Source of the DNA: an uncultured Bacteroidota bacterium
Lineage (GTDB): Bacteria > Bacteroidota > Bacteroidia > AKYH767-A > OLB10
NCBI GenBank assembly: GCA_903847585.1
Contig: CAINEC010000174.1
Coordinates: 11,518 to 75,517 of the forward strand
Direction of reading: 5' to 3'
Length of the DNA: 64,000 bases
Shown here one piece after another: positions 1-64,000 of this stretch. A program made the position numbers and the translations under genes. The first letter of the stretch is position 1; each line of letters begins with the position of its first letter. The notes under the pieces are model-generated. The model saw nothing but the letters and a program-made list of their open reading frames with translations. It was not told where the DNA came from and did no database searches.

Positions 1-137
1 ATTTCAAGTTCTTTACCATGTGCTATGCAAGGTCCAAACAAATGTAATTCTGGAAATAAATTTACATTTGAATTATTCCCCAACATTCTACCCAACATGG
101 TAGTTCCCGATCTGCTGTTACCTACAATAAAAATCAT
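1..137 (-). CDS. Sulfotransferase, N-terminal fragment (gene runs off the left edge)
   Basis: Reverse-strand translation from the ATG at 137 gives MIFIVGNSRSGTTMLGRMLGNNSNVNLFPELHLFGP... GNSRSGTT is a PAPS 5'-phosphosulfate-binding loop. The ATG overlaps the stop of the upstream Wzy-like gene (ATGA at 134-137). It is absent from the ORF track because it has no stop in the window. Confidence 0.6.
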   Translation of the reverse strand, partial: MIFIVGNSRSGTTMLGRMLGNNSNVNLFPELHLFGPCIAHGKELE

Positions 138-1402
138 AATGTCTCTTCAATAGTATCTTTTCTATAACGGTAGTAATAAACAATTCCAAAGTATACAGCT
201 ACAACCCCAAAAAATTTCTGGTTAGAAGCGGCTGTGAAATAATCTGCAAATTGAAATAGCAGTACATAAATAGAGGACACAAGTAATGCATCATTTTTCT
301 CTTTTATTTTACGACTATATCTCCAAGTAATATAAAATGGAATGTAGAACACAAGGGTGCCTAATATTCCATACACGAATAAGTTTCCAAGAATTCCAAC
401 ATCAACAGGATAGAAATGTTTGTTTAAACTTCTAAAACCATCATTCCATTTTGTACTTAAAAATCCAACACCAAGTATAGGGTGTTTTATGAATCCATCT
501 AACGCAATTTTAGATTCCATAAAACGAATATTGGTAGAAGCTTCAGAAACCTTTTCTCCTGTTAATGTTTCTACTGCTGTGACATATAGTTTTATGTTTT
601 TTTCAACTAATCCCGGTGCTGCCAAAGACAAAGCACCGAAAATTAATACGCCACCCACACCTCCAATGATAAACGAACGAATAATTCGAGGGAATGAAAA
701 ATTTAAAAACACATAGGTTAAAATTGTTCCTGCGATGGCTATTAATTGAGTTCTATCCATTAAGTAGGCAAGAATGTAAAATGCACTTAGCATTAAAGAC
801 AATACCCATCCCTTTTCTTTAGCTACCCATATTTTGAATATGCTGTAAAGAAATAAACCATATATGCAGGAATCAGGAAATTCATATCGGAATCCTTTGT
901 TAGGACTTAGTGTTACAAATTCTGTATCTATGAAACGAGCTGGATTAACAAACATGTAAAATATCAAGAAAATAAAAAGCATGATATGTAATGAACCAAC
1001 AAAGTATTTTTCGAATTTTTCTTTTTTAAGCCATCCATCACCTAATGCAGTTGCAATGAAATGTGCACAAAGGACCATTGTTAATTGTCGTTGTGCTATT
1101 AGTCCAAATAATAGTGGTTGTCCAAAGACTCTACTCGCCTGTATCGCACTTATGAACGGCATAATTAAAAAAGGTAACATAATAAGCGTAATGTTTTTTA
1201 CCTTTCTTAATGAAATAGCTTTATACCACTCAAATAAGTAATGTGTTAGAAGTATAAATAAAAATGCTATTGATGTTACATCAACAAAAATTCTGTTCGG
1301 TACTCTACCGAATATAGAAAACGCACTTGCAAAAAATACAAACCAAAGAAGTTGATAGAAACTTCCTTTCACAAAATTGTTTACGTTGAATTGTATTTTC
1401 AC
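134..1402 (-). CDS. O-antigen polymerase/ligase-like (Wzy-type) polytopic membrane protein
   Basis: 422-aa ORF made almost entirely of hydrophobic helices plus one larger loop, as in O-antigen ligase/Wzy_C proteins. The GTG start at 1402 overlaps the stop of the upstream sulfotransferase. It sits inside a wzx/sulfotransferase operon. Confidence 0.6.
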   Translation of the reverse strand: MKIQFNVNNFVKGSFYQLLWFVFFASAFSIFGRVPNRIFVDVTSIAFLFILLTHYLFEWYKAISLRKVKNITLIMLPFLIMPFISAIQASRVFGQPLLFGLIAQRQLTMVLCAHFIATALGDGWLKKEKFEKYFVGSLHIMLFIFLIFYMFVNPARFIDTEFVTLSPNKGFRYEFPDSCIYGLFLYSIFKIWVAKEKGWVLSLMLSAFYILAYLMDRTQLIAIAGTILTYVFLNFSFPRIIRSFIIGGVGGVLIFGALSLAAPGLVEKNIKLYVTAVETLTGEKVSEASTNIRFMESKIALDGFIKHPILGVGFLSTKWNDGFRSLNKHFYPVDVGILGNLFVYGILGTLVFYIPFYITWRYSRKIKEKNDALLVSSIYVLLFQFADYFTAASNQKFFGVVAVYFGIVYYYRYRKDTIEETL

Positions 1403-2343
1403 GATTGTTTCCAGTTAGTAAGATTAATCGACAATAGTTTTTCTAATTTTTCGATGTCTGCTAAATAGAATTCATTTAACAGCTTACGGTATTCAGTCGG
1501 CAACTTATCATTGCTTTCTTTGGATAATATTTTTTTTAATTGCTTATGTATACCAAGCAACATCACTAATTTTCTAAGCTTCGTTTTAATTCCTCCTGAG
1601 GGCAATAAATAATCAACAATACTTTTTCTTGCTTCGTTCGCTTTTTTATTTTCGATAGGGATTGAATTAAGATTACTTGTGATACCAATAAAACTTAATA
1701 GCTTATTTATTATTTGCTGAGCATTTGATTTATAGTCGTCATAAAGACAAATGAATACTTGTTCTTTCGGAAATACATCTAAATATCGCTTTACTTGTTC
1801 ATAGTAAAATCCACCACTTAAGAATATAGGATCTTTTCCCCAAATAGGATTTGATATCAGATGATGTTTATCGAATTCACTTTTAAAATTAGCTGATACA
1901 AGTCCCATTCGTTTTTCCATATTGAAATGGCTCCAAGCTCTTTCAGCAGGGTTACGTAAGATAATGATGATTTTGGCTTGAGGATTATATTGATAAATAT
2001 TTTCTGCAGCTTTTAGCGAGTATAAATAACTTACACTTGCCTCTCCACATATTTGAGAATGTGCTGCCTTGCTAAATAGTTTTTTGTACAACGACTCCTG
2101 TCTGATAAATGCATTCCATAATTCACCTTGCATTCCATCATTAATCCATTGCGCAGCATTTTCCTTTTTTAATTTCTCTTGTAATCCTTTTCGTAATTCT
2201 TCAATCGCAACTTCATTATAAAAATAATTAGGTTCCTTTATTGGCGACATATAAATAGCCGCATGCGATGCAAGTGTTTGTTGCAAAGCAGTTGTGCCCG
2301 ATTTAGCAGCACCTACAATAAAGAAATCTGGTTTATTGTTCAT
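1399..2343 (-). CDS. Sulfotransferase (Sulfotransfer_1-like)
   Basis: 5'-PSB loop FFIVGAAKSGTT and 3'-PB motif RNPAERAWSHF. The ATG at 2343 (MNNKPDFF...) forms an ATGA overlap with the upstream stop. The ORF-track start at 2355 is a TTG extension. Confidence 0.85.
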   Translation of the reverse strand: MNNKPDFFIVGAAKSGTTALQQTLASHAAIYMSPIKEPNYFYNEVAIEELRKGLQEKLKKENAAQWINDGMQGELWNAFIRQESLYKKLFSKAAHSQICGEASVSYLYSLKAAENIYQYNPQAKIIIILRNPAERAWSHFNMEKRMGLVSANFKSEFDKHHLISNPIWGKDPIFLSGGFYYEQVKRYLDVFPKEQVFICLYDDYKSNAQQIINKLLSFIGITSNLNSIPIENKKANEARKSIVDYLLPSGGIKTKLRKLVMLLGIHKQLKKILSKESNDKLPTEYRKLLNEFYLADIEKLEKLLSINLTNWKQS

Positions 2344-3260
2344 CGTTGCAACCAATAAGGTAAATTGATATTAGGGAAGTTTTTAAGCATGGATGCTAAT
2401 CGCTCATTAGGACCATCATACATTTTTTTCAAGCGTGCAATAACTGCTTCGTCTCCTTTATTGGTTGCATCACTTTTCTTTTCATTCATGCCGTAGTAGA
2501 GTCCGCGGATAAAACGCTTTAGCTTGTAATGTTTTCTCCAGAACGTTTCTGTATGATGATTCACCCACAAAGCGAATTTATGTACAAAGGCAATTTTATA
2601 ATCAACCGTTCTGTTCTCAACGGTGAAGTCTTCTTTTTTATAAAATGAAAAATCAATGTTTAACCAATTGCAAATTTTCTTCATAACACCGGGGGTATCA
2701 TTCGATAATTCATCAAAGAATATAATCAGCAATCGATCTTTAAAATGCTCCATCCAAATAGGAAGAAAGGCAGCATAATCACCTTCTATAAGACCTTGCG
2801 TGATATGATCTGTTTCATTTGATTGACGAATTCCACTTTCGATAGAAGACGACATTTCAACAAATTGTTCTAATGTAGTATCCGCAGGAATTTCCAGTTT
2901 AGTTACACAATGACGGTAGAAAGAAATAAAACGATCAGTAGGTTCACGAAGAATAAAAATCATTTTCACATCATCGCCTAATCTTTCGTTGATGAAATTG
3001 ATTAAAGGTAAACCTCCATACAAGTAAGAAGGAGTTGTTTCTAAAACTAACTTCTCGTTATTGTAATGTTTGAAATGGGTTGCGTATACATCGTTGTTTG
3101 GCACTTCTTGGTTATAACGTGCTGGCAAAAGAAAAGCAAGTTCTTTAATTAACGAACCACAAACATCAGGATGCATCGATAAATACGTGTGTAATGATGT
3201 TGTACCTGCTTTATGTACGCCTCCAATAATTAAGTTGGGCAAATTATGTTTTCTTTCCAT
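2340..3260 (-). CDS. Sulfotransferase (divergent paralogue)
   Basis: PAPS loop LIIGGVHKAGTTSL and the downstream motif LREPTDRFISFY. ATG start at 3260. Confidence 0.8.
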   Translation of the reverse strand: MERKHNLPNLIIGGVHKAGTTSLHTYLSMHPDVCGSLIKELAFLLPARYNQEVPNNDVYATHFKHYNNEKLVLETTPSYLYGGLPLINFINERLGDDVKMIFILREPTDRFISFYRHCVTKLEIPADTTLEQFVEMSSSIESGIRQSNETDHITQGLIEGDYAAFLPIWMEHFKDRLLIIFFDELSNDTPGVMKKICNWLNIDFSFYKKEDFTVENRTVDYKIAFVHKFALWVNHHTETFWRKHYKLKRFIRGLYYGMNEKKSDATNKGDEAVIARLKKMYDGPNERLASMLKNFPNINLPYWLQR

Positions 3261-3263
3261 CTT

Positions 3264-4220
3264 TTATTTGAGCCAGTTACTTAAATCACGATTTATTAAT
3301 GCTTGTGTCTTTTCGATATCGTTTTTAAAAATGCTAATCAACCATTTCTTATCTTCTTCACTCATTTTCGGAATTTTCCCTTCTTTAAAGAATATTGGTT
3401 TTACTTTGGCTTGTATGCTATCGGGCAATGCTCTAAAGATTTTTCGTTTTAATCCCGTTTGTGTGATGAACTTTATTAGTCCTGCCCATTTAGGCATCTT
3501 CGCTTCATTTTGTTTATTTGAATAGTTGATAGAAGCATTGGCATCTACACCAATGAAATCAAATAACTTTTTTCCAACAACAGATGCATCCGACTTCAAA
3601 TCATCATTTAAAAAAATTAAAATTTGATTATTAGGAAACGCATCCATAAAACGTTTCACCTGCTCAAAGTACATTCCCATTTCAATATAATTATGAGAGA
3701 TGCACCACCCTTTATTTGTCTTTTTTAAATCAGCTTCTATTTCTTCACGAAAAGAAAGTGTGGTTCTGCCATCACGAACATTTGCGAGATAATGCGAGTA
3801 AGCTCTTGAAATGGGATTACGCAAAATCATGACAATGTTTGCCTGCGGATATTTTGCTTTTATTTCATTTGCTGATACTACTGAAAACAAATAGCCATTG
3901 CTGATTTCTCCAATTGCTTTTTGATTTGTAGCGTTCTTAAATAATTTTAAATAAGTTGCGAAGTCATCAACATACCATTCCCAGTATTTCTTCGACATAT
4001 CGCCAGCAACATATTCCTGAATGTTGATACCTCTTGAGAAAACATATTTTTTATACTCATCACTAAAGTTTTCAATTTGTATATCGCTGCAAAAGAAATG
4101 AGGTTCTTTAATTGGCGACATATAAACATCAGGATGCTGCTCTAAAAAATCATAGAGTGTAGTAGTTCCGCATTTGGCAGCACCGATTACAAAGAAATTA
4201 GGTTCTTTATTTTGTAGCAT
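3264..4220 (-). CDS. Sulfotransferase (Sulfotransfer_1-like)
   Basis: FFVIGAAKCGTTTL plus LRNPISRAYSHY. It is clearly paralogous to the 1399-2343 product over its full length. Confidence 0.85.
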   Translation of the reverse strand: MLQNKEPNFFVIGAAKCGTTTLYDFLEQHPDVYMSPIKEPHFFCSDIQIENFSDEYKKYVFSRGINIQEYVAGDMSKKYWEWYVDDFATYLKLFKNATNQKAIGEISNGYLFSVVSANEIKAKYPQANIVMILRNPISRAYSHYLANVRDGRTTLSFREEIEADLKKTNKGWCISHNYIEMGMYFEQVKRFMDAFPNNQILIFLNDDLKSDASVVGKKLFDFIGVDANASINYSNKQNEAKMPKWAGLIKFITQTGLKRKIFRALPDSIQAKVKPIFFKEGKIPKMSEEDKKWLISIFKNDIEKTQALINRDLSNWLK

Positions 4221-5565
4221 TTTTATTTCTGAACATTTTTAATTTTTCAATTCCTGGTAAGTAGATAGAAAGGATACCAAGATTTTTTTTCGCGTAAGCA
4301 ACGGATAATAAATTCTGAATAATTTTTGCCGATGAGGAGGAGATAGCAGCTCCTACTAATCCAATCTTAGGAACTAAGATCAAATTTAAAATAATACTAC
4401 CTATAGCCGTCGACGTTATAATCTTGTTGTATTGTTTCTGATGTCCCGACATTTGCAATAAAATACCAATTGACCCAGTTATGCTGTTTACGAAGTTTCC
4501 AATCGATAATAAAATCAAGGCAATCCATGCACCTTTAAAGTCTTCTCCTAAAAATCCTAGAATAGTTTCTGGAAAAAAGCATAGCACGAGTGTTAATGGT
4601 AACGAAGTAAAAAATAATAGTCGGTTTGATTTGATAATTATGTTTTGCAATCTCCCCATTTCTTTTTTGTGATATAAATCGGAGAATACAGGAGCTTGAA
4701 TGGCATTGATAGCAAGTAATACAATGGCCGATAGCGTTGATAGTTTAAATGCCACATCATAAAGTCCAACTTCTTCAGAAGGACGAAATATACCAAGTAT
4801 GATATTATCTGTCCAACCCATAATAAAAAACATCGAGCCTGTTAACATCATTGGCATTGATTCGCTCAGCATTTGATTCCAGTTAAGCGTAGGCTGATAA
4901 ATACCTTCTTTCATTTTACTGAATCGCCACCACGTTATAACGCTAATCAAGCAAGTGCCTAATGTTGCAAATGTGTAGGCATGCACAACACCCCAGTTCG
5001 ATTTCATGTAAAAAAGTACGAGGAGTAAAATAGCCGACAACAATGGTTGTATCGCTTTAAAGATCATAAAGCCAGTCATGTTTTTAAATCCGCGGTAACC
5101 AGCGCTGTTTAATCCAATTAGAACAAACGGAACAAAAGCCATACAGGTCTGCTGAAGTTCATCGGTAAGTTCTGGCTTGCTGAAAACTGTCCCTGCTATA
5201 AATGGTGCTGCAAAGAATGTTGCTATGGCCCAAATAGACGAGGCGGTTAGTGTTAATTGCAGCGATTGCAAATAAGTTGTTTTGATAATGGATGCATCCG
5301 CTTGATCTCGGTGTGCTGCAATAATTCTGGTTAAACGGTTATCAAGGCCCATCTGTGAGAAGATAGCGAATAGCTGAAGGACTGTGAAGCAGAGGGTAAA
5401 TGTACCTTGTTCTTTTGGACCGTATAAGCGAGCTACAATGAAAATGAATAAATACTGCGATATCATCCCCCCTAACCGAACGGCAAGTGCTAAAAAGCTC
5501 TTTTTCAGAACAAAGGAAGAATCTTTATCGCCTTTATGAAAAAACGAAGTCAGTCTTTTTATCAT
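4207..5565 (-). CDS. wzx: Polysaccharide/O-antigen flippase (Wzx, MOP superfamily)
   Basis: 452 aa with about 12 or more TM helices. The N-terminal pattern (LALAVRLGGMISQYLFIFIVARLYGPKEQG) is typical of the polysaccharide biosynthesis protein family. It is the first gene of the minus-strand operon. Confidence 0.8.
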   Translation of the reverse strand: MIKRLTSFFHKGDKDSSFVLKKSFLALAVRLGGMISQYLFIFIVARLYGPKEQGTFTLCFTVLQLFAIFSQMGLDNRLTRIIAAHRDQADASIIKTTYLQSLQLTLTASSIWAIATFFAAPFIAGTVFSKPELTDELQQTCMAFVPFVLIGLNSAGYRGFKNMTGFMIFKAIQPLLSAILLLVLFYMKSNWGVVHAYTFATLGTCLISVITWWRFSKMKEGIYQPTLNWNQMLSESMPMMLTGSMFFIMGWTDNIILGIFRPSEEVGLYDVAFKLSTLSAIVLLAINAIQAPVFSDLYHKKEMGRLQNIIIKSNRLLFFTSLPLTLVLCFFPETILGFLGEDFKGAWIALILLSIGNFVNSITGSIGILLQMSGHQKQYNKIITSTAIGSIILNLILVPKIGLVGAAISSSSAKIIQNLLSVAYAKKNLGILSIYLPGIEKLKMFRNKNATK

Positions 5566-5817
5566 TGATAACTCATAAACTGGTGGTGTAACGGTTTAGC
5601 GAAGCTAATGAATAATGCCTCGTCAAATAGCGGTTAATTAGAAGGGTAGTTCACAATAAAATGTTAACATTATCAGAGCAAGATAGAGGAATGCCACAAG
5701 TATTATAAAACCGATATTAAGTTATTATTCAGCTTGATTAGTTTACATAAACTTAATATTGCCTTAAATTAAAAATTGATTTAGACCTCGACTTTTGCAC
5801 CATCAATTCATTCTGTT

Positions 5818-6897
5818 ATGCGAATTATTATTCTGTTGATTTTAATGTTAGTTGGAAAATGTTCTATTGCTCAAAATGGACTAGAGGGAATAATCATTGA
5901 GAAGTACTATATTTCTGATGACGCAGATGCAAAAATCACGGATGGTGGCTATTTGAAGCCTGGCTCTGTGACTTATAGAATCTATGTTGATATGAAGCAG
6001 AAGTATAGTTTACAGGCTGTTTATGGAATTGGTGGCCATCCACTTAAGATAGCTACCACTACTTATTTTTTTAATAATACTATGAATGGAGGTGTTGTTG
6101 CCAATGATGTACCGAGATTTAGATTAGAAGAGCATACTACTATGCTTGATTCTTGGATATCAGTTGGTGCTGGATCAGAGGCAGATTATGGAATTCTGAA
6201 AACGAAAGATTCATATAATTCATTTACCAATAAGAATGGCATTTTAAAAAATAACAATCCAGAAGCGGGAATTCCGTTGACAAAATACGATGGATTACAA
6301 GCTGCAACTCCGCAACGGGTAGTTTCCTTTTATGGTATTGATAAAGCCGACTTAGAAATTTTTAATAATACAACCGATACAACTGCTAAAGGGCAGGTCT
6401 TTATGACTGAGAATGGTTCATGGGCTTCATTTGGAGGAGCCTATGGAACAGATTCTAATAATATAGTTTTGATTGCTCAGTTAACAACAGACGGGCAGCT
6501 ATCATTTGAATTAAATCTGCAGTTAGGAACCCCATTTGGAAGTACCGAAAATTATTACGCTAAGAATCCTCAGGGTTCTGAATTACAACTTCCTGATTTG
6601 ACTTATCCAGCGGTAAAAAATAGCGCTCCTGAAATAAAGTGGGTGGTAATTCCTAAGAATAAAAAAATAAAAAAATACGACCAACAAAAATTACAGTTTG
6701 TTGCGAGTGATAGTGACAATAACATCCGCAAGGTAGATTTATTTGTGAACGATCTTAAAATCACGGAATTGTTTGTTGCTCCATTTACGTTCAACTGGAA
6801 TCCACAAATGGACGGGAATGCTAAAGTTACCGCTGTGGTTTATGATTTTGCAGGAGCAAAAAGTAAAGCAGAGGAAATAACGTTTATCGTGCAATAA
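5818..6897 (+). CDS. Secreted protein, paralogue 1 of an unassigned N-terminal domain family, with a C-terminal Ig-like domain and no T9SS CTD
   Basis: Signal peptide MRIIILLILMLVGKCSIAQ. Shares the blocks EKYYISD, GSVTYRIYVDM, DSWISVGA, GILKTKD, NPEAGIPLT, NGSWASFGG and LIAQLTTDGQLSFELNLQLGTP with the products starting at 7056, 11277 and 15255. The C-terminus (ASDSDNNIRKVDLFVND...VTAVVYDFAGAKS) resembles the Ig repeats of the 15255 protein. Confidence 0.75.
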   Translation: MRIIILLILMLVGKCSIAQNGLEGIIIEKYYISDDADAKITDGGYLKPGSVTYRIYVDMKQKYSLQAVYGIGGHPLKIATTTYFFNNTMNGGVVANDVPRFRLEEHTTMLDSWISVGAGSEADYGILKTKDSYNSFTNKNGILKNNNPEAGIPLTKYDGLQAATPQRVVSFYGIDKADLEIFNNTTDTTAKGQVFMTENGSWASFGGAYGTDSNNIVLIAQLTTDGQLSFELNLQLGTPFGSTENYYAKNPQGSELQLPDLTYPAVKNSAPEIKWVVIPKNKKIKKYDQQKLQFVASDSDNNIRKVDLFVNDLKITELFVAPFTFNWNPQMDGNAKVTAVVYDFAGAKSKAEEITFIVQ

Positions 6898-7055
6898 TTA
6901 GCAACATTCCAATATTAATAAATTGTAAAGAATGATTGTTAACTTTTTGTAGCACTTAACCCAAACATAATATTTTGTTTCGTTTTTCATCATGTAAGGT
7001 TTGGAATTTTGGGGCTTGAAAACTTATACCTAACAAACCACTAAAAACAACCAAC

Positions 7056-8141
7056 ATGAAAAGAATTTACCTAATTGCATTATTGCTTATTACGGGCTTT
7101 GTTTCTAAAGCTCAAAACGGATTAGAAAATGTAGTAGTAGAAACCTATTATATTTCTGATGCCAACGATACTAATGCTAATCTTGATGGTGGAATTCTGC
7201 CAGTAGGTTCAGTGACTTACAGAATTTATGCAGATATGTTGCCAGGCTACAAGTTTCAGGCTGCTTATGGTGTACCAGGACATGATTTGAAAATTGCAAC
7301 AACTACTTTATTCTGGAATAATGAAGATCGTGGTTCAACATCTCCTACTTTTTCAAAAACAAATGCAGCAAGAAATACAGTTATGATCGATTCATGGTTA
7401 TCTGTTGGTGCTGCTTGCAATGGAAACTTCGGAATTATGAAATCAATGGATGATGGTTTAAATAATGCAGTAAATAACTATTCTCCACAAGTTTTACAAA
7501 ATAACGACCCTGCAATGGGAATTCCATTAACAGTTCAGGATGGATTTTTTGCAGGATTACCTGAGTCTGTAACTACAGTTGGAATTAGTACTGAAGTTGC
7601 TGTTTTTGATAACCTGAATGATGGGACTAATGGTCCATTATTTTTTACGAATAATGGTTCTTGGGCTTCTTTAAATGGTTCAACTGGTCCTGATCCAATA
7701 GATAATAAAGTATTAATCGCACAAATCACTACAAATGGTACTTTATCATTCGAATTAAACATTCAGATTGGTACTCCGACAGGTGGCGTAGAAAATTTTG
7801 TTGCTTCAAATCCTGTGGGAAGTGAAATTTCTATTCCTTCACTTACGTACACATCTCCAAGCATTGGTATTTACACTCCTTCATCAAAAAATGTTTCTTT
7901 CTCTGCTTTCCCTAATCCTGTAGAAAACAGTTTATTTATTAATACTGCAAATATTAAATCAGAAGAAGTTGTTTATTCTATTTATGACTTAACAGGAAAG
8001 ATGGTTGCTACTGGTTTGTTTGCTGTTAATGCTCAAAAGAATATTCAGCAAATTGAAGTAGACAAATTAAATACAGGACTTTACTTTATTGAGTTATCAG
8101 TAAACGGAACAAGTTCAACGCAAAAATTCATTAAAAAATAA
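7056..8141 (+). CDS. Secreted protein, paralogue 2 of the unassigned domain family, with a T9SS C-terminal sorting domain
   Basis: Signal peptide followed by QNGLENVVVETYYISD, GSVTYRIYADMLPGYKFQA, DSWLSVGA, NGSWASLNGSTGP and LIAQITTNGTLSFELNIQIGTPTGGVENF. The C-terminus FSAFPNPVENSLFIN...GLYFIELSVNG...QKFIKK is a typical Por/T9SS CTD. Confidence 0.8.
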   Translation: MKRIYLIALLLITGFVSKAQNGLENVVVETYYISDANDTNANLDGGILPVGSVTYRIYADMLPGYKFQAAYGVPGHDLKIATTTLFWNNEDRGSTSPTFSKTNAARNTVMIDSWLSVGAACNGNFGIMKSMDDGLNNAVNNYSPQVLQNNDPAMGIPLTVQDGFFAGLPESVTTVGISTEVAVFDNLNDGTNGPLFFTNNGSWASLNGSTGPDPIDNKVLIAQITTNGTLSFELNIQIGTPTGGVENFVASNPVGSEISIPSLTYTSPSIGIYTPSSKNVSFSAFPNPVENSLFINTANIKSEEVVYSIYDLTGKMVATGLFAVNAQKNIQQIEVDKLNTGLYFIELSVNGTSSTQKFIKK

Positions 8142-8161
8142 AAGCCCTTACGACTTCTAAT

Positions 8162-11100
8162 ATGAAGAAGCCAATACTACTACTAGTAATCTTAATTTCT
8201 TGTGTTGTTAGTTCATTCGGGCAAGGAACAGTTCGCGGAAAAATAATTGACACCAATGGTGAAACGCTCATAGGCGTAACCGTTATGTTAAAAAATAATC
8301 GTTCAGTAGGTACAAGTTCAGATTTCGATGGAAATTATTCCCTGACCTTTAAAGATGCAGGCCCTCAAGTTTTAGTGTTTACATATGTAAGTTATAAAAC
8401 ACAAGAAATTACTGTTAATCCGGAAGGAAAAGTAGTAGTGAAAGATATCATCATGGAATCGTCAGCACAGGAGTTAAAAGGTGTTGAAGTTTCTGCGAAA
8501 GCAACAAAAGCAAGAGAGTATTTTTCTGAAATGGTGAAGAAAAATGCTGCTGTTTCGATGGATTATATTTCTTCTGAAACAATGAAGAAAACAGGAGACG
8601 CAAATGTTGTTGCTGCTGTTTCTCGTGTGTCTGGTGTTTCTACGAATGGTGGTTTTATTACTGTTAGAGGTATTGGCGATAGATATGTGAAAACATCGGT
8701 AAATGGTTCTATGATTCCAACATTAGATCCGTTTACTAATAATATCAAATTAGATTTATTTCCTGCTAGTTTAATTGACAACGTTTTTATTACTAAAACG
8801 GCAAGCCCTGATTTACCTGGTGATTGGGCAGGAGCATTTTTATCGGTAGAAACGAAAGACTATCCTGATAATCTTGCTATTAATGTAGAAACTAGTTTCG
8901 GTTATAATAATCAATCTTCATTTAAAAATGTTGTTTCTTCTGACAGAAGTTCAACGGATTGGTTAGGATACGATGATGGATTTAGAAGTTATGATCACGC
9001 GTCGTTTGCTTTTGCAAATACAGAGCCTACTTTATTGCAAACATTTTCTGCTTTAGGATTAGGAGATTACTTTAGTTCTTTAGGTGTAACTTCAATTGAT
9101 CCTACTGAAGATATTTTTAATACTTATTATAAATTAGGATTAGTACAATTAGGTTTGTTGGCACCAGCATTATTTGATGATCCAACTGCCTTTAATCAAG
9201 CTAAAGATTTATTTAATGCTGGAGGGTACAAGTCTGATGCATTTAACTCAATTAATGCTAATGCACCGGCTTCTGCAAAGAGGTTCGCAAATAACTGGAA
9301 TACTACTACATGGAATGCTCCTTTAAACTTTTCTCAAAGTTTTAGTATTGGTAATCAGGTTAATTTATTTGGAAGACCTTTAGGTTTTATTGCAGGATTT
9401 AAATACGGATCAAGTGTAGTATATGATCCACAATCAGAAGTAGTACGTTGGGTATATGATGAATTAGAAGGTCAGAAAAGAACGGAAAATATTTCACAGC
9501 AGGCTAGTCGTGAAACAAATGGTTGGAGTGCACTTTTTAACGTGGCTTATAAATTAAATCCTAATAACAGTGTTTCCTTTTTATTCATGCCAAATTTAAC
9601 AGGTGTAAATAATGTGCGTAATTCTTTTGATAACTCTGAACCGCAACTTACTCGTATTACAAAGAGTCAGTTTTTTGAGCAGAGAAGTCAATTGGTTTAT
9701 CAATATAAATCGGAACATTATATACCAAAGTATAAATTAAAAATTGAAGCAAATGCTTCCTATACCAATGGTAACAGCCAGATTCCGGATTTCAAAAATA
9801 TACGTTACATCGAAAATATTGATGGCACATTTCAAATTGAAGGAACAACAGGATCAATTGCTCGTTTTTATCGTTATTTGAATGATGATTTTTTTGATTC
9901 AAGAATTTCTTTTGAATTACCTATTTCAAAAGATACCACTGGATTATCACGCAAATTGAAATTTGGTGGCGCATATCAACGAAACAATAAGGAGTATGAC
10001 CAGTATCAATACGATGTAAGAACAGAAAGAAGTACGTTTTCTGGTGACTTAAATTCATTCTTGGATAACTCATATTTTGATATTCAGACTATTGGTGGTG
10101 TTTCATCTTTCTCTACCTATTACAATAGTTCAGAGTATAGCAACTTTGGCCCTGTTAATCATACTTTTGGAAATACGTCAATATTCGCTGGGTATGTAAT
10201 GTCGGATTATGCCATTAATAAGAAATTACGTGTGTCAGGTGGGGTAAGATTAGAAAAGGCAGATTTTTATACGGATGTGGTCTTGTTCGATTCGTTGAAT
10301 TATGCACCAGATGATGATAGACGAGTTTATGATAACAGCTTGCCGATTGCAAATCCTGGAGAGTTAAACGAGTTGAGTGTTTTACCAAGTATTAACGTAG
10401 TTTATAAGCTTAAAGAAAAAGAAGGAGCGCCTACTAATATTCGTTTGAATTATAGTAGCTCTGTTGCTCGTCCAAGCATTCGTGAGTTATCCGACATCGC
10501 AGTTTTTGATTACGAATATCGTTTAGCCGTAATAGGTAATTCAGATTTGAAAATGGTGAATATTAATAACTATGATATCCGCTATGAAAAATATTATCCT
10601 TCAGGAAATGATTTTTCTGCAAGTATGTTTTTCAAGACATTTAAAAATCACATCGAATTAGTTAACTCAAATTTCATTACTTGGCAAAATGTAGATTATT
10701 CTACTGTTGTAGGTGCAGAGTTTGAAGGCAAAAGAAAACTAACTAAGAAATTAGAAGGCCGTACCAATATTACTTTTGTTAAATCAGCAACAGAGGTTGT
10801 ACAAAGTACTATTTACGTAAATAATGGAATTAAGAATTTTGTGCCAATTGATACGGTTAAGCGTTCTATGTTCGGACAAGCACCTTATATCTTTAATGCT
10901 ATTTTGACATATAATGAAGATAGCCTTGGTTTAAGTGTATCATTATCGTATAATGTTCAGGGGCCACGATTGGTATTATCAGTAGGGCAGACAGATGTTC
11001 CAGATATTTTTGAGTTGCCTAGAAATACTATTGATTTAAAAGTGTCTAAAAAATTGGGTAAACACTTTACCGTTAGTTTAACAGGACGCGATTTATTAAA

Positions 11101-11272
11101 TGCTCCAATTGCGAGAGCCTATAATTATAGTGATGGTTCGTACGAATCAGGACTAGGGAATAGCATAAACAAGTTGTTTGATTCTCCAATCTTTAGAAAA
11201 GATTGGAATCAATCCTACGATAAATTTCGTTTCGGTTCTAGTTTCCAGGTAGGTGTTTCTTATAAGATATAA
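8162..11272 (+). CDS. TonB-dependent outer-membrane receptor with an N-terminal CarboxypepD_reg domain
   Basis: 1036 aa with a signal peptide. GTVRGKIIDTNGETLIGVTVMLKN is the carboxypeptidase-regulatory-like fold. The plug region is SRVSGVSTNGGFITVRGIGDRYVKTSVNGSMIP, followed by a long beta-barrel with alternating-residue strands to the C-terminus. Confidence 0.9.
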   Translation: MKKPILLLVILISCVVSSFGQGTVRGKIIDTNGETLIGVTVMLKNNRSVGTSSDFDGNYSLTFKDAGPQVLVFTYVSYKTQEITVNPEGKVVVKDIIMESSAQELKGVEVSAKATKAREYFSEMVKKNAAVSMDYISSETMKKTGDANVVAAVSRVSGVSTNGGFITVRGIGDRYVKTSVNGSMIPTLDPFTNNIKLDLFPASLIDNVFITKTASPDLPGDWAGAFLSVETKDYPDNLAINVETSFGYNNQSSFKNVVSSDRSSTDWLGYDDGFRSYDHASFAFANTEPTLLQTFSALGLGDYFSSLGVTSIDPTEDIFNTYYKLGLVQLGLLAPALFDDPTAFNQAKDLFNAGGYKSDAFNSINANAPASAKRFANNWNTTTWNAPLNFSQSFSIGNQVNLFGRPLGFIAGFKYGSSVVYDPQSEVVRWVYDELEGQKRTENISQQASRETNGWSALFNVAYKLNPNNSVSFLFMPNLTGVNNVRNSFDNSEPQLTRITKSQFFEQRSQLVYQYKSEHYIPKYKLKIEANASYTNGNSQIPDFKNIRYIENIDGTFQIEGTTGSIARFYRYLNDDFFDSRISFELPISKDTTGLSRKLKFGGAYQRNNKEYDQYQYDVRTERSTFSGDLNSFLDNSYFDIQTIGGVSSFSTYYNSSEYSNFGPVNHTFGNTSIFAGYVMSDYAINKKLRVSGGVRLEKADFYTDVVLFDSLNYAPDDDRRVYDNSLPIANPGELNELSVLPSINVVYKLKEKEGAPTNIRLNYSSSVARPSIRELSDIAVFDYEYRLAVIGNSDLKMVNINNYDIRYEKYYPSGNDFSASMFFKTFKNHIELVNSNFITWQNVDYSTVVGAEFEGKRKLTKKLEGRTNITFVKSATEVVQSTIYVNNGIKNFVPIDTVKRSMFGQAPYIFNAILTYNEDSLGLSVSLSYNVQGPRLVLSVGQTDVPDIFELPRNTIDLKVSKKLGKHFTVSLTGRDLLNAPIARAYNYSDGSYESGLGNSINKLFDSPIFRKDWNQSYDKFRFGSSFQVGVSYKI

Positions 11273-11276
11273 TACA

Positions 11277-12587
11277 ATGAAAACGATAATTAAATTCATA
11301 GCTCTGTTTTTGTTTATTGGATTAAACACGCAGGCGCAAATTCAAAATGTAATAGTTGAAAAATACTATGTTGCTGATTCATTCGATATTGCTAATACCG
11401 ATGGTGGTCAGTTGCAACAAGGTGCGGTGACTTATCGCGTATATGTTGACTTAGAAAGTGGAAGTAAAATTTCACGCATTTTTGCTGATTCATTGCATTT
11501 GTTAAAATTTAAAAGCAGTCAGCCTTTTTTTAATAACGACACTCTAAGTACTTTTAATGGAGGTACCTACGGATTTAAAATCAATAGAAATGATTTAGCA
11601 ATCAATACCGTTGGTTTAGATAGTTGGATTAGTATCGGTGCAGCAACAAATAAACATCATGGTATTTTAAAAACAGAAGATACCGATGGTACTGAAGTAG
11701 GTGGGACGAACAATGATCAGAATTTATTAAGTAATACCGATCCAAGTGCAGGTATTCCTTTAACAACGCAAGATGGTTTGATTTTATCAAGTGTACTTGT
11801 ATCAAACTATTTAGTAGGTGGCGATTTTCCGGCTATTAATTCATTAAACGATTCAACTATATTTGGTAGTGATACTGCAACAGCATTTATAACTCCAAAT
11901 GCTACCTTGCAATTTAATGGTGGTATATTAGGACAAGGTCCATCAAACAATGTATTGGTTGGTCAATTTACTACAGCTGGTCAATTGGAGTTTGAATTAA
12001 ACATTACCGTTATTGATAGTACGGGAGCTACAATTAATTATGTTGCTTCTGGTAATGACACAGTTATTCAAAATTCAATTTATAAATCATTGCCATTATT
12101 AAAGTATCCACCACAATGCGGATGTTTAGATCCTAATTATATTGAATACAATGCTCAAAATGCTTGCAGCGATTCTTCTAAATGTTTAACGTTGGTGAAG
12201 CTAGGTTGTATGGATACACTTGCATGTAACTATGATGTTGATGCAAATTACTCTGTACCTGAAATGTGTTGTTATCCTGGATACTGCAACGATCGTGATA
12301 TTGCATTTGTTTGTCCAGATATTAATACAGGGAATCGTATTATGACGGTGTTTCCAAATCCTACCAATAGCGAGATTAATATCAATCTTGATGGTGTAAA
12401 AAATATTGGTGAGACACAATTTGTGTTGTTGAACTCATTCGGGAAAGAGATGATGAACTTTTCAGAAAACATTTCAGAAGGCGTTTGGACAAAAAACATT
12501 TCGCTTAACAATTTAGTTAGTGGAATCTATATTTTAAAAATGATTTCTAACGAAGAAGTTCAATCGCAGGTCATCATTAAAAATTAA
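11277..12587 (+). CDS. Secreted protein, paralogue 3 of the unassigned domain family, with a Cys-rich module and a T9SS CTD
   Basis: ATG at 11277 (MKTIIKFIALFLF...AQ signal peptide); the track start at 11253 is a GTG inside the receptor gene. Shared blocks EKYYVADS, GAVTYRVYVDL, DSWISIGA, GILKTEDTDG, DPSAGIPLTTQDG and FTTAGQLEFELNI. The CTD is VFPNPTNSEININ...GIYILKM. Confidence 0.8.
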   Translation: MKTIIKFIALFLFIGLNTQAQIQNVIVEKYYVADSFDIANTDGGQLQQGAVTYRVYVDLESGSKISRIFADSLHLLKFKSSQPFFNNDTLSTFNGGTYGFKINRNDLAINTVGLDSWISIGAATNKHHGILKTEDTDGTEVGGTNNDQNLLSNTDPSAGIPLTTQDGLILSSVLVSNYLVGGDFPAINSLNDSTIFGSDTATAFITPNATLQFNGGILGQGPSNNVLVGQFTTAGQLEFELNITVIDSTGATINYVASGNDTVIQNSIYKSLPLLKYPPQCGCLDPNYIEYNAQNACSDSSKCLTLVKLGCMDTLACNYDVDANYSVPEMCCYPGYCNDRDIAFVCPDINTGNRIMTVFPNPTNSEININLDGVKNIGETQFVLLNSFGKEMMNFSENISEGVWTKNISLNNLVSGIYILKMISNEEVQSQVIIKN

Positions 12588-12589
12588 AA

Positions 12590-13342
12590 ATGGAAACAAC
12601 GTTTATGAATTACTTTAAAAAATATTTCTATTTATTTCTATTACTTTTTGTCATCACCATTGGATTTACAGCTTGTGATGATGATGAAGTGACACCTGTA
12701 ATTGTTAATGAAACAGGTAGTGTTACGGATATAGAAGGTAACGTGTATAAAACAGTTAAGATTAACGGTAAATGGTGGATGGCCGAAAATTTAAAAGTGA
12801 AAACTTTTAATGACGGAACATCCATTAACAATGGCCAAACAGATTTTAGCTGGAAGGATTCATTACCTGCTTATTGCTTGTATAATAATTTAGGAACTGC
12901 ACCAGGATTATTGTATAATTCATATGCTGTATTAAGTGCCAAAGGATTGGCTCCTCAAGGATGGCATATTGCAACCGATGAAGAATGGAAGGCCTTAGAA
13001 CAATCGCAGGGAATGTCTGCTGCAACAGCTAATTCATTTGGATGGAGAGGAAGTGATGAGGCTCAGAAATTAAAAATTGAAGGAGCTAAAGGATGGGTGC
13101 GTTATTTAGACCTATGGCCTACTAATGAGTCTGGTTTTTCAGCAAGTGCGGGTAGCTGCCGTTTGCCAAATGGTGTTTTTGGTGATCCTGGTTTAATGCA
13201 TACGGGATTTTGGTGGACAACAACAGCAGATAATGTAAGTGGTGAACTTTTGTATCGTTACATGGATTATAAGAAGACAAGTATTCTGCGATCGCACAGC
13301 GAAAATGGTTACGGATTCAGTGTTCGATGTGTCAAAGATTAA
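12590..13342 (+). CDS. FISUMP (Fibrobacter succinogenes major paralogous domain) lipoprotein
   Basis: Lipobox ITIGFTAC. Hallmark sequence TDIEGNVYKTVKINGKWWMAENLKV...GWHIATDEEW...GFWWTTT...GFSVRCVKD. Confidence 0.85.
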   Translation: METTFMNYFKKYFYLFLLLFVITIGFTACDDDEVTPVIVNETGSVTDIEGNVYKTVKINGKWWMAENLKVKTFNDGTSINNGQTDFSWKDSLPAYCLYNNLGTAPGLLYNSYAVLSAKGLAPQGWHIATDEEWKALEQSQGMSAATANSFGWRGSDEAQKLKIEGAKGWVRYLDLWPTNESGFSASAGSCRLPNGVFGDPGLMHTGFWWTTTADNVSGELLYRYMDYKKTSILRSHSENGYGFSVRCVKD

Positions 13343-13360
13343 ATCAAAAAAATCATAAAG

Positions 13361-13386
13361 AAGAGGCCCTTAGGGGCCTCTTTTAT
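13361..13386 (+). terminator. Rho-independent terminator after the FISUMP gene
   Basis: aagaggccc-ttag-gggcctctt perfect stem followed by a T-tract, 19 nt after the stop codon. Confidence 0.8.
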
Positions 13387-13536
13387 TTTAATGTTAACAG
13401 AATGTATTTTCAAAGTAAATGTCTTAACATTAAAGTGCTTTAAAGGTAAAGATTTCATAAGTTATTTTTTCAGTTAAATTTTTGTTGGCGTTCTACTTTT
13501 GGTGCAGGAAAAATAAAAAACCAAAATTATAAACCA

Positions 13537-15213
13537 ATGAAAAAATTAATTACAAGAATTGCATTAGCAGCATCGGCTGTATTTGCATTGGCAACAACAT
13601 CGTTTGCCCAAACAAATTTAGGAGCAGATTGCGGATGTCCATCTGTATCTAACCGTACTACAACTGTTTTATTATCATCTCTAGCTACCGTAGGTGGTAC
13701 TGATGATGGTAACTTAACAGATTCTATCACTATCCTTGATTGTTCAAAATTGTACATCTTGGATAAGAAAATTTATGTGCCTAATGGAAAATCGTTAATT
13801 ATTAACCCAGGTGTTGTTGTTAAAGCTCGCTCTTATTCTACTGCCGATTCAGCTGTTGCATTAACAGTTTCAAGAGGAGGTAAAATTTTCGCTAATGGAA
13901 CTGAATCATGTCAGATCGTATTTACTGCTGAAGCAGATCCAATGGATGGAACTTATGCATTATCAAACAAAGGAAAATGGGGTGGTATTGCTATCGCTGG
14001 TAAAGCAACAAACAACTTAAAGTTATCTCCAAACGGTCCTTTCTCTGTTGGTGTTGCTGGTAAAATTTGTGTTGCTGATGGATTAGGAACTTTCGAAGGT
14101 TTCAACTCAACTAACTACAAAGATCAATTTGGTGCTAATTTAACAGCAGGTGAAACTTTTAATGATAATGATAACTCAGGTATCATGACTTATGTTTCTA
14201 TCCGTCACTCAGGAGCTATCCTAGTTTTAGGTGGTGAGTTAAATGGTCTTTCTTTAGGTTCAGTAGGTCGTGGAACAACAATCGATCATATCGAGATTGT
14301 TTCTTGCGCTGATGATGCAATTGAAATGTTTGGTGGAACTGTAAACGTAAAGCACTATACTACATTATTTAACAATGATGATATGTATGATTATGATTTA
14401 GGATATACAGGAAAGGGTCAATTCATTTTTGGTATCTATGCTTCTGATACTACAGTTAGTGCTGATGCTGATAACGCTTTCGAAATGGATTCTGATGATC
14501 AAAAATCAAACTTACTTCCTCGTTCACATCCTGTTGTTTACAATGCTACAATGATTGGTAACAATAAGAAAACATTATCTGCTGATAATTCAGGTTTATC
14601 TGTTTTCCAAGCAAAAGAATTAGCTGAAGGTGAGTTTTACAATTCAGTTTTTGCAAACTTCCGTTATGGTTTAAATTTAATTAAGTCTGTTGGTACAAGA
14701 ACAGGTGGTTTCGAAGCATACCATAACTGGGCTAATACAGGTGGTAATTCAACTAACAGCTTAAAAATTAAGTGTAATGCATTTGTTGGTATAACAAAAG
14801 ATATCGCTATCGATAAAAATGCTGCTACAGCAGTTTCTGCTACTGACTCTGCACAATTCTTTACTACTGACTTAAATACAAGCTTTGCGTCATTACCAGG
14901 ATTCGTTCCAACATGGGCTGCAAACTTTACTACTAACACTGTTACTACAAAGTTTGATGCAGTTCCAAATCCACAAATCACCAACGCTGCAGGATGTCCT
15001 ACACCAGCAGCTGATGGTTTCTTCACTCCAGTAACTTACAAAGGTGCATTCCCTGCTACAGGTAAAAACTGGTTATCAAACTGGGCTTACGCTCAACTAC
15101 TTAACGTTACTACAGGATTACAGCCATGTGCTACTGATTGTAATGCTGATGGTATTACAAACAACGTTGACTTCTTACAATTATTAGGACAATTCAATCA
15201 GTCTTGTCAATAA
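13537..15213 (+). CDS. Secreted protein with beta-helix-like repeats and a C-terminal dockerin-like Ca-loop motif; function unknown
   Basis: Signal peptide MKKLITRIALAASAVFALATTSFAQ. Repetitive G/N/T-rich rungs (NATMIGN, YNSVFANF) and acidic motifs DDAIEMFGGTVN and DNAFEMDSDD. The tail is CATDCNADGITNNVDFLQLLGQFNQSC. Confidence 0.6.
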   Translation: MKKLITRIALAASAVFALATTSFAQTNLGADCGCPSVSNRTTTVLLSSLATVGGTDDGNLTDSITILDCSKLYILDKKIYVPNGKSLIINPGVVVKARSYSTADSAVALTVSRGGKIFANGTESCQIVFTAEADPMDGTYALSNKGKWGGIAIAGKATNNLKLSPNGPFSVGVAGKICVADGLGTFEGFNSTNYKDQFGANLTAGETFNDNDNSGIMTYVSIRHSGAILVLGGELNGLSLGSVGRGTTIDHIEIVSCADDAIEMFGGTVNVKHYTTLFNNDDMYDYDLGYTGKGQFIFGIYASDTTVSADADNAFEMDSDDQKSNLLPRSHPVVYNATMIGNNKKTLSADNSGLSVFQAKELAEGEFYNSVFANFRYGLNLIKSVGTRTGGFEAYHNWANTGGNSTNSLKIKCNAFVGITKDIAIDKNAATAVSATDSAQFFTTDLNTSFASLPGFVPTWAANFTTNTVTTKFDAVPNPQITNAAGCPTPAADGFFTPVTYKGAFPATGKNWLSNWAYAQLLNVTTGLQPCATDCNADGITNNVDFLQLLGQFNQSCQ

Positions 15214-15254
15214 GCAATTAGTACAATTAATAATTATTATTAGAAATTTATTTT

Positions 15255-18200
15255 ATGAAAAAAATATTTAGTTTAATATTCGTTTTATCTGCATTGTTTG
15301 TTAGCAAATCGAATGCACAAAATGGATTAGAAAACGTAATCATCGAAAAGTATTACGTTTCTAACGCAGCAGATTCAGCTGCTAGCGCTACTGCAGCTGG
15401 TGGTAACTTACCTGTTGGTTCTGTAACTTACCGTATCTATGCTGATATGTTACCTGGTTATAAATTCCAGGCATTATATGGTGTTGCTGCACATCCTTTA
15501 ACAATTTCTTCTAGTACAACTTTCTTCAACGAAGAAAACTTTGGTGGAACTAGTCCTAATGGTATCTCTGCAAATAACAACAGAAGAAATGCTGTTATGT
15601 TAGATTCTTGGTTCTCAGTAGGAGCTTCAAGTGCTGGTAAAATGGGTGTATTAAAAACAGAAGATACTGATGGTTCAGTAGGTAACGCAAACAGTGTTTT
15701 AGCAAATGCTGATCCTTCTGCCGGAATCGCTATCTCTATTCAAGACGGACAAGTTGTTGCTACTCCTCAAGCAGTAACGTTTGTAGGTATTAATAACACA
15801 GGTAATGGTGACTTAGGAATTTTTGATGCAACTTCTGGCGTAGGTGGTTCATTCACTACATCAAATGGTTCTATCGCATCATTAAATGGTTCAACTGGTC
15901 CAACTGCAACTAACCGTGTATTAATTGGTCAGTTTACTACTAATGGTATCTTCACTTATGCATTAAACATTCAGGTAGGTACTCCTACAGGTGGTGTTCA
16001 AAATTTCGTTTCTTCAAATCCAACAGGGGCTGAAATTACGATTGCAAGTTTATCAGGAACTGTAGGTGCACCAAATGCATTACCAGCTGTATCATTTACT
16101 TCTCCTACTAATGGAGCAAGCTTTATTACAGGTTCATCAATCAGTTTAGAAGCTAATGCAACTGATGCTGATGGTACAATTACTCAAGTTGAATTCAAAG
16201 TTGATGGTGTTTCTGTAGGTGTTGATGCTACTGCTCCTTATACTGCATCTTATACAGGTGTTATTGGAACTCGTACATTAACTGCAACTGCTACAGATGA
16301 TCAAGGTGGTGTTACAACTGCTACAATCACTATCACAGTTTCTGCTAATCCCGCTCCAACTTGTACAATTACAGCTCCAACAAATGGTGCTAGTTTAATT
16401 ACAGGTGATGTAGTAAGTATCACTGCTAATGCAACAGATAATGGTTCTGTTACTCAAGTAGAATTCTTCGTTGACGGTGTATCTATTGGTACTGATGCTA
16501 CTTCTCCTTATGCTGCATCATGGACAGCTGTATTAGGTTCTCATTCTATTACTGCTGTTGCAACTGATGACCAAGCTGCAACAACAACTTCTACAGCAGT
16601 AGGTGTTAGCGTATTAAACAACGTTCCTCCTTCATGTTCAATTACTGCTCCTTCAGCTGGTGCTTTATATACAGCTCCTGCTGCAGTTAATATTACAGCA
16701 ACTGCAACTGACGGTGACGGATCAATCGCTAGCGTTGGTTTCTATGTAAATAACGTTTTAGTTGGAACAGATAACACTTCTCCTTATTCATTCTCTTGGA
16801 CAAGCGTAATCGGAAATGCTTCATTAACAGTTAAAGCAACTGACGATCGTGGTGCTATCACTACTTCTTCTGCAGTAGCTATTAGTATTGCTGATCCAAA
16901 TGCATTGCCGTATAATGTTCAATCTACAGTGGCGTCTTGTACTGAGACTACCGTTTGTATTCCAGTTATTGCATTCGATACAGTTGCTAACGTAATTGGA
17001 TATGATGTAGTAATGAACTACGACAAGACTAAATTAACTCCAACGGGAAATATCACAGTTGGTAGCGACTTAATCAACCCTTCTTTTGTAACGGCTATTA
17101 ACAGCATCGATACAACAAATAGCAAGATTACGATCGCTTTATTTTTAAACTCTGCAGCTCCTGCATCTACTAAGTTTACAGGTGTTGGTAATGTGTTCTG
17201 TGTTGAGTTCAACAAAACTGCAACATTTACTTCAACAGATGTAACAACTGTTTCTGTTTCAACATTACAAGAAAGTTATTTCAATGGTGTAACAGGAAAG
17301 TTAGTTCAATCAGGAACCTATCAAGCATTCAAAGATTCTGCTTACTCTGGTAAGTTAGCATTCTGGTCAAACAACTCGCCTATTAAGTACAACGCAGCTA
17401 ATCCTAATCAGTATTTAGCAACAACAATCAATGGTAACAATGCAAACTGTAATTTACCATCTTCAACTGTTACTAATCCTGATACATTAGGTAATTTCAG
17501 TTACAATGTAAATGATGGTGTTAACATTAACATCAATAAGGATATCCCTGCAACAACGGATATGCAACCAGTTATCAATGGATTCGATGCATTAAGAGCT
17601 CGTCAGGTATTATTAAATGACTTAACGTTCGTTCCTAATGTTTATCAAATCATTGCTATGGATGTTAACCAGGATGGAGTTGTATCTGCTGGTGACGTTT
17701 CTCAGATCAACCAACGTACAGTATTATTAATTGGTGAGTTCCGTCAAGCATGGAACTATAACGCGCAAGGTGTATCAAACGGACAGTTATCTAAAGACTG
17801 GAGTTTCGTTGATTCTGCAACGGTAGCTACAAATGCTGCATTTACAATCTCTGCAACTTATCCAAGTAATGATGGAGTAGGTTTCTCTAAATTTAAAGTT
17901 CCAGTATTGTCATTCTGTTCTCCAGTAAACGCAGTTACTTCTACTGCTTGTCCTACAATTTCAACAATGACTTACAAAGGAATTTTAATTGGTGATATCG
18001 ATGGAAACTATGCTACTGTTAATCCTAACACAGCATTCCGTTCATCTGAAAAAGTTACAATGGATTTATCAAAAGCTACAGTAGAAAATGGTTACATCAA
18101 TGTGCCAGTATTAATTTCTTCTACGCAAGATGTTAATTCATTAGACTTCGCTTTACAATTCAATACTTCTGCAATGTCATTCAATACAGTTGTTGATAGA

Positions 18201-18659
18201 ACAAACACAATGGAAACATTGTCGAACTTCAACAATGATGATCAAACTTTACGTTTCACTTCTAACAGCTTGACAAACTACGCTTTGAACGCTCAGATTT
18301 TAAATGTGAAATTTGCTATCGGAAGTCATGAAGTTTCTGCTAACGATTTCAACGCAGTTGCTGCTTACATCAATGGTGAGCGTGTAGCTTTCGAAGTTGC
18401 TAACGGACAAATTTCAGGAGCTGGTGCTATTGTTAATGTTTATCCTAACCCTGCAACTGATATGATTAATGTAGTTGTAAGTGAAGATGCAACAGTACAA
18501 TTAGTAGACGTATCTGGTCGTCAGGTAATTTATCAAACAAATGTATTAGCTAACGAAGCTGCTTCAATCAGCACTGCTTCTATTGCTAATGGCGTTTACT
18601 TGATGAAAGTTTACAATGGAACTAATGTTTCTGTAAAGAAAGTTGTTGTAAACAAATAA
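15255..18659 (+). CDS. Large multidomain secreted protein, paralogue 4: unassigned N-domain, 3 Ig-like repeats, cohesin-like, dockerin-like, cohesin-like, T9SS CTD
   Basis: 1134 aa. The N-terminus is QNGLENVIIEKYYVSN...GSVTYRIYADMLPGYKFQA...DSWFSVGA...VLIGQFTTNG. The cohesin-like block is VIGYDVVMNYDKTKLTP, the dockerin-like loop is MDVNQDGVVSAGDVSQINQRTVLL, and the CTD is VNVYPNPATDMINV...GVYLMKVYNG...VVVNK. Confidence 0.8.
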   Translation: MKKIFSLIFVLSALFVSKSNAQNGLENVIIEKYYVSNAADSAASATAAGGNLPVGSVTYRIYADMLPGYKFQALYGVAAHPLTISSSTTFFNEENFGGTSPNGISANNNRRNAVMLDSWFSVGASSAGKMGVLKTEDTDGSVGNANSVLANADPSAGIAISIQDGQVVATPQAVTFVGINNTGNGDLGIFDATSGVGGSFTTSNGSIASLNGSTGPTATNRVLIGQFTTNGIFTYALNIQVGTPTGGVQNFVSSNPTGAEITIASLSGTVGAPNALPAVSFTSPTNGASFITGSSISLEANATDADGTITQVEFKVDGVSVGVDATAPYTASYTGVIGTRTLTATATDDQGGVTTATITITVSANPAPTCTITAPTNGASLITGDVVSITANATDNGSVTQVEFFVDGVSIGTDATSPYAASWTAVLGSHSITAVATDDQAATTTSTAVGVSVLNNVPPSCSITAPSAGALYTAPAAVNITATATDGDGSIASVGFYVNNVLVGTDNTSPYSFSWTSVIGNASLTVKATDDRGAITTSSAVAISIADPNALPYNVQSTVASCTETTVCIPVIAFDTVANVIGYDVVMNYDKTKLTPTGNITVGSDLINPSFVTAINSIDTTNSKITIALFLNSAAPASTKFTGVGNVFCVEFNKTATFTSTDVTTVSVSTLQESYFNGVTGKLVQSGTYQAFKDSAYSGKLAFWSNNSPIKYNAANPNQYLATTINGNNANCNLPSSTVTNPDTLGNFSYNVNDGVNININKDIPATTDMQPVINGFDALRARQVLLNDLTFVPNVYQIIAMDVNQDGVVSAGDVSQINQRTVLLIGEFRQAWNYNAQGVSNGQLSKDWSFVDSATVATNAAFTISATYPSNDGVGFSKFKVPVLSFCSPVNAVTSTACPTISTMTYKGILIGDIDGNYATVNPNTAFRSSEKVTMDLSKATVENGYINVPVLISSTQDVNSLDFALQFNTSAMSFNTVVDRTNTMETLSNFNNDDQTLRFTSNSLTNYALNAQILNVKFAIGSHEVSANDFNAVAAYINGERVAFEVANGQISGAGAIVNVYPNPATDMINVVVSEDATVQLVDVSGRQVIYQTNVLANEAASISTASIANGVYLMKVYNGTNVSVKKVVVNK
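16076..16900 (+). repeat. Three tandem ~92-aa Ig-like (Big_7-type) coding repeats inside the 15255 gene
   Basis: The units begin ALPAVSFTSPTNGASFITG, NPAPTCTITAPTNGASLITG and NVPPSCSITAPSAGALYTA. Each contains ATD..G.(I/V)..V.F.V(D/N)..(S/L)(V/I)G.D...PY. and a T(A/V).ATDD.(G/A) block. Confidence 0.8.
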
Positions 18660-18674
18660 TAATTTTCTAATCTT

Positions 18675-18711
18675 AAAAGGTCGGTTCAAGTTTTTTGAAC
18701 CGACCTTTTTT
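18675..18711 (+). terminator. Rho-independent terminator after the 15255 gene
   Basis: ggtcggttcaa-gtttt-ttgaaccgacc perfect 11-bp stem flanked by an upstream A-run and a downstream T6 run. Confidence 0.85.
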
Positions 18712-18736
18712 ATAACTAGAATAAACTAATAAACCA

Positions 18737-19474
18737 ATGATGAAAAAATTACTAATACTATTATTTATTTTCTTTTCATGTAATGTTATGGCTCAAGAAA
18801 ATAAATCAACTGCTGCTCCTGAGCAAATGGATGTGCAAACAATAGACGCTTTAGATAGCGTAATTTTTGATTGCTCCCAATTAACTGGAGTAAGTGGACC
18901 AATACAAATTCCTGTTTCAATTAAATCGGATGATTTAGTTTATTCGGTAGATTTTTCATTGAAGTATGATCATGCAGCTTTGCAATATGATACTACAGTT
19001 AATGTGACAACTTACTTATCAGGATTATCTAATTACTTTACAATCGATTCTACCATTCGTTTTACATCGAGTACGTTTACTCCATGTACAAACGATACAA
19101 CACTGGCATTAATTAAATTTATACTGTTAGCGCCATCGTTTAATAATGGAAGTATTTTTACGTTAAAAGGCTACTTAAATGGTACACTTTGTAGTGTTAA
19201 GTATATACCACCTTCACCGGTTGGACTAACAGAAAATACTATTGAGAATTTTAGTATTTATCCAAATCCAGCAAATGATGCAGTAACAATAAACTTCAAA
19301 AATTCCACAGCATTAAGCGTGGTTAATTTATTCGGACAAACTATTTATTCAGAAAATATTGAAGGTTTATCTTCAACTATGTTGAATACTTCGGAATATG
19401 CGAATGGCGTTTACTTTATTAAAGTAGACACAAATAAAGGAAGCGGGATACAAAAAGTAATTGTATCACATTAA
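18737..19474 (+). CDS. Secreted cohesin-like domain protein with a T9SS CTD
   Basis: Signal peptide. IQIPVSIKSDDLVYSVDFSLKYDHAALQYD...IRFTSSTF parallels the second cohesin-like module of the 15255 product (LDFALQFNTSAMSFN...LRFTSNSL). The CTD is FSIYPNPANDAVTINF...GVYFIKVDT...IVSH. Confidence 0.7.
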   Translation: MMKKLLILLFIFFSCNVMAQENKSTAAPEQMDVQTIDALDSVIFDCSQLTGVSGPIQIPVSIKSDDLVYSVDFSLKYDHAALQYDTTVNVTTYLSGLSNYFTIDSTIRFTSSTFTPCTNDTTLALIKFILLAPSFNNGSIFTLKGYLNGTLCSVKYIPPSPVGLTENTIENFSIYPNPANDAVTINFKNSTALSVVNLFGQTIYSENIEGLSSTMLNTSEYANGVYFIKVDTNKGSGIQKVIVSH

Positions 19475-19476
19475 AA

Positions 19477-20865
19477 TTAATACTCTTCTTCTGAAACAGA
19501 CATTGCTTCTTGTAGTGTCTGTTTTTGTTTTTCAGCTTCTTTGTATTGTCGGATAAATTCACTGTACCAGTAGCCAGAACTTTTAATTGTTCTTTTCTGA
19601 TTTTTATAATTCACGTGTACAATTCCAAAGCGTGGTGCATAGCCTTCCGACCATTCAAAATTATCAAGCAACGACCAAACAAAATAACCATTCACCTTCA
19701 TTCCTTCTTCTTTCGCTCTAAGTAGTTGCTGAACGTAGGATTTTAAATATTCTACTCTTCTTACATCATTCACTTCACCATCAGGAAGTACTTCATCTTT
19801 AAAAGCAGCACCGTTTTCGGTCACATATATTTCTGAAATATGACGATAGGAATTAAACTTCTTTATCATTTCATATAACGACTCTGGATAAATTTCCCAG
19901 TTCATTATTGTGCGATCTACATTTCTGCTTTTAGCATCTATTATTTTAGCTTTTAAAACAGGTTGAAGAAAATTATGCTTTACTACTTCGCGCGTATAAT
20001 TTTGGACACCGATAAAATCTGGACAGGCTTTGATTAATTTATTATCTCCTGGCAACATATATTTTTCTAGTCGCGATAAAAAAGGAAGATCATGAATAGG
20101 ATATCCATATCCCAATAATGGCTCAACAAATAATCTATTTATTAGTGCATCCACTTTATTACTTGCAATAATATCATTTTCATTATTAGGATTGTTAGGC
20201 GATATATGTGAGCAGGAAAATGTAGTACCCACGTGAGCATCTTTTACATTTTCTTTTAGTGTTTTAATTCCTTGTGCTTGACAGATTGCGGTATGATGTA
20301 ATGCAGGGAAGTAATTGCTTTCTCCTTTTCTACCTGGCGCATGAACACCTAAATAATATCCTGCACCTGTAAATACAACAGGTTCATTCAATACCATCCA
20401 GTTCTTTACGCGATCACCTAATTTTTTTGCAACAACTTCGGTGTAGTTGTTAAACCAACTTATAATATCGCGATTTGTCCAGCCACCTTTAAGTTCTAAT
20501 GCATGTGGCAAATCCCAATGATATAATGTGATCCAAGGAGTGATATCATTTTCTAAACATTCATCCACCAAACGATCGTAAAAACTAATTCCTTTGTGAT
20601 TAATGAAACCTTCTCCAAACGGAATTACTCTAGGCCATGAAATAGAAAATCGGAAATTGGGTATTCCTAATTGTTTTAAAAGTTGGATATCGTTTTTGTA
20701 TTGATAAAAAAAGTCACAGGCATGATCACCTTTATGATTATTCTGAATTTTATTTTTTCGTTTACAAAACTCATCCCATATAGATGCTCTCTTTCCATCA
20801 GCATATTTTCCACCTTCAATCTGGTAAGCGGAGGTAGCAACCCCCCAAACAAATTCATCTCTCAT
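19477..20865 (-). CDS. Glycoside hydrolase family 1 beta-glucosidase, no signal peptide (cytoplasmic)
   Basis: N-terminus FVWGVATSAYQIEGG, acid/base motif VLNEPVV, nucleophile motif YVTENGAAF, and C-terminal WSLLDNFEW. Confidence 0.9.
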   Translation of the reverse strand: MRDEFVWGVATSAYQIEGGKYADGKRASIWDEFCKRKNKIQNNHKGDHACDFFYQYKNDIQLLKQLGIPNFRFSISWPRVIPFGEGFINHKGISFYDRLVDECLENDITPWITLYHWDLPHALELKGGWTNRDIISWFNNYTEVVAKKLGDRVKNWMVLNEPVVFTGAGYYLGVHAPGRKGESNYFPALHHTAICQAQGIKTLKENVKDAHVGTTFSCSHISPNNPNNENDIIASNKVDALINRLFVEPLLGYGYPIHDLPFLSRLEKYMLPGDNKLIKACPDFIGVQNYTREVVKHNFLQPVLKAKIIDAKSRNVDRTIMNWEIYPESLYEMIKKFNSYRHISEIYVTENGAAFKDEVLPDGEVNDVRRVEYLKSYVQQLLRAKEEGMKVNGYFVWSLLDNFEWSEGYAPRFGIVHVNYKNQKRTIKSSGYWYSEFIRQYKEAEKQKQTLQEAMSVSEEEY

Positions 20866-20867
20866 CG

Positions 20868-21935
20868 TTAAGCTGTTTCTAATTGTTCTCCAGCAACTAG
20901 CCTTCTTAAGAAGCTGGTATCACGTTTAACGGTATGATTTAATTTTTCAAATGCATGCTTTTTAATGATTAAGTCGATAAGTTCTTCGGTGTTATCTTTA
21001 TAGTCGACTTTCACGGGCTTTGAATTGGCAATCCAATCAGATACGAGATCAATATTTTTCTTTTTTAAATTCTTTAAAACATGTACTCCCATCGATTTTA
21101 AAACAGCAGCATTACAATGTTGCTCAAATTGATTTTTCATCGGAATAACAAGCAACTTCTTTTTTAGGAATAAAGCTTCCGATGTAGTTCCAAATCCTGC
21201 ATTAGTAATAACACCATTGCATGTTGCTAAGCTTTCTATAAATGGCTCGCTCTTTAAAGGGAAGACGGTAAAGTTCCCTTTCTTGTAAGCAACTTTTGTA
21301 TGTTTACTAAAGATTTGAAATGGAACCGTTGAGGCGTACTTCAATTTTTCAATTATATACTTATCATCAAACGCTGGAAGATAAACAGTAATATGATTAA
21401 GAGTTTTTCTTTCAGCATTTCTTATAGCTTGTCGTATGATAGGAGTAGCTACTGTTTTATCAAAACTAATGAAATGAAATCCATAAGCATGACTAACGGG
21501 AGCGTATTTACGTAAAACTAATTTGCCGATTGGATCAGTAAACTTTGGTTGAGCTGCTTTTGGATGCAAGGCTGCAGCTTGATTGCTTAATCCTATGCAC
21601 GGCTTATTTTTTAGTTTCGCGGCCCAGCAAGAGATAGGTTCAAAATCGCTTATTATTAAATCGTAATCTTCAACGGGAAGCGATTTAATTTCACGAAGTA
21701 ACTTTTTGGTATCAAGATTTAAATACGTTTTTGTGAAATCAATTCCACCTTTTTTTCCAAAAGCAAATCCAAGTCCGTTGAATTTATATTTTATTTCGAA
21801 AGGCAAATCTAGTTCCCACTGTGAAGAACTAACGAGAATATCTACCTCACCTTTCTTTTTTAAAATTGGAATAATCTCTAGTGCTCTGCTGATATGTCCG
21901 TTGCCAGTACCTTGTATCGCGTATAATATTTTCAT
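20868..21935 (-). CDS. Glycosyltransferase (MJ1255/TIGR00661-like, GT28-related fold)
   Basis: N-terminus MKILYAIQGTGNGHISRA and C-terminal GVITNAGFGTTSEAL, characteristic of this GT-B family. There is a 4-nt overlap with the upstream gene. Confidence 0.7.
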   Translation of the reverse strand: MKILYAIQGTGNGHISRALEIIPILKKKGEVDILVSSSQWELDLPFEIKYKFNGLGFAFGKKGGIDFTKTYLNLDTKKLLREIKSLPVEDYDLIISDFEPISCWAAKLKNKPCIGLSNQAAALHPKAAQPKFTDPIGKLVLRKYAPVSHAYGFHFISFDKTVATPIIRQAIRNAERKTLNHITVYLPAFDDKYIIEKLKYASTVPFQIFSKHTKVAYKKGNFTVFPLKSEPFIESLATCNGVITNAGFGTTSEALFLKKKLLVIPMKNQFEQHCNAAVLKSMGVHVLKNLKKKNIDLVSDWIANSKPVKVDYKDNTEELIDLIIKKHAFEKLNHTVKRDTSFLRRLVAGEQLETA

Positions 21936-22792
21936 TCTTGATATTCGTGATCGTGATTAATTTCCTTGATTAAAAGCTGAAATAAATCTTTGTTATTCAA
22001 ATGAGACAATTCATCTTCTTCGGACACTTCTACTGTATTAGCTTGGTCGTGCTTATAAATAGACCATTGTCCTTTGTTATATTCGAGTGCAGTAAGATTC
22101 TCTATCCAATCGCCAGAATTCAGATAGATTACATTCCCATCTTCGTTACTGATTGTTTTTATTTCTGGATGATGAATATGTCCGCATACTACATAATCAT
22201 ATTTTTTTGCGATGGCAATATCAGCGCATATCTGTTCGAAGTCGTTGATGAACTTCACCGCTTTCTTAACGCTGTTTTTAATCTTCTTGGATAATGAAAT
22301 TTTCTCGCGTCCGGTTTTTTCTAAAATGAAATTGGTAAAACGATTTAATAGTATTAATGTATCGTATCCAATAGCTCCTAGTTTAGTTAGCCACTTTGCA
22401 TGTTGCATTGTAACATCAAATACATCACCATGAAAGACCCATGCTTTCTTTCCATCAAGTTCAAGTATCAGTTTGTTCTCAATTGAAAGATTACCTAATT
22501 TAAATCCAACAAACCTTCGTAAAAGCTCATCGTGATTACCAGTGATATAATGCACAGGAACTCCTTTCGATGCAAATCGAATAATTTGTTTTACAACTTT
22601 TAAATGTGATTTTGGAAAATAGTTTTTGCTGAACTGCCAGATATCAATAATATCACCATTCAGGATAATTACTTTCGGCTTGATGGTTTTGAGGTAACTT
22701 ACTAATTCCTTTGCATGACATCCATAAGTTCCTAAATGGATATCGGATAAAACAAGAACATCTATTTCCCTTCTTCCTTTGAAGTCAGTCAT
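21932..22792 (-). CDS. Calcineurin-like metallophosphoesterase, LpxH-like (UDP-2,3-diacylglucosamine diphosphatase family)
   Basis: Metal-binding motifs LSDIHLG, LNGDIIDIW, GNHDE and CGHIH in the order expected for LpxH-type enzymes. Confidence 0.7.
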   Translation of the reverse strand: MTDFKGRREIDVLVLSDIHLGTYGCHAKELVSYLKTIKPKVIILNGDIIDIWQFSKNYFPKSHLKVVKQIIRFASKGVPVHYITGNHDELLRRFVGFKLGNLSIENKLILELDGKKAWVFHGDVFDVTMQHAKWLTKLGAIGYDTLILLNRFTNFILEKTGREKISLSKKIKNSVKKAVKFINDFEQICADIAIAKKYDYVVCGHIHHPEIKTISNEDGNVIYLNSGDWIENLTALEYNKGQWSIYKHDQANTVEVSEEDELSHLNNKDLFQLLIKEINHDHEYQE

Positions 22793-23006
22793 ATTTTCGA
22801 ATTACATTTCTTCTGCAATATCAATACGACTAGTAAGATGTTTTAACGGCGACAAAAACGAAGTCATACTATGTATGAAAAGCCACTCTGTCGATTTCCT
22901 GATAAATTTTGTAAGTAGTCTTTTGAATTTCACGATACAAGTTTAACCTGCAATTATTAGGTTAAAATCATCGTATCGTTAATCAATTATTAATTGTGAG
23001 TGGGAT

Positions 23007-23822
23007 TTATTCCACCACAAACCAAGGATTCAATAAATTTTCCTTGTTGTAAACTAATGGTTCGTTGCTGTCGGTATGACGAACAGTTAAGCCTGCTCCT
23101 AAAGCAATTGCATGTCCTGCGGCCGTATCCCATTCCATAGTAGGAGCAAAGCGAGGATATACCTCTGCTGCGCCTTCAGCAACTAAACAAAGCTTTAATG
23201 AACTTCCTTTCGAAATCAAATTGATTTCTCCATGCTTTGATTTTAACTGATCTATAAAAGCAGTTGTTTCTTCACTCATATGGCTACGACTTGCAACAAC
23301 AGTAAACACGCGATCTCCTTTTGCAATAGGTAGTTTATTGCTTTTGCTAATCAATGAATCAATGAAGTTATCGTTGTTGATCATTTCAACTAATGCATCG
23401 ATGGAGCAATTTAATTTATAAGCACCAACACCTTCTATCGAAAAATATAAATCGTTAATTACAGGTGCGTATATCACTCCTCCAACGGGAGTCTGATTTT
23501 TAATTAAGGCAATGTTAACCGTGAACTCTCCATTGCGCTTGATGAATTCTTTTGTTCCATCTAAAGGATCTACTAGCCAGAATAAATCCCAGTTCTTTCT
23601 ATCTGTATAATCAATCGATTTACCTTCTTCACTTAAAACCGGCAGCGCAGTGCTTTCTAAATATTTTACAATTTCAGAATTAGAACGCTTGTCGGCTTCG
23701 GTAAGCGGACTCTTATCGTCTTTCATTTCAACGATAATTTCTCCTTCGTAAACTTTTAAAATTTCTTTTCCTGCGTGTACGGAAGCAACAATTGCTTGCT
23801 CAATTAATTTAGTGTAGTTCAT
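23007..23822 (-). CDS. cysQ: 3'(2'),5'-bisphosphate nucleotidase CysQ (PAP phosphatase)
   Basis: Inositol-monophosphatase fold motifs LSEE and WLVDPLDGTKEF, plus the C-terminal WDTAAGHAI. The ATG at 23822 (MNYTK...) is preferred; the track start at 23831 is a TTG. Confidence 0.85.
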   Translation of the reverse strand: MNYTKLIEQAIVASVHAGKEILKVYEGEIIVEMKDDKSPLTEADKRSNSEIVKYLESTALPVLSEEGKSIDYTDRKNWDLFWLVDPLDGTKEFIKRNGEFTVNIALIKNQTPVGGVIYAPVINDLYFSIEGVGAYKLNCSIDALVEMINNDNFIDSLISKSNKLPIAKGDRVFTVVASRSHMSEETTAFIDQLKSKHGEINLISKGSSLKLCLVAEGAAEVYPRFAPTMEWDTAAGHAIALGAGLTVRHTDSNEPLVYNKENLLNPWFVVE

Positions 23823-23823
23823 C

Positions 23824-25098
23824 TTAAACAATCATTCCTGCTGCCACTGTTTCGTTGGTAGCTTCATCAATTAAAATAACACTTCCTGTATGACGGTTTT
23901 TACGATATGAATCGAAGTAAAGAGGAACCGTTGTTTTAACATTGATTCGTGCAATATCATTCATCGCAATCTCTTTATCTGATTCATTACGATGCATCGA
24001 GTTAATATCCACTTTATAACGAATGTCTTTAATCACACAACGAGCATCTTTTACCGTATGACGAATAGCATACTTGCCACCAACTTGTAAATTGTTTGCA
24101 TTCATCCAGCAAATCATCACATCAAATTCCTGCTCCATCGATGGAACATTGTTTTCACGCACAATCATATCACCACGACTAATATCTACATCGCGGTCTA
24201 ACGTCATCGTTACCGACATAGGAGCATAAGCTTCTGAAATTTGTTCGCCAAATAACTCAATCGTTTTTACTTCTGCTGTTTCTCCGCTAGGAAGGATTTT
24301 TACTTTATCGCCTGGCTTATAAATTCCACTCGCAATTCTTCCAGCGTAGCCTCTGAAATCGTGATACTCGGTTTGTTGTGGACGAATAACATACTGCACA
24401 GGGAAACGACAATCAATATGATTTTCATCGCTGCCAATATGTAAGTTCTCTAACAAGTACATCAATGTCGTTCCTTGGTACCAAGGCATGTTTGTCGACT
24501 TATCTACAACGTTATCTCCTTTCAATGCACTGATTGGTAAAAAGTGAACGTCTTTAATATCCAGCTTCGTCGATAAGTTTCTGTATTCTTCCACTACCTT
24601 CGAGAATACTTCTTCAGAATAATCAACAAGATCCATTTTATTCACGCAAATAATCAAATGCGGAATTTGCAGCAACGATGCAATGAATGAATGTCGGATA
24701 GTTTGTTCTAAAATTCCTTTACGTGCATCTACTAAAATCAAAGCAGCATTGGCTGTTGATGCACCGGTAACCATGTTACGTGTATACTGAATATGTCCTG
24801 GAGTATCAGCAATAATAAATTTACGTTTCGGAGTAGCAAAATAACGATATGCTACGTCAATTGTAATTCCTTGCTCACGCTCTGCTTTTAGTCCATCAGT
24901 TAATAAACTTAAATCAACGTGCTCAAATCCACGCTGCTGACTTCTCTGTTCAATTGCTTCTAATTGATCTTCAAAAATCTGTTTTGAATCGTAAAGCAAA
25001 CGACCGATTAACGTACTTTTTCCATCATCAACACTACCGGCTGTGGTAAACCGAAGTAGTTCCATGTTCATATAACCTTCACTGCTAAAATCGCTCAT
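23824..25098 (-). CDS. cysN: Sulfate adenylyltransferase subunit 1 (GTPase) CysN
   Basis: G-domain motifs GSVDDGKSTLIGRLL, DTPGH and NKMD. At 424 aa it has no fused APS-kinase domain. Confidence 0.9.
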   Translation of the reverse strand: MSDFSSEGYMNMELLRFTTAGSVDDGKSTLIGRLLYDSKQIFEDQLEAIEQRSQQRGFEHVDLSLLTDGLKAEREQGITIDVAYRYFATPKRKFIIADTPGHIQYTRNMVTGASTANAALILVDARKGILEQTIRHSFIASLLQIPHLIICVNKMDLVDYSEEVFSKVVEEYRNLSTKLDIKDVHFLPISALKGDNVVDKSTNMPWYQGTTLMYLLENLHIGSDENHIDCRFPVQYVIRPQQTEYHDFRGYAGRIASGIYKPGDKVKILPSGETAEVKTIELFGEQISEAYAPMSVTMTLDRDVDISRGDMIVRENNVPSMEQEFDVMICWMNANNLQVGGKYAIRHTVKDARCVIKDIRYKVDINSMHRNESDKEIAMNDIARINVKTTVPLYFDSYRKNRHTGSVILIDEATNETVAAGMIV

Positions 25099-25123
25099 AA
25101 TTTATTTCTCTATCACTTATTAA

Positions 25124-26029
25124 TTAAAAATAACCTGCTTTCTTTCTATCTTCCATTGCTGTTTCACTGCGCTTATCATCATGACGTGTCCCTCGTTCTG
25201 TTACTCTTGATGCAGCAATCTCATCGATAATTTCAGATAGCGTAGAGGCAGGTGACTCAACAGCACCTGTACAAGTCATATCGCCAATGGTGCGGAATCG
25301 TACTGTTCGTGTTTCAATCAAGTCGCTATCTTTTTTCATGATGAATTCAGAGTTGGCTAATAAAACACCATCACGAAGAATGATTTCACGCTCATGCGAA
25401 AAATATATTTCAGGAATAGCAATTTTTTCTAATTGGATATACATCCACACATCCATCTCCGTCCAGTTCGAAAGTGGAAACACTCGGAAGTGCTCGCCCA
25501 TATGCTTTTTGCCATTCAATAACATCCATAATTCAGGACGTTGATTTTTTGGATCCCATTGACCGAATTCATCACGGTGAGAAAAGAAGCGTTCTTTGGC
25601 TCTTGCCTTTTCTTCATCTCTTCTAGCTCCGCCCATAGCAGCATCAACTTTTAACTCTTCTAAGGCGTCAAGCAAAGTAACTGTTTGCAATACATTACGA
25701 CTGGCATTAGGTCCTTTTTCTTCACGCGCTCTTCCTTTGTCGATAGAGTCTTGCACATAACGTACTTCTAATCGAGCACCTATCTCTTCTACCATTTTAT
25801 CTCTGAAAACTAATGTCTCAGGGAAGTTATGTCCGGTATCTACGTGTAATAATGGGAAAGGAATTCTAGCAGGATAAAAAGCTTTTCTTGCAAGGTGTGT
25901 CATAACGATAGAATCCTTGCCTCCAGAAAAGAGCATCGCAGGACGCTCAAACTGTGCAGCTGTCTCGCGGATAACGTAAATGGCTTCCGCTTCCAGCTCA
26001 CGCAAGTGATTCAAGTGATATTTTATCAT
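25124..26029 (-). CDS. cysD: Sulfate adenylyltransferase subunit 2 CysD
   Basis: PAPS-reductase-like fold with [17 protein letters not shown] and C-terminal EDRKKAGYF, all typical of CysD. There is an ATGA overlap with cysC. Confidence 0.9.
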
Positions 26030-26631
26030 AATTTACTAATCTCTATTTTATCTTGAATAAAACTATAAATATTGTTCACGCATTCTTCCAACGTCGCTTT
26101 GTCGGAATGAATATGAATCTCTGGTTGTTCAGGTTTTTCGAATGGGGATGAGATACCTGTGAAATTAGGAATCTCGCCTTTGCGTGCTTTCGCGTATAGC
26201 CCTTTAACATCGCGTTGTTCGCAGACTTCCAAAGGACAATCAACAAAAACTTCCACAAAATCACCTTCAGAAACCAATGACCTTACTGTTGCTCGGTCCT
26301 CTTTGAAAGGAGATATAAATGCTGTGATGACAATGACTCCAGCATCAACAAACAACTTGGCTACTTCTCCAATACGGCGAATGTTTTCTTTTCTTCCTTC
26401 CTCAGAAAAGTCGATGTTTTTATTTAAGCCATGACGAATATTATCGCCATCGAGCAAATAGGTCTTGAAGCCATTCTCATGTAACAACTGCTCTAAGCTA
26501 TCAGCAATAGTGCTTTTGCCTGAACCTGATAAACCTGTTAGCCAGATAATCAATGGCTTTTGCTGAAGCAATTGAATTCTGTCCGCCTGACTGATTTTAT
26601 ACTGTTGTTTAACGATGTTGCTCGATGACAT
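26026..26631 (-). CDS. cysC: Adenylylsulfate (APS) kinase CysC
   Basis: Walker [26 protein letters not shown] and FISPF motifs. The ATG at 26631 (MSSSNIV...) is preferred over the TTG-initiated track start at 26688. Confidence 0.9.
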
Positions 26632-26853
26632 ATTTGACCTTAGGTAAGGTTTACAATTCAATTTGCGAATTTCGCCCTTTTTTCCCAATTATTAAACTTT
26701 TATTTAAGCTATATCAATCAAATTCAATTTAAATTAAGGGGAATAAATGGGGTGTCTACCAATTTAACTTTTTAAACCGGTATAATTAGACTCTGAATAG
26801 CGATAAAAGACAGTTTAAAAAGCACTAAAAAATTAAATCATGTTAGGTTATTA

Positions 26854-27480
26854 ATGCCTCACTACCTAACTTCGTATGCGCTAATTATTATGATTATTTG
26901 CTTCCCAAAAGCTACCCAATTGAAGTCCAGGATAATTTTATTCGCCCTTGTATTGATAGCGGGTTTCGTGTACGCATCTGTTAGACAGGTATATTCTGTT
27001 AAATCTTCAAAGGTTATTTTTAAATCGGTTGCCGAGCTAGAAACAATAACTGCCGAATCAACGACATTAACAGGACTCGTGGATCCCACCAATAAGAACT
27101 TTGCATTTTCAATCAGTAATAAAAGTTTTGATGGCTTTAATAGCTCCCTACAAAAGGAACATTTTAATGACAATTATATTGAAAGTGATAAGTATCCAAC
27201 GACCACGTTTACTGGAAGAATAATAGATGAGATTGATTTTAAAAAGCCAGGCACCTATGTGATTCGTGTAAAAGGGATGTTTAAAGTTAAAGGGGTTACT
27301 AAAGAGGAGCTCATAAAAGGAACAATTGATGTAACTCCTTCAGGATTAAAACTGAACACGAATTTTTCGTTGTTGTTAAGTGACTATGAAATTAGAGTTC
27401 CACGAATCGTAAATCAGAAAATAGCTCCTGAAATAAAAATAACTATTCAGGCTAATCTAGTACTCACTACAATCAAATGA
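26854..27480 (+). CDS. YceI-like (polyisoprenoid-binding lipocalin-like) domain protein
   Basis: FAFSISNKSFDGFNSSLQKEHFNDNYIESDKYPTTTFTG...GVTKE is a YceI family pattern. The stop overlaps the kinase start (ATGA at 27477-27480). Confidence 0.75.
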   Translation: MPHYLTSYALIIMIICFPKATQLKSRIILFALVLIAGFVYASVRQVYSVKSSKVIFKSVAELETITAESTTLTGLVDPTNKNFAFSISNKSFDGFNSSLQKEHFNDNYIESDKYPTTTFTGRIIDEIDFKKPGTYVIRVKGMFKVKGVTKEELIKGTIDVTPSGLKLNTNFSLLLSDYEIRVPRIVNQKIAPEIKITIQANLVLTTIK

Positions 27481-30374
27481 GGAAAATAGGATTACTCGTT
27501 TTCTTATTGTTTATCGCTTGTATCACCTCAAATAGGTGTGAAGCTACTATTTTGGATTTCAATAAGCTATTGCAGGTTGATAAGGAAAATAAAAATCTAA
27601 AAATTCAAAATTTATTTCAGGATAGCCAAGGGTTTATTTGGGTAGGCACCGATCACGGACTTTATCAGTTTGATGGATTTGATTTTGAAAAGTCAATCGC
27701 CGATTCTGCTAAAGTAAAAGCCTCCATCAGTTGTATTTATCAGGATAAGATTCAGACAATTTGGGTAGCTACGGAGGAAGGGAAATTATTTCGACGTAGG
27801 TCTGATAAGTTTAAAGAAGTTTCTACGCCATTTCATTCAGCGGTGAAAGCCATCATTAATCGTTCAAACGATGAATTATGGATTGCAACTTATGGAGAAG
27901 GTATCTATTCTTTTAAAAATGATCAATGGAAGAAACTTTTATCTGGCGATGCGCAATTCATTTATGCAATGGTGATTACTGCTGATAATAAATTGTTGGT
28001 GGGTACAGATATCGGCTTGTTAAAATTTAACAAAGACAATAGTTTTCAACTGCTAAATACAAAAAATGGGTTGCCTGAAAATATTGTTAGAGAGGTGAAG
28101 CTAATTGATAATTCGAAAGCAATTTTAGGATTTGAAGAAGCGGGTATTTGTTACATGGATATTACTACTAATCGTTTTTCAAAACCTGCTAATCTTAGTA
28201 CTTGGAATTTAGGTGCTGTTAATGAAATTAATTATAGTAATAATGAGTGCTGGGTCGGGACCGAAAAAAATGGAATGGTTTCATTCTCTACTTTAAAAAA
28301 TGGCCAAATAAAATTTTATAATTCAACTAACGGTTTTGAGTATACGAAGATCGCTTATTCAATATTTGATAGGGAAGGAAACTTATGGATTGCTGCTGAT
28401 AATAAGTTGATTTTTCGACCAGCAAAAAAAATTGAATTCATTAATAATTTAACTGGCGATTTTAACGATATTCAAGCGATTGCTAATGACCCAGAAGGCT
28501 ATTTATGGTTCGCAAATAAAAATGGATTATTTAAATGTCATACAGCTGTATCTAATTATAATGTTCAGCAAATAAAAGTTCCATCCATTTCAAATTTGCA
28601 TATTGTTTCATTGTTTCTGGATGATTGGGGCTATCTGTGGATTGGAACTTTTGATAATGGATTGTATCGCTTAAATACCTTTAATAACGAAATCAAAAAA
28701 TTTGGAATTGCTGATGGATTAAAGAATGCTAATATTGTTTCTATTCAAGGGAAGGATAAAAAAATATGGTTAGCTACATTGGGAGGCTTAGCAGAATGTA
28801 CAATTACTGAATCAAAAAATAATCCGGGAGATTTAACCTATACGTTTACAAGCTTTGGCGGAGCAAATAGTCCAGGGGAAATATTTGTTTACGATGTTTT
28901 TGTCGACTCAAAAAAAAGAGTTTGGTTTGGTACTGATGGAAAAGGATTGAGCTGCCTTGATAAAGGAAAATTTAAGAGCTTCAGCGCAATTGACAATAAG
29001 AGTAACATAGTAGTTTATTCGATCACTGAAGATAAAAAAGGAAATATCTGGTTCAGTACATTAAACCATGGAATATATCGATATGATGGTGCAAAATTTT
29101 ATCACATTGGTATTAAAGAAGGGTTGCGTGATAATGAGATTACAGGTATTACAACTGATTGGCAAGGGAATATTATTGTGGTTCATTCAAAAGGTATTGA
29201 TAAGATCAATTCAGGCACTTTCGAAGTAGATTATATAGGAGCAGAATCAGGGATAGAAAATTTAAATTGTAATTTAAATGCACTTTGTAATGATGTATAT
29301 GGAAATATTTGGATAGGAAAGAACGATGGATTAATGAAATTAATTAAATCTCGTTATTCAGAAGTTACAAAGCCGGTCACGTCCATTCGAAGAATATATG
29401 CATTTATGAAGCATGGATTGAGTGCAAAGGATAGTATTTTCGAGTACAATCAAAATCAGATTTCACTAGAGTTTGTCGGTTTGTGGTTTGGTAATCCCGA
29501 TGCTGTTCATTATCGCTATCGACTCATAGGACTTTCTAACCAATGGATATCTACAAAAGATAAAATTGTTACATTCCCTAACCTGCCTCCTGGAAAATAT
29601 ACTTTTGAATTAGAGGCGTCAGTCAATAATCGATTTATTAATCCATCATCAGCAAGCTACTCATTTAAAATAAATAAACCACTAACAAAACAATGGTGGT
29701 TTATTACATTAATTATTTTGTTGAGTGCCGGAGCTTTAATTTGGTATATCCGCGACCGTGATGTTCGTTTTAGAAATTTAGAAGCGATGAAAAAAGAAAA
29801 GATGGAGTATCAATATGAAACATTGAAAAGTCAAATTAATCCTCATTTTCTTTTTAATAGTTTTAATACTTTAATTACGATTATTGAGGATAATCAGGAT
29901 AAGGCAGTAGACTATGTAGAAACACTATCTGATTATTTCAGAAGCATGCTTAATTATCGTGATAAAGATGTAATTCAATTAAGTGAAGAGTTAGAAATTG
30001 TAAGCGCCTATTTCTATTTACAACAAAAACGATTTGGCGAATATCTATCATTAAACATTAATGTTTCTTCACACTTTAAAGAGGGTTTTTCTGTTCCTCC
30101 ATTATCAATACAATTGTTAGTTGAAAATGCAATTAAGCATAATGCCGTCTCGCATGAAACGCCATTGCAAATCGATATCTCAATTGATGATAAAAATCAG
30201 TTGTTGACTATTTCTAATAATTTAAATCCCAAAAAGAACCATGACCCTTCAACTGGTATCGGATTAAATAATATTTTTAGCCGTTATAAAATATTGACTG
30301 AACAGGATGTTACCGTTATCCGAACCGATAAACAATTTATTGTTGAATTACCACTAATTAAAAACAAGACATGA
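27477..30374 (+). CDS. Sensor histidine kinase: periplasmic two-component-regulator propeller repeats, Y_Y_Y domain, TM helix, LytS-type His_kinase/HATPase
   Basis: Repeated D..G.IW(V/I)GT..GL motifs. Y_Y_Y region HYRYRLIGLSNQWISTKDKIVTFPNLPPGKYTFELEA. TM helix WWFITLIILLSAGALIWYI. Kinase motifs LKSQINPHFLFNSFNTL and LVENAIKHN. Confidence 0.9.
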   Translation: MRKIGLLVFLLFIACITSNRCEATILDFNKLLQVDKENKNLKIQNLFQDSQGFIWVGTDHGLYQFDGFDFEKSIADSAKVKASISCIYQDKIQTIWVATEEGKLFRRRSDKFKEVSTPFHSAVKAIINRSNDELWIATYGEGIYSFKNDQWKKLLSGDAQFIYAMVITADNKLLVGTDIGLLKFNKDNSFQLLNTKNGLPENIVREVKLIDNSKAILGFEEAGICYMDITTNRFSKPANLSTWNLGAVNEINYSNNECWVGTEKNGMVSFSTLKNGQIKFYNSTNGFEYTKIAYSIFDREGNLWIAADNKLIFRPAKKIEFINNLTGDFNDIQAIANDPEGYLWFANKNGLFKCHTAVSNYNVQQIKVPSISNLHIVSLFLDDWGYLWIGTFDNGLYRLNTFNNEIKKFGIADGLKNANIVSIQGKDKKIWLATLGGLAECTITESKNNPGDLTYTFTSFGGANSPGEIFVYDVFVDSKKRVWFGTDGKGLSCLDKGKFKSFSAIDNKSNIVVYSITEDKKGNIWFSTLNHGIYRYDGAKFYHIGIKEGLRDNEITGITTDWQGNIIVVHSKGIDKINSGTFEVDYIGAESGIENLNCNLNALCNDVYGNIWIGKNDGLMKLIKSRYSEVTKPVTSIRRIYAFMKHGLSAKDSIFEYNQNQISLEFVGLWFGNPDAVHYRYRLIGLSNQWISTKDKIVTFPNLPPGKYTFELEASVNNRFINPSSASYSFKINKPLTKQWWFITLIILLSAGALIWYIRDRDVRFRNLEAMKKEKMEYQYETLKSQINPHFLFNSFNTLITIIEDNQDKAVDYVETLSDYFRSMLNYRDKDVIQLSEELEIVSAYFYLQQKRFGEYLSLNINVSSHFKEGFSVPPLSIQLLVENAIKHNAVSHETPLQIDISIDDKNQLLTISNNLNPKKNHDPSTGIGLNNIFSRYKILTEQDVTVIRTDKQFIVELPLIKNKT

Positions 30375-31138
30375 GAATTCTGATTATCGAAGATGAAACG
30401 CCAGCGGCAGACCGCCTGAAAAAAATGATTTTGGATTTTGAACCTAATGCAGAAATTACAAGCAACTTAGTAAGTATAGCTTCTTCTGTAAAATGGTTAA
30501 AAGAAAATCCTTCACCCGATCTAATCTTTATGGATATTCATTTATCTGATGGAGATAGTTTTGAAATTTTTAATGAACAGGAAGTGAAATCACCTGTTGT
30601 GTTTGTTACTGCATATGATCAATATGCGCTGGATGCTTTTAAGGTAAATAGCATTGATTATTTACTAAAGCCAGTTAAAAAAGAAGATTTGTCGAGAGCC
30701 CTCGAAAAGTATAAACAACGAGGCAGCTCAAATATGCAGCAAATGATGGATTTGCTAAAGCAAATGAATGTAACTCCATCAAAAAAGGAAACGCAAAAAA
30801 GAATAGTCATTCGTTATGGTGATACCATTAAAATGGTAGAAATTGCAGACGTGGCGTATTTTTATACAGAAGATAAAATCAACTTTTTGTGCACGAAAGA
30901 TAATGTACGTTATCCGATTGATCAGAACTTAGATGAATTGGAAAGTATGGTGGATGGCGATGTTTTTTTTAGAATTAATAGACAGTACATCATCAATATA
31001 AATGCAATTGAAAAAATGCTTGCCTGGTCGAAATCACGAGTGAAAGTGATATTAAAACCAGCATGTGATAATGAAACCATAGTTAGTACTGAACGTTCGC
31101 CAAATTTTAAAGAATGGCTAACCGGATTGAAAAATTAA
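30371..31138 (+). CDS. LytTR-family response regulator
   Basis: REC domain (MRILIIEDE...DLIFMDIHLSDG...VFVTAYDQYA) followed by a LytTR DNA-binding domain (FFRINRQYIININAI). There is an ATGA overlap with the kinase. Confidence 0.9.
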   Translation: MRILIIEDETPAADRLKKMILDFEPNAEITSNLVSIASSVKWLKENPSPDLIFMDIHLSDGDSFEIFNEQEVKSPVVFVTAYDQYALDAFKVNSIDYLLKPVKKEDLSRALEKYKQRGSSNMQQMMDLLKQMNVTPSKKETQKRIVIRYGDTIKMVEIADVAYFYTEDKINFLCTKDNVRYPIDQNLDELESMVDGDVFFRINRQYIININAIEKMLAWSKSRVKVILKPACDNETIVSTERSPNFKEWLTGLKN

Positions 31139-31238
31139 AATCGTTATAATCCCTTTCAACGCTCAAAATAACCCGCTCGGCAACTTGCGTGAATCAAATT
31201 CAAAATGTGACATTACCTTTACAAAAAATTAAAGTTCT

Positions 31239-31988
31239 ATGAATCTAAGGTATAGCGTTTTTATTTTGACTTTGTCTTTTTTTGTCATGACTTTTTATGC
31301 ATGCCAGCATGAACCTGTAGAAACAATAAACGGGAACAATGGGGGCGGGAATGGGAATGGTAACGGTAACAATTCTTTGCCCCCTTGTGACCCGGATACG
31401 GTCTACTTTGAGCAGGACATTCTGCCACTTTTCATTTCTAACTGTACAATGTCAGGATGCCATAATTCAACAACACATGCAGAAGGAATCGATTTAAGTT
31501 CATACGCAGCTGTTATGAGTTCTAACGTATTAACACCTGGTCAGGCCTGGAACAGTGAATTAGTTGAAGCTATTACAGAAACAGACCCTGATAAAATAAT
31601 GCCTCCGCCGCCAATGCCACCAATGCCTGCTTCTCAAATTAATTTGATTAAGAAGTGGATTAATCAAGGGGCTTTAAATCTTAAATGTGATAATGGCTGT
31701 GATACAACAAATGTTACTTATAATGGAACAATAAAACCGCTCCTTCAAAATAGCTGTACTGGTTGCCATAATACTTCTAGTCCTGGTGGAGGATATAACT
31801 TGACTAATTATGCCGACGACGCAGTGGGAAATTTTGGAGTTCAGTCTTCTGCTTTGAATGGTTCTTTGTCGGGTTCTGTAAATCATACTGGTTTGTATTC
31901 GCACATGCCAAAAGGAGGATCTAAGCTCCCACAATGTCAATTAGATCAAATTAGAATCTGGGTAGATGCCGGTGCTCCAAATAATTAG
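31239..31988 (+). CDS. Lipoprotein with two PSCyt1-like c-type cytochrome domains
   Basis: Lipobox MTFYAC. Two ~95-aa repeats each begin CD..(T/N)V(Y/T)(F/Y)...I.PL and carry a Cys...Cys-His heme motif (CTMSGCH, then CTGCH), a distal MP, and (I/L)..W(I/V).(Q/A)GA.N. Confidence 0.7.
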   Translation: MNLRYSVFILTLSFFVMTFYACQHEPVETINGNNGGGNGNGNGNNSLPPCDPDTVYFEQDILPLFISNCTMSGCHNSTTHAEGIDLSSYAAVMSSNVLTPGQAWNSELVEAITETDPDKIMPPPPMPPMPASQINLIKKWINQGALNLKCDNGCDTTNVTYNGTIKPLLQNSCTGCHNTSSPGGGYNLTNYADDAVGNFGVQSSALNGSLSGSVNHTGLYSHMPKGGSKLPQCQLDQIRIWVDAGAPNN

Positions 31989-32000
31989 TAAATTTGCTGA

Positions 32001-32360
32001 ATGAAAATTGTCTTTCAAATACTCTTCTTTTTAGCTGTAGGCAGTTTAACAACCGGCTGTTATTACGATAATGAAGAATACCTCTATGGTACTTGTGATA
32101 CTACGAATGTCACTTTTTCTAGGGATATTAAACCAATTATGGATGCTAATTGTATTAATTGCCATAATAGTGGAACAATCAATCTAACAACGTATGAAGG
32201 TGTAAAAGCAAAAGTAAGCGACAGTACACTTTATAAATCTATTTCCTATTCTTATTCAGGTGTAAACTCTTCTAAGAATATGCCTTCATCAGGTAAATTA
32301 GACGATTGCTCAATTAATAAAGTAAAAGCGTGGATTGATGAAGGAGCAATAAATAATTAA
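32001..32360 (+). CDS. Lipoprotein with a single PSCyt1-like c-type cytochrome domain
   Basis: Lipobox LTTGC. CDTTNVTFSRDIKPIMDANCINCHNSG...NMPSSG...VKAWIDEGAINN is a third copy of the repeat in the preceding gene. Confidence 0.7.
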   Translation: MKIVFQILFFLAVGSLTTGCYYDNEEYLYGTCDTTNVTFSRDIKPIMDANCINCHNSGTINLTTYEGVKAKVSDSTLYKSISYSYSGVNSSKNMPSSGKLDDCSINKVKAWIDEGAINN

Positions 32361-32363
32361 AAC

Positions 32364-32810
32364 ATGAAAAATAAAAAAGTAATCATTGTTATTGTTGCTT
32401 TAGCTCTTATTGCGTTAATTGGAGGGTATGCATATTATTATGTTACCAAAGATGAAGTTGGTCTAGCAGAAACAACAGCCGATTTTACAATCTCTTGTGA
32501 TGATATTTTTAAAGAGTTTACAGCAAATAAAGATGCATCAATGACAAAATACAGTCGTAAAACGGTAGCATTAAGTGGTAAAGTGAGCTCAGTAGAAAAG
32601 GCAGGAGAGAATGTAACTGTTATTTTTAATACGACTGCTGGTGATGGTATTATTAGATGTTTACTTGATACGCTTGATGCACCTAAACTACGGGCAAAAA
32701 ATGGTGATATGCTAAAACTAAAAGGGTCATATACTGGTTTTGAAGATGATTTAATGTTTGTTTCAGTACCTGAACTTAGTTTTAACCGATGTGTTATTAT
32801 GCCTAATTAA
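32364..32810 (+). CDS. Membrane-anchored OB-fold protein (tRNA_anti-like family), function unknown
   Basis: N-terminal TM anchor followed by DDIFKEFTANKDASMTKYSRKTVALSGKVSSVE...IRCLL...LKLKGSYTGFEDD...LSFNRC. I recognise this pattern as the PF12869-type family from memory. Confidence 0.5.
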   Translation: MKNKKVIIVIVALALIALIGGYAYYYVTKDEVGLAETTADFTISCDDIFKEFTANKDASMTKYSRKTVALSGKVSSVEKAGENVTVIFNTTAGDGIIRCLLDTLDAPKLRAKNGDMLKLKGSYTGFEDDLMFVSVPELSFNRCVIMPN

Positions 32811-32837
32811 AACTTACATTCCCAAACCAATATTAAT

Positions 32838-33680
32838 ATGAAAAAAAACTTACTTATTTTAATTTCAGCGGGCATAGTCATAGCTATATGCTCAGCAACT
32901 TTAACAGTTAACAGTAATTCAACAGGAGCTGATCCAGGATATGCTAATGATCCATCAAACGGTAACTCAAATTGTACAAACTGTCATGGTGGAACTGCTA
33001 CCAACGCGTCAGCAGCGCAGGCTTCTATTACTTCAAATATTCCAGCAGCCGGATATACACCTGGCGCAACTTATACGATTACAGCTACTGTAAATTATAC
33101 AGGTCGTTCTAAATTTGGATTCCAAGTAAGTCCGCAAAATGCAGCCGGTACTAAATTAGGTACTTTAATCAATACAGGAAGCCAAACAAAATTGGTGGGT
33201 AGCAGCAAATATGTTACGCATACTTCTTCAGGAAATTCTGGTACAAATACAAAATCGTGGACATTTGATTGGACAGCTCCAGCAGCAGGCACTGGTGCGG
33301 TTACATTTTATGGATCATTTATGGCTGCCAATGGAACCGGAACTACAAGTGGTGACATCGTATTCAAAACGACTTATACTGTTTCGGAAGCTGTAGCAAG
33401 TGGAATAAATGAAGTAGAAGCTAATACCAACGCATTAACGATAATCAATTTAAAGAATGCATTACAGATTTCTTACAATGCACAATCTTCAGCAATAGCT
33501 AACGTTGAATTATATAATTTAAATGGAACACTTGTGAGTGCTGCTTCATTCGAGCAACAAAATGTAGGTACTGTAAACTTAAACTTTGATATAAAAGAAG
33601 GTTTGAATACAGGAATTTATATTGTTAAAGTTCAGCAAGGAACGCAAGTTTTAACAAAGAAATTAGCACTCGTATTTTAA
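32838..33680 (+). CDS. Secreted CXXCH-containing beta-sandwich (reeler/DOMON-like) protein with a T9SS CTD
   Basis: Signal peptide. NCTNCHGG lies near the mature N-terminus, followed by YTPGATYTITATV, KFGFQVSPQN and WTFDWTAPAAGTGAVTFYG. The CTD is LQISYN...VELYNLNGTLV...GIYIVKVQQG...KLALVF. Confidence 0.6.
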   Translation: MKKNLLILISAGIVIAICSATLTVNSNSTGADPGYANDPSNGNSNCTNCHGGTATNASAAQASITSNIPAAGYTPGATYTITATVNYTGRSKFGFQVSPQNAAGTKLGTLINTGSQTKLVGSSKYVTHTSSGNSGTNTKSWTFDWTAPAAGTGAVTFYGSFMAANGTGTTSGDIVFKTTYTVSEAVASGINEVEANTNALTIINLKNALQISYNAQSSAIANVELYNLNGTLVSAASFEQQNVGTVNLNFDIKEGLNTGIYIVKVQQGTQVLTKKLALVF

Positions 33681-33698
33681 TTTTAAAGAGTATTACCC

Positions 33699-34250
33699 AT
33701 GAAAAAAATTCTTTTATCCTTAATGCTGTTGGTAGGGTTAAATGTCTATGCACAGGATACACTTTCAACAAATAATGCGACTATTAACTTTGATGCTACT
33801 TCTGCAGGATCTCCTGAGAAAATCGAGGCTATCAGTAAGCAAGTGAAAAGTAAATTATTAGTTAAAACGGGGGATTTTGTTTTTGCTATTCAAATGCAGT
33901 CTTTTGAATTTGAAAAGTCATTGATGAAAGATCATTTTAATGAAAATTATGTTGAAAGTACAAAGTACCCTCGAGCAACATTTAAAGGAGCTATACAAGA
34001 CTTTGCTAAAGTAAACTTTGCAAAAGATGGAAAGTACCCAGTTGTTGTTAAAGGTACAATGGATATGCATGGCGTGAAAAAAGAAGTTACTGCCAATGGT
34101 ACTCTTACAATTTCTGGTGATAAAGTTACAGCTTCATCAAGTTTTAAATTGTTACTTTCAGACTTTAATATTGAAGTCCCTCCAGTAGTTGGTGATAAAC
34201 TCGCAAAGCAGGCAACAATCACTGTTAATGCTACTTATAACAAAAAGTAA
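33699..34250 (+). CDS. YceI-like domain protein (second copy)
   Basis: Signal peptide. FVFAIQMQSFEFEKSLMKDHFNENYVESTKYPRATFKG...MHGVKKE aligns with the 26854 product. Confidence 0.8.
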   Translation: MKKILLSLMLLVGLNVYAQDTLSTNNATINFDATSAGSPEKIEAISKQVKSKLLVKTGDFVFAIQMQSFEFEKSLMKDHFNENYVESTKYPRATFKGAIQDFAKVNFAKDGKYPVVVKGTMDMHGVKKEVTANGTLTISGDKVTASSSFKLLLSDFNIEVPPVVGDKLAKQATITVNATYNKK

Positions 34251-34255
34251 TTCGA

Positions 34256-35164
34256 ATGAACCAGTACCAATTAAATAAGTATCTGTTTTTATTCGCTTTG
34301 GTGATTCTATCATCATCTTCGATATTTGCACAAGATGATTTGTTGGGATCATTAGACGAGGAAAAGCCTCCTCGCGAGTACACACGTAATGCTTTTAAAT
34401 CTACGCGTGTAATTACAGCACAATCCATGGAGCAATTGTCGAAAGGAGTTCTTGATTTTCGAATTCTGCATCGCTTCGGAAGAGTAAACAGCGGAGCCTA
34501 TGATGCCTTCGGTTTTGATCAAGCAACGATACGACTTGCACTCGATTATGGTATAACCGATCGTTTAACAGTAGGTATTGGAAGAAGTAGTAATAAGAAA
34601 GAAATTGATGGCTTTATTAAGTATCGTCCAATTTGGCAATCAAACGACGGATGGCCTTTCTCAGTACTCTTAACTTCAGGTTTTGTAAAAGATGGTTTAA
34701 AGTGGGCGGATCCTAACCGTGATAATTATGCATCATCAAGATATTCTTATTTCCATCAAGTTTTGGTGGGAAGAAAATTCTCTGATGCCTTCTCGTTACA
34801 ATTAATGCCAACGTTAGTACATCGTAATCTTGTTCTTTCAGAAGAAGATAATAATGATATCATTAGTATTGGAGTAGGTTCACGTTTAAAATTGAGCAAT
34901 CGTTTAGCCGTAACGGTAGAGTATTTCCGTCATATTACTGATTTGCCAACAGGTTACTATGATCCATTATCAATCGGATTTGATATTGAAACCGGAGGAC
35001 ATGTTTTCCAATTGCATTTCACTAATTCTTTAGGTATGAATGAACGTTCGTATTTGGTAGGTACAGATGGACAATGGTCGAAGGGTGATATTCACTTCGG
35101 ATTTAATATCTCTCGTGTATTCACTATTTCAAAACCGAAAGAGTTTCGCAAGAAAAAAGAATGA
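34256..35164 (+). CDS. Outer-membrane beta-barrel protein, DUF5777-like
   Basis: Signal peptide. FKSTRVITAQSMEQLSKGVLDFRILHRFG...RLALDYGITDRLTVGIGR...GHVFQLHFTNS...IHFGFNISRVF shows alternating-strand beta-barrel character. The family was recognised from memory. Confidence 0.6.
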   Translation: MNQYQLNKYLFLFALVILSSSSIFAQDDLLGSLDEEKPPREYTRNAFKSTRVITAQSMEQLSKGVLDFRILHRFGRVNSGAYDAFGFDQATIRLALDYGITDRLTVGIGRSSNKKEIDGFIKYRPIWQSNDGWPFSVLLTSGFVKDGLKWADPNRDNYASSRYSYFHQVLVGRKFSDAFSLQLMPTLVHRNLVLSEEDNNDIISIGVGSRLKLSNRLAVTVEYFRHITDLPTGYYDPLSIGFDIETGGHVFQLHFTNSLGMNERSYLVGTDGQWSKGDIHFGFNISRVFTISKPKEFRKKKE

Positions 35165-35180
35165 GCAATTTTATAGAACG

Positions 35181-35216
35181 AAAAAGGGGCAGTCTCGTTG
35201 AGATCGCCCCTTTTTT
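35181..35216. terminator. Bidirectional Rho-independent terminator between convergent genes
   Basis: aaaaa-ggggcagtctc-gtt-gagatcgcccc-tttttt is a GC-rich stem with one internal mismatch pair, with an A-run on one side and a T-run on the other. It lies between the stops at 35164 (+) and 35232 (-). Confidence 0.75.
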
Positions 35217-35231
35217 ATTGGGTATAATTCC

Positions 35232-35996
35232 TTAAGCAGATGGTGCCTTCTTGAAATATTGCATAATCTTACTCGCCGGTTTTAAAAATCGAGTGAATAA
35301 TCCTGGCTTAATTCCATTTAATTTCCAAGCCATCTTGTCCTCAATATTTGCTTTTAGTCGTACGAAGAAGCTTACATTGCTAACGCCACCCATTCTCATT
35401 TTTACAACTACTTTCGGAAGGTAAGCTAACTTGATTTTATTTTTATGAATCATGCGTAACATCAATTCATAATCGGCCGATAAACGTAATGTTGTATTAA
35501 ATACTCCATATCGTTCATAGCATTCTTTTCTAACAAAAAATGTAGGGTGCGGTGGCATCCATCCATTTAAAAAATCACCCTCTTCGTAATCGCCCGACTC
35601 CCATGTTCTTGTTATTTTATCGATATCGTTTCTATCAACAAAAACTAAATCGGCATACACACCTTCAGCACCAGGATTGTTTTCAAACGTTTTTACGATG
35701 TCACTGATAACGTGATTCGATGCATATAAATCATCTGAGTGCAACATCCCAACAATATCTCCAGTTGCTAAACCAATACCTTTATTCAAAGCATCGTATA
35801 AGCCTTTGTCTTTCTCAGAAACAATCTTTGTAATTTTATCTTTGTATTTATCTACTATTTGCAATGTGCTGTCCTTCGACTTACCATCAATAATTAAATA
35901 CTCAATATTGGGGTAGTCCTGGTTAACAACCGACTTCAACGTGTCCTCTACAGTTGCAGCACTATTATAAGTAATTGTAATTATCGAAACTTTCAT
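35232..35996 (-). CDS. Glycosyltransferase family 2
   Basis: MKVSIITITYNSAATVEDTLKSVVNQDY is a GT2 N-terminus, and there is a DXD-type motif LHSDD. Confidence 0.85.
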   Translation of the reverse strand: MKVSIITITYNSAATVEDTLKSVVNQDYPNIEYLIIDGKSKDSTLQIVDKYKDKITKIVSEKDKGLYDALNKGIGLATGDIVGMLHSDDLYASNHVISDIVKTFENNPGAEGVYADLVFVDRNDIDKITRTWESGDYEEGDFLNGWMPPHPTFFVRKECYERYGVFNTTLRLSADYELMLRMIHKNKIKLAYLPKVVVKMRMGGVSNVSFFVRLKANIEDKMAWKLNGIKPGLFTRFLKPASKIMQYFKKAPSA

Positions 35997-36009
35997 TGTA
36001 CTGGTTTGA

Positions 36010-36561
36010 TTATGATATGACCCGCTCTCTGATTTTTTGAGCAGGGTTGCCCTTATACATTGTATAGGCCTCTAGGGTTTCAGTTGCAACGGATGATACC
36101 GAAAGGATTGCATGAGTCTTAAGTGTTACCCCAGGACAAACAATCGATAATGCACCTACCCAGGCGCCATCTTCAATGGTGATAGCTCCAGTGATTAAGT
36201 CGAATGTTTCTTTTTTATAGTTATGATTACCGCATAATATCATGGCTCCCTGACTTAAGCAGCAATTCTTCCCGATTGTCACCTGCGCTAAATTATCAAT
36301 CCATACACGCTCACCAACCCATGTATAATCGCCAATACTCAGCAGCCATGGATACTTAATATTGACACTTTGCTTAATGACAACCCCATTTCCAATCTTT
36401 GCCCCAAATAGTCGAAGTAAAAACACTTTTAATTTACCAAAAGGATTCAGAGGGTTTATTAAAAACAAGGCATTCACAATATACCAAAGTGCTATTTTAA
36501 TTTTACCAGCACCTGGATTGTACCAATCGTTGTTGTATTTTGATAAATCAGTTTGCTTCAT
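36010..36561 (-). CDS. Hexapeptide-repeat O-acetyltransferase (WcaF-like)
   Basis: Left-handed beta-helix hexapeptide pattern (IGDYTWVGERVWIDN, IGKNCCLSQGAMI, IEDGAWVGALSIVCPGV). The ATG at 36561 is preferred over the GTG at 36564. Confidence 0.8.
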   Translation of the reverse strand: MKQTDLSKYNNDWYNPGAGKIKIALWYIVNALFLINPLNPFGKLKVFLLRLFGAKIGNGVVIKQSVNIKYPWLLSIGDYTWVGERVWIDNLAQVTIGKNCCLSQGAMILCGNHNYKKETFDLITGAITIEDGAWVGALSIVCPGVTLKTHAILSVSSVATETLEAYTMYKGNPAQKIRERVIS

Positions 36562-37712
36562 CACGCGAATAGTTTTTTGTTTTGTTCAACACCTTCTTTA
36601 TCATCGAATATTTGTTGTGCAAAGGTAAGTGCTCCTTGACTATATTGATTAAACTCTTCTTGATTCCAACTACAAGCTTTCACCATTGCATTCATAATTT
36701 CATTTTCCTTGTTTAATGCAATATCCCATCCCGCATTTTTTTCTACTAAATTTTTCCAGATGGTTTGATCTGAAATTAAAACAGGACAACCAGCTGCCAT
36801 ACTTTCTACGATTGAATGTCCATAGTTTTCATTAAAGGTAAGTAAAATGCTGAGATGGTAACGACTCATGATATCAATCACCTCGGAGTTTTCTAATATG
36901 CCTTTATAATTAACTTTTACATGCGATGGTATAGTTTGAATTACTGCATTACATTCATTCCAATATGCTTCTTCTTCTATGGGTCCGTAAATATCAAACT
37001 CAATTGAATTTCCTGAAGGTACTTTAGTGAGTAGTTTTAATGTTCCCAACAAATTTTTCTTCGGAGAAATTCGTGAAAGGAAAATCATTTTTAAGCTTCC
37101 TTTATTTTTAATGCGCTCTACAAAATCTAATTTTCTTGGTTCAACAAGATCAATCGCTACATGTACTTTCGCTCTTCTTCCAAATTGCTGATGTATTTCT
37201 TTTTCTTCGGATGTTGAACTCGCATGAAAGGTAATTCCATTATACAAGCCCATCATTTTTGTAGAAAACAAATAGGACTTTTTCTTTAACGATTTAATTT
37301 TTAATGCTCCTTGACCAAGCATACCTCGAGGTGCTAAAATCACTTTTCTTCGAGGTAAAAATTTCTTTCGAATAGTTAGTGGAAGGTAGGTATAGAAATA
37401 AGAAAACATCGAATTCAAATAAAGTATATCCGCTTGCGCTTCAAACATTATTTTTTTCAAATGTTGTTTTGTTCTTTTCTCTTGCGAGATATAATACACA
37501 TGACTTCCATCTTTTAATTTAATCCATGTGTCAAGTTGTACTCCTGCATAAGGTGCATCTGCATGTAAATCGCGATCACCAGTCACAATATAAAAATCGT
37601 ACGCTTCTTTTAAATGACCAGCCATTGCAGCCACCGAACGAATTTGTCCGCCTGCTTTATAGCCTGGCAAATACCAATCTACAAATACCAGTATTTTCTT
37701 TTTGCTGCTCAT
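36561..37712 (-). CDS. Glycosyltransferase family 4
   Basis: GT-B fold with an EX7E region ENYGHSIVESMAAGCPVLISD. Confidence 0.8.
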   Translation of the reverse strand: MSSKKKILVFVDWYLPGYKAGGQIRSVAAMAGHLKEAYDFYIVTGDRDLHADAPYAGVQLDTWIKLKDGSHVYYISQEKRTKQHLKKIMFEAQADILYLNSMFSYFYTYLPLTIRKKFLPRRKVILAPRGMLGQGALKIKSLKKKSYLFSTKMMGLYNGITFHASSTSEEKEIHQQFGRRAKVHVAIDLVEPRKLDFVERIKNKGSLKMIFLSRISPKKNLLGTLKLLTKVPSGNSIEFDIYGPIEEEAYWNECNAVIQTIPSHVKVNYKGILENSEVIDIMSRYHLSILLTFNENYGHSIVESMAAGCPVLISDQTIWKNLVEKNAGWDIALNKENEIMNAMVKACSWNQEEFNQYSQGALTFAQQIFDDKEGVEQNKKLFA

Positions 37713-38773
37713 GATTTAATTAATTGCAATAATGATTCTGACCACTTTTGAGGAGTGTTTAAATTCCCTTTTGCATGACTTTTATGCATCATTGAAATTA
37801 ATGTTGCATCATCACTATTGATAATTTTAAGTATCGCTTCTTTTAAGGATGCTTCATTTTTTGGTTCACAATAAAAGCCGTTTTCATTTTCTGTCAGAAA
37901 CGCTGTCGCTGCACTTGTGGTAGTACTGCAAACAAGCGGATAACCAGCGAGCGCATATTCTTGCACAACAACACCCCAATGTTCATAATGAGTTGGAAGA
38001 ATAAATACACCAGTATCATTAATCGTGGAGGATAATTGATGTGGCTGTACAAATCCAACGTTTTTTATGAATGATTTTTTCGGAAAATTTTCTTCGAGAT
38101 GTCCTTTGCCTAAGCAATACAATTCCCATCCTTTTCTTTCTTCATCAGTTAAATTCGAAAACACATTCCATAGTTCATTCGTGCCTTTCAACTCAGTGTA
38201 TCTTCCTACGAATATAAATCGATGAGGGAATTTATTTTCTTTTGATGCTTTTGTTTGATTGTAATAGTTATTATATAAATCAACATCTGCACAATACATT
38301 CCTTGTAATAGCTGATTGCTTTTAAATCCTAAACGCTTTGCGTATTCCGCATTTGGTTCGCCTGGTACCCAACAATGTGTAAATAATTTTTGCAAATAAA
38401 ACGGAGCAATGAATGTTGCTATACGTTGCTTTAAATTTCCTTTCCAGATATTATCCAACGTCATCACTACTGGAATACTCTTTTTGATATGCTTACAAAC
38501 GGCTAAATATCCTTTGTCTGCCCATCCACATACATAAATCAAATCGGGGTTAATGCCTTCCGTTAGTTGAATTAATTTTTCGGTTGAATAGTCTGGTCGG
38601 TTATAAGTAGTAATATTTTCTCCAAATGAAAATTCAAAAGGAGCAACACTATTAACAGGGTAATTCACTACATGAACCTCTGCATTACATTTATCTGCGA
38701 GATGTCGCATGCAAGCTATCGTATAGCCTGCCAACTCAAAGTACAGGAATAGGATTTTCTTTTTTCTCGACAT
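37709..38773 (-). CDS. Glycosyltransferase family 4
   Basis: C-terminal YEHWGVVVQEYALAGYPLVCS (EX7E). There is a 4-nt overlap with the downstream gene. Confidence 0.75.
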   Translation of the reverse strand: MSRKKKILFLYFELAGYTIACMRHLADKCNAEVHVVNYPVNSVAPFEFSFGENITTYNRPDYSTEKLIQLTEGINPDLIYVCGWADKGYLAVCKHIKKSIPVVMTLDNIWKGNLKQRIATFIAPFYLQKLFTHCWVPGEPNAEYAKRLGFKSNQLLQGMYCADVDLYNNYYNQTKASKENKFPHRFIFVGRYTELKGTNELWNVFSNLTDEERKGWELYCLGKGHLEENFPKKSFIKNVGFVQPHQLSSTINDTGVFILPTHYEHWGVVVQEYALAGYPLVCSTTTSAATAFLTENENGFYCEPKNEASLKEAILKIINSDDATLISMMHKSHAKGNLNTPQKWSESLLQLIKS

Positions 38774-40043
38774 TTCTAAAGTGTAATAAGGAAATACATG
38801 CTAACGCCATAATGGTAAAAGGATTCAGTGATCCTTGAAACCAGGCTTCGAACGTACAGGAAAATAAAAATGCAAATAGGGTAGGTAGTGATAAATAATT
38901 ATACGTAATGCTCTTAAAGAAATTTGTGAGCAAGCCATACATATAAAGCATTAATCCTATCAAACCTGTATTCAACCAAAGGGCAAGGTACGTATTGTGT
39001 ACACCACCGAGGGTGCCTTGACTTTGCAACCATTTCTGATTAATCTCAAATAATGTTTCTTCATAGGAGAATCCACGACCTAATAAAAAGGCGTCTTGAA
39101 TATTTTCCCAACCAAACTGCCATGCAATCAAACGACCTGATCCATCCTCTAAATGTTCAACACGTAAATAAGAACCTAATCCTAACGTGTTAACGATGAG
39201 TGGGAGATTATCGGTGATGATTTGATACATTAATCCTGTAATTAATAGAATGACAAAGCCAAGCATTGGCGACATTTTATAGAACCTTGCAAAGAATAAG
39301 AATATCAGAATAGAGAAAATACTATTTCTTGATTCAGATAATAAAACAGAAAGTGCAAGTGTTCCGAAGATTAATATTAACTGAGGTAAGGTAAATAATT
39401 TTGGATGCTTTTGTAGCGTTAGCATAATCAACGCAAAGAAAATAGTGGCGAAGGAACCGATACCATTTGGATTACCCATTAACCCATTATAACGACCAAC
39501 TAAAAAAGTATAATCTACAGGCATTATAATCGCTACCATAAAACCTGCTAGTAATACTAATGTGCCTGACCAGATCCACAACCTTAATAAATGCTTGCCT
39601 TCGTCTTTTGCTAATTCATGTGTAACATAATTTGGAATTAAAGCAAACATGAGTAAAAACGAAAGTGTTTTTTGAAACGCAAGCATCGGAATTGGATTGC
39701 GAAATACGACTATAAATGCAAGTATAAAAAACCCTAAAAAGGGATACCATATTTTACTTTTCTCTTTAAATGATTTTGTGTCTAATAAAACAAAGGCAGA
39801 CATAACAATTAATGCAATGTCTTTCGATTTACCTGCAAAAACAAACTCTGGCTGGCGGTTATCACTGAAGAAAAGTAAGATGGCAAACGATACAATCATC
39901 TCTGCATACATGCCTTTTCTTTTGAAGAGAATCAATCCTAATGGAACAAGACCCATGGCAATTTCTGGAGCAATAATTCCACCCATTAACCAAAGCAGGA
40001 TAACGATGTAAAACTGATTATTCTCTTTTAAAAATTGCAACAT
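38736..40043 (-). CDS. O-antigen polymerase/ligase-like (Wzy-type) membrane protein
   Basis: Polytopic membrane protein with about 10 or more helices and an extracytoplasmic loop (RVEHLEDGSGRLIAWQFGWE). The ATG at 40043 (MLQFLKENN...) is preferred; the track start at 40124 is a TTG overlapping the upstream GT by 68 nt. Confidence 0.65.
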   Translation of the reverse strand: MLQFLKENNQFYIVILLWLMGGIIAPEIAMGLVPLGLILFKRKGMYAEMIVSFAILLFFSDNRQPEFVFAGKSKDIALIVMSAFVLLDTKSFKEKSKIWYPFLGFFILAFIVVFRNPIPMLAFQKTLSFLLMFALIPNYVTHELAKDEGKHLLRLWIWSGTLVLLAGFMVAIIMPVDYTFLVGRYNGLMGNPNGIGSFATIFFALIMLTLQKHPKLFTLPQLILIFGTLALSVLLSESRNSIFSILIFLFFARFYKMSPMLGFVILLITGLMYQIITDNLPLIVNTLGLGSYLRVEHLEDGSGRLIAWQFGWENIQDAFLLGRGFSYEETLFEINQKWLQSQGTLGGVHNTYLALWLNTGLIGLMLYMYGLLTNFFKSITYNYLSLPTLFAFLFSCTFEAWFQGSLNPFTIMALACISLLHFRNVEKKENPIPVL

Positions 40044-40056
40044 GGTGTTATAATAT

Positions 40057-41184
40057 TTATAGCTTACTGAGCGGATTCGATGGAAGCATTGACTCAAATA
40101 ATTCGATATGCTTACGACCAACAATATCCCAAGTGAAATTATTCATTACTTTAGTTCGCGACTCCTCCGACATTTTTCTTTTATCATCAGCACTAAGTTG
40201 ATAATACGCTTGAATAGCCGATTTAAAAGCTCTTTTATCGCCTGCATCTACAAGGTATCCATTTTTACTATTTACTAACTCAGCGGTTGCTCCTGTATCG
40301 GAAACAATAACTGGCATTCCGTGAACCATTGCTTCTAATACTACCGTTGGCATTCCTTCAAATAGTGTTGGAAATACAAATAAATCGCAGGTTTCGTATA
40401 ATTCTTTTAATCGCTCTTCGGATGCAAATCCAACATATTCTACATTTTCGAATTGATACTCGGAAGTATACTTTTCGTAAAGCGGGCCTTTGCCCACTAC
40501 ATAAAATTTTAATTTTGATTTATAGCCATCACGATTCAATGTTTTGATGGATTCAAGCAAGACATCAATTCCTTTGTTAAAGGCAAATCTCCCTACATAC
40601 AAAAGATTTAATTCCTCTGCTTCGAAATTCTTAGTTGGTAATTCACATTCGTAAACGGCATTGGGGATGACTACAATCTTATCGTTCGAATAATATATTT
40701 CGTTCTTCAATATGCTTGTTAATCGCCCACCTAACGATATCACTTTAGCTGCATGATTGAACTGATAACGTTCCATCATTCGCATAGGGAGTGTTTTTAA
40801 TCGATCGTTACTTGTTAACCCTTGAAAAGGTTCTAGGCCATGCTGGTTTACAATAACACGATTACCAAATTTTTTTAAATCATGTAAAACAGCAAATCCT
40901 TGTGCATATACAATTGCTTCAGGATACTGCATTACTATTTCACTAATTTTTTTTGAATATTGATATTGCTTCCAAATATAAAATCCATTGAAATCAAAAG
41001 GAATAGAAATTTCTTTAACATTCCATTTTGGATCCAACACATTTTCTTTGTGCGGATGAATAACAATAATTTCCCAGTCAGTATACTTAACTAATTGTTC
41101 AATTAATAAGAGTGAATGCTTTTGCATTCCACCAACAGCATGCGGGAAGATTCCATCCGTACAAAAAAGAAGCTGTCGTTTCAC
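40057..41184 (-). CDS. Glycosyltransferase family 4
   Basis: N-terminal GGMQKH and C-terminal FEGMPTVVLEAMVHGMPVIVSD (EX7E). GTG start. Confidence 0.8.
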   Translation of the reverse strand: MKRQLLFCTDGIFPHAVGGMQKHSLLLIEQLVKYTDWEIIVIHPHKENVLDPKWNVKEISIPFDFNGFYIWKQYQYSKKISEIVMQYPEAIVYAQGFAVLHDLKKFGNRVIVNQHGLEPFQGLTSNDRLKTLPMRMMERYQFNHAAKVISLGGRLTSILKNEIYYSNDKIVVIPNAVYECELPTKNFEAEELNLLYVGRFAFNKGIDVLLESIKTLNRDGYKSKLKFYVVGKGPLYEKYTSEYQFENVEYVGFASEERLKELYETCDLFVFPTLFEGMPTVVLEAMVHGMPVIVSDTGATAELVNSKNGYLVDAGDKRAFKSAIQAYYQLSADDKRKMSEESRTKVMNNFTWDIVGRKHIELFESMLPSNPLSKL

Positions 41185-41187
41185 TGC

Positions 41188-42093
41188 TTATTTATTTATC
41201 AATGTTGCAATTCCTTCGTCAATACCAATGAGTGGTTGCCAGCCTGTTGACTTTAACTTACTTACATCAGCTAATAAATGCATACGCTCCACTTTTCGTA
41301 CACGCGATTCGTCTACTTCTATTTCAATCTTTTCTCCTAACTGACGAGAGAAGGCATCAACAATTTCAGTTACTGAATATTCAATTCCTCTACCTAAATT
41401 ATAAATATCAATTCCTTTATTATCGTAACTCATCAATGAATGTACAGCATTTGCCATATCCGAAGTATGAATGAAATCACGCTTAGGTGTTAAGTTGCCT
41501 AGTTTTATTTTACGTAATCCGGAGTTTACTTGATTTTGAATTTCAGGAATCAAATGCGGGTTCGTTTCATTCGGACCAAATGCATTAAAGAAACGGCATA
41601 TTATAACGGGTACGCCTGTCTGCAAATGAAATTCATTGCATAAATGCTCTCCTGTTAGTTTGCTTAATCCGTAAATATCCATTGGTCCTGTAGGGTGATT
41701 TTCAGAAACTGCTTCGTCATAGATTGGATATACTGCTGCAGTAGAAGCAAAAAATACTTTTTGAACCTGATATTTTTTACATGCATTTAAAATATGAATT
41801 GTTCCTCTGATATTGATATTACTTGACTCAAAAGGATGCTGATTGCAATAAGGAATAAAATGAACGGCAGCTAAATGAATTACACGATCAGGTCGAACAG
41901 CATTGAAGATTTTGTCAATAGTTGGTGCATCTAAAATATCTGCTTGAAAAAAATGAGCATCATCGATGTTTATGAATTCACGCTTGCCAAAGGATAAATT
42001 ATCAATTACAAAAATTTCATCGCCTGCGCGTTGTAGTTTGTCAATTACTGCACATCCAATAAAGCCGGCACCTCCGGTTACTAAAGTTTTCAT
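41188..42093 (-). CDS. NAD-dependent sugar-nucleotide epimerase/dehydratase (extended SDR)
   Basis: Rossmann motif VTGGAGFIG and catalytic YGLSKLTGE (YxxxK). Confidence 0.85.
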   Translation of the reverse strand: MKTLVTGGAGFIGCAVIDKLQRAGDEIFVIDNLSFGKREFINIDDAHFFQADILDAPTIDKIFNAVRPDRVIHLAAVHFIPYCNQHPFESSNINIRGTIHILNACKKYQVQKVFFASTAAVYPIYDEAVSENHPTGPMDIYGLSKLTGEHLCNEFHLQTGVPVIICRFFNAFGPNETNPHLIPEIQNQVNSGLRKIKLGNLTPKRDFIHTSDMANAVHSLMSYDNKGIDIYNLGRGIEYSVTEIVDAFSRQLGEKIEIEVDESRVRKVERMHLLADVSKLKSTGWQPLIGIDEGIATLINK

Positions 42094-43226
42094 AGTAGCT
42101 CTTCAATTAATTTTTTATACTGCCCATCCTGCGCAGACTTTGTCCAGTTCTGTTGAACCAAATGGATGAGTCTGTTTCTTTCTGAGAATGGCTTTTTACT
42201 GATAGAAAGGGATTTTTGTTCCGAATAAATGATACCACAGTCATTATTTTTTACGAATTCGGTGTAATCGCCTAAGTTTTCAGAGATAATAACAGGCAAT
42301 CCAGCACTCAAGTACTCAGCAAATTTAGTTGGAGAGGCTACTTTATTAGTTACCGATTGCTCCCTGATTAAAATACCCCAGTCGCACGCAAGCAGGAATG
42401 AGGTTACCTCTTCATGTTTAAGCCATCTACGGCTAACCTGATTTGGGAATGCTGCAGTTAATTCTTGTATCATCACATCTTCGTTCGATAAAAAAACGAG
42501 TTTGTGATGTTGACTTTCTGATAAAAAATTTAACATCAATGGTTTCAATAACGAAAACGATTGCCATCCTGAAACAGATCCGGAATATACCAGAACTAAA
42601 TCTTCTGCTTTGAAATGGTAAGTGGTGCGAATTGGATTAACCAACTCTTCGGATAGTTCATTAACAATAAAGTTACTGTTCAATGTACACGGAATAACTA
42701 CATGTTTTGTAGACGCATAATGATATTCACTTTGCCAGTGCTCTACTAATTTTTGAGTAACTGCTATTCGAAAATCACTTTTGTTCACTGCATTGCTTTC
42801 GAGCTGAGGAATATTCTTTTTCCAATTTGATGGGACCGTGATGGGATATTCTGTCCACTCTGCTTTCATAGCGCCACGTCCATCGAAACAAACTTTTTTT
42901 ACACTGCATTTATTTCTAACAAGCAAGGCCATGTTTGCGGCAATTACATTTCTAGCAATGATAGCTGTTGGTTGTAAAAGCAAACAAATAAACCAAAGAA
43001 TAATACTATTGAATTTCCAGTAAGGTGCTTTGGGCAACATCGGTAATACGATCGCGTTACCACGTTTCGATAGTATTTCTTTTTTCTTATTTGAAAAATC
43101 GTGCAATGAAATAAAGGCTACTAAACGAATGGATGTATTGTGCTTTTGATCGAGGTAGTTTAATACATCAGTTACCTGACTAAAAAATACGCCTGAAGGA
43201 GGTTCGCCGTAGGTAAGGTAAATCAT
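42090..43226 (-). CDS. Glycosyltransferase (GT-B, GT4-like)
   Basis: The C-terminal PTKFAEYLSAGLPVIISENLGD resembles the GT4 nucleotide-sugar binding region. The gene is embedded among GTs, with a 4-nt overlap. Confidence 0.6.
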   Translation of the reverse strand: MIYLTYGEPPSGVFFSQVTDVLNYLDQKHNTSIRLVAFISLHDFSNKKKEILSKRGNAIVLPMLPKAPYWKFNSIILWFICLLLQPTAIIARNVIAANMALLVRNKCSVKKVCFDGRGAMKAEWTEYPITVPSNWKKNIPQLESNAVNKSDFRIAVTQKLVEHWQSEYHYASTKHVVIPCTLNSNFIVNELSEELVNPIRTTYHFKAEDLVLVYSGSVSGWQSFSLLKPLMLNFLSESQHHKLVFLSNEDVMIQELTAAFPNQVSRRWLKHEEVTSFLLACDWGILIREQSVTNKVASPTKFAEYLSAGLPVIISENLGDYTEFVKNNDCGIIYSEQKSLSISKKPFSERNRLIHLVQQNWTKSAQDGQYKKLIEELL

Positions 43227-43233
43227 CGATTAG

Positions 43234-45312
43234 TTAATAGGGTTTTTGAGGATGCAGAAGTGTTGCAATTATTTGCGCAAACTTAAATCCAAATAAATTG
43301 TAAATAACCAAGTATTTATTAGAATTCGAATGGGTGGGTGTTGGTTTGCCAATAGGCTCAATAAATTTTCGGTGTAAATCGATAGCCTCCATTTTATTGT
43401 AGTAATAAATTATGCGAATAGAATTAAAAACTTCACTTAAATAAGTAGTTTTAATTTTATCAGTTAGCAAATCGTTTTCATGTAGATAATTGTAAATGCT
43501 CACACGTAAATTTATAAAGCGTATCCATTTTGCTTCGGGATTCGATTTTGTAATTGATCCTGATGCACGTTCTCTGTTAATGTTTAGTACGGTATCGTCA
43601 ATTTTAACTTTAGCTCCGTTCTTTAACATACGAAACATCAAATCATATTCCTGACTGCTCTTCAAATTTTCATTCCATTCACCAGCTGATAGGATTGCAC
43701 TTTTTCTAAATAAATTGGCTGTAGTTACACCTAATCGGCCTCGCATTAAACTATTCCAGGCATCGTCACTTTCAAAATTATAAAGCGTGTCAACACCAAC
43801 AAGATTTCTTTTCTTAAAACTATTTACAACGATATCAATTGAATTATTTGATTTTTCAATTAATGAAAGCTGATGCTCAAATTTTGTTGGAAGTAATAAA
43901 TCATCAGCATCAAAAAATTGGATAAATTCACTCGTCGCTGCGTTTAAACCTTTATTGCGCGAATGGTTTGCCCCTTCATTTTTTTCGTTTTGTAGTAACT
44001 TAATTATTGTTGGATATTGATTTTGCAATTCTTTAATGATAGTAACAGTAGTATCTGATGAGCAATCATCAACACAAATAATCTCCTCACATGGTTTAGT
44101 TTGTTGAATTACAGATTCAATAGCTTCCTTTATGTAAGTTGCCACATTGTAGCAGGGTATTACAACTGATATAGTTGACATGTTTTCAGTGCTTAAGCCG
44201 CCAATAGTAGTAACAGGATGGGAATGGCTATTTAAGTCGCCTGGATGGGTAATTGGTTTTATTTTGATACTTGAAAAATACCTAAATTCGCTATTGATAG
44301 TAAAATGTTTGTTAGTGAATTTTAACAAACATTTCAACATTTTTATGTTGTGTTTGGTAAGTATTTTAGGGTGTGAGACAAACTGTACAAACTCTTGGTT
44401 GTTGATTAACTTCTTATAGTTAGCTAATTTTATTCTTGTCAGTAGTTCAATCGAAACACGTTCGTAATTTGATGTTGCCAAATTAATTCCGAATGGTGAT
44501 TTCGGTTTTATACTGATTTCATTAGAACGTACTCCAATACCTTTCAAATGTGTACTGTCGTCTAATACTTTATACAAGAGTTTTAAGTAAATTTTATCGA
44601 TGAATTTTCTCCATGGTTCGATGTAAATGATATCGCTTGTGATTTCTATAAAGTTTCCTTTATCATCTTGTTCTTCTACTTTATCGGAAAATCGATAGAT
44701 GTTACTTTTTATACAGGTGCTAAAATCGAAATGTTGAGCATCAGTAAATTGATAAACAAGGGGCATTACACTAAAATCATAAACGATATTATGCTTTTGA
44801 AAACTCTCTTTAAATACCTCGAATGGTTGAATAGACCATCCACCAGCCCTGAATCCATTGATTTTATAATCTGGAAAATCATAATGAATAATCTCTTTTA
44901 GAATAGCGATTGATGAATCAAAAATGTTTTTTATTTCTTCTTGATTCAACTGATTAATTCGATAATGAGTAATATTCTGTAAGTTAAATTCGTCTTTTTG
45001 AGGGTCATAAATAGCATCCATCCAATGAGGATGTAAATGTGGGAAAACATCATGACCTTGTTTAATAATATTGATTATCTGCGAAGAGATTAGTTGTAAT
45101 TTGTTTTTACAGGCAGGACAATTTTCTGAAAGTTCTTTTAGTTTAATGAGCCATGTTGTATCGACAAAAAATATGGCTTTGATGTTATATTCTTCAAGAA
45201 GATTTAAAATATGTTGAGTTGGCTCAATTACACTGTCTATAACATTACCACTTCGCTCTCCGAGAAAGAGTTCATAGTCAAAAGTGAATAAAAGGTGTTT
45301 TTCTTTTTTCAT
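43234..45312 (-). CDS. Two-domain protein: N-terminal polysaccharide-deacetylase-like domain fused to a C-terminal GT2 glycosyltransferase
   Basis: 692 aa. The N-terminus LLFTFDYELFLGE...HPHLHPHW resembles the deacetylase/CE4-like DxE..H pattern (weak match). The C-terminal half, ISVVIPCYNVATYIKEAIESVIQQT...FFDADD, is a clear GT2. Confidence 0.65.
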   Translation of the reverse strand: MKKEKHLLFTFDYELFLGERSGNVIDSVIEPTQHILNLLEEYNIKAIFFVDTTWLIKLKELSENCPACKNKLQLISSQIINIIKQGHDVFPHLHPHWMDAIYDPQKDEFNLQNITHYRINQLNQEEIKNIFDSSIAILKEIIHYDFPDYKINGFRAGGWSIQPFEVFKESFQKHNIVYDFSVMPLVYQFTDAQHFDFSTCIKSNIYRFSDKVEEQDDKGNFIEITSDIIYIEPWRKFIDKIYLKLLYKVLDDSTHLKGIGVRSNEISIKPKSPFGINLATSNYERVSIELLTRIKLANYKKLINNQEFVQFVSHPKILTKHNIKMLKCLLKFTNKHFTINSEFRYFSSIKIKPITHPGDLNSHSHPVTTIGGLSTENMSTISVVIPCYNVATYIKEAIESVIQQTKPCEEIICVDDCSSDTTVTIIKELQNQYPTIIKLLQNEKNEGANHSRNKGLNAATSEFIQFFDADDLLLPTKFEHQLSLIEKSNNSIDIVVNSFKKRNLVGVDTLYNFESDDAWNSLMRGRLGVTTANLFRKSAILSAGEWNENLKSSQEYDLMFRMLKNGAKVKIDDTVLNINRERASGSITKSNPEAKWIRFINLRVSIYNYLHENDLLTDKIKTTYLSEVFNSIRIIYYYNKMEAIDLHRKFIEPIGKPTPTHSNSNKYLVIYNLFGFKFAQIIATLLHPQKPY

Positions 45313-45324
45313 GAAAAGTAGATT

Positions 45325-46071
45325 TTATTTTTTTGCAATCATAAGATATGCATTCGTAAAGATGCGTTCCCCTTTTCCATAAGGCTTTGGATCATATTCC
45401 GAAAACTTTCTTCCATTAAATGCTTGCTCATGTTTTACAATTTGTAGATAATTACTTGCTGCATTTTCTACGACTTTAGGAGCATATTCAATGTAATATA
45501 AATCAGGGTAGTATAAATCAGATTTTTTAAGAGCAGGTGGGTAGTGTAAGAATAGAAGTCCACCTTCTTCTAAGTAATCAGAAACTTTTTTGAAAAACAA
45601 ATCTAACTGACTTGGCGGGATAAATTCAAGTACACTAATACAATAAATAGCATGAAATTTTTTACTGAAATGTTGGTCTAAAAAACTACCCAGAATAAAA
45701 TTGACATTCGGAAGATCTTTTTTCCCTCGCTCTATCATGTCCTTGTTGACATCAATTCCAGTGCAAAAATAATCTTCGTTAAAGTTTTTTAAATAAGCAC
45801 CTGCACCACAGCCTATATCTAAAATCTCATCATTTTTTCGAAGATGTTCATTTATAAAATAGATTAATTGCGTATGTGTTTTATTAATTGCTTCATTGAT
45901 ATGCGGTACATTTGAAAAACCTGCCATTTCTTGCGGACTTAATTTTTTGTTTATTCTGATACGTTTGTAAATACCAAATTTATCAGTCATCCATCGATCC
46001 AATTTTAAAAAAATCAAAATTGAATTGACAAATCTGTTATTCGTAAAAAAGAAAAATAGTTTATTTATCAT
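45325..46071 (-). CDS. Class I SAM-dependent methyltransferase
   Basis: Motif I ILDIGCGAGAY and downstream GIDVN. Confidence 0.8.
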   Translation of the reverse strand: MINKLFFFFTNNRFVNSILIFLKLDRWMTDKFGIYKRIRINKKLSPQEMAGFSNVPHINEAINKTHTQLIYFINEHLRKNDEILDIGCGAGAYLKNFNEDYFCTGIDVNKDMIERGKKDLPNVNFILGSFLDQHFSKKFHAIYCISVLEFIPPSQLDLFFKKVSDYLEEGGLLFLHYPPALKKSDLYYPDLYYIEYAPKVVENAASNYLQIVKHEQAFNGRKFSEYDPKPYGKGERIFTNAYLMIAKK

Positions 46072-47051
46072 TGTTCCTGGTCGATTATATCTTGATGTTT
46101 TTTGCCTTTCGATTTTAATAAAACCAACAAATCATATAACTGACATTTCCATTTTATTAAATCAGATTTCCATAAATATCCTTGCTTCAAATCTCCACCA
46201 AATCCTTTTTTGAATTTGAAAATACCTTCTAATGTTTCATTGTTAGAGTTAATTCTAACACCCGTTAAATCGTATTCTTTTACATTCTTATCGCGCATCC
46301 ATTTCATCACTTCAAAATGTAAATGTTTCATTGCGCCATAAAGCTTACTTCCTCCTATAGATCCTGCATGCGTACAGTACGTACGATGATTATCAAAGAT
46401 AAAAAACGCCGCTCCTATTGTTAACCCTTCTTCATCTTTAATAATTGCTGTGATGGTGTTATCAGGTAAATAAGCGATAAGATTTTTAAAATAAGTTAAG
46501 CTATCGTAGTAAATATTTGCCCTTTTGCAAGTATTAAGATAAACGCTATAAAATTCATTCAATGCATTATTATCAATTATAATACGTCCACCGTTTTTAC
46601 TGCAATGTTGAATGGCTTTTTTATATTTAACATCGAATGAATTTAGTATTTCATCGTCTGTTTTATTTTGTAATGTTGTAATGTAAGTTCCAAATTCACA
46701 GAACTTACTTTCTACTGGTTTTTCAGAGGTAAATGCCATCGGATGTGGCTGTACAATTCGAATATACTTACCCGTATTTTTTAATTCTTGTTGTAAGTCA
46801 TTAAAAAAAGATATTGATTCTTCACTGGTTATTACTTTGTTTGCACGATGAGGTGCTGAAAGTAATTTGATTTGTTGAAAATATCGATTACCAGTAATCT
46901 CAAAAGGAACAATTATCTCATTTTTTTCAAAATAGCATACCTCATTTCCAAAATGATGCTTTATAAAATCAGCATAAGAATTTGAAAACTGAAATGGAAA
47001 TAAAGAAATACTAGAAAGGTTAGTTAAGCCTTCTCTCTTGGTAATGTGCAT
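46068..47051 (-). CDS. FemAB-like / GNAT-fold acyl(aminoacyl)transferase
   Basis: C-terminal YDLTGVRINSNNETLEGIFKFKKGFGGD is the signature ending of the FemAB/Acetyltransf_6 family. The 327-aa size fits. Confidence 0.6.
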   Translation of the reverse strand: MHITKREGLTNLSSISLFPFQFSNSYADFIKHHFGNEVCYFEKNEIIVPFEITGNRYFQQIKLLSAPHRANKVITSEESISFFNDLQQELKNTGKYIRIVQPHPMAFTSEKPVESKFCEFGTYITTLQNKTDDEILNSFDVKYKKAIQHCSKNGGRIIIDNNALNEFYSVYLNTCKRANIYYDSLTYFKNLIAYLPDNTITAIIKDEEGLTIGAAFFIFDNHRTYCTHAGSIGGSKLYGAMKHLHFEVMKWMRDKNVKEYDLTGVRINSNNETLEGIFKFKKGFGGDLKQGYLWKSDLIKWKCQLYDLLVLLKSKGKKHQDIIDQEQ

Positions 47052-47080
47052 AATCGGTAACGGTAGGGGGAGTGTGGTTC

Positions 47081-48184
47081 TTACATCTGCAAAATTATTT
47101 TAAATTCTTCTAAAATTCTTTCAGTAGAAAATCCATCCCACATCGGTGGAATTGCCCCTTTCTTATAGGTGTTTGTATTAATCTCATTAATTTTTTCTTG
47201 TACTTTTTCAATTTCAAAAGGAACAAGTTCATTAGTGCCAATCCATACAGTTGATGGTCGTTCTGTATTTGGTCGGAGTGTTAAGCAAGGAACGCTTCTA
47301 AAAGTGGTTTCTTCTTGGATGCCGCCACTATCAGTAATAACAAAGCTACATCCTGCTATTAACTTTTGGAACGCAAAATAATCTAATGGTTCGGTGAGTA
47401 TTATCATAGGATTAGATTTTACTCTTTCCATTAAACCAAATTGTTGTAGTTTAGATAGCGTGCGAGGATGTATCGGAAAAACTAAATGATGGTGTTGATT
47501 TACATATTCAATAATCTCTAATAATTTAGTCAATCCTTCTTCTGAATCAACCGTTGCTGGTCTATGCATGGTCATTAATACATATCCTTTTTCTTTTATC
47601 TGATACTCGTCAAGAATTTTACTTTCCTGAATTTTATTTTCAAATTCAACAAGTGTATCAATCATCGTGTTACCAACGAAGATGATAGCATCTTTATTCT
47701 TTCTTTCTTTAATCAGATTATCATATCCGCTTTGTTCAGTTACAAAAAAGTAATCGGCAATTTCGTCTGTTAGCAAACGATTAATCTCTTCTGGCATCGA
47801 ACGATCATAACTGCGTAAGCCACTTTCAAGATGAGCCACTATACGATTAAGTTTATGTCCTGCAAATGCTGCAGCAAATGTTGAGTTTACGTCGCCAACT
47901 GCTACTACTACTGCAGGATTAAATTCTTCAATTACTTTTTCTAATCGAATGATTATTTCTCCTATTTGTGTATTGGCCGATGCTTGAGGAATGTTTAAAT
48001 AGTAATCAGGTTCTAATTCAAATTGCGTAAAAAACACATCCGCCATTTTACTATCGTAATGCTGACCTGTATGTACAATTTTTATTTCGAACGGATTCCC
48101 CATTGCTTCATTCACTTTTTTAAAGCGAGTGATCTTTATGAAATTCGGTCGTGTTCCTACTACAATGAGTATTTTATTATTCAT
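47081..48184 (-). CDS. wecB: UDP-N-acetylglucosamine 2-epimerase (non-hydrolysing)
   Basis: KILIVVGTRPNFIKI, HTGQHYD, VGDVNST and TDSGGIQEE motifs. Confidence 0.9.
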   Translation of the reverse strand: MNNKILIVVGTRPNFIKITRFKKVNEAMGNPFEIKIVHTGQHYDSKMADVFFTQFELEPDYYLNIPQASANTQIGEIIIRLEKVIEEFNPAVVVAVGDVNSTFAAAFAGHKLNRIVAHLESGLRSYDRSMPEEINRLLTDEIADYFFVTEQSGYDNLIKERKNKDAIIFVGNTMIDTLVEFENKIQESKILDEYQIKEKGYVLMTMHRPATVDSEEGLTKLLEIIEYVNQHHHLVFPIHPRTLSKLQQFGLMERVKSNPMIILTEPLDYFAFQKLIAGCSFVITDSGGIQEETTFRSVPCLTLRPNTERPSTVWIGTNELVPFEIEKVQEKINEINTNTYKKGAIPPMWDGFSTERILEEFKIILQM

Positions 48185-49966
48185 TTAAATGATGTTTTTA
48201 ATTAAGTCGGCATATTGATGAACGGCCACAATTTTACCTTCCTTCAATTCATAAATGCGATCACAATTTTTTAAAGTTGTTAATCGATGCGCAATAATGA
48301 TAATTGTTTTTTGGGTATTTGATAATTGATCAATTGCATCACTTACCTCTTGTTCAGTTTGATTATCAAGTGCCGATGTTGCTTCATCGAAAATGAGTAT
48401 TTCAGCATTGCGATATAACGAACGCGCTATACTTAATCGTTGTTTTTGACCTCCTGATAGTGAAGAACCTCTTTCACCAATTTTAGTATTTAGTCCTTCT
48501 GGCAAACTATTGATAAAAGAAGTTAATGATGATTGTTCAACAGCACTTTTTAATCTTTCTTGATCAGGATTTGAATCATTAAATGTGATATTGTCAAGAA
48601 TTGAAGCATCCATTAAAAAAATATCCTGCTTCACATAGCCAATTAATTTTCTCCAGCTTTTTAAATGTTCGTCATTTAAAACGGTGTTATCTATTCTAAT
48701 TGCACCCTTAAAATCATTGTGAAATTTTAAGAGGATATTTATTAAGGTTGTTTTCCCTGATCCTGATGAACCAATGATTCCAATCTTTTCTCCTTTCTTT
48801 ATTGATAAGCTTACATCGTTTAAGATGTTGTTTGTCTGGTTGGGAAACTTGAAAAAAATGTTTTCAAGATTGATTGATTCACTAAATTTAATTTCTTCTT
48901 GATTAACTTCTGATTTATTAATTGTATCCTGATATAAATTTAGATTTTCTAATGCCCCTAGATTTTTTTGAATGTAAACCATCGAGCTGATAATTCTATT
49001 CAAGGAAGGCATCAATCGATATGCAGCTGCTGCAAATAAACTTATCATCACAACAGCAGATGCAGTATTATCAGTTAAGAATATCGCATAAATAAAAATT
49101 AAAATAACTCCACTTAATGCTACCATTTCATTTGCACGCATCGGAATTAAATTATGTAAATACGATTTCATGTTAAGCGCATGATAGCTTTTTTGTAATC
49201 GTAAAAATTTATTTTTATAAAACTCTTCTTTGTTCGCTAGTTTAATGTCAACATAACCAAGAACTGTTTGATTTAATGTTCCCATTGATTGTGGGAAAAT
49301 TTTATTCATCTCTAATCCTATATGAGATGATTTGTTTTTTAGCAAGCGATAAATTAACCAGGTAGCGGGTCCAATGATTATAGAAATAAAAACAAATAAT
49401 TTAAAATCATAGATGGCAATGCCACCAACAATTAATAATACAATAATTATTTCTGACAACAGCATTATTAAAGGTAATACCACCCATGTGATATACGATA
49501 TTGGATTATTAATAACATGATGGATGATACTACTGCTTTTTATGTTCGAGAATTGATAATAGTTCAATCCGAAATATTTTTCAAACTGACGTTTAGTAAT
49601 TCCATAAGCAACTTCAGTACTAAACTTTGTTTGCAGGTAGTTTACAAATAATCCGAAAAGTGTTTTGAATAAAAAGAAAAGAAATACACTGATGATTGTA
49701 AACAGCAAGAAGTTTTTTTCATTAGTAAAATGTCCAGCATTGTAAATACTAAACAGTATTTTGTTTTTTAAAATAAGACCAGGCTCAGTAGCTAATTTTA
49801 CTAATGGAAGAATCGAAGCAAGTCCGAATACATCGAGTATTGCTGAAATAAAAATTAAAATAGAAAGTCCAATCATCTTCTTTTTTTGAGAAGATGTTAA
49901 ATGAACTTTCAAACTTTTTATTGCCTTTGACAGTGCGTTGCTTCTGTCAACTTCGTGCTCCTCCAT
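48185..49966 (-). CDS. ABC exporter, fused permease/ATPase (MsbA-like type I exporter)
   Basis: Six-helix TMD followed by Walker A GSSGSGKTT, signature LSGGQKQR and Walker B ILIFDEATSALD. Confidence 0.9.
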   Translation of the reverse strand: MEEHEVDRSNALSKAIKSLKVHLTSSQKKKMIGLSILIFISAILDVFGLASILPLVKLATEPGLILKNKILFSIYNAGHFTNEKNFLLFTIISVFLFFLFKTLFGLFVNYLQTKFSTEVAYGITKRQFEKYFGLNYYQFSNIKSSSIIHHVINNPISYITWVVLPLIMLLSEIIIVLLIVGGIAIYDFKLFVFISIIIGPATWLIYRLLKNKSSHIGLEMNKIFPQSMGTLNQTVLGYVDIKLANKEEFYKNKFLRLQKSYHALNMKSYLHNLIPMRANEMVALSGVILIFIYAIFLTDNTASAVVMISLFAAAAYRLMPSLNRIISSMVYIQKNLGALENLNLYQDTINKSEVNQEEIKFSESINLENIFFKFPNQTNNILNDVSLSIKKGEKIGIIGSSGSGKTTLINILLKFHNDFKGAIRIDNTVLNDEHLKSWRKLIGYVKQDIFLMDASILDNITFNDSNPDQERLKSAVEQSSLTSFINSLPEGLNTKIGERGSSLSGGQKQRLSIARSLYRNAEILIFDEATSALDNQTEQEVSDAIDQLSNTQKTIIIIAHRLTTLKNCDRIYELKEGKIVAVHQYADLIKNII

Positions 49967-49983
49967 TTATATTAATTCAGTTA

Positions 49984-52287
49984 TTAGGAGTAGTAACCTG
50001 CGCCATAACCTGACGGAATGTTTTTACTGCTTACTCCGTTAAGTACAATCGACATATGCTTGATTTCGTTTTTCTCTACTAATTGATGTGCGATATCAAT
50101 GAAGTCGCGTTTAGAAACACCTGCTTTCATCACAAATATATTTACATCTGATTGCTTCATTAATACAAGCGCATCTGACAATAATCCAACGGGAGGTGTA
50201 TCTACAATTACGTAATCGTAAATTTCTTTTAATTCATTTAATAATTTTTCAAGATTCTCATCTAATATTAATTCAGATGCATTTGGTGTGCGTGGTCCTG
50301 ATAAAATTATTTTTAGATCTTCAATTCCACTATCTTTTGTAATCTGATTTAACGTTGCTTTTCCAACGATGTATGAAGTTACACCAACATCATTTTGTAA
50401 ATTGAAAGCATTTGCTTGTTTAGGTTTATGTAAATCTAAATCTAATAGCACTACTTTCTTTTTTGCTCTTGTTAAAATGGTTGCAATATTTACCGCTGTG
50501 AAAGTTTTACCTTCACTAGGCATTGTTGAAGTAACAAGAATAACTTTGTGCTTCGACTTACTAGCAAAGTAGGAGAGATTGGTTCGTATGACTCGGAACG
50601 CTTCCGCTATTTGACTTTGAGGGAATTTATCCACCATTAAATACTCATCTTCAGCTTCTTTACTTTTTCCTATAACACCAATGATTGGTAATTCTGTTAC
50701 TTCTTTAATATCTTCTTTTGAGAATACATAATTATAATATATTCCTTTGAAGAAAATAATTAATAACGCTAATGCCAATCCGCCACCAATTCCTGCAGCT
50801 AATGTCATAACGGGTAATGGATGTAATAATCCGTTGCCATAGGCTGATTCTAAAACAATTTTATCAGCAACAATACTTGCTTTTGCAATGATTGTTTGCG
50901 CTCTCGTTTCTAATAAGAATTTATAAATTTCAGAGTAGATCTCTACATTACGATTAATATTTACAATACCACGTTGTGTTGAAGGCATCTGACGTAAAGC
51001 ACTATTGTAAGAACCGATTTGTCCACTGATGCTATTAATTTTATTAACTAAGTTTTTTCTGATGTTTAATACAATTCCAGATATTTTTTGCTTTGATCGC
51101 GAAATCATCTGGTCATTTTCTACAACTGATTTAGAACTTTCCGTATTGCTAAATAATAAGTTAGAACGTTTTTGTTGCAATGCATACAATTCATCAAATG
51201 CACCTTGCAACCCTGGGTCGTTTGCTTCTGCTAAAACAGAAGGAGAGATAGCCATATTCTCTCCGTTTGAATTCGTTAGATAATCATACATCATATCTAC
51301 CGACTTCAGCTGAATATTCATTCTTGCTTTTTCAGAATCAAAATCAACAACACGTTGAAATAACATACCTGACTCTTCACCTAGGTTTAATGTTGTACGA
51401 CTTTTTTGAAACGATTCAAGATTGCTTTCAACATTATTCAATTGATTTTCTACATCGGCTAATTGAGCATCAATAAAACGCACTGTATTTTCATTAACTG
51501 TTTTTTGTACTTCAACAGAATTTTCAATGTAATTATTGATAAGTGTATTTAAGAAATCAACTGCTTTGTCTTCTACCTCATCTTCTAAAGAAATTTTAAT
51601 AACAGTTGCTGTTTGATCTTTTTCAATTGTTAAAGCATCTTGATATTTCTTAATTAGTTTATCATGATCTTTAAATTTAAATATATATGGAATTTCACTA
51701 ATTTTAGCATTGCGATTTATAATAGTAGAATCGGGATTTACAATGAATGAAAATTTTTCATTGATTACAGGAACGCCAAATTTAGATTGGCGCTTGAATT
51801 TGTATTCGTCAGTGTTTATCTCAACAATAAATGATTGTTGATTTAAAATTTTAATTTCGAAAGGAACATTATATAAATTCTTGTCAGTTAGTTTGCCTAC
51901 TACTGTAAATGGGGTTCCTTTGTATACTTCTCCGGTTTTTATTCTTCCTTCAATGTAATAGCCAATGTCTAAGTTTAATTTATTTATTGTCTCGTCGATT
52001 AATTTAGTCGACTTAATAATTTTTACTTCATTGGCAATATCTTCCTTTCTTGGCGCAGTTGGTAAAGACTCGCTTAGCGCATCTTTGAAAGGATCTTTTT
52101 GTGGCTTTATTAATAACTCTGTGGTTGCCCCGTAAAATTTAGTTGCGTTATAAAGGTATGCTCCACCGATTATAACTCCTAGTCCAATAAAAATTGCAAA
52201 CCAATACCAGTTTTTGGTAATAGTAGATAAACCTTTTTTGATGTCTTTCGAATCAATAAGATTGTTAGCGCCCATTTTCTTTTCCAT
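49984..52287 (-). CDS. wzc: Polysaccharide co-polymerase / tyrosine autokinase (Wzc/GumC-type PCP-2a)
   Basis: N-terminal TM helix, a Wzz-like coiled-coil periplasmic region, a second TM helix, and a cytoplasmic kinase with Walker A TSTMPSEGKTF and DTPP. The tail is Tyr-rich (GYGAGYYS). Confidence 0.85.
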   Translation of the reverse strand: MEKKMGANNLIDSKDIKKGLSTITKNWYWFAIFIGLGVIIGGAYLYNATKFYGATTELLIKPQKDPFKDALSESLPTAPRKEDIANEVKIIKSTKLIDETINKLNLDIGYYIEGRIKTGEVYKGTPFTVVGKLTDKNLYNVPFEIKILNQQSFIVEINTDEYKFKRQSKFGVPVINEKFSFIVNPDSTIINRNAKISEIPYIFKFKDHDKLIKKYQDALTIEKDQTATVIKISLEDEVEDKAVDFLNTLINNYIENSVEVQKTVNENTVRFIDAQLADVENQLNNVESNLESFQKSRTTLNLGEESGMLFQRVVDFDSEKARMNIQLKSVDMMYDYLTNSNGENMAISPSVLAEANDPGLQGAFDELYALQQKRSNLLFSNTESSKSVVENDQMISRSKQKISGIVLNIRKNLVNKINSISGQIGSYNSALRQMPSTQRGIVNINRNVEIYSEIYKFLLETRAQTIIAKASIVADKIVLESAYGNGLLHPLPVMTLAAGIGGGLALALLIIFFKGIYYNYVFSKEDIKEVTELPIIGVIGKSKEAEDEYLMVDKFPQSQIAEAFRVIRTNLSYFASKSKHKVILVTSTMPSEGKTFTAVNIATILTRAKKKVVLLDLDLHKPKQANAFNLQNDVGVTSYIVGKATLNQITKDSGIEDLKIILSGPRTPNASELILDENLEKLLNELKEIYDYVIVDTPPVGLLSDALVLMKQSDVNIFVMKAGVSKRDFIDIAHQLVEKNEIKHMSIVLNGVSSKNIPSGYGAGYYS

Positions 52288-52414
52288 ACTTGAATTTATT
52301 GTATTGTAAACAACAGGTGGCGTTTTACGCTGAACCTTAATTTTAGTTTTAGTTCTTTAAAAATATTTTGCTTGTCCCATTTTATCGAAAGAAATTGAAC
52401 AATCAATGTAACAG

Positions 52415-52422
52415 CAAAGGTA
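52415..52422 (-). promoter_or_regulatory. Candidate Bacteroidota -7 promoter box (TAnnTTTG) for the wzc operon
   Basis: The minus strand reads TACCTTTG, about 128 nt upstream of the wzc ATG. An exact match to the 6 fixed positions is expected by chance fairly often in AT-rich DNA, and I found no matching -33 element. Confidence 0.2.
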
Positions 52423-52522
52423 TTCGAGTGTATTCCATCGATTGCTTCAGAATGAAATTGTTATCAGCAATTGGTTGTGAATTATATTTTATTAGTCGGA
52501 AGTTATAAGCTAACATTAAAGG

Positions 52523-52530
52523 TAATTTTG
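52523..52530 (+). promoter_or_regulatory. Candidate Bacteroidota -7 promoter box (TAnnTTTG) for gmd-fcl
   Basis: TAATTTTG lies 32 nt upstream of the gmd ATG in the divergent intergenic region. This is a motif match only. Confidence 0.3.
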
Positions 52531-52561
52531 CATCGATATCTAAGTTTATAGAACGTTTAAG

Positions 52562-53674
52562 ATGAAAAAAGCTTTAATTACAGGAATTACAGGTCAAGAT
52601 GGGGCCTATTTAGCCGAACTATTGTTGGCAAAAGGCTACGAGGTGCATGGTATCAAACGCCGAAGTTCACTTTTTAATACGCAGCGAATTGATCATTTAT
52701 ATGCTGATCCTCATGAGCAAGGCGTACGTTTCAAATTACATTATGGCGATTTAACCGACTCTGTCAATATCATTCGCATCATCAGCGAAGTGATGCCCGA
52801 TGAAATTTATAATCTCGGTGCCATGTCACACGTGCATGTGAGTTTTAATTCTCCTGAATATACCGCCAATGCTGACGCGCTTGGCGCTTTAAGAATTTTG
52901 GAGGCGGTGCGCATGTTAAATCTAACAGATAAATGTAAAATTTACCAGGCTTCTACTTCGGAGCTTTACGGATTAGTGCAAGAAATTCCGCAGCGCGAAT
53001 CAACTCCTTTTTACCCACGTTCCCCTTATGCAGTAGCTAAGTTGTATGCCTATTGGATCTTTGTTAACTATCGTGAGTCGTATAATATGTTTGCGGTAAA
53101 CGGTATCTTGTTCAACCATGAATCGCCATTACGAGGAGAAACATTTGTGACGCGTAAGATAACTCGCGCTGTTGCAAGAATTGCACTTGGGTTACAAGAC
53201 AAAGTGTTTGTGGGTAACATTGATGCCAAGCGCGATTGGGGGCATGCAAAAGATTATGTGGAAGCAATGTATTTAATGTTGCAACAAGAAAAGCCAGAAG
53301 ATTATGTCATAGCAACAGGAGTAACAACCACTGTTCGAGACTTTATTAATATGTCGTTTGCTGAAGTTGGAATTAAAATTCAATGGGAGGGAAGTGAAGA
53401 AAATGAGGTTGGGAAAGTGGCCGAATGTACCAATAAAGAATACCAAGTGCCGGTTGGACAGGTAGTTGTGGCGATTGATAAACGCTATTATCGTCCTGCT
53501 GAAGTAGACATATTAATTGGTGATCCTGCTAAAGCGAAGAAACAATTAAACTGGCAACCTAAATACGATTTACCTGCTATTGTTAAGGAAATGGTGGCTG
53601 CCGATTTAGTCATATTTAAGAAGGATAAATTCTTGCGCGATGGTGGTCATGATGTATTAAACTACAACGAGTGA
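52562..53674 (+). CDS. gmd: GDP-mannose 4,6-dehydratase
   Basis: [42 protein letters not shown] and [10 protein letters not shown] are hallmark Gmd sequences. Confidence 0.95.
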
Positions 53675-54609
53675 TGCAAAAGGATTCAAAAATTTTTGTT
53701 GCCGGACATCGTGGTATGGTGGGCTCGGCTATTGTTAGAAATTTAGCGGCTAAAGGATTTTCGAATATTATTACCCGAACCTCGGCGGAGCTTGATTTAA
53801 GAAATCAGCAATCAGTAAATACTTTTTTTGAAGAGCAGAAACCTGATTTTGTGTTTTTAGCAGCAGCAAAAGTAGGTGGGATTGTTGCCAACAATGTTTA
53901 CCGCGGACAATTCATTTATGAGAATCTGATGATTCAGAGTAATGTGATTCACGCGGCTTATAGTAATGGAGTAAAGAAATTATTGTTCTTAGGTTCATCG
54001 TGTATTTACCCTAAGATGTGCGAACAGCCGATAAAAGAATCTTACTTATTGAATGGCTACCTGGAGCAAACCAACGAGCCTTACGCCATTGCTAAAATTG
54101 CAGGATTAAAAATGGCGGAGTCGTATAAGAGGCAGTATGGTTGTAATTTTATAAGTGCCATGCCTACTAATTTGTACGGACCAAATGATAATTATGATTT
54201 AAATAATTCGCATGTATTACCTGCGTTGATTCGTAAGTTTTACGAGGCTAAAATGAATAATACTTCCGTTGTTGAAATATGGGGAACGGGTACACCTAAA
54301 CGCGAGTTTTTACATGTAGAAGACCTGGCAGAAGCTTGTTTTTTTCTGATGGAAAATTATGATGGCGAAGGACATGTAAATGTTGGAACCGGGGTGGATG
54401 TGACCATTGGAGAGCTAGCTCATAAGATTAAAGAAGTAATAGGGTATGAAGGCCAGTTGATTTTTAATACGGATAAACCGAACGGTACACCTCGCAAATT
54501 ATTAGATGTTGGTTTGATTAACAGTCTAGGCTGGAAACATACCATCGATCTTGACAAAGGAATTCGAATGGTGGTGGATGATCTGGCTGGGAAGGGATTT
54601 GTATTTTAA
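53674..54609 (+). CDS. fcl: GDP-L-fucose synthase (GDP-4-keto-6-deoxymannose 3,5-epimerase/4-reductase)
   Basis: [25 protein letters not shown] and YAIAKIAG motifs. The ATG at 53674 overlaps the gmd stop; the track start at 53671 is a GTG. Confidence 0.9.
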
Positions 54610-54710
54610 TCCTCCTAGGGAAGGCGAATTTGCTCGCGAGGCTTCGCGATGTGGCAATATGCTAATTAAAACTAGCCCATGTCACTTTAATTTCCCACTG
54701 AACCCGCAAT

Positions 54711-55014
54711 CATATTTCAAATTATCAAATTATCAAATTATCAAATTAGCACATTTTCAATCCCGACGCCTCGGGAAGCACATTTTCAAATTATCAAATT
54801 ATCAAATTAGCACATTAGCACATTTTCAAATTTTCAATCCCGATGCCTCGGGAAGCAAATTAGCACATTAGCAAATTAGCACATTTTCAAATTATCCCAT
54901 CGCGAAGCCCTTCGAGTCCCTCAGGGACCGCCTCGCGAGCACATTTTCAATCCCGATGCCTCGGGAAGCAAATTTTCAATCCCGATGCCTCGGGAAGCAC
55001 ATTAGCAAATTAAA
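54711..55014. repeat. In-register octamer array (consensus A[A/C]ATT[A/T][G/T]C) interrupted by GC-rich hairpin cassettes
   Basis: About 24 octamers (aaattatc, aaattagc, acattagc, acattttc, aaattttc). Four copies of the 21-nt cassette aatCCCGAygccTCGGGaagc sit at 54759-54779, 54836-54856, 54949-54969 and 54978-54998. A 44-nt compound cassette lies at 54897-54940. A related palindromic hairpin tcgcga-ggct-tcgcga lies upstream at 54634-54649. Confidence 0.9.
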
Positions 55015-55500
55015 TAAGTGCTTCCACCCATGCCTATCAAGGTATTCACTCATGATTTTTGAATAAAATTGTAGGGTTGAAGAATATTGAGTTAAAAATG
55101 AGTGCTAGCCCCTATGTTTTTTAGGAAACCTAACAGGTTTTTTCGCGTAACAAGGCCCACTATTTCGAATTGTTCATTATTTATTTAGCTGAAAATCAAC
55201 AGCAATTTGGTTAACAACTTCTTTCGTTGGGTGAAAAAAATCACAGAATCTTGCATTAGAAAGTTATATGCCCTAAATTGCATTTACAAATGAGAGTCAA
55301 ATTAATTTGCCTTTCCCGAGTATAATCTGAAAAAGTATTCGCAAAATCTTATCAGAGGTTGAAAAATAAAAAATTGAATAGCGATTATTTAATATCATAA
55401 CGCTATTAAATTGTAAATAAAAAATAATCAATTTGTCTCTTAAAAAAGACAGATTAAATAGAAAGAAAAAAATAAATATATAAAACTAAAATTTAAATAA

Positions 55501-55974
55501 ATGATTAAAAGTATGAACCAAGAGAATCAGAAAGGCGCCTCAAGAGAGGTTGGTCGTGTTCTGATGTTGGTGTCATTGTTTGTTTGCTATGTTGCTTCGG
55601 CGGTAGCAGGAAACAATGCTTCGGGTTCTCTTACGGAGAGCAACACCAACATTGTAGCAAGCCCGGCTTTTTCAGGCGTGTCTGCCGGGCAGTTAGGATC
55701 ATCTGAATCTAATAATTCAGGTGAATTGTTATCTATTGTTAGTACCTCCCGCACTCGTAATGGCGGGATTTTATTTTCTGGAAATTCTGTATTTGGAACC
55801 CATGGTTCTGGATCGGCACCTGTAGGGAATGATGTTGTGGCGGTTTTAAATGGTGGTGCAAAGCAAGAAAGCTTCCTTCTTTATTTATTGGCTGATGTGA
55901 CGAACGTGTCTCGTACAGCTTCTTTATATGCTCCAATGTTCAACTATGCTTCAGAGGAGAAATATCAAGCTTAA
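55501..55974 (+). CDS. Small secreted/membrane-anchored hypothetical protein (S/G/N-rich)
   Basis: 157-aa ORF with a hydrophobic signal-like segment VLMLVSLFVCYVASAVAG and no recognisable motif. It ends 35 nt before the giant adhesin gene on the same strand. Confidence 0.5.
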   Translation: MIKSMNQENQKGASREVGRVLMLVSLFVCYVASAVAGNNASGSLTESNTNIVASPAFSGVSAGQLGSSESNNSGELLSIVSTSRTRNGGILFSGNSVFGTHGSGSAPVGNDVVAVLNGGAKQESFLLYLLADVTNVSRTASLYAPMFNYASEEKYQA

Positions 55975-56009
55975 GAAAAAAATAATAAAACAAACAAACT
56001 AACATAATT

Positions 56010-59000
56010 ATGACAAAAACTAACTTCACATCAAGCGGCTCCCAAGGGGGCTTTTGGCGTTGGTTGAAGGCATTGGCTCTTACCCTTGTGGTAGCCTTGC
56101 TTTCTTTCACTGCTGATGCGCAAAATGTCTTGGTTACAGCTACTGCAGGTACAACCTCAGGAAGCTATGCCACAGTGAGCGCTGCGTTTGCTGCTATCAA
56201 TGCAGGTACCCATCAGGGTGCTATTACCTTACAGGTGGTAGCTAACACTACTGAGCCAGGTGCTGTAACAGCATTGACTAAGAGCGGACCAACATCAAAC
56301 TACACAAGTGTATTAATTACCCCGTTTGGAGGTAACTATACAATTGGTGGAACCATTACAGCAAACCGTGCAATCATTGAATTGAGCGGAGCTGATAATG
56401 TAACAATTGATGGAGATGATCCAACAATCGCAGGAACAAGAAACTTAACAATTGGTTTCTCTTCAACAGCTGCAACGATTGCATCTTGTATCCGTGTGAG
56501 TTCAAACTCTACAACAGGTTTAGATGGTGCCAGCAATAACACAATTAAAAATTGTATTATCACCGGTAACCGTGTTTCTGGTGGTACTACTGCTACTTAT
56601 GGTATTAACACGTCGAACTATTCAACGACGTCATCTTCTACTGGAGGTTACTCTTCTTTAAATAATCGTTTTGAAAATAACTTAATCACTCGTTGTTACC
56701 ATGGTATATGGGCAGTGGGTGCTTCTGCTACTTATCCTAATACTGGACTTCAAATCATCAACAACGTGTTGGGTGATGGTACAGTTGCTGGTAATATTGG
56801 ATCCCGTGGTATCATTATGTCGTATACATCTGCTAACGAAGCAGGTTCTGCTATCGTTAGAGGTAACGAGGTTGTAGGAGTAGGTGATCCTGGTACAACA
56901 GGATATTCCGCTTCAATTTCAGGGATGGAGATTGGTACGGTTAACTTCGGTGCTAAAATCTACAACAACTATATTCATGATGTTAAGCAACCAACAACTG
57001 GTGGTTATGGTGCTTACGGTGTTTTATTCTCTGGTGCTACTTCATGTGATTCGATGCGTTTTTATAATAACATCATTACACGTATTACAGCATGTAATTA
57101 TACTGCAACTGCGCTTTCGTCATTTACCAATTATGGTGTTAAAATGACTGCAGGTTCGACCTTTGGTGATTTTAGCAATAATACCATTGTATTAAGTACA
57201 GCTAATCCAACTGGTACTTTTGTTAATCCTATTTCTTATGCTTTGTCATGTGATGTGAACGGTGTAAGATTGGTTAATTTTAGAAATAACATTATTGTTA
57301 ATACGAATGCATCAACCAATGCAATTGGTATGTATGTTAATAGTAATGCTATTTATACATCAAGTAATTATGCTGGTGGTCAAATATGGGATAAGAACTG
57401 CTACTGGGTACCTTCAGGTGCTCTAGGTTTTTCAGCTGCATCAACTCCGCAAACTACTTTCTCGGCTTGGAAAACAGCTGTTGGAAAAGATGGTACATCT
57501 TATAACATTAATCCTTCGTTTGTTTCTGCATCTGACTTACATATTAATGGGTCAGTCTCTTCTTTATTAGAGTCGGGTGGTATGGCAACTTCATTCAATA
57601 CTGACTTTGATGGACAAGCTCGTCCAGGTCCTGCAGGTTCTGTAAACGGTGGTGCATTATCATTTGATATTGGAGCCGATGAATTTGATGGGGTGCCTAT
57701 CATTCCAGTTTCAATTACAAGTGCATCTGCAACAGGAGCTTCTTGTACTGCTATTGCACATACGATTACTGCTACAGTTGTAGCTGGAACTAATGCAATT
57801 ACTTCAGTAGTTTTATCATACAACTTAAATGGTGTGGCGCAAACGCCAATTACCATGACAAATACAAGTGGTAATATTTGGGAAGCAACAATTGCTGCTG
57901 CTTCTCCTAGTAATGCTACTATAGCTTGGACAGTTACTGCAACAGATGCAGTATCAGCTCCAACTGCTTCTGGTTCTTATCAGGATGATGCATTATACGG
58001 AGTTGGTATGGCTACATCAGCAACACCAGCAACGGTGTGCGTGGGTACAACTTCTTCTGTTTCTGCTTCTCTTTATAATCCTTTAGCAGCACCTACAACT
58101 TATACTGTTCAGGCAGTAACAAATCCTACTACGGATGAAGATTTAGGTAACGTAACAATTACAAATGCTGCAACTTCTGCTGTATTATTAAATAACACTA
58201 CTACTTACAATTCATTAGCGGGTACTCTTGGTACTGCTACAGGAACTGCAGGTAGTTATGCTAATTATTTAACATTGGCAACTGTGCCTGTATCAGTAGG
58301 TACAACTTATAATTTCTCATTGAGTTCATTACAAGGAGCAACTGCTTATAACAATTCAATGGCAATTTATATTGACTATAACCGCGACGGTGACTTTGCG
58401 GATGCTGGTGAGAATGTTTATGTGGCTACTGTAAATACTTTGGGGGCGCATACAGAAACAGGTTCTTTCACTATCCCTGCAACTGCAAATAATGGTTTAA
58501 CTCGAATGCGTGTTATTGTTAACGAAGGTTTAATTACTTTGCCAACAATGTCCATCTCTTATGGAGAGCGTGAAGAATACATGTTAAATATTACATCATC
58601 TAACAATGGTGGTGGTGGTGGAATTCCATCATTAACGTATTCTTGGAGTGATGGAGCTTCAGTAGTTGGTACAACTCTAACAGTTGCTCCTACTGTTAAC
58701 GCTTCAACAACTTATACATTAACAGCTACAACAGCTAGTGGATGTACAATCACTGGAAACGTTTCAGTAACAGCTAATCCATTACCAGTTTTATCAGCAA
58801 CAACAACTGATGTTTTATGTAATGGTGGAAGTACTGGATCAATCACTGCTTCGGCAAGTGGTGCAACAGCTCCATATGCATTTACATTAAACGGTGCTAA
58901 CGGTAACTCAACTGGTTTATATCCAAGTTTAGCTGCTGGTACTTACTCGGTTAAAGTAACGGATGCAAACGGATGTTCAACTACATCAAGCTATACAGTA

Positions 59001-62000
59001 AATCAACCAACAGCACTTGTTGCTTCTGGTTCAACAGTTAGCGCTACATGTAATGGAGTAGCTGACGGATCAGTTTCATTCAGTGCTACTGGTGGAATTA
59101 CTCCTTATACTTATACATTAAATGGAACAGCTGCAACTTCTCCAGTTACTGGTTTAGCTGCTGGTTCATATGTAGTAGTAGCAACTGATTCTAATAGCTG
59201 TACTGCAACAACAACATTAACTGTTGCTCAGCCAGCAGTATTAGCAGCAACTGCAACTCCTGCAAGTGCAACTACATGTCCTTCAACAACAACTTCGGTT
59301 ATTGTTGCTGCAACAGGTGGTACTGCACCTTATACAGGTGAAGGTAGCTTTACACAAGGCATAAGTACACAATCTTATACTGTAACAGATGCTAACGGAT
59401 GTACAACATCTGCTTCTGCAACAGTAGGATTAGCTTCTTATACTGTAACAGCTTCTGCAGGTGCTAACGGATCTATTTCAGATGCGGGTGCAAATACAGT
59501 TAATTGTGAAGACAATAAGTCGTTTACAATTACTGCAAATGCTTGCTACCACATTGATGATGTATTAGTAAATGGCGTTTCAGTAGGTGCTGTTTCGTCT
59601 TATACATTTACGAATGTAACAGCAAACAATACAATTGCTGCTTCATTTGCAATTGATACTTATACAATCACTGCAACAGCTGCAGCTGGTGGAACAATCA
59701 CTGCTTCATCAACTCAGAATTGTGGTTCAAGTGTAACATACACTGTTACTCCTAATCCAGGTTATCAAATTGATAGTATCATCGTTAATGGTGTTACTAC
59801 ATCTTATCCTGCAGCAACATTAACTGCTTCTCAAGCATTTAATAATATCAGTGCTAATAATACAATTGATGCTTACTTCAGTATTGCTCCTTGTACTAAT
59901 CCTGCAGTGGTTACTGCCCCTGCAACAGCTTCTGTTTGTTCTGGTTTAAATTATACTTTAAGCGGATCAATCACAGGCGGTACAACAAGCGGTACATGGT
60001 CAACTTCAGGAACAGGTTTATTTGATGATTCAGCATTTGGAATTGGTACAATCTATACTCCATCTGCAGCGGATATCGCAGCAGGTACAGTAACGTTAAC
60101 ATTAACGTCTGCTGATCCTGATGGCGGAGATCCTTGTTCAATTGAGTCTGCTTCAACAATATTAACTATTAATACTACTCCTACGGTTGCAATTTCAGGT
60201 AACAGTTCTTATTGCGTTGGTGGTTCTACATCATTAACTGCAAGTGGAGCTGCTTCTTATGTATGGTCAACAACTGCAACAACTGCTGCAATTTCAGCTA
60301 CAGCTGGAACATATTCAGTAGTTGGAACTGCAGCTAATGGCTGTACTTCTTCTGCTTCTATTACAGTTACTGAAAATGCATTACCAACTGCTCCAGTAGT
60401 TTCTGCATCTGGTGCAACTACATTCTGTACAGGTGGTTCTGTAACATTAACATCTGATTATGTAGGTGGAAATACATGGAGTAACGCTGCAACAACGGAT
60501 GCCATCACAGTATCAACTACAGGATCTTATTCTGTAACATATACAGATGCTAACGGATGTTCAGCTACTTCTGCTGCAACTGCAGTGACAGTAAACGCAT
60601 CATCTGTAGCAATTACAGGTGCTACTTCTTATTGTATTGGCGGTTCATCAACTTTAACAGCTACTGCAACTCCAGCAGCTGTAAGTTATGCATGGTCATT
60701 TAACAGTACTGCTACTGATACAACAAATACTACTTCTGCAAATGCAGTAGGTGTTTATTCAGTAGTTACTACTGATGCTAACGGATGTACAGCTACTTCA
60801 AACGTAACAGTTTCTGAAGCTCCTGCATTTACAGTATCAGTAACAGGCGATTGTTCATCATGGGTTGCTGGAAATACAAATGTATTAACAGCTACTCCTT
60901 CAATTGCTGGAACATTTACTTATTCATGGAATGGTGGATTAGGCACTGCAGTTACTGCAAATGCTACTTTACCAGGAACATATACTGCTACAGTTACTGA
61001 TCAATATGGTTGTACTGCAACTGGATCTTTAACATTTGCAGGAAGTGCTTTAAGTGGTACATATTCAATTGGTGCTGGTTGTGGTTCATTCCCAACAGTA
61101 GCAAGTGCGATTACACATTTAAATACTTATGGTGTTAGCGGAAACGTTACAATCAACGTTCCTGCTGGTTATACTGAAACGGCTCCAACTGGTGGATATC
61201 AATTAAAAATGTGTGCGCTTGCTGCTAACTTGCAGTCAGGTCCTGCACAAACAATTACTATCCAGAAATCAGGTGCGGGTGCTAATCCAGTATTAACAGC
61301 TCCAGTTGGTGCATCAACATCAATCGATGGTATCTTCGTTATCACCGGTGCTGATAATGTAACAATCGATGGCATCAACTTAACAGAATCTGCTGGTAAT
61401 ACTACAGCTGCTACTCGTATGGAGTGGGGATATGCAGTATTGAAGTGCGATGGTAATAATGGAGCTAATAATGTTACAATCACTAATTGTAATATTGCTT
61501 TAGCTGCAGCATTTACAGCAGGTAATGGTATTTATGTAGCAAACCACGATAACTTAAGTACAACTGGTTTCACTAACTCAACTTATACGACAACTGCTCA
61601 AGCAGCTCGTAATAAAGTTTCCATTACAAATAACACGCTTAACAACTGTTATATAGGTATCCGTTTAGGTGCTAACCCGAATGTTGTTTCAACTACAGGT
61701 GAGTGTTTAAATGATACATTAAATAACATTTCAAACAATACGATCACTAACTTCGGTGGTGCTGCAACTTCAGCTTATGGTATCTATTACGGAAACAATC
61801 GTCAGATTACAATCCGTAGCAATACGATTAGTTCAAGTACAACAGCAACTAGTACAACATCTGCTGGTATCTATGCACTATCAGGAACATGGGCTACTAT
61901 CTGTGGTAACACGATTCAAAACATTGTATCATCTTCAACATTCTATGGTATCTACCATGCATTGTCAGGTGGTGATGCAACGAATCCGAATATTGTAAGA

Positions 62001-64000
62001 GTAGATAGTAACATTATTCAAACATGTACTCCAACAGCTGGTGGATTCTACGGTATCTATGGATCGTCAACAGGAGGTACTAATGCTCAGGTATCTACAA
62101 GCTACAATGAGTTTAGAAATCATACTTGGGCATCTACTTCTACTGCTACCATGTATGGTATGTACCAGTTCTTCTCTGGAACAAACATGACGAATAATTG
62201 TAACTACAACTTGGTTTACAACAACACATTACAAAACGCAAATACATTCTATGGTATTTACGGTTATGTAACAAGTGGTACTTACAACTGCCGTTACAAT
62301 AACATTCGCAATAACGTTTTAGCTCCTCTTGGTGGAATAGCATATATTATGTATGCAAGTTCTTCTAACGAGACGCATATCGATTACAACAACATTACGA
62401 ATAACCGTCGTGTTGTGCCTTCTACAGCAACTTCTGTAGGTACTACTTATGGGTTCTATGCTTTAGCTGGCTCTACATTGGCTGGAACTATTAATAACAA
62501 CGTAATTGATACTCTATACACCAGAGGTGTTCCTGGAACAGTTACATCATTAGTTTATGGATTATACTATAGCGGTACTTCAGCTGCAGGTAGTACAATT
62601 AATAATAACGTTGTTCGTAACATTACTACTCAAGGTACTTCTACAGGTAACCAAACTATCTATGCATCTTACTTTGCACCATCTGGTACAGGTAATATCA
62701 TTAAAGGAAACCGTATTGCACGTATCGGTACTACAACATCAACAACTGGTATCTCAACAGACGCTCAGTTCGGAGGTTCAATGAACACTTTCGTTGTTGG
62801 TGCACAGTTAGCAGGTTCAACTACTGCGGGTGTAACTAAGTTTTTTGATGGTAATACATTTAACACAATAGTTGCTGGTGGATCGAATGGTATTGCTCGT
62901 GGTATCTGGGTAACAACAGGTCAAGATTGGAATATCTATAACAATGCTATTAGCCGTGTTAATTCGCCATTCTCAAGTCCTACAACTGCTCCTACTGCTT
63001 CAAGTTCTACTACAGTAACAACAGGTACAGCAGTTCACGGTATTGATATCGCGAATGCTACTGCTGGTAATAACTATTATGTTTATAACAATACAGTTTA
63101 CTTAACAGGTGCTGGTGGTGGAGCTAACTTTGCTTCTTCTGGTATCCATGCTAACGTAACTCCAAATGTTACATTGGTAAATAACTTAGTAATTAATAAC
63201 ATTACTTCTGGTGGGTCTCAGGCTTCTGTAGCATACCGTCGTAGTGGTGCGGCATTAACTACTTACCAAACTGCTTCAGACTACAACTTATTCTATGCTG
63301 GTACGCCAGGAGCAACTAAGTTGATTTATGGTGAAGGTGTTGGTGCAACAACTAATGCTAAACAAACATTAGCAGACTTCAAAGCATTTGTAGGTCCTAC
63401 TCGTGACGCAAGCTCACGTACAGAAACAACAACTCCGTTTGTTGATGCAGCTAATGACTCATTATTACATATTGCTGCTACTACTGCAACATTCGTTGAA
63501 GGTGGTGGTAAGCCTTATCCGGCAACAGCATTAACAACGGATATCGATGGTCAAACTCGTAATTTAACTGCCCCTGATATCGGAGCTGACGAAGGAAACT
63601 TTGTAAGTTTATTACCTTCTATTGCTTCTGCAACTGCAAGCCCGGCTATTGGTCAGTGTACTGCAGCAGATCATACAGTAACTGTAGTAACAAGTGCATC
63701 TGTAACAGGTGTAACATTAAACTACTCTTACAATGGTACTGCTCAAACTCCACTAGTAATGTCTAACGGTGGTTCAGGTTCTACTTGGACGGCTGTTATT
63801 CCAGCAGCTACATCTCCAGTTAACGCAACGGTTACTTGGTCTGTATCTGCTACAGATGGAATTTATACAGTAGGTGCTAATGGAGCTTCTTACCAAGATG
63901 CTTACTTAACAGGTGTAACGGTAGGTGCTATTGCATCTCCAACAGAGGTATGTTTAGGTTCTTCTACTAATTTAATCGCAGGAAGTGCTAACTCGCCGAG
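56010..64000 (+). CDS. Giant cell-surface adhesin-like protein (5' 2663 codons; open at the right window edge)
   Basis: ATG at 56010 (MTKTNFTSSGSQGGFWRWLKALALTLVVALLSFTADAQ signal peptide). I translated about 30 sequence lines across the gene by hand in this frame and found no stop, and the frame is still open at 64000. Modules: beta-helix A (~56120-57700, ending DFDGQARP...DIGADEF); Ig-like (~57700-58020); GEVED-like (TRMRVIV...SYGEREEYMLNI, ~58090-58600); SprB-type repeats; two InlB-B-like repeats (~59431-59885); four Ig-like repeats; beta-helix B (~61040-63610, ending DIDGQTRN...DIGADEG). It is absent from the ORF track because it lacks a stop. Confidence 0.9.
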   Translation, partial: MTKTNFTSSGSQGGFWRWLKALALTLVVALLSFTADAQNVLVTATAGTTSGSYATVSAAFAAINAGTHQGAITLQVVANTTEPGAVTALTKSGPTSNYTSVLITPFGGNYTIGGTITANRAIIELSGADNVTIDGDDPTIAGTRNLTIGFSSTAATIASCIRVSSNSTTGLDGASNNTIKNCIITGNRVSGGTTATYGINTSNYSTTSSSTGGYSSLNNRFENNLITRCYHGIWAVGASATYPNTGLQIINNVLGDGTVAGNIGSRGIIMSYTSANEAGSAIVRGNEVVGVGDPGTTGYSASISGMEIGTVNFGAKIYNNYIHDVKQPTTGGYGAYGVLFSGATSCDSMRFYNNIITRITACNYTATALSSFTNYGVKMTAGSTFGDFSNNTIVLSTANPTGTFVNPISYALSCDVNGVRLVNFRNNIIVNTNASTNAIGMYVNSNAIYTSSNYAGGQIWDKNCYWVPSGALGFSAASTPQTTFSAWKTAVGKDGTSYNINPSFVSASDLHINGSVSSLLESGGMATSFNTDFDGQARPGPAGSVNGGALSFDIGADEFDGVPIIPVSITSASATGASCTAIAHTITATVVAGTNAITSVVLSYNLNGVAQTPITMTNTSGNIWEATIAAASPSNATIAWTVTATDAVSAPTASGSYQDDALYGVGMATSATPATVCVGTTSSVSASLYNPLAAPTTYTVQAVTNPTTDEDLGNVTITNAATSAVLLNNTTTYNSLAGTLGTATGTAGSYANYLTLATVPVSVGTTYNFSLSSLQGATAYNNSMAIYIDYNRDGDFADAGENVYVATVNTLGAHTETGSFTIPATANNGLTRMRVIVNEGLITLPTMSISYGEREEYMLNITSSNNGGGGGIPSLTYSWSDGASVVGTTLTVAPTVNASTTYTLTATTASGCTITGNVSVTANPLPVLSATTTDVLCNGGSTGSITASASGATAPYAFTLNGANGNSTGLYPSLAAGTYSVKVTDANGCSTTSSYTVNQPTALVASGSTVSATCNGVADGSVSFSATGGITPYTYTLNGTAATSPVTGLAAGSYVVVATDSNSCTATTTLTVAQPAVLAATATPASATTCPSTTTSVIVAATGGTAPYTGEGSFTQGISTQSYTVTDANGCTTSASATVGLASYTVTASAGANGSISDAGANTVNCEDNKSFTITANACYHIDDVLVNGVSVGAVSSYTFTNVTANNTIAASFAIDTYTITATAAAGGTITASSTQNCGSSVTYTVTPNPGYQIDSIIVNGVTTSYPAATLTASQAFNNISANNTIDAYFSIAPCTNPAVVTAPATASVCSGLNYTLSGSITGGTTSGTWSTSGTGLFDDSAFGIGTIYTPSAADIAAGTVTLTLTSADPDGGDPCSIESASTILTINTTPTVAISGNSSYCVGGSTSLTASGAASYVWSTTATTAAISATAGTYSVVGTAANGCTSSASITVTENALPTAPVVSASGATTFCTGGSVTLTSDYVGGNTWSNAATTDAITVSTTGSYSVTYTDANGCSATSAATAVTVNASSVAITGATSYCIGGSSTLTATATPAAVSYAWSFNSTATDTTNTTSANAVGVYSVVTTDANGCTATSNVTVSEAPAFTVSVTGDCSSWVAGNTNVLTATPSIAGTFTYSWNGGLGTAVTANATLPGTYTATVTDQYGCTATGSLTFAGSALSGTYSIGAGCGSFPTVASAITHLNTYGVSGNVTINVPAGYTETAPTGGYQLKMCALAANLQSGPAQTITIQKSGAGANPVLTAPVGASTSIDGIFVITGADNVTIDGINLTESAGNTTAATRMEWGYAVLKCDGNNGANNVTITNCNIALAAAFTAGNGIYVANHDNLSTTGFTNSTYTTTAQAARNKVSITNNTLNNCYIGIRLGANPNVVSTTGECLNDTLNNISNNTITNFGGAATSAYGIYYGNNRQITIRSNTISSSTTATSTTSAGIYALSGTWATICGNTIQNIVSSSTFYGIYHALSGGDATNPNIVRVDSNIIQTCTPTAGGFYGIYGSSTGGTNAQVSTSYNEFRNHTWASTSTATMYGMYQFFSGTNMTNNCNYNLVYNNTLQNANTFYGIYGYVTSGTYNCRYNNIRNNVLAPLGGIAYIMYASSSNETHIDYNNITNNRRVVPSTATSVGTTYGFYALAGSTLAGTINNNVIDTLYTRGVPGTVTSLVYGLYYSGTSAAGSTINNNVVRNITTQGTSTGNQTIYASYFAPSGTGNIIKGNRIARIGTTTSTTGISTDAQFGGSMNTFVVGAQLAGSTTAGVTKFFDGNTFNTIVAGGSNGIARGIWVTTGQDWNIYNNAISRVNSPFSSPTTAPTASSSTTVTTGTAVHGIDIANATAGNNYYVYNNTVYLTGAGGGANFASSGIHANVTPNVTLVNNLVINNITSGGSQASVAYRRSGAALTTYQTASDYNLFYAGTPGATKLIYGEGVGATTNAKQTLADFKAFVGPTRDASSRTETTTPFVDAANDSLLHIAATTATFVEGGGKPYPATALTTDIDGQTRNLTAPDIGADEGNFVSLLPSIASATASPAIGQCTAADHTVTVVTSASVTGVTLNYSYNGTAQTPLVMSNGGSGSTWTAVIPAATSPVNATVTWSVSATDGIYTVGANGASYQDAYLTGVTVGAIASPTEVCLGSSTNLIAGSANSP
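58806..59430 (+). repeat. Three SprB-type coding repeats within the giant gene
   Basis: Unit 1 is TDVLCNGGSTGSITASASGATAPYAFTLNG...GTYSVKVTDANGCSTTSSYTVNQP (58806-59009). Unit 2 is SATCNGVADGSVSFSATGGITPYTYTLNG...VVVATDSNSCTATTTLTVAQP (59010-59234). Unit 3 is degenerate (to ~59430). Confidence 0.8.
60171..61040 (+). repeat. Four tandem ~70-aa Cys-containing Ig-like coding repeats within the giant gene
   Basis: Each unit has (Y/F)C.GGS..LTA... and ends ..(T)(D/A)ANGC(T/S).(T/S)S...(I/V)TV. Approximate unit boundaries are 60171, 60387, 60600, 60827 and 61040. Confidence 0.75.

Follow-up and report, generated by a model that had tools for sequence, protein, structure and literature searches.

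Among the closest described systems is the synechan (xss) cluster of Synechocystis sp. PCC 6803. Like the operon described below, it is a Wzx/Wzy-dependent exopolysaccharide cluster in which sulfotransferases (STs) of different subfamilies are placed among the assembly genes, and in both cases the sulfation is assumed to take place in the cytoplasm, on the lipid-linked unit (PMC8205485). The numbers of STs and glycosyltransferases (GTs) in such clusters predict the sulfate-to-sugar ratio of the product. In xss, two STs and eight GTs match two sulfates per eight sugars (PMC8205485). The wps-1 cluster of Actinoplanes missouriensis also combines Wzx/Wzy with a glycoside hydrolase and two STs of different families, one of them heparan-sulfate-ST-like, and there, too, sulfation of the product is a prediction (PMC13390465). 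In the capsular polysaccharide (CPS) locus of Vibrio sp. KMM 8419, STs are accompanied by additional copies of cysN, cysD and cysC, and PAPS genes occurring alongside STs in a glycan cluster were put forward as a hallmark of the synthesis of sulfated polysaccharides (PMC11641403). The initial annotation of this DNA considered multiply sulfated bacterial surface polysaccharides uncommon, and the literature searched agrees, describing sulfated bacterial polysaccharides as rare and poorly understood except in cyanobacteria and a few marine bacteria; this search found no paper on a Bacteroidota locus of such a kind.

The window, i.e., the whole analysed stretch of 64,000 nucleotides, comes from an uncultured freshwater Bacteroidota bacterium. 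Judged from its sequence, the locus at its left end probably directs the synthesis of a surface or extracellular polysaccharide with multiple sulfates via the Wzx/Wzy route, with the sulfates added in the cytoplasm.

Gene order, recurrence and PAPS supply

The operon is transcribed from the minus strand and starts with wzx (4207-5565), followed by three complete ST genes, ST1 (3264-4220), ST2 (2340-3260) and ST3 (1399-2343; alternative TTG start at 2355), a Wzy-like gene (134-1402, GTG start) and the 5′ part of ST4 (1-137; 45 codons, MIFIVGNSRSGTT...), the remainder of which lies left of the window. Every ORF is located where the initial annotation had placed it, and the junctions, described there as overlapping or nearly so, show successive gaps of -14, +3, -4, -4 and -4 nt from wzx to ST4. 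The contig L001 differs from the window by one mismatch in 3898 overlapping bases, and therefore represents a legitimate leftward extension from the same organism. Beyond the window edge it carries ST4 (whole gene at L001 3762-4766), a secreted GH5 endoglucanase-like enzyme whose N-terminus bears a signal or anchor, a GT4 and a GT2; the latter belongs to the polyprenyl-phosphate sugar synthase type. The extension suggested earlier for finding the priming and elongating GTs has thus provided the GT4 and the GT2, but no priming transferase: Pfam scans in the window lineage revealed neither this enzyme nor Wza or Wzc in or adjoining the operon, and no Wzz within it. The order of the eight operon genes is kept in six related MAGs wherever the contig reaches, and the dN/dS values of all operon genes (0.02-0.22, five related MAGs compared) indicate purifying selection; therefore, the operon is not a chance arrangement. 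Its promoter, presumed from the gene arrangement only, would lie in the divergent intergenic region of 252 bp (5566-5817), where a sigma-70 scan, with a tool that does not cover Bacteroidota promoters, returned 26 sites against 26.2 expected.

Many Bacteroidia MAGs, the anammox genus Jettenia and dozens of metagenome contigs contain the cassette too, with three to five STs, one to three GTs, Wzx, the Wzy-like protein and often a glycanase and cysQ. Distant Bacteroidia, and in part Ca. Jettenia, have orthologues of the core of Wzx, ST1, ST4, GT4 and the Wzy-like protein, and the architecture is kept down to about 30-50% identity. In the loci L009 and L014, the cassette ends with a WbaP-type priming transferase, and Wzc, a co-polymerase, is encoded ahead of wzx in L096 and near the cassette in L054, L061, L024 and L092.

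The same window contains the set cysC-cysD-cysN-cysQ (23007-26688, minus strand), which is new relative to the initial annotation. The first gene encodes APS kinase, converting APS into PAPS (cysC, 26026-26688; Pfam APS_kinase 4.3e-70; NCBIfam adenylyl-sulfate kinase 293 bits, cut-off 163). It is followed by the genes of the small subunit of ATP sulfurylase (cysD, 25124-26029; Pfam PAPS_reduct; NCBIfam CysD 452 bits, cut-off 195), its GTPase subunit (cysN, 23824-25098; NCBIfam TIGR02034 574 bits, cut-off 336; NF003478 600.6, cut-off 590) and the 3′(2′),5′-bisphosphate nucleotidase which removes PAP (cysQ, 23007-23831; NCBIfam TIGR01331 269.8 bits, cut-off 228.8). Next to them, on the same strand, Pfam and NCBIfam recognise an LpxH-like metallophosphoesterase (21932-22792), a GT of the MJ1255/VC2487 family (20868-21935) and a GH1 beta-glucosidase (19477-20865). 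The PAPS cassette is separated from wzx by about 17 kb, including a plus-strand block of unrelated genes, so its co-regulation with the operon is only putative here, and the PAPS genes could serve ordinary sulfur assimilation as well. In L011, L012 and L013, orthologues of cysCDNQ immediately precede wzx on its strand, and cysQ lies directly upstream of wzx, in the same orientation, in L010, L011 and eight metagenome loci. In L012 and L013, orthologues of the phosphoesterase, GT and GH1 genes (54-70% identity) separate cysQ from wzx and share their orientation. This trio is absent from L011, where cysQ abuts wzx, which makes its role in the pathway uncertain; the three proteins are possibly accessory to it.

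The flippase and the Wzy-like protein

The product of wzx is a flippase of the MOP/PST family (452 aa, about ten hydrophobic segments), well above the Pfam cut-offs for Polysacc_synt (1.8e-28, 100 bits, cut-off 28) and also above that for Polysacc_synt_3 (9.4e-21), and its orthologues, with 30-58% identity, are found at the head of the same cassette in L009-L014, L018 and L095. The Wzy-like protein (422 aa) is a membrane protein of the Wzy/WaaL superfamily which reaches 30.1 bits with Wzy_C, just below the Pfam cut-off of 31.7; PF04932 is a precomputed domain in most of its homologues. It occupies the same slot in every cassette examined, and its conserved residues are R105, R293, E296 and D334. 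A second glycan cluster is present in the window, with its own Wzy_C protein and a Wzc-like kinase (49984-52287).

The Wzy-like protein is read here as the putative repeat-unit polymerase, ligase and polymerase being indistinguishable from the model and Pfam. An unlikely alternative is that, with unchanged cytoplasmic sulfation, it acts as a ligase of the WaaL or PglL type and that no long polymer is made. In such a case, a single sulfated oligosaccharide unit would end up either on lipid A-core, as a sulfated O-unit or LOS, or on proteins, as a sulfated O-glycan. The best PDB match of its AlphaFold2 model (pLDDT 81.8) is indeed the WaaL ligase 7TPG (E 7e-5, TM 0.53-0.55), followed by FtsW and RodA; however, ligases and Wzy polymerases have both the PF04932 family and the WaaL fold in common, and no Wzy structure is present among the PDB matches. 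The name 'O-antigen ligase family protein', given to its homologues by NCBI, is generic, because it derives from the Pfam match. The lack of Wzz, Wzc and Wza in the operon and its very few GTs would also suit a ligase, but Wzc adjoins the related cassettes listed above, and the two Wzy_C proteins of the window, each in its own glycan cluster, are expected for cluster-specific polymerases and not for one ligase. For Vibrio KMM 8419, assembly of a sulfated O-antigen by Wzx and a ligase has been suggested (PMC11641403), whereas the periplasmic endoglycanase GH5 encoded here makes the most sense with a polymer.

The four sulfotransferases

ST1 (318 aa) is a PAPS-dependent enzyme of the heparan-sulfate-ST-like type and the most conserved ST of the cassette, with 46-58% identity in distant loci. 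It carries GAAKCGTT at residue 13 and RNPISRAYS at residue 134, the Glu of its 'GEIS' motif is aligned with 'FEKS' of the N-sulfotransferase (NST), and its sequence matches in the PDB are 3RNL (1.9e-46), the N-sulfotransferase domain of NDST1 (3e-13) and HS3ST3A1 (2.6e-9). ST3 (314 aa; Pfam Sulfotransfer_1 at 7.4e-19) is a paralogue of ST1 with 35% identity, in which the corresponding motifs are GAAKSGTT at residue 11 and RNPAERAWS at residue 130; it matches 3RNL (8.5e-33), then HS3ST5, HS3ST1 and NST, and is the fastest-evolving of the four STs, while still constrained (dN/dS 0.10-0.22). The divergent ST2 (306 aa) is largely lineage-specific, its best distant match, the Jettenia STa, reaching only 31%. 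It contains the GGVHKAGTT loop, 'LETT' and 'ILREPTDRFIS', exceeds the Pfam cut-offs for Sulfotransfer_1, _3 and _2, and matches 3RNL (1.5e-10), HS3ST3A1 (3e-8) and HS3ST1 (2e-7). ST1-3 score 50-69 bits with Sulfotransfer_1 and Sulfotransfer_3 (cut-offs 22 and 27). ST4 (334 aa) belongs to a different subfamily with Arg in the PSB loop (GNSRSGTT); at full length it scores 87.5 bits with Pfam Sulfotransfer_3 (2e-24), and its AlphaFold2 model (pLDDT 89.7) shows a confident ST fold.

The four PAPS loops noted initially are all present, and each ST keeps the 5′-PSB loop, the 3′-PB motif and a candidate catalytic Glu aligned with the catalytic-base position of NST and HS3ST. The pairwise identities are only 35%, 27% and about 23%, so the STs are distinct enzymes, as the initial annotation had it, and not recent copies. 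None of the four has a signal peptide, and ST1-3 contain no hydrophobic segment at all. Since PAPS is a cytoplasmic cofactor and the STs lack signal peptides, sulfation would precede flipping.

It is rather improbable that some of the STs (most of all ST4), or even all of them, act off the glycan, on a lipid, a peptide, a small metabolite or a polyprenyl/quinone-type molecule, and are clustered here only through the shared need for PAPS. Such a role is suggested by the nearest folds of the ST4 model, i.e., the ST domains of CurM and OLS and TPST1/2, which act on acyl-ACP or peptides, by the automatic naming of some ST4 relatives as Stf3, the mycobacterial menaquinone ST, and by a hydrophobic helix near the C-terminus of ST4 (residues 296-314; none at the N-terminus). 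The genomic position of ST4 argues otherwise: its gene shares 4 nt with the Wzy-like gene, GH5 and GT4 come after it, and orthologues with 36-53% identity occupy the same slot in L009, L011, L012, L014, L018 and L095. The metagenome census comprised 38 loci of at least 8 kb holding an ST4 relative. Glycan-assembly genes (Wzx, GT4 or priming transferase) are present in 29 of them, at least three STs in 21 and at least four in 14, and the ST4 family in metagenomes is mostly found inside Wzx/GT/PGT clusters. In eight of the 38 loci, profile models recognised no glycan-assembly gene, as an off-glycan role might predict; even so, a Pfam census of the neighbours in these loci gave WecG (three members) and GT4 (two members). 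The MJ1255-type GT and the LpxH-like phosphoesterase adjoining cysQ could point in the same direction, but ST1-3 resemble carbohydrate STs by sequence, and Pfam scans found no lipid, polyketide or peptide biosynthesis gene within the operon. That the operon is a remnant, silent or in decay, its ST number resulting from functionless duplication, is highly improbable: the sole point in favour is that no promoter was identified and expression is putative, against which stand the intact ORFs with translationally coupled junctions, the low dN/dS in five comparisons, the intact motifs and deep divergence of the STs, and the widely conserved architecture.

Proposed pathway and known systems

The steps leading to the putative multiply sulfated Wzx/Wzy polysaccharide can be proposed from gene content and family knowledge, the carriers being uncultured MAGs. 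CysD/CysN and CysC would convert sulfate into PAPS, while CysQ would clear the inhibitory by-product PAP. A short undecaprenyl-diphosphate-linked repeat unit would be made on the cytoplasmic face of the inner membrane, starting with a priming phosphoglycosyl transferase presumably encoded elsewhere, and further sugars would be added by the operon GT4 and possibly the MJ1255-type GT. The four soluble, divergent PAPS-dependent STs, ST1-3 of the heparan-sulfate-ST-like type and ST4 of the Sulfotransfer_3/Arg-loop type, would then sulfate the unit at different positions. The sulfated unit would be flipped by Wzx and polymerised by the Wzy-like protein; the signal-anchored GH5 enzyme may trim or release chains in the periplasm, and export would depend on a PCP/OPX system encoded elsewhere. 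Because the STs at least equal the GTs in number, several sulfates are expected on only two or three sugars. Sulfation at several positions before export, which the initial annotation had implied, is supported by the ST motifs, the lack of signal peptides, cysCDNQ and the clustering of ST4 relatives with Wzx and GTs in metagenomes; no point of the initial annotation was contradicted.

The animal heparan sulfate STs (the N-sulfotransferase domain of NDST; HS3ST1/3/5) match ST1-3 with E from 3e-13 to 1.8e-5 and share with them the PSB loop, the 3′-PB motif and the catalytic-base Glu, at an identity of about 25% as read off HMMER alignments. The animal STs work in the lumen of the Golgi, whereas ST1-3 are soluble, cytoplasmic and devoid of a deacetylase domain, and the acceptor sugar and position (N or O) of ST1-3 cannot be inferred from this likeness. 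The closest solved relative of ST1 (full length) and ST3 is 3RNL, a structural-genomics entry for an ST of Alicyclobacillus acidocaldarius, whose title names neither function nor acceptor and so adds nothing on mechanism.

The sulfated CPS of KMM 8419, a gammaproteobacterium, is chemically proven, whereas the product of the operon here is predicted; the export of this CPS relies on an ABC transporter of the Kps type instead of Wzx/Wzy, the three STs of its locus are scattered over 80 genes, and cysQ does not occur in the main text of the report (PMC11641403). The actinomycete wps-1 has two STs against four here, a Wzz, a methyltransferase, a kinase-like protein and a GH26 hydrolase in place of GH5, and the accessible part of its description reports no PAPS cassette (PMC13390465). 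The xss cluster, compared by its description, has two STs and eight GTs, while the operon has four STs with one GT4, the GT2 and possibly one MJ1255-type GT. It also possesses the XssQ/R/S regulatory module and a PCP, whereas Pfam scans of the window show neither a STAND regulator nor a PCP in the operon flanks; cysCDNQ, GH5 and a different phylum are on the side of the operon. The operon belongs with the synechan-type Wzx/Wzy sulfated exopolysaccharide systems, and its architecture is new.

The sulfotransferase operon and its surroundings

The operon lies on the minus strand and opens with the flippase gene wzx (4207-5565), whose 452-aa product scores 100 bits against the Pfam model Polysacc_synt (cut-off 28). 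It is followed by three sulfotransferase genes with Sulfotransfer_1/_3 domains, ST1 (3264-4220, 318 aa), ST2 (2340-3260, 306 aa) and ST3 (1399-2343 or 2355, 314-318 aa), by the gene of a Wzy-like membrane protein (134-1402, 422 aa; Wzy_C 30.1 bits vs the Pfam cut-off of 31.7) and by the start of a fourth sulfotransferase, ST4 (137-1), which is translated as MIFIVGNSRSGTT... and truncated by the window edge. This set of genes had been described in the initial annotation, and the ORF list returns each of them in its place. The tight junctions are likewise recovered, with neighbours sharing 14, 4, 4 and 4 nt or separated by 3 nt. The leftward continuation is provided by the ENA contig L001, which encodes the Wzy-like protein without a change and matches the window at all but 1 of 3898 bases. 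This contig completes ST4 (L001 3762-4766, 334 aa; Sulfotransfer_3 at 2e-24), after which come genes for a 380-aa GH5 'Cellulase' protein and a 386-aa GT4, and the first part of a GT2 gene. The GH5 protein carries an N-terminal signal or anchor, and its closest relatives are GH5 endoglucanases (E about 1e-29).

A priming phosphoglycosyl transferase (WbaP/WecA type) was found neither in the window nor in the operon extension. The GT2, a protein of 320 aa encoded downstream of the GT4, resembles polyprenyl-phosphate sugar synthases (AglJ, PpgS, ArnC). On longer related contigs, the next genes encode one or two TPR membrane proteins of 630-660 aa, one of them with a PMT_2 (GT-C) match, and then comes a convergent glmS. 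Together, the GT2 and the TPR/PMT_2 proteins (L008 11767-16760; L004 6866-9837; L001 7116-7499) look like a periplasmic lipid-phosphate-sugar glycosylation module, which could decorate the polymer further. A Wzc/Wzz co-polymerase and the exporter Wza are both missing within the operon, and Pfam scans return no Wza.

Comparison with the related contig L006 shows a mosaic. Its wzx and ST1 are 97% identical to those of the window (dS about 0.2), and identity is 78-80% for its Wzy-like protein and its ST4 (dS about 2.6). This jump in identity and dS suggests a recombination breakpoint within the operon around ST2/ST3; such breakpoints are common in surface-glycan loci. Regulatory signals do not stand out. 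In 1-6000, 26 promoter-like sites were detected vs 26.2 expected, by a tool that has no Bacteroidota promoter model, and two terminator-like sites vs 3.6 expected. Inspection of 5566-5817 by eye did not reveal a clean -33/-7 motif. An Rfam search of the entire window gave no match; regulation therefore has no riboswitch or leader behind it in these models, and no rRNA is present.

The genes for PAPS supply and PAP removal are located about 17 kb from wzx, also on the minus strand: cysC (26026-26688; NCBIfam 293, cut-off 163), cysD (25124-26029; 452, cut-off 195), cysN (23824-25098; 574, cut-off 336) and cysQ (23007-23831; 269.8, cut-off 228.8), all four above their equivalog or subfamily cut-offs. 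Downstream of cysQ, the same strand encodes an LpxH-like metallophosphoesterase, a glycosyltransferase of the MJ1255/VC2487 type and a GH1 beta-glucosidase, which ends at 19477. Divergent from cysC, the plus strand (26854-31138) carries a YceI-like protein, a 965-aa hybrid-type histidine kinase (Reg_prop/Y_Y_Y) and a LytTR response regulator. The kinase and the regulator (27477-31138), the only two-component pair among ORFs of at least 120 aa in 1-55974, are, together with the YceI-like gene, candidate regulators of the PAPS cassette.

Between GH1 and wzx intervenes a plus-strand block of 13.7 kb (5818-19474), encoding T9SS-tailed proteins and a TonB-receptor-like protein. It comprises three paralogues with a common un-annotated N-terminal domain (5818-6897, 7056-8141 and 11253-12587, the last two with T9SS sorting tails), the TonB-receptor-like protein with CarboxypepD_reg and Plug domains (8162-11272), a Fib_succ_major protein, a 558-aa protein without a Pfam match, a 1134-aa Big_7/T9SS protein and a cohesin-like T9SS protein. 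Its first genes have homologues (43-91% identity) that stand divergently beside wzx in L006, L008, L018 and L095, and the layout of the window, in which wzx adjoins the T9SS/TonB block, recurs in the Bacteroidetes MAG L095 and the metagenome contig L018. The block was considered as a recent insertion that split cysCDNQ-metallophosphoesterase-GT-GH1 from wzx; this explanation was withdrawn, because L018 and L095 share the block beside wzx at an evolutionary depth comparable to that of the contiguous layout of L012 and L013. The rearrangement may have run in either direction, and either layout may be ancestral. The block may have a functional link to the sulfated glycan.

Another cluster for a surface polysaccharide, larger than the first, extends over 35232-52287 on the minus strand and 52562-54609 on the plus strand. 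It contains a Wzc-like tyrosine autokinase (49984-52287; TIGR01007 domain model 164.9 bits, cut-off 108), an ABC-transporter protein, WecB, a FemAB-like protein, a methyltransferase, a GT2-polysaccharide deacetylase fusion, an epimerase, three GT4s, a hexapeptide acyltransferase, a GT2 and a second Wzy_C protein (38736-40124). It is adjoined by a GDP-mannose dehydratase and an epimerase/reductase, and holds no sulfotransferase gene. The Wzc of this second cluster might also serve the sulfotransferase operon. At the right end of the window, a 157-aa ORF without a Pfam match (55501-55974) precedes a stop-free plus-strand frame of at least 2670 codons (55989-64000), which opens with a signal-like N-terminus (…LALTLVVALLSFTADAQN…), leaves the window and probably encodes a giant surface protein. 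The GC content of this region is 0.39-0.40 vs about 0.34 elsewhere.

The sulfotransferases and the conserved cassette

ST1, ST2 and ST3 score 50-69 bits against the Pfam families Sulfotransfer_1/_3 (cut-offs 22 and 27), and full-length ST4 reaches 87.5 bits with Sulfotransfer_3. The PAPS loops read earlier from the sequence (GAAKCGTT, GGVHKAGTT, GAAKSGTT and GNSRSGTT) are all present. They form the 5'-phosphosulfate loop (G-x-x-K/R-x-G-T/S-T) near the N-terminus (residues 6-13), in which the basic residue is Lys in ST1-3 and Arg in ST4, and which is almost invariant among 39 relatives of ST4. The 3'-phosphate motifs, 'ILRNPISRAYS', 'ILRNPAERAWS', 'ILREPTDRFIS' and 'IIRDPRDVVLS', share the general form I-(L/I)-R-x-P ... 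S. A Glu is conserved in all four enzymes, and in ST1 it aligns (HMMER) with the 'FEKS' Glu of the NDST1 N-sulfotransferase domain; from what is known of NST-1 and HS3ST, we take this position to be the catalytic base. The best sequence match of ST1, ST2 and ST3 is the bacterial structure 3RNL (full-length, uncharacterised), followed by heparan-sulfate N- and 3-O-sulfotransferases. ST4 has only weak sequence matches, and its AlphaFold2 model (pLDDT 89.7) adopts an unmistakable sulfotransferase fold: at E <= 0.001 it has 51 PDB matches, and the 50 listed are all sulfotransferase-fold proteins. Score, loop, 3'-phosphate motif and fold agree in assigning ST1-4 to the PAPS-dependent sulfotransferase superfamily, with predicted activity. 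An NCBIfam search with the sulfotransferases, the Wzy-like protein and GH5 returned no family match and so gives them no finer name.

The claim that the four sulfotransferases are distinct holds, since pairwise identity is 35% for ST1/ST3, 27% for ST1/ST2 and about 23% for ST4 against the others. Judged by their sequences, they are old paralogues rather than recent copies. ST1-3 have no hydrophobic segment. ST4 has a single one near its C-terminus (residues 296-314; …LWYLGILPVKGVLALMLNW…; L001 3762-4766), the sole case among the four, modelled as a long helix, which could act as a membrane tether beside a lipid-linked substrate.

A genome scan with the Wzy-like protein identified six Bacteroidota MAG contigs, with names referring to surface water, ponds and similar sources, in which the gene order of the operon is kept at 65-99% protein identity. 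Rivers and ponds are the origin of related MAGs, and apparently activated sludge as well. More distant homologues of ST1 (46-56% identity) occupy the same kind of cassette. In the Bacteroidia loci L009 and L014, it runs wzx-ST-ST-Wzy-(unknown, 468-485 aa)-ST-ST-GT4-epimerase-GT4, after which the opposite strand encodes a priming transferase of the WbaP type. The metagenome contig L011 has sulfate permease-cysC-cysD-cysN-cysQ directly before wzx-ST-ST-Wzy-(505 aa)-ST-ST-GT4-epimerase-GT4. In the Bacteroidia loci L012 and L013, cysC-D-N-Q (in L012 the stretch covers only the cysN 3' end and cysQ) is followed by phosphoesterase-GT-GH1, wzx, 3-4 sulfotransferases, the Wzy-like gene, GH5, GT4 and a convergent glmS. 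The PAPS genes and the sulfotransferase operon are therefore contiguous in L011, L012 and L013, and in the latter two they form a single same-strand unit together with the three genes that come after the PAPS cassette. The anammox planctomycete Ca. Jettenia ecosi (L010, SULG01000020.1) carries cysQ-wzx-Wzy-ST-ST-ST-GT4-GH20-GT4, and its ST1 relative shows 48% identity. P0236, named for Ca. Kuenenia, is a relative of ST4 at 40% identity. A Wzc-type co-polymerase lies upstream of wzx in L096 and close to the cassette in four further loci.

BLAST identifies orthologues of Wzx, ST1, ST4, GT4 and the Wzy-like protein in the distant loci, except that Jettenia has no match to ST4 or to the Wzy-like protein, and ST2 is largely confined to the lineage of the window. 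The cassette ranges over Bacteroidia, the anammox genus Jettenia and metagenome contigs named marine, sediment and activated-sludge. The 468-505-aa protein that follows the Wzy-like gene in L009, L011 and L014 was considered as a possible glycosidase; it has no Pfam match even at E = 1, apart from 'faint' ASD1 flags in a precomputed table. For this reason, a glycanase is not claimed to be universal in the cassette.

A proposed assembly route and its alternatives

With moderate confidence, the operon is read as a route of multi-site sulfation before export. A short Und-PP-linked unit would be assembled and then sulfated at several positions in the cytoplasm, cross the membrane via Wzx and be polymerised by the Wzy-like protein; GH5 would trim the polymer, and export would depend on machinery encoded elsewhere. 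These steps follow established Wzx/Wzy systems and PAPS-dependent sulfotransferases. Their observed basis is the gene content, sulfotransferases with intact motifs and no export signals, selection on all genes, and recurrent linkage with PAPS genes, Wzx, glycosyltransferases, priming transferases and sometimes Wzc. The ratio of sulfotransferases to glycosyltransferases, which is 4 to 1-3 in this operon and, in other cassettes, 3-4 to 2 with a primer in addition, points to a small, densely sulfated repeat. From the endoglucanase-like GH5 and the GH1 beta-glucosidase one may speculate that the backbone contains beta-linked glucose. As far as sequence analysis reaches, the repeat unit sulfated before export proposed in the initial annotation is supported, and both the linked PAPS genes and the wide spread of the cassette strengthen this interpretation.

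The polymerisation step depends on the identity of the Wzy-like protein. Its AlphaFold2 model (pLDDT 81.8) has the O-antigen ligase WaaL as the best Foldseek match (7TPG, TM about 0.54), followed by the SEDS proteins FtsW and RodA. At the level of the model, this confirms its place in the superfamily without separating polymerase from ligase. A ligase, with a sulfated O-unit or a glycoprotein glycan as the product, would suit the WaaL match and is considered the less likely reading. The context leans towards a polymerase, with a second Wzy_C protein encoded in the second cluster and Wzc adjoining related cassettes.

The second alternative, that one or more of the sulfotransferases, chiefly ST4, act on a non-glycan acceptor, is less probable still. 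The nearest solved folds of ST4 are the CurM and olefin-synthase sulfotransferase domains and tyrosylprotein sulfotransferases, with carbohydrate sulfotransferases ranking behind. As its acceptor class is the least clear among the four, ST4 was chosen for a census of genomic context, in which a family alignment was scanned against a metagenome collection (at least 406 confirmed matches) and 80 loci were taken. Neighbours were annotated with narrow HMMs built from sequences of this analysis, so the counts are lower bounds. Among the 38 loci of at least 8 kb, at least 29 contain one or more glycan-assembly genes, with Wzx in at least 21, GT4 in at least 25 and a priming transferase in at least 10. 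Three or more sulfotransferases occur in at least 21 of these loci, four or more in at least 14, and a PAPS-pathway gene in at least 10. Across all 80, cysQ stands directly upstream of wzx on the same strand in at least eight, an adjacency also found in L010. Eight long loci, in which the sulfotransferase is alone and its neighbours are mostly unrelated genes (Pfam census), fit a non-glycan acceptor. With 29 of 38 against eight, the ST4 family is strongly, though not exclusively, linked to glycan clusters.

A silent or decaying operon can hardly be reconciled with the intact motifs and the purifying selection on all eight core genes (dN/dS 0.02-0.22).

Significance and relation to known systems

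Sulfated GAG-like polymers have been measured in wastewater granules, where BLAST with reference sulfotransferases mostly fails, producers and pathways are explicitly called unknown and the pathway is termed a bottleneck (PMC10483923, a study of 2023). Their presence in anammox granules is reported in works cited by PMC7356697. A broader reading, offered tentatively and rather doubtful as a whole, is that the operon belongs to a widespread undescribed type of cassette, found in environmental Bacteroidia and anammox Planctomycetota, which combines Wzx and a Wzy-like protein with 3-5 sulfotransferases from two families, 1-3 glycosyltransferases and a glycanase and is often fused to cysQ or cysCDNQ. 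Its products would be hypersulfated GAG-like polymers whose di- or trisaccharide repeats bear some three or four sulfates each. If true, such cassettes would supply the genes so far lacking for the 'sulfated GAG-like' material measured in sludge (activated and granular), in the granules of anammox bacteria and in aggregates from freshwater. A compact, conserved cassette with more sulfotransferases than glycosyltransferases and its own PAPS economy offers concrete candidate genes for this chemistry. ST1-type, ST4-type, Wzx and cysQ jointly could serve as a marker set in metagenome surveys, and the roughly 8-12 genes could be expressed heterologously, so that densely sulfated glycans are obtained with no need of animal enzymes. 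Should the product prove ordinary or unsulfated, what is left is a surface-glycan operon of standard type.

In papers up to 2026, bacterial sulfated polysaccharides are described as restricted to cyanobacteria and a few marine strains (PMC13390465 among these papers). Bacteroidota are regarded as consumers rather than producers of sulfated polymers, and one metagenomic study reports sulfotransferase genes as absent from all its Bacteroidetes MAGs. The literature searched does not describe a locus of this type in Bacteroidota, in line with the earlier remark that multiply sulfated bacterial surface polysaccharides are uncommon, and poorly characterised in the phylum.

The kind of system is already known, and no new principle is involved. 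An example with a proven product is synechan, whose xss genes form a Wzx/Wzy cluster with two sulfotransferases and eight glycosyltransferases, matching two sulfates per eight sugars (PMC8205485). The Vibrio KMM 8419 capsule locus combines sulfotransferases with an extra cysNDC, also with a proven sulfated product (PMC11641403). In Actinoplanes, wps-1 comprises Wzx/Wzy, two sulfotransferases and a GH26, with a product that is only predicted (PMC13390465), and Pontiella has putative GAG-type sulfotransferases and sulfated exopolymers (PMC7356697). The window operon resembles xss in having sulfotransferases embedded in a Wzx/Wzy cluster. However, its ratio of sulfotransferases to glycosyltransferases is very different, and the XssQ (STAND activator)/XssR/XssS module has no counterpart, as no STAND regulator was detected by Pfam in all ORFs of at least 120 aa in 1-55974. 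On gene content, the locus thus works like the known systems but falls outside the definition of the xss system. What differs is the phylum, Bacteroidota; the compact, conserved architecture, with 3-5 sulfotransferases of two subfamilies and very few glycosyltransferases; and the frequent fusion to cysQ or cysCDNQ, together with the spread over Bacteroidia, Jettenia and metagenome contigs.

Follow-up and report, generated by a model that had tools for sequence, protein, structure and literature searches.

The locus occupies positions 5818–19474 of the window, the 64,000-nt stretch of DNA that was analysed as a whole, and holds eight ORFs, all on the + strand. Four of these encode paralogues with a shared N-terminal domain, termed the head: H1 (5818–6897), H2 (7056–8141), H3 (11277–12587) and H4 (15255–18659). 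The others encode a TonB-dependent receptor of 1036 aa (8162–11272), a FISUMP (PF09603) lipoprotein (12590–13342), a 558-aa right-handed beta-helix protein of family PF28492 (Beta_helix_4), here called BH558 (13537–15213), and a cohesin-like T9SS protein, COH245 (18737–19474). ORF calling returned the same eight genes, with the same starts and ends, as the initial annotation, which had been made from the sequence alone. The terminator-delimited blocks proposed there could also be recovered, since hairpins were found at 13359–13384 (readable on both strands, between the two main transcription units), at 18675–18709 (+ strand, after H4, with a 15-bp stem, -21.7 kcal/mol, z = -7) and at 19493–19525, where the hairpin is common to the locus and a convergent GH1 gene. 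These are the only terminators in the locus. The first unit combines the receptor with H2 and H3, both heads with a sorting domain, and with the FISUMP gene; the second contains BH558 and H4, and the third COH245. The neighbouring GH1 gene runs the other way and shows no conserved association with the locus.

The gaps within the first unit are tight (8141 to 8162, 11272 to 11277 and 12587 to 12590), and the start codon of H3 lies 5 nt past the receptor stop; the longest ORF of H3 starts at GTG 11253, and the ATG at 11277 yields a proper signal peptide. The receptor, H2, H3 and FISUMP genes are probably translationally coupled. A TTAACAT box recurs upstream of both transcription units, 6–8-fold above background. 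One copy is the palindrome AATGTTAACATT (5660–5671), ~150 nt upstream of H1, and an inverted pair (ATGTTAA ... TTAACAT, 13391–13430) is located 115–150 nt upstream of BH558. Among 51 orthologous intergenic regions, 34 share the box. The locus is probably co-regulated.

The four head domains align over about 250–270 residues with 39–58% identity and 55 invariant columns, and the most distant pair is still matched by BLASTP at E = 1e-47, which bears out the proposal of a four-member family built on an N-terminal domain of ~250 aa. The motif blocks listed for it are present, although several are exact in only two or three of the four paralogues; GILKTKD and GIMKSMD, for example, stand where G[IV]LKTED was given. 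The initial annotation could not place the domain in any family, and the same outcome was reached here. Neither Pfam nor NCBIfam gave a match, a profile search against PDB sequences gave nothing significant (best E = 0.27), and in a newer precomputed Pfam set that already includes PF28492 the homologues of the head carry a sorting domain annotation only. The confident AlphaFold2 model of the H2 head (pLDDT 89.6, pTM 0.91) found nothing in the PDB by Foldseek at E ≤ 1e-3, with a best query TM of 0.29, and Foldseek gave no match in BFVD either. The weak structural neighbours in the PDB are not enzymes but sandwich folds of adhesin, cohesin or Ig-like type. For a relationship with the cohesin module of the locus itself, hhalign gave a probability of 0.2%. 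No confident HMM or structural match to a characterised family was thus obtained, and the head is a previously unannotated family with respect to Pfam, NCBIfam, PDB sequences and folds, and BFVD.

This family comprises about 1,334 clusters at 50% identity. The head is N-terminal in most members. Those scanned join it to sorting domains or to Ig-like, PKD, SprB, TSP3, EF-hand or MAM modules, and in none of them is the partner catalytic, which agrees with its earlier description as a portable module. The window itself contains four different C-termini on one head, as had been noted. In H1, a signal peptide and the head (5875–6603) are followed by one Big_7 Ig domain, and there is no T9SS sorting domain. 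H2 carries a signal peptide, the head (7116–7856) and a type A T9SS sorting domain, while in H3 a 12-Cys module is inserted between the head (11337–12110), again preceded by a signal peptide, and the sorting domain. In the largest, H4, the head (15321–16064) is followed by three Big_7 domains, after which come a cohesin-like module, a putative dockerin, another cohesin-like module and the T9SS sorting domain. The cut-off for the type A domain (PF18962 / TIGR04183) was passed by the genes at 7056, 11277, 15255 and 18737, with 37–58 bits against 27, and no type A, B or C sorting domain was matched by the genes at 5818 and 13537 at E ≤ 0.1. The presence or absence of the sorting domain is kept by gene position across loci. 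It was found at the H2 position in 71 of 74 loci and at the H3 position in 61 of 62, and was absent in 47 of 51 from the H1 class, the second of the head genes counted upstream from the receptor. It had been suggested that the heads are displayed through T9SS, and for H2, H3 and H4 their sorting domains agree with this. The heads cannot all be T9SS-displayed, however, because the H1 class mostly lacks the domain and has ordinary SPI-type signal peptides.

With a Plug followed by a barrel, the product of 8162–11272 has the generic features of a TonB-dependent receptor. Its N-terminal domain is of the CarboxypepD_reg type (CarbopepD_reg_2), the Plug (PF07715) clears its cut-off of 23.9 with 38.3 bits, and the precomputed Pfam set assigns PF00593 to orthologues and paralogues of the receptor. 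A TonB-box-like segment is also present. The barrel aligns with TIGR01782 (142.4 bits) in two stretches within residues 572–987. This model describes a Xanthomonas/Caulobacter receptor subfamily linked to carbohydrate scavenging. Its cut-off is 310, and the barrel is closest to that subfamily but not in it. Assignment to SusC/RagA (TIGR04056) was likewise rejected, with 69.9 bits against 368.25 and an alignment limited to residues 23–162, which take in the N-terminal domain and the first part of the plug. At E ≤ 0.1, no SusD-like model of Pfam or NCBIfam was matched by any of the eight proteins, and orthologous loci have the same gene set, likewise without SusD. Both results uphold the view that the receptor has no SusD partner and that this is not a SusCD locus. 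The gene order after the receptor is also as first described, with H3 and then FISUMP directly downstream.

The FISUMP assignment proved firm: the product of the gene at 12590 scores 129 bits with PF09603 (cut-off 33.9) and 81.3 bits with TIGR02145 (cut-off 41.65). In all orthologues examined an acidic stretch follows the lipobox Cys. Here it reads DDDE and resembles the surface-export signal of Bacteroidota, so that the lipoprotein is predicted to be surface-exposed. BH558, which the initial annotation had left uncharacterised, has an SPI signal peptide and no sorting domain. It was not matched by the local copy of Pfam, which is without the PF28492 model; in the precomputed set this family is assigned to 120 of 120 homologues with 60–96% identity among the matches listed, and also to the BH558 orthologue of a related locus. 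Its AlphaFold2 model folds as a beta-helix. The closest structures, none of them a significant match (best E = 2e-3, TM about 0.3), are PL6 and PL3 lyases, GH28 enzymes and tailspikes. The protein has invariant acidic ladders (DDNDNSG, GNDDxFDWDD and DADNGFExDxDDQ), invariant Arg, His and Lys, and an EF-hand-like loop.

Cohesin-like and dockerin-like modules were found in three proteins, with scores at or just around the Pfam cut-offs. COH245, in which a signal peptide is combined with a cohesin-like module and a T9SS sorting domain, reaches 23.8 bits at full length and 25.1 bits as an isolated domain with Cohesin PF00963 (cut-off 24.1). Its module is homologous to the second cohesin-like module of H4 (residues ~930–1050; E = 3e-15). 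Eight of 14 homologous modules match PF00963 (best E = 1.3e-7), and a profile search against the PDB retrieved the cohesin 2xdh at E = 0.02. The first module of H4 (~545–760) is weaker, with three of nine members matching cohesin weakly. Against PF00404 (cut-off 22.9), the putative dockerin of H4 (773–820) reaches 22.6 bits within the whole protein and 23.9 bits when its segment is scored separately. The C-terminus of BH558 covers only the second half of that model (E = 0.052); this half-dockerin-like Ca-binding loop is flanked by Cys, and its motif is invariant in 38 homologues. In two related loci, the COH245 orthologue also comes after H4.

Wherever a related locus is long enough to reveal the gene order, this is essentially always retained, among MAGs of 78 GTDB species and metagenome contigs, with receptor identities between 94% and 43%. 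The locus recurs in dozens of uncultured Bacteroidota of freshwater and wastewater, and every homologue stems from an uncultured MAG. A survey of gene neighbourhoods had been proposed, and it revealed strongly conserved linkage of the head genes with the receptor, FISUMP and cohesin-like genes; a lack of such linkage to TonB receptors in related genomes, which would have spoken against the initial reading, was not observed. No CAZyme, peptidase, phosphatase or other catalytic family was detectable in the eight genes, and Pfam and NCBIfam showed no GH, PL or CE family and no regulator within 5818–19474. An inner-membrane transporter, a periplasmic catabolic enzyme and a dedicated regulator are absent from the locus, which sets it apart from typical polysaccharide utilisation loci.

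PF28492 paralogues with a T9SS sorting domain occur elsewhere with paralogous receptors as stand-alone two-gene units. Sorting-domain Beta_helix_4 proteins adjoin a ~1000-aa CarboxypepD_reg receptor in five of five contexts looked up, as well as in two of the related loci. Another related locus has head genes and a BH558 orthologue without a receptor of their own, divergent to such a pair. The stand-alone pairs hold envelope proteins only, with no catabolic genes, inner-membrane transporter or regulator, and sit amid unrelated housekeeping genes; no literature on them was found. Because T9SS-tagged paralogues pair with paralogous receptors in this way, the beta-helix protein is the apparent general partner of the receptor, and the heads and the FISUMP gene appear as an added layer.

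Taken together, the locus may be a conserved outer-membrane acquisition system, in which capture and uptake are assembled through T9SS without SusD and the ligand is likely a polymer. We put this reading at slightly below even odds (about 0.45). Judging by the gene architecture, the heads would capture a substrate and pass it on to the receptor, and the ligand would most likely be a polymer such as a glycan. The head may be a ligand-binding tip domain; since it lies at the mature N-terminus, stalks anchored through T9SS would present it at a distance from the cell. The heads and the lectin-like FISUMP lipoprotein would concentrate extracellular ligand at the transporter, and BH558, with its invariant acidic ladders, Arg, His and Lys, could bind or cleave it. 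H1 and BH558, which both lack a sorting domain, may act in the periplasm on imported ligand; alternatively, dockerin-like elements may tether them to the cohesin-like modules that H4 and COH245 carry. Their localisation is read solely from the absence of known sorting signals. The beta-helix and transporter pair would form the core, and the heads, FISUMP and the cohesin protein a clade-specific elaboration. The missing catabolic and regulatory genes and CAZymes, the sub-significant fold matches of BH558 and the borderline cohesin and dockerin scores count against this reading of the locus. A bolder proposal, which we regard as doubtful, is a new class of SusD-independent uptake machine on a widespread but so far undescribed core of beta-helix protein and TonB transporter, in which the ligand is captured by T9SS cargo, in place of lipoproteins, through a domain of novel fold, the head is retained both outside the outer membrane (H2, H3 and H4, with a sorting domain) and in the periplasm (H1, without one), and BH558 is recruited by a cohesin-dockerin-type contact or exported by hitch-hiking on cohesin-bearing T9SS cargo.

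It is possible, though unlikely, that the locus scavenges a small nutrient or metal by a hemophore- or cobamide-like extracellular relay, with the heads and the acid-rich BH558 binding a cation, cofactor or small molecule and passing it to the transporter. Such a relay would need no downstream catabolic genes. It fits both the full locus and the stand-alone pairs, which hold only envelope proteins, without catabolic genes or an inner-membrane transporter. The acidic ladders and EF-hand-like loop of BH558 and the invariant Tyr, His, Arg, Lys and Asp of the head are consistent with it as well. Extracellular multiprotein relays that feed TonB transporters are known in Bacteroidota (PMC13616437), and T9SS mutants of Cytophaga hutchinsonii are defective in Ca/Mg assimilation (PMC8564354). 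However, there is no riboswitch anywhere in the window and no Fur-like box was found upstream. The receptor is long (~1000 aa) with a CarboxypepD_reg N-terminus, which is typical of oligomer importers and not of siderophore or haem receptors, and the cohesin, dockerin, Ig stalk and lectin-like modules fit polymer capture better.

The head could instead be a catalytic domain of a new fold, such as a hydrolase or lyase, in which case the four paralogues would be isoenzymes that free a product the receptor can import. About 30 residues, including Glu, Asp, His, Lys and Arg, are invariant among paralogues only 39% identical, and there is no known fold match that would exclude catalysis. T9SS enzymes usually have an N-terminal catalytic domain, then an Ig domain and a sorting domain. 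Yet two to four heads occur in tandem within single proteins of the family, the fusion partners are only of the adhesion or stalk type, and the weak structural neighbours are not enzymes; we regard catalysis as a distinctly unlikely role. Least probable is an adhesion or envelope structure in which the heads bind or organise the cell's own sulfated capsule or O-antigen-like anionic polymer, possibly the T9SS anchor, and the barrel acts as an anchor or as a pore for recycling instead of importing nutrients: this reading draws on the adhesin-like architectures of the head proteins, on a divergent Wzx flippase gene and two to four sulfotransferase genes that directly adjoin the locus upstream, both in this window and, with Wzx identity down to 41%, in 15 of the 51 related loci, and on PAPS-supply genes (CysQ-like, CysN, CysD-like and CysC) downstream in the window, but this synteny is missing in 36 of 51 loci and may be mere inherited gene order, the normal Plug and TonB-box-like segment imply active import, and the beta-helix and receptor pairs sit among housekeeping genes.

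Nutrient capture at the outer membrane of Bacteroidota is understood almost wholly via SusCD, and pipelines for PUL prediction rely on the SusC/D pair, so that this locus and the simpler beta-helix and receptor pairs escape them. Yet they are spread over hundreds of species-level genomes from Bacteroidota that are abundant in freshwater and activated sludge, and searches with two beta-helix queries gave >2,500 and >4,100 matches. If the locus is an uptake system, it would represent a second way to couple T9SS cargo with TonB transport, a new binding fold, and a route, not yet accounted for, by which organic matter or micronutrients are taken up in lakes and wastewater plants. The head is a candidate for a new Pfam family, and PF28492 gains a testable functional partner.

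Several known systems resemble the locus in part. Like the SusCD loci or 'utilisomes' of Bacteroides, with their SusC transporter, SusD lid and SusE/F-type surface glycan-binding lipoproteins, it has a ~1000-aa CarboxypepD_reg-type TonB transporter, surrounding genes for putative binding proteins at the surface, operon-like packing and a surface lipoprotein directly downstream. PULDB takes SusC/D as the hallmark of a PUL (PMC13543919), and as the hallmark is lacking here, the locus is not a PUL. Unlike SusCD loci, it has no SusD-like gene, its receptor falls short of TIGR04056, its binders are mostly T9SS cargo rather than lipoproteins, and it contains no glycoside hydrolase, regulator or inner-membrane transporter. 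Extracellular proteins with T9SS sorting domains that act alongside outer-membrane transporters would be shared with ChiA and its SusCD-like pair in Flavobacterium johnsoniae and with the cellulose system of C. hutchinsonii. Known T9SS polymer systems secrete recognisable enzymes, and F. johnsoniae retains a SusD-like partner, whereas the cargo here is a domain of an unannotated family and there is no SusD.

With cohesin-dockerin assemblies, both cellulosomes and non-cellulosomal ones, the locus shares the cohesin-like modules of H4 and COH245, the putative dockerin of H4 and the half-dockerin-like loop of BH558. It differs in that the scores lie at Pfam thresholds, BH558 has one repeat only and the pairing of modules is putative, and in that the anchor is a T9SS sorting domain instead of an SLH domain or sortase signal. 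In the HmuY-HmuR haem and BtuG/BtuH-BtuB cobamide uptake systems of Bacteroides, as with the putative binders here, several extracellular proteins that bind the ligand are encoded beside a TonB transporter, with neither SusD nor catabolic genes; there is, however, no sequence or fold similarity to those binders, no riboswitch, and the receptor type is different. The stand-alone Beta_helix_4 and receptor pairs, which have no head, FISUMP or cohesin genes and carry the sorting domain on their beta-helix protein, encode proteins paralogous to those of this locus, with adjacent genes and identities of 31–36% for the beta-helix protein and 26–33% for the receptor.

Eight open reading frames, all on the + strand, span 5818-19474 of the window (G+C 34%), and ORF calling reproduced the coordinates given in the initial annotation. 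Four of the products, H1 to H4 (genes starting at 5818, 7056, 11277 and 15255), open with a signal peptide, immediately after which comes a domain of ~250 residues common to all four, termed the head. The C-terminal part differs in each, as had been proposed and as the domain matches bear out: one Big_7 Ig domain and nothing more in H1; a type A T9SS sorting domain (PF18962) in H2; a 12-Cys module and a sorting domain in H3; and three Big_7 domains, a dockerin between two cohesin-like modules and a sorting domain in H4. Between H2 and H3, a 1036-aa TonB-dependent receptor (8162-11272) carries CarbopepD_reg_2 and Plug domains, and its barrel is nearest to TIGR01782. The remaining genes encode a FISUMP lipoprotein (12590-13342), a 558-aa beta-helix protein, BH558 (13537-15213), and COH245, which joins a cohesin-like module to a sorting domain (18737-19474). 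Gene spacing is tight within units, and the units are separated by terminators. Strong hairpins with downstream T-runs were found at 13359-13384, 18675-18709 and 19493-19525, that is, at the end of each of the three blocks into which the genes had been divided, and the blocks are therefore real.

The receptor scored 69.9 bits against the SusC model, for which the cut-off is 368 bits, and is thus not SusC. Domain searches of all eight proteins revealed no SusD-like protein, in agreement with the initial annotation. Since the SusC/D pair is the hallmark used for polysaccharide utilisation loci (PMC13543919), the locus cannot be classed as one. No CAZyme, regulator or inner-membrane transporter was detected within 5818-19474, and no riboswitch or other Rfam element reached the gathering threshold in the whole window.

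The four heads share 39-58% pairwise identity and 55 invariant columns, and the most distant pair is related at E=1e-47. Searches of Pfam-A and NCBIfam gave no match to the head, nor did searches of PDB sequences with either a single sequence or a profile of the paralogues (best E=0.27). A precomputed Pfam set, whose inclusion of PF28492 shows it to be newer than our local copy, assigns PF18962 alone to the head homologues. For the head of H2, AlphaFold2 modelling on 37 sequences gave a confident structure (mean pLDDT 89.6, pTM 0.91), mainly beta-strand with three short helices. Using Foldseek, no PDB chain was matched by this model at E<=1e-3 (best query TM-score 0.29), and no significant match was obtained in BFVD; the sub-threshold neighbours are Ig/adhesin-like sandwiches (UafA, Als, Flo, YcnI and cohesin). 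Comparison by hhalign with the cohesin module of the locus itself showed no relationship, and a divergent-cohesin origin of the head was rejected. The initial annotation could not place the domain in any family, and HMMs, AlphaFold and Foldseek likewise matched it to no characterised one.

HMMER, run exhaustively against 1.84 billion representatives, showed that the head family comprises 1,334 clusters at 50% identity, 550 of which were found at E<=1e-30. In most members the head begins near residue 21; two to four copies occur within some proteins. Fusions were surveyed by scanning 53 longer members, and six unusual proteins were inspected in more detail. A sorting domain is present on 43 of the 53; the other partners are Big_7, Ig_7, PKD, SprB, TSP3, EF-hand, DUF4982 and MAM, and no catalytic domain is fused to the head in either set. 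Public records name the head proteins 'hypothetical', and give the labels 'chitodextrinase' or 'GH8 protein' to close relatives that share a 90%-identity cluster with H4. These labels were rejected because a GH domain is undetectable; most likely they stem from the Ig-like repeats. A 1036-aa 'protein' with four tandem heads (P0241, locus L088) lies on a 6.5-kb contig beside a 273-aa gene and a 69-aa sorting-domain fragment. Instead of a genuine four-head protein, it may represent several adjacent head genes joined through errors of assembly or by frameshifts.

Scanning one genome per GTDB species confirmed 476 relatives; the 80 best matches, which make up 78 loci, all come from MAGs of uncultured Bacteroidota sampled in lakes, rivers, groundwater and activated sludge, and every homologue of the locus is from an uncultured organism. 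When the window's proteins were compared against every ORF of the 78 loci, the order [H1]-H2-receptor-H3-FISUMP-BH558-H4 was recovered in essentially every sufficiently long locus, with identities to the window of 43%-94% for the receptor and 41%-88% for BH558. Independent contigs with precomputed Pfam assignments have the identical order, plus COH245 after H4. The association of head, receptor, FISUMP and cohesin genes noted in the window is thus kept in related loci. The head protein directly upstream of the receptor (H2 position) has a sorting domain in 71 of 74 loci, and the one directly downstream (H3 position) in 61 of 62. The domain is missing from the second upstream head (H1 class), whose signal peptide is of the ordinary SPI type, in 47 of 51 loci, and from BH558 in 48 of 50. 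In all FISUMP orthologues examined the lipobox Cys is followed by acidic residues (CDDDE, CKKEE, CEEDD and similar), a stretch that resembles the Bacteroidota lipoprotein surface-export signal.

The gene at 13537-15213 had been counted among the eight, correctly, and left uncharacterised; its homologues are PF28492 (Beta_helix_4) proteins. BH558 has no match in the local Pfam copy. It has more than 2,500 homologues, with PF28492 on all among the matches listed and a functional name on none. The alignment has an invariant mature N-terminus (QTNLGxxCGCP), invariant acidic ladders on successive coils (DDNDNSG, ADDxxE, GNDDxFDWDD, DADNGFExDxDDQKSN, SDNSG and AKELTEGE) and an invariant RSHP motif. 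An invariant Cys-flanked C-terminal segment, C-PTD(I/L)NxDGxTNNxDFLxLLxxFNxxC, contains a Ca-loop motif, and its sole Pfam similarity is to the second half of dockerin (E=0.052). The AlphaFold2 model is a right-handed beta-helix (pLDDT 79, pTM 0.84), of which the PDB neighbours, all below significance, include PL6 chondroitinase B and alginate lyases, PL3 pectate lyase and GH28 enzymes, as well as tailspikes, the PfbA adhesin and NosD. Assignment to a specific lyase or hydrolase family was rejected, as Foldseek and a PDB profile search gave the generic beta-helix superfamily only.

Two related loci, L029 and L052, contain a second, divergent beta-helix and receptor pair besides the main locus. 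The beta-helix paralogue of L029 has a T9SS sorting domain, and its family gave more than 4,100 matches, nearly all Beta_helix_4 with PF18962. In five of the five contexts looked up, such a paralogue lies directly upstream of a CarboxypepD_reg receptor of ~1000 aa, as a stand-alone two-gene unit amid unrelated housekeeping genes. In another locus, L084, head genes and a BH558 orthologue without their own receptor stand divergent to a beta-helix and receptor pair. These arrangements indicate that beta-helix plus receptor is the general module, of which the window's locus is an elaborated form. In the T9SS-tagged paralogues the sorting domain occupies the place of the C-terminal Ca-loop of BH558, as if one localisation module had been swapped for another and BH558 had gained a dockerin-like tail where its sorting domain was lost.

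The locus is flanked on both sides, on the - strand, by an apparent gene set for sulfated-polysaccharide synthesis: Wzy, three sulfotransferases and a Wzx flippase at 134-5565, and GH1, GT, metallophosphoesterase, CysQ-like, CysN, CysD-like and CysC (PAPS supply) at 19477-26688. In 15 of 51 related loci, with Wzx identity as low as 41%, a divergent Wzx gene and two to four sulfotransferase genes directly precede the head locus. A possible link is an anionic surface polymer to which T9SS cargo is anchored. A Glyco_trans_1_3 and Metallophos pair adjoins the head locus (20868-22792, - strand) and also a stand-alone beta-helix and receptor pair (L086, 12654-14479), which may be retained synteny. 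Elsewhere in the window, an ORF of at least 2,670 codons with a signal-peptide-like N-terminus (55989-64000, + strand) runs past the window end. It accounts for the raised G+C of 0.39-0.40 and the absence of listed ORFs there, and probably encodes a giant surface protein.

In a survey of the upstream regions of loci L003-L082, a TTAACAT box was found ~115-160 nt upstream of BH558 and of the first head gene in many loci (34/51 and 32/80 upstream regions). Its density of 2.2-2.8 per kb exceeds the background of 0.35 per kb by 6-8x, and no other non-homopolymeric 7-mer ranks with the most frequent ones. In the window, boxes lie before H1 (5660-5671, palindromic AATGTTAACATT) and before BH558 (13391-13398 and 13424-13430), and three of the five stand-alone pairs also have one upstream. 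No Fur-like box was found in upstream regions, and Pho-like boxes were not enriched. An OmpR/PhoB-type response regulator was considered as a conserved neighbour and rejected as too sparse (~8-10 of 80 loci, e.g., L028, L067 and L081, 1640-2329). In L083 (7042-7731 and 12951-13640) a 65%-identical regulator adjoins a stand-alone pair, and that of L082 (13187-13861) is more divergent (37-39% identical). About 8 kb downstream of the locus, a Y_Y_Y/Reg_prop histidine kinase and a LytTR response regulator (27477-31138) are followed by a small T9SS sorting-domain protein (32838-33680). A similar kinase and LytTR pair lies beside the beta-helix and receptor pair of L084; with recurrence seen in that locus only, and the flanks of the other loci too short to show it, the pair was too sparse to use as a conserved neighbour.

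Taken together, these results suggest a surface apparatus in which H2, H3, H4 and COH245 would be exported and anchored by T9SS and FISUMP would be a surface lipoprotein. The heads may form distal ligand-binding tips that concentrate ligand at the transporter, and the beta-helix protein may bind or cleave it. H1 and BH558 would act in the periplasm, or dock via the cohesin/dockerin-like modules. The favoured ligand is a polymer, probably a glycan. This choice is based on the type of receptor, the lectin-like character of the lipoprotein, the presence of cohesin, dockerin and Ig modules, and the resemblance of the beta-helix fold to lyases; we give this reading a probability of about 0.45. A relay for a small nutrient or metal is clearly less probable, and stays a serious rival because downstream catabolic genes are entirely absent. 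The head, free of fused catalytic domains in the members scanned, could itself be catalytic, which we consider unlikely. The least likely reading of all links the locus to sulfated polysaccharide made by the cell itself.

No description of PF28492 function, of the head family or of this locus was found in the searchable literature, and nothing that links FISUMP to TonB receptors, or T9SS to cohesin and TonB. The C. hutchinsonii papers on T9SS and ion assimilation offered a loose lead only. The locus is of the same general kind as the known theme of a TonB transporter served by dedicated surface capture proteins. It differs from the known systems in its head domain, for which no structural relative could be detected in the PDB, and in that it dispenses with SusD and carries T9SS cargo.

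Follow-up and report, generated by a model that had tools for sequence, protein, structure and literature searches.

The locus analysed here can be set beside several described systems. With the Clostridium thermocellum cellulosome it shares the cohesin fold (target-normalised TM, TMt, about 0.75); a chain that combines cohesin, beta module and dockerin, for which CipA CohI9-X-DocII (4fl4, 3kcp) is the best structural match; a 245-aa protein that, like OlpA and OlpC (3ul4, 4dh2), consists of one cohesin plus a surface anchor; and a dockerin whose profile matches the C. thermocellum dockerins. By sequence profile, the nearest cohesins are those of the Clostridium perfringens NagJ/NagH-type glycosidase complexes (2w1n, 2ozn, 2jh2) and of Archaeoglobus fulgidus (2xdh), where the modules join secreted proteins outside cellulose degradation, as they may do here. 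Cargo of type IX secretion (T9SS) is encoded in TonB-receptor/polysaccharide-utilisation loci, for example that of Flavobacterium johnsoniae ChiA, and such loci resemble the present one in co-encoding secreted proteins that bear a C-terminal sorting domain (CTD) with a TonB-dependent receptor (TBDR), for substrate capture and uptake; we know of no description of cohesin/dockerin modules in ChiA-type cargo loci. A further comparison is with ‘Ca. Stygibacter’, which we take to belong to the same FCB superphylum as this Bacteroidota. For this Cloacimonadota candidate genus, a cellulosome-like system was predicted from metagenome-assembled genomes (Williams et al. 2021, PMC8542988), and it resembles our locus in having a cohesin scaffoldin with a T9SS-type CTD for surface attachment and signal-peptide proteins that end in dockerins (PMC8542988). 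The idea of a cohesin scaffoldin anchored by a T9SS CTD is not wholly new, having been inferred earlier for ‘Ca. Stygibacter’ (PMC8542988).

The differences are equally clear. Unlike C. thermocellum, the present host is Gram-negative, a member of the Bacteroidota, and its anchor module is a T9SS CTD in place of SLH repeats; the operon is without a recognised CAZyme or CBM; the dockerin lies inside the chain, flanked on both sides by cohesins, and has a degenerate first loop and a conserved extension of ~90 aa; and the putative partner protein has one repeat only, bracketed by two Cys. The NagJ/NagH-type and A. fulgidus modules are Gram-positive or archaeal, come without T9SS and without a TBDR operon, and include dockerins with two full repeats. 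The ‘Ca. Stygibacter’ scaffoldin has 3,755 aa, with tandem cohesins and CBMs, and its docked proteins are recognisable hydrolases or peptidases (PMC8542988), whereas our locus is a compact three-gene set within a TBDR operon, in which an X-dockerin separates two cohesin subtypes, a half-dockerin is present and none of the products is recognisable as an enzyme. We considered and rejected the identification of the locus as a cellulosome: it has no dockerin-bearing CAZymes and no CBM-bearing scaffoldin, and all it shares with a cellulosome is the assembly modules.

The DNA comes from an uncultured lake Bacteroidota bacterium, and the window, that is, the whole stretch that was analysed, is 64 kb long. 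Judged by sequence and predicted structure, three adjacent genes carry genuine cohesin and dockerin modules joined to T9SS anchors. They belong to the following operon (signal peptides were assigned by reading the sequence).

5818..13342, + strand: preceding section of this conserved operon (Pfam and NCBIfam), comprising the next five entries
5818 product, + strand: domain X and Big_7
7056 product, + strand: domain X and CTD
8162-11272, + strand: TBDR (Pfam/NCBIfam)
11253 product, + strand: domain X, Cys-rich segment and CTD
12590 product, + strand: Fib_succ_major lipoprotein
13537..15213, + strand: bh558, a secreted beta-helix protein of 558 aa (translation; PF28492 in homologues)
15255..18659, + strand: big1134, a scaffoldin-like T9SS cargo protein of 1134 aa
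18737..19474, + strand: c245, a 245-aa protein with signal peptide, short linker, cohesin and CTD

Exact-match contigs from a lake metatranscriptome, which may include DNA carry-over, cover all three genes of the set (bh558, big1134 and c245). None of the operon products matches a GH, PL, CE or CBM family in Pfam or NCBIfam. From the sequences, the receptor is not part of a SusC/SusD pair, because its TIGR04056 match is confined to the N-terminal part and none of the eight operon products scanned matches SusD. The original prediction had spoken of a T9SS locus, a label that fits the cargo and not the machinery, for which the locus contains no genes.

The synteny 7056-TBDR-11253-Fib-bh558-big1134-c245 is present in the loci examined. 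The species representatives scanned yielded 232 relatives, and we fetched 80 loci, all from uncultured Bacteroidota genomes, most of which keep the order of the trio, namely beta-helix protein with half-dockerin, CohA-XDoc-CohB-CTD and Coh-CTD, behind a TonB-dependent receptor. Of the 63 loci with enough flank, 57 have the beta-helix gene immediately upstream of the cassette gene, and in 53/68 a small Coh+CTD gene follows downstream; an additional small dockerin-tailed protein is found in 13/68, and in other genomes small proteins with an Ig domain plus tandem dockerins occur inside the trio. Across 81 loci, the neighbours of the cassette gene include bh558 (68), Fib (57) and the TBDR (50), counts that are limited by contig ends. 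One cassette relative is located outside this operon (P0009 locus).

All five modules that the original prediction had described are present, essentially at the predicted coordinates, as profile, structural and comparative evidence agree. From its N-terminus, big1134 consists of a signal peptide, domain X, three Big_7 domains, cohesin A, an X-like module, a dockerin, an extension, cohesin B and a CTD, so ordered that the unit of X module and dockerin sits between the two cohesin-fold modules.

15127..15210, + strand: half-dockerin tail of bh558, C531...C557 (EF-hand loop D534, N536, D538, G539, D545)
15318..16079, + strand: domain X of big1134, N-terminal, ~250 aa (alignment A6)
16068..16889, + strand: three tandem Big_7 (bacterial Ig-like) domains (PF17957, E 4.3e-53, 3 stretches)
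16911..17300 (aa 553-682), + strand: cohesin A, whose predicted fold is type I-like (homologue Pfam, AF2, Foldseek)
17313..17540, + strand: beta-strand module in the X-module position between cohesin A and dockerin (AF2)
17547..17729, + strand: internal dockerin, whose three helices span aa 776-786, 796-802 and 812-822 (PF00404, PDB profile, AF2)
17730..18050, + strand: highly conserved post-dockerin extension, EFxQAWNY...SKDW...GILxGDxxGNY (invariant columns in A3, A5)
18051..18416, + strand: cohesin B, of the same subtype as the c245 cohesin (BLASTP, family Pfam, profiles)
18438..18656, + strand: T9SS type A CTD of big1134 (PF18962 49.2 bits; TIGR04183 44.4 bits)
about 18854-19231, + strand: cohesin of c245 (PF00963)
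19256-19465, + strand: T9SS CTD of c245 (PF18962 57.6 bits; TIGR04183 43.5 bits)

Domain X is common to big1134 and the 5818, 7056 and 11253 products (39-55% identity to the first sequence, A6), and has no match in Pfam or the PDB. The Big_7 trio, with PDB matches 9x9r, 3pdd and 9kvu, is a spacer. Both big1134 and c245 combine a CTD above the curated cut-off with a signal peptide, the definition of T9SS type A cargo.

For the cohesins, membership in PF00963 is direct for the c245 module and follows by transitivity for A and B. Where the gathering score is 24.1, the c245 module scores 25.0 bits in isolation and 23.8 when the full protein is searched, and most c245 orthologues carry PF00963 plus PF18962, one being named ‘cohesin domain-containing protein’ by NCBI; c245 thus is the cohesin-plus-CTD protein that had been predicted, and resembles an anchoring scaffoldin. 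Neither cohesin A nor cohesin B has a Pfam match when its own sequence is searched alone; PF00963 is matched by 11/24 aligned homologues of A (best E 1.9e-5) and by 12/28 members of the family of B, and B matches the module of the 245-aa protein at E 1e-16 (BLASTP). B also has profile matches to 2xdh (E 0.0037-0.023) and the NagJ cohesins (E 0.006-0.08), the nearest cohesins by sequence profile. The AlphaFold2 (AF2) models (pLDDT 89-92) predict the flattened beta-sandwich (jelly-roll) of cohesins, with Foldseek matches to solved cohesins at TMt 0.71-0.76, rmsd 3.1-3.7 A and E 1e-7 to 6e-9. The model of aa 540-930, without cohesin B, has pLDDT 92.0 and pTM 0.76. The strands of cohesin A lie at residues 14-143 of model 2 and those of B at residues 394-515 of model 1; in the model that has A as its only cohesin, type I cohesins are matched with TMt 0.73-0.76, E down to 5.6e-9 and an rmsd of 3.1-3.5 A across some 146-150 columns, and 5nrm_A, 4uyp_C, 3ul4_A and 2xdh with TMt 0.71-0.76. 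For B, the best Foldseek matches include the cohesin dyad 3l8q. The cohesins fall into two divergent subtypes, A on the one hand and B/c245 on the other.

The internal module of big1134 (aa 765-825) gives a significant dockerin match, with a PF00404 score of 24.0 bits for the isolated 80-aa segment and 22.6 for the full protein (gathering score 22.9). All 28 homologues match the same family (best E 8e-7), and what the family profile finds in the PDB is almost exclusively dockerins (4fl4_A at 4e-4, 8zvk, CelD, 4dh2_B). Its second Ca loop is canonical (D803-V-N-Q-D-G-V-V-S-A-G-D814; positions 1, 3, 5, 6 and 12 invariant, A4). The first is degenerate (T-x-D-x-Q-P..., the Pfam alignment beginning at profile position 9), and the first repeat retains its helix (AF2 model residues 237-247). 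With homologue PF00963 and PF00404 matches and AF2/Foldseek in agreement, the predicted content of two cohesins and one dockerin in this protein is upheld; the Pfam scores of the internal dockerin and the c245 module lie at the gathering threshold, that of the 558-aa tail lies below it, and cohesins A and B have no direct match. The strands of the X-like module lie at model residues 148-223 (blockwise pLDDT roughly 87-97), and the top Foldseek matches of the CohA-X-Doc part are CipA CohI9-X-DocII 4fl4_L/I/C and 3kcp_A, over 232-327 columns. The extension (pLDDT mostly >90, lower near model residues 351-360 and 381-391) is predicted to pack together with the dockerin and the X-like module as a single compact unit. 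Coh-XDoc is a conserved minimal unit: modA-Doc or modB-Doc also occur as stand-alone proteins, and signal-peptide Coh-XDoc proteins without a CTD (P0067, P0070), like adaptor scaffoldins, end ~15 residues past the GDVNGNY motif.

The beta-helix protein bh558 has no Pfam or NCBIfam match of its own and no PDB sequence relative, profile search included; its homologues carry a precomputed PF28492 (Beta_helix_4). It has a Sec signal peptide, for which visual inspection predicts cleavage between SFA and Q25; it lacks both a lipobox and a T9SS CTD, and no known Bacteroidota surface route applies to it. It ends, as had been predicted, in a single Cys-bracketed dockerin-like loop, followed by the helix FLQLLGQF, C557 and Q558, and this tail is kept in all 120 listed homologues, which end in xC and then mostly Q, N, H or D. 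Across the 29 sequences of alignment A7, C531, D534, D538, G539, D545, F546, L547 and C557 do not vary; among 186 distinct tails, entropy shows D1, G6 and D12 to be invariant and N3, D5, T8, F13 and F20 to be strongly conserved, so that Ca ligands, hydrophobic core and both Cys are kept, and positions 4, 7, 10, 11, 15, 19, 22 and 23 vary. By sequence, then, the tail has the EF-hand Ca-ligand pattern and an amphipathic helix. It was rejected as a full dockerin, having one repeat rather than two and missing the PF00404 threshold (13.5 bits, E 0.084), a low score that is expected for a single repeat; we call it a half-dockerin because there is only one repeat. Tandem versions of the tail in related loci pass PF00404 Dockerin_1 (29.2, 29.1 and 24.2 bits). 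Apart from the internal dockerin and this tail, no ORF of the 64-kb window contains an EF-hand-type loop.

Comparison of the C-termini across loci bears on whether these modules pair. In the 81 loci, 83 ORFs have terminal dockerin-like loops and 255 have CTDs, with no overlap between the two groups; 0/83 terminal-tail ORFs carry a cohesin, and 141 cohesin ORFs have a CTD. Among 150 representatives of the beta-helix family (50% clustering), the C-terminus is a T9SS CTD in 39 and a dockerin-like tail in 46 (41 single, 5 tandem), an alternation that is expected if both are alternative surface-attachment devices. In a mirror-tree analysis with the beta-helix body controlled for, tail divergence follows that of the internal dockerin (partial r 0.57) and of the c245-type cohesin (partial r 0.37, reached by 1/500 permutations), compared with 0.01 for the CTD, although these correlations are confounded by phylogeny.

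On balance, we lean towards a non-cellulosomal cohesin-dockerin system that is grafted onto type IX secretion and captures partners at the cell surface. The 1134-aa and 245-aa proteins would be exported by the T9SS via their CTDs and retained on the surface, where they would display three cohesins of the two subtypes; these would capture dockerin-bearing partners in a Ca2+-dependent manner. The beta-helix protein would be one such partner, held through its disulfide-bracketed single-repeat tail, and the small Ig-plus-tandem-dockerin proteins would be further partners in other genomes. The embedded X-dockerin of the 1134-aa protein may find its cohesin in trans, either cross-linking copies of the scaffold or attaching to the 245-aa anchor, and together the domain X and beta-helix modules would form a multi-protein layer beside the TBDR, for substrate capture or processing. 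Such cohesin-dockerin assembly is supported circumstantially, and the binding itself is putative; we know of no case in which cohesin binding by a single F-hand repeat was demonstrated. Conserved trio order, tail/CTD exclusion, CTD-or-tail ends of the beta-helix family and CTD-less SP-Coh-XDoc proteins all fit the non-covalent assembly that the original prediction had suggested. That prediction had also named two CTD-less partners of the scaffolds, the 13537 and 5818 products: the former has the dockerin-like tail, and the latter, which has no CTD, is not marked as a docked partner here because Pfam and the EF-hand loop scan reveal no dockerin-like element in it.

The modules could instead be purely structural, without intermolecular pairing, the cohesins serving as Ig-like stalks or spacers or as binders of non-protein ligands, and the dockerin and tail as Ca2+-stabilised caps. 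This would suit cohesins as divergent as A and B, which escape Pfam when searched on their own, a tail of a single repeat, and an internal dockerin whose first loop is degenerate and which lies within a compact, confidently modelled unit (pTM 0.76), where it could be occupied or buried in cis; non-cellulosomal cohesin/dockerin modules of unknown role are, moreover, described as widespread (Peer et al. 2009, as cited in PMC8542988). We regard a purely structural role as rather unlikely: it leaves unexplained the conserved protein of cohesin and anchor only beside the scaffold, the restriction of terminal tails to CTD-less proteins and their alternation with CTDs in the beta-helix family, and the small Ig-plus-tandem-dockerin proteins within the trio.

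That alternation, together with the position of the tail at the extreme C-terminus, with Cys plus one residue last in all 120 listed homologues, might also be read as a sorting or processing signal for export, anchoring or modification machinery rather than a cohesin ligand; other recurrent C-terminal motifs (such as FYRV and YLFxGGPxPxxC endings) alternate with it in the family too. We consider this decidedly improbable, as the tail is a textbook EF-hand/dockerin Ca loop (positions 1, 6 and 12 invariant, 3 and 5 near-invariant), passes Dockerin_1 in its tandem form, resembles neither the type A nor the type B T9SS CTDs, and shares its operon with cohesin genes. Little credence can be given, either, to an X-dockerin that binds a cohesin of its own chain (a cis clasp) or a copy of the same protein, so that the product would be a protein that caps itself or a homopolymeric fibre on the surface, with no part in it for the beta-helix protein. 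The conserved Coh-XDoc unit with its stand-alone modA-Doc or modB-Doc proteins, the high pTM of the multi-domain model and the correlation of internal dockerin divergence with all three cohesins (partial r 0.39-0.62) would all accord with self-binding, which leaves unexplained the conserved dockerin-like tail of the neighbouring beta-helix protein.

Capture at the surface by CTD-anchored cohesins remains our preferred reading, and the combination of these modules with a conserved TBDR operon points, short of proof, to a complex that assembles itself on the cell surface. A bolder version, which we put forward as improbable, is that the half-dockerin, a disulfide-stapled single F-hand, is a minimal cohesin-binding tag, and that CTD-less periplasmic proteins with this tag or an X-dockerin ride cohesin-bearing CTD cargo, folded, through the T9SS translocon. 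If this were true, hitch-hiker secretion would allow freshwater Bacteroidota that are abundant to build a surface complex associated with the receptor.

We identified positions 5818-19474 (+) of the window as one operon-like block, which contains the following genes and domain copies.

Genes of the trio and the four paralogous copies of domain X (an N-terminal domain of ~250 aa) in the window; identities are to the first copy
13537-15213, +: bh558, a beta-helix protein of 558 aa
15255-18659, +: big1134, a protein of 1134 aa
18737-19474, +: c245, a protein of 245 aa
5872-6627: domain X, first copy
7113-7895: domain X, second copy (copies two to four, 39-55% identical)
11340-12152: domain X, third copy
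15318-16079: domain X, fourth copy

Pfam scans of the full proteins identified three Big_7 domains (E 4e-53), a Por_Secre_tail (49 bits) and a Dockerin_1 match at aa 773-820 (22.6 bits vs. a gathering score of 22.9) in big1134, and a Por_Secre_tail (57.6 bits) and a Cohesin match (23.8 bits vs. a gathering score of 24.1) in c245. The full bh558 protein had no Pfam match, and in NCBIfam the trio proteins belong to no named family except the T9SS C-terminal sorting domain (CTD). Scanned as an isolated module, the c245 cohesin reached 25.0 bits, which confirms the original prediction that this gene encodes one cohesin-like module plus a T9SS CTD. Direct Pfam scans of the two cohesin segments of big1134 (modules A and B) were empty. 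The homology of module B (aa ~933-1054) to the c245 module is clear by sequence (BLASTP E 1e-16, 29% identity, 116 residues), and module A showed no pairwise similarity to either. Using aa 540-1062 of big1134 as the query, we identified 105 proteins that keep the whole cohesin A-dockerin-cohesin B block, with 33-63% identity among the matches spanning most of the query; many of these relatives carry precomputed PF00963 and/or PF00404 matches. Pfam Cohesin matched 11 of the 24 members of the module A alignment (best E 1.9e-5) and 12 of the 28 members of the module B alignment (best E 7e-7). Against the PDB, the top match of the module B profile was 2xdh, a non-cellulosomal cohesin of Archaeoglobus (E 0.023), and the profile of the full cassette (CohA-XDoc-CohB-CTD) matched 2xdh (E 0.0037) and the NagJ cohesins of C. 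perfringens (E 0.006-0.08). The sequence profile of module A found no PDB cohesin, only K-channel matches (E ~0.02) that we judged spurious, so that its fold assignment needed structure prediction.

AlphaFold2 modelled aa 540-1134 of big1134 with a mean pLDDT of 89.2 and a pTM of 0.68, and aa 540-930 (module A and the middle region only) with a pLDDT of 92.0 and a pTM of 0.76. Nearly all Foldseek matches of the latter model in the PDB were cohesins, among them the type I cohesins 5nrm_A, 4uyp_C, 3ul4_A (OlpA), 1anu and 2xdh (TMt 0.71-0.76, rmsd 3.1-3.7 Å). The top matches were chains of 4fl4 and 3kcp (CipA CohI9-X-DocII; E ~3e-10, 232-327 columns), and the order of cohesin, beta module and dockerin in big1134 is similar to that of a scaffoldin C-terminus. 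These matches indicate that module A, as modelled, is a cohesin fold. Profile-profile comparison of modules A and B gave no significant match (hhalign E 0.09, probability 0.6), and we therefore treat them as two divergent subtypes rather than as demonstrated close paralogues. The cohesin-like modules originally proposed for big1134 are thus upheld, A by AlphaFold2 and Foldseek, and B by its homology to c245 and the PF00963 matches of its relatives.

The EF-hand dockerin-like segment proposed between these modules was likewise recovered: the isolated 80-aa segment scored 24.0 bits with Dockerin_1, which also matched 28 of 28 homologous segments (best E 8e-7), and the family profile matched PDB dockerins including 4fl4_A (E 4e-4), 8zvk, CelD, 4dh2_B and 2ccl_B. 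Its first Ca loop is degenerate, and positions 1, 3, 5, 6 and 12 of the second (D-V-N-x-D-G-x-x-S-x-G-D) are invariant. The AlphaFold2 models place the dockerin helices at aa 776-786, 796-802 and 812-822, with beta strands ahead of them and, behind them, a highly conserved segment that is modelled confidently over most of its length; as modelled, the dockerin is embedded in a compact unit of ~225 aa, named X-Doc by analogy with type II and III dockerins. Because the pTM of the model is high, this dockerin might be engaged in cis.

Among all ORFs of the window, EF-hand/dockerin loops were found only in this internal dockerin and in the tail of bh558. The final 28 residues of bh558 (C531-A-T-D-C-N-A-D-G-I-T-N-N-V-D-F-L-Q-L-L-G-Q-F-N-Q-S-C557-Q) comprise a textbook EF-hand/dockerin loop (D1, N3, D5, G6, D12) and then a helix, and are bracketed by two Cys residues, as the original prediction had described. 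This tail is kept in 120 of 120 bh558 homologues among the matches listed (2,503 matches in total), and it stands at the extreme C-terminus of every homologue tail recovered from related loci. In the alignment of 29 bh558 sequences, the two Cys residues and the Ca ligands are the same in every sequence. A set of 186 distinct tails showed no variation at positions 1, 6 and 12, strong conservation at both Cys and at positions 3, 5, 8, 13, 14, 16 and 20, and variability at positions 4, 7, 10, 11, 15, 19, 22 and 23. In several related loci, a protein of 148-297 aa right behind the cassette gene (with an Ig-like domain in two cases) ends in two tandem copies of the tail motif, and these tandem tails score above the Dockerin_1 threshold of Pfam (29.2, 29.1 and 24.2 bits). 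Since the isolated bh558 tail falls below family membership (Dockerin_1 13.5 bits, E 0.084), yet is homologous to these two-repeat versions, it is best described as half a dockerin. Within the window, direct Pfam scans of isolated modules bore out the c245 module and the internal dockerin segment, but not cohesins A and B or the bh558 tail. We know of no single-repeat dockerin that binds a cohesin. The only export signal of bh558 is a Sec signal peptide, which does not account for a crossing of the outer membrane; a ride on T9SS cargo would.

Scanning genomes of species representatives, we identified 232 relatives of the cassette. The best 80 of the 232 loci all come from MAGs of uncultured bacteria, nearly all labelled Bacteroidota; three MAG contigs that are labelled Bifidobacterium breve (L047), Actinomyces viscosus (L072) and Candidatus Kuenenia stuttgartiensis (L079) despite their Bacteroidota operon are probably mislabelled or mis-binned. 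The gene order 7056-like (a product of an upstream operon gene), TonB-dependent receptor (TBDR), 11253-like (another such product), Fib_succ_major, bh558, big1134, c245 recurs in the examined loci and also in a JGI contig. The bh558 gene lies immediately 5' of the cassette gene in 57 of the 63 loci with enough flank, a small gene encoding a cohesin and a CTD lies 3' of it in 53 of 68 loci, and 13 of 68 loci have an extra small dockerin-tailed protein. A strict genomic link of the cassette to the TBDR operon was rejected, as one relative (P0009) lies in an unrelated neighbourhood. Among all ORFs of 81 loci, 83 have terminal dockerin-like loops, and all 83 lack both CTD and cohesin; a CTD is present in 255 ORFs, of which 141 are cohesin ORFs. 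Architectural variants comprise B-A-XDoc-B-CTD, secreted CohB-XDoc proteins without a CTD that end ~15 residues past the GDVNGNY motif, and CohA-XDoc proteins without a CTD; by analogy, these would behave like adaptor scaffoldins.

The beta-helix family to which bh558 belongs comprises 5,167 clusters at 50% identity (E up to 0.001). Its best 150 representatives include 39 that end in a T9SS CTD and 46 whose C-terminus is a single or double dockerin-like repeat; variant tails that fail the regular expression are present in at least 6 more, and the remainder have other recurrent motifs. Such an alternation of CTD and dockerin tail on homologous passengers is as expected of alternative surface-attachment devices. 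Many of these representatives (P0264-P0413) have such other recurrent ends, for example '...(R)FYRV/FYRAV...' and 'DxNxxG...DLxxLVxYLFxGGPxPxxC', which may be further sorting or anchoring tags. The bh558 profile found no PDB relatives, and a lone match of the protein to HbP1 (E 0.12) was dismissed as chance. A domain-X protein of two related loci (L018:7121-8530 and L040:6911-8278) carries two tandem C-terminal GDxNxDGAxDGSDFL repeats (Dockerin_1 21.9 bits) where the 7056 paralogue of the window carries a T9SS CTD, and is another CTD/dockerin swap. In a crude mirror-tree test of 38 loci, with the divergence of the beta-helix body partialled out, divergence of the tail correlated with that of the internal dockerin (partial r 0.57), with that of the c245-type cohesin (0.37, reached in 1 of 500 permutations) and more weakly with that of cohesin A (0.23), but with neither that of cohesin B (0.11) nor that of the CTD (0.01); these correlations only hint at pairing.

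The logic of the domains, the conservation of the trio, the division of tails and CTDs among proteins and the alternation of the two on homologous passengers are best explained, as we infer, by CTD-anchored cohesin proteins that would hold CTD-less, dockerin-tagged partners beside the TBDR. The 5818 product, an upstream operon protein originally proposed as a second docked partner, was rejected because it has neither a dockerin-like loop nor any other dockerin-like element. No recognisable CAZyme or CBM was found among the operon products with Pfam or NCBIfam, and the system is therefore not a cellulosome. Domain X, which starts with QNGLE directly behind the signal peptide, has no Pfam relative, its profile has no PDB relatives, and it probably serves as the functional, perhaps ligand-binding, head of the surface proteins that the operon encodes.

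Further features of the operon and its surroundings were observed. The 11253 product has a Cys-rich segment of ~70 aa (window 12100-12350; CGCLDPNY...CCYPGYCNDRDIAFVC) between domain X and the T9SS CTD, without a family match. In the Fib_succ_major protein (window 12590-13342), a lipobox precedes an acidic run (…GFTAC-DDDE) that we take to resemble the Bacteroidota surface-lipoprotein export signal, and the protein would thus be a lipoprotein on the cell surface that partners the TonB receptor. A GH1 beta-glucosidase (window 19477-20865, -; E 1e-144), convergent with the operon end, is the sole recognisable glycosidase close to the locus. Three tandem sulfotransferase genes, a Wzx-type flippase and a Wzy-like (O-antigen ligase family) gene directly upstream (window 134-5565, -), together with a downstream EF-Tu family GTPase (23824-25098) that is possibly CysN-like, as guessed from its domain set, suggest a sulfated surface-polysaccharide cluster adjoining the operon.

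Near-identical copies of the region occur in metagenomes from lakes and fresh water, and also in some with a marine plankton label. In one freshwater metatranscriptome, where DNA carry-over is possible, exact-match contigs overlap bh558, big1134 and c245, which suggests that the gene set is transcribed in lake water. Contigs of two metatranscriptome runs (X24 and X30) join window positions 17006 and 17732, skipping 725 nt with a shorter side of 24 nt, a junction that probably arose as a chimera when related sequences were assembled.

Bacteroidetes genomes have been stated to lack cohesins and dockerins (PMC5831590); dockerins have been reported from rumen Prevotella and Bacteroides (PMC6487960), and for Cloacimonadota MAGs a cohesin scaffoldin with a T9SS CTD, together with dockerin enzymes, has been inferred (PMC8542988). 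On T9SS with cohesin or dockerin, we found only this Cloacimonadota inference and general reviews, and the literature searched held no description of the conserved Bacteroidota operon, the CohA-XDoc-CohB-CTD cassette or the Cys-bracketed half-dockerin; automatic annotation already names some orthologues 'cohesin domain-containing protein'. Cohesin-dockerin assembly has been studied mostly in Gram-positive cellulosomes, and the compact set of cohesin and dockerin genes described here is linked to T9SS anchors and a TBDR. If the pairing is true, it would flag two large uncharacterised families, the Beta_helix_4 proteins (>5,000 clusters at 50% identity) and domain X, provide a minimal one-repeat dockerin that could serve as a protein-engineering tag, pose the sharp question of how CTD-less partners cross the outer membrane, and offer a testable model of how bacteria with a T9SS assemble multi-protein machines on their surface around an uptake receptor.
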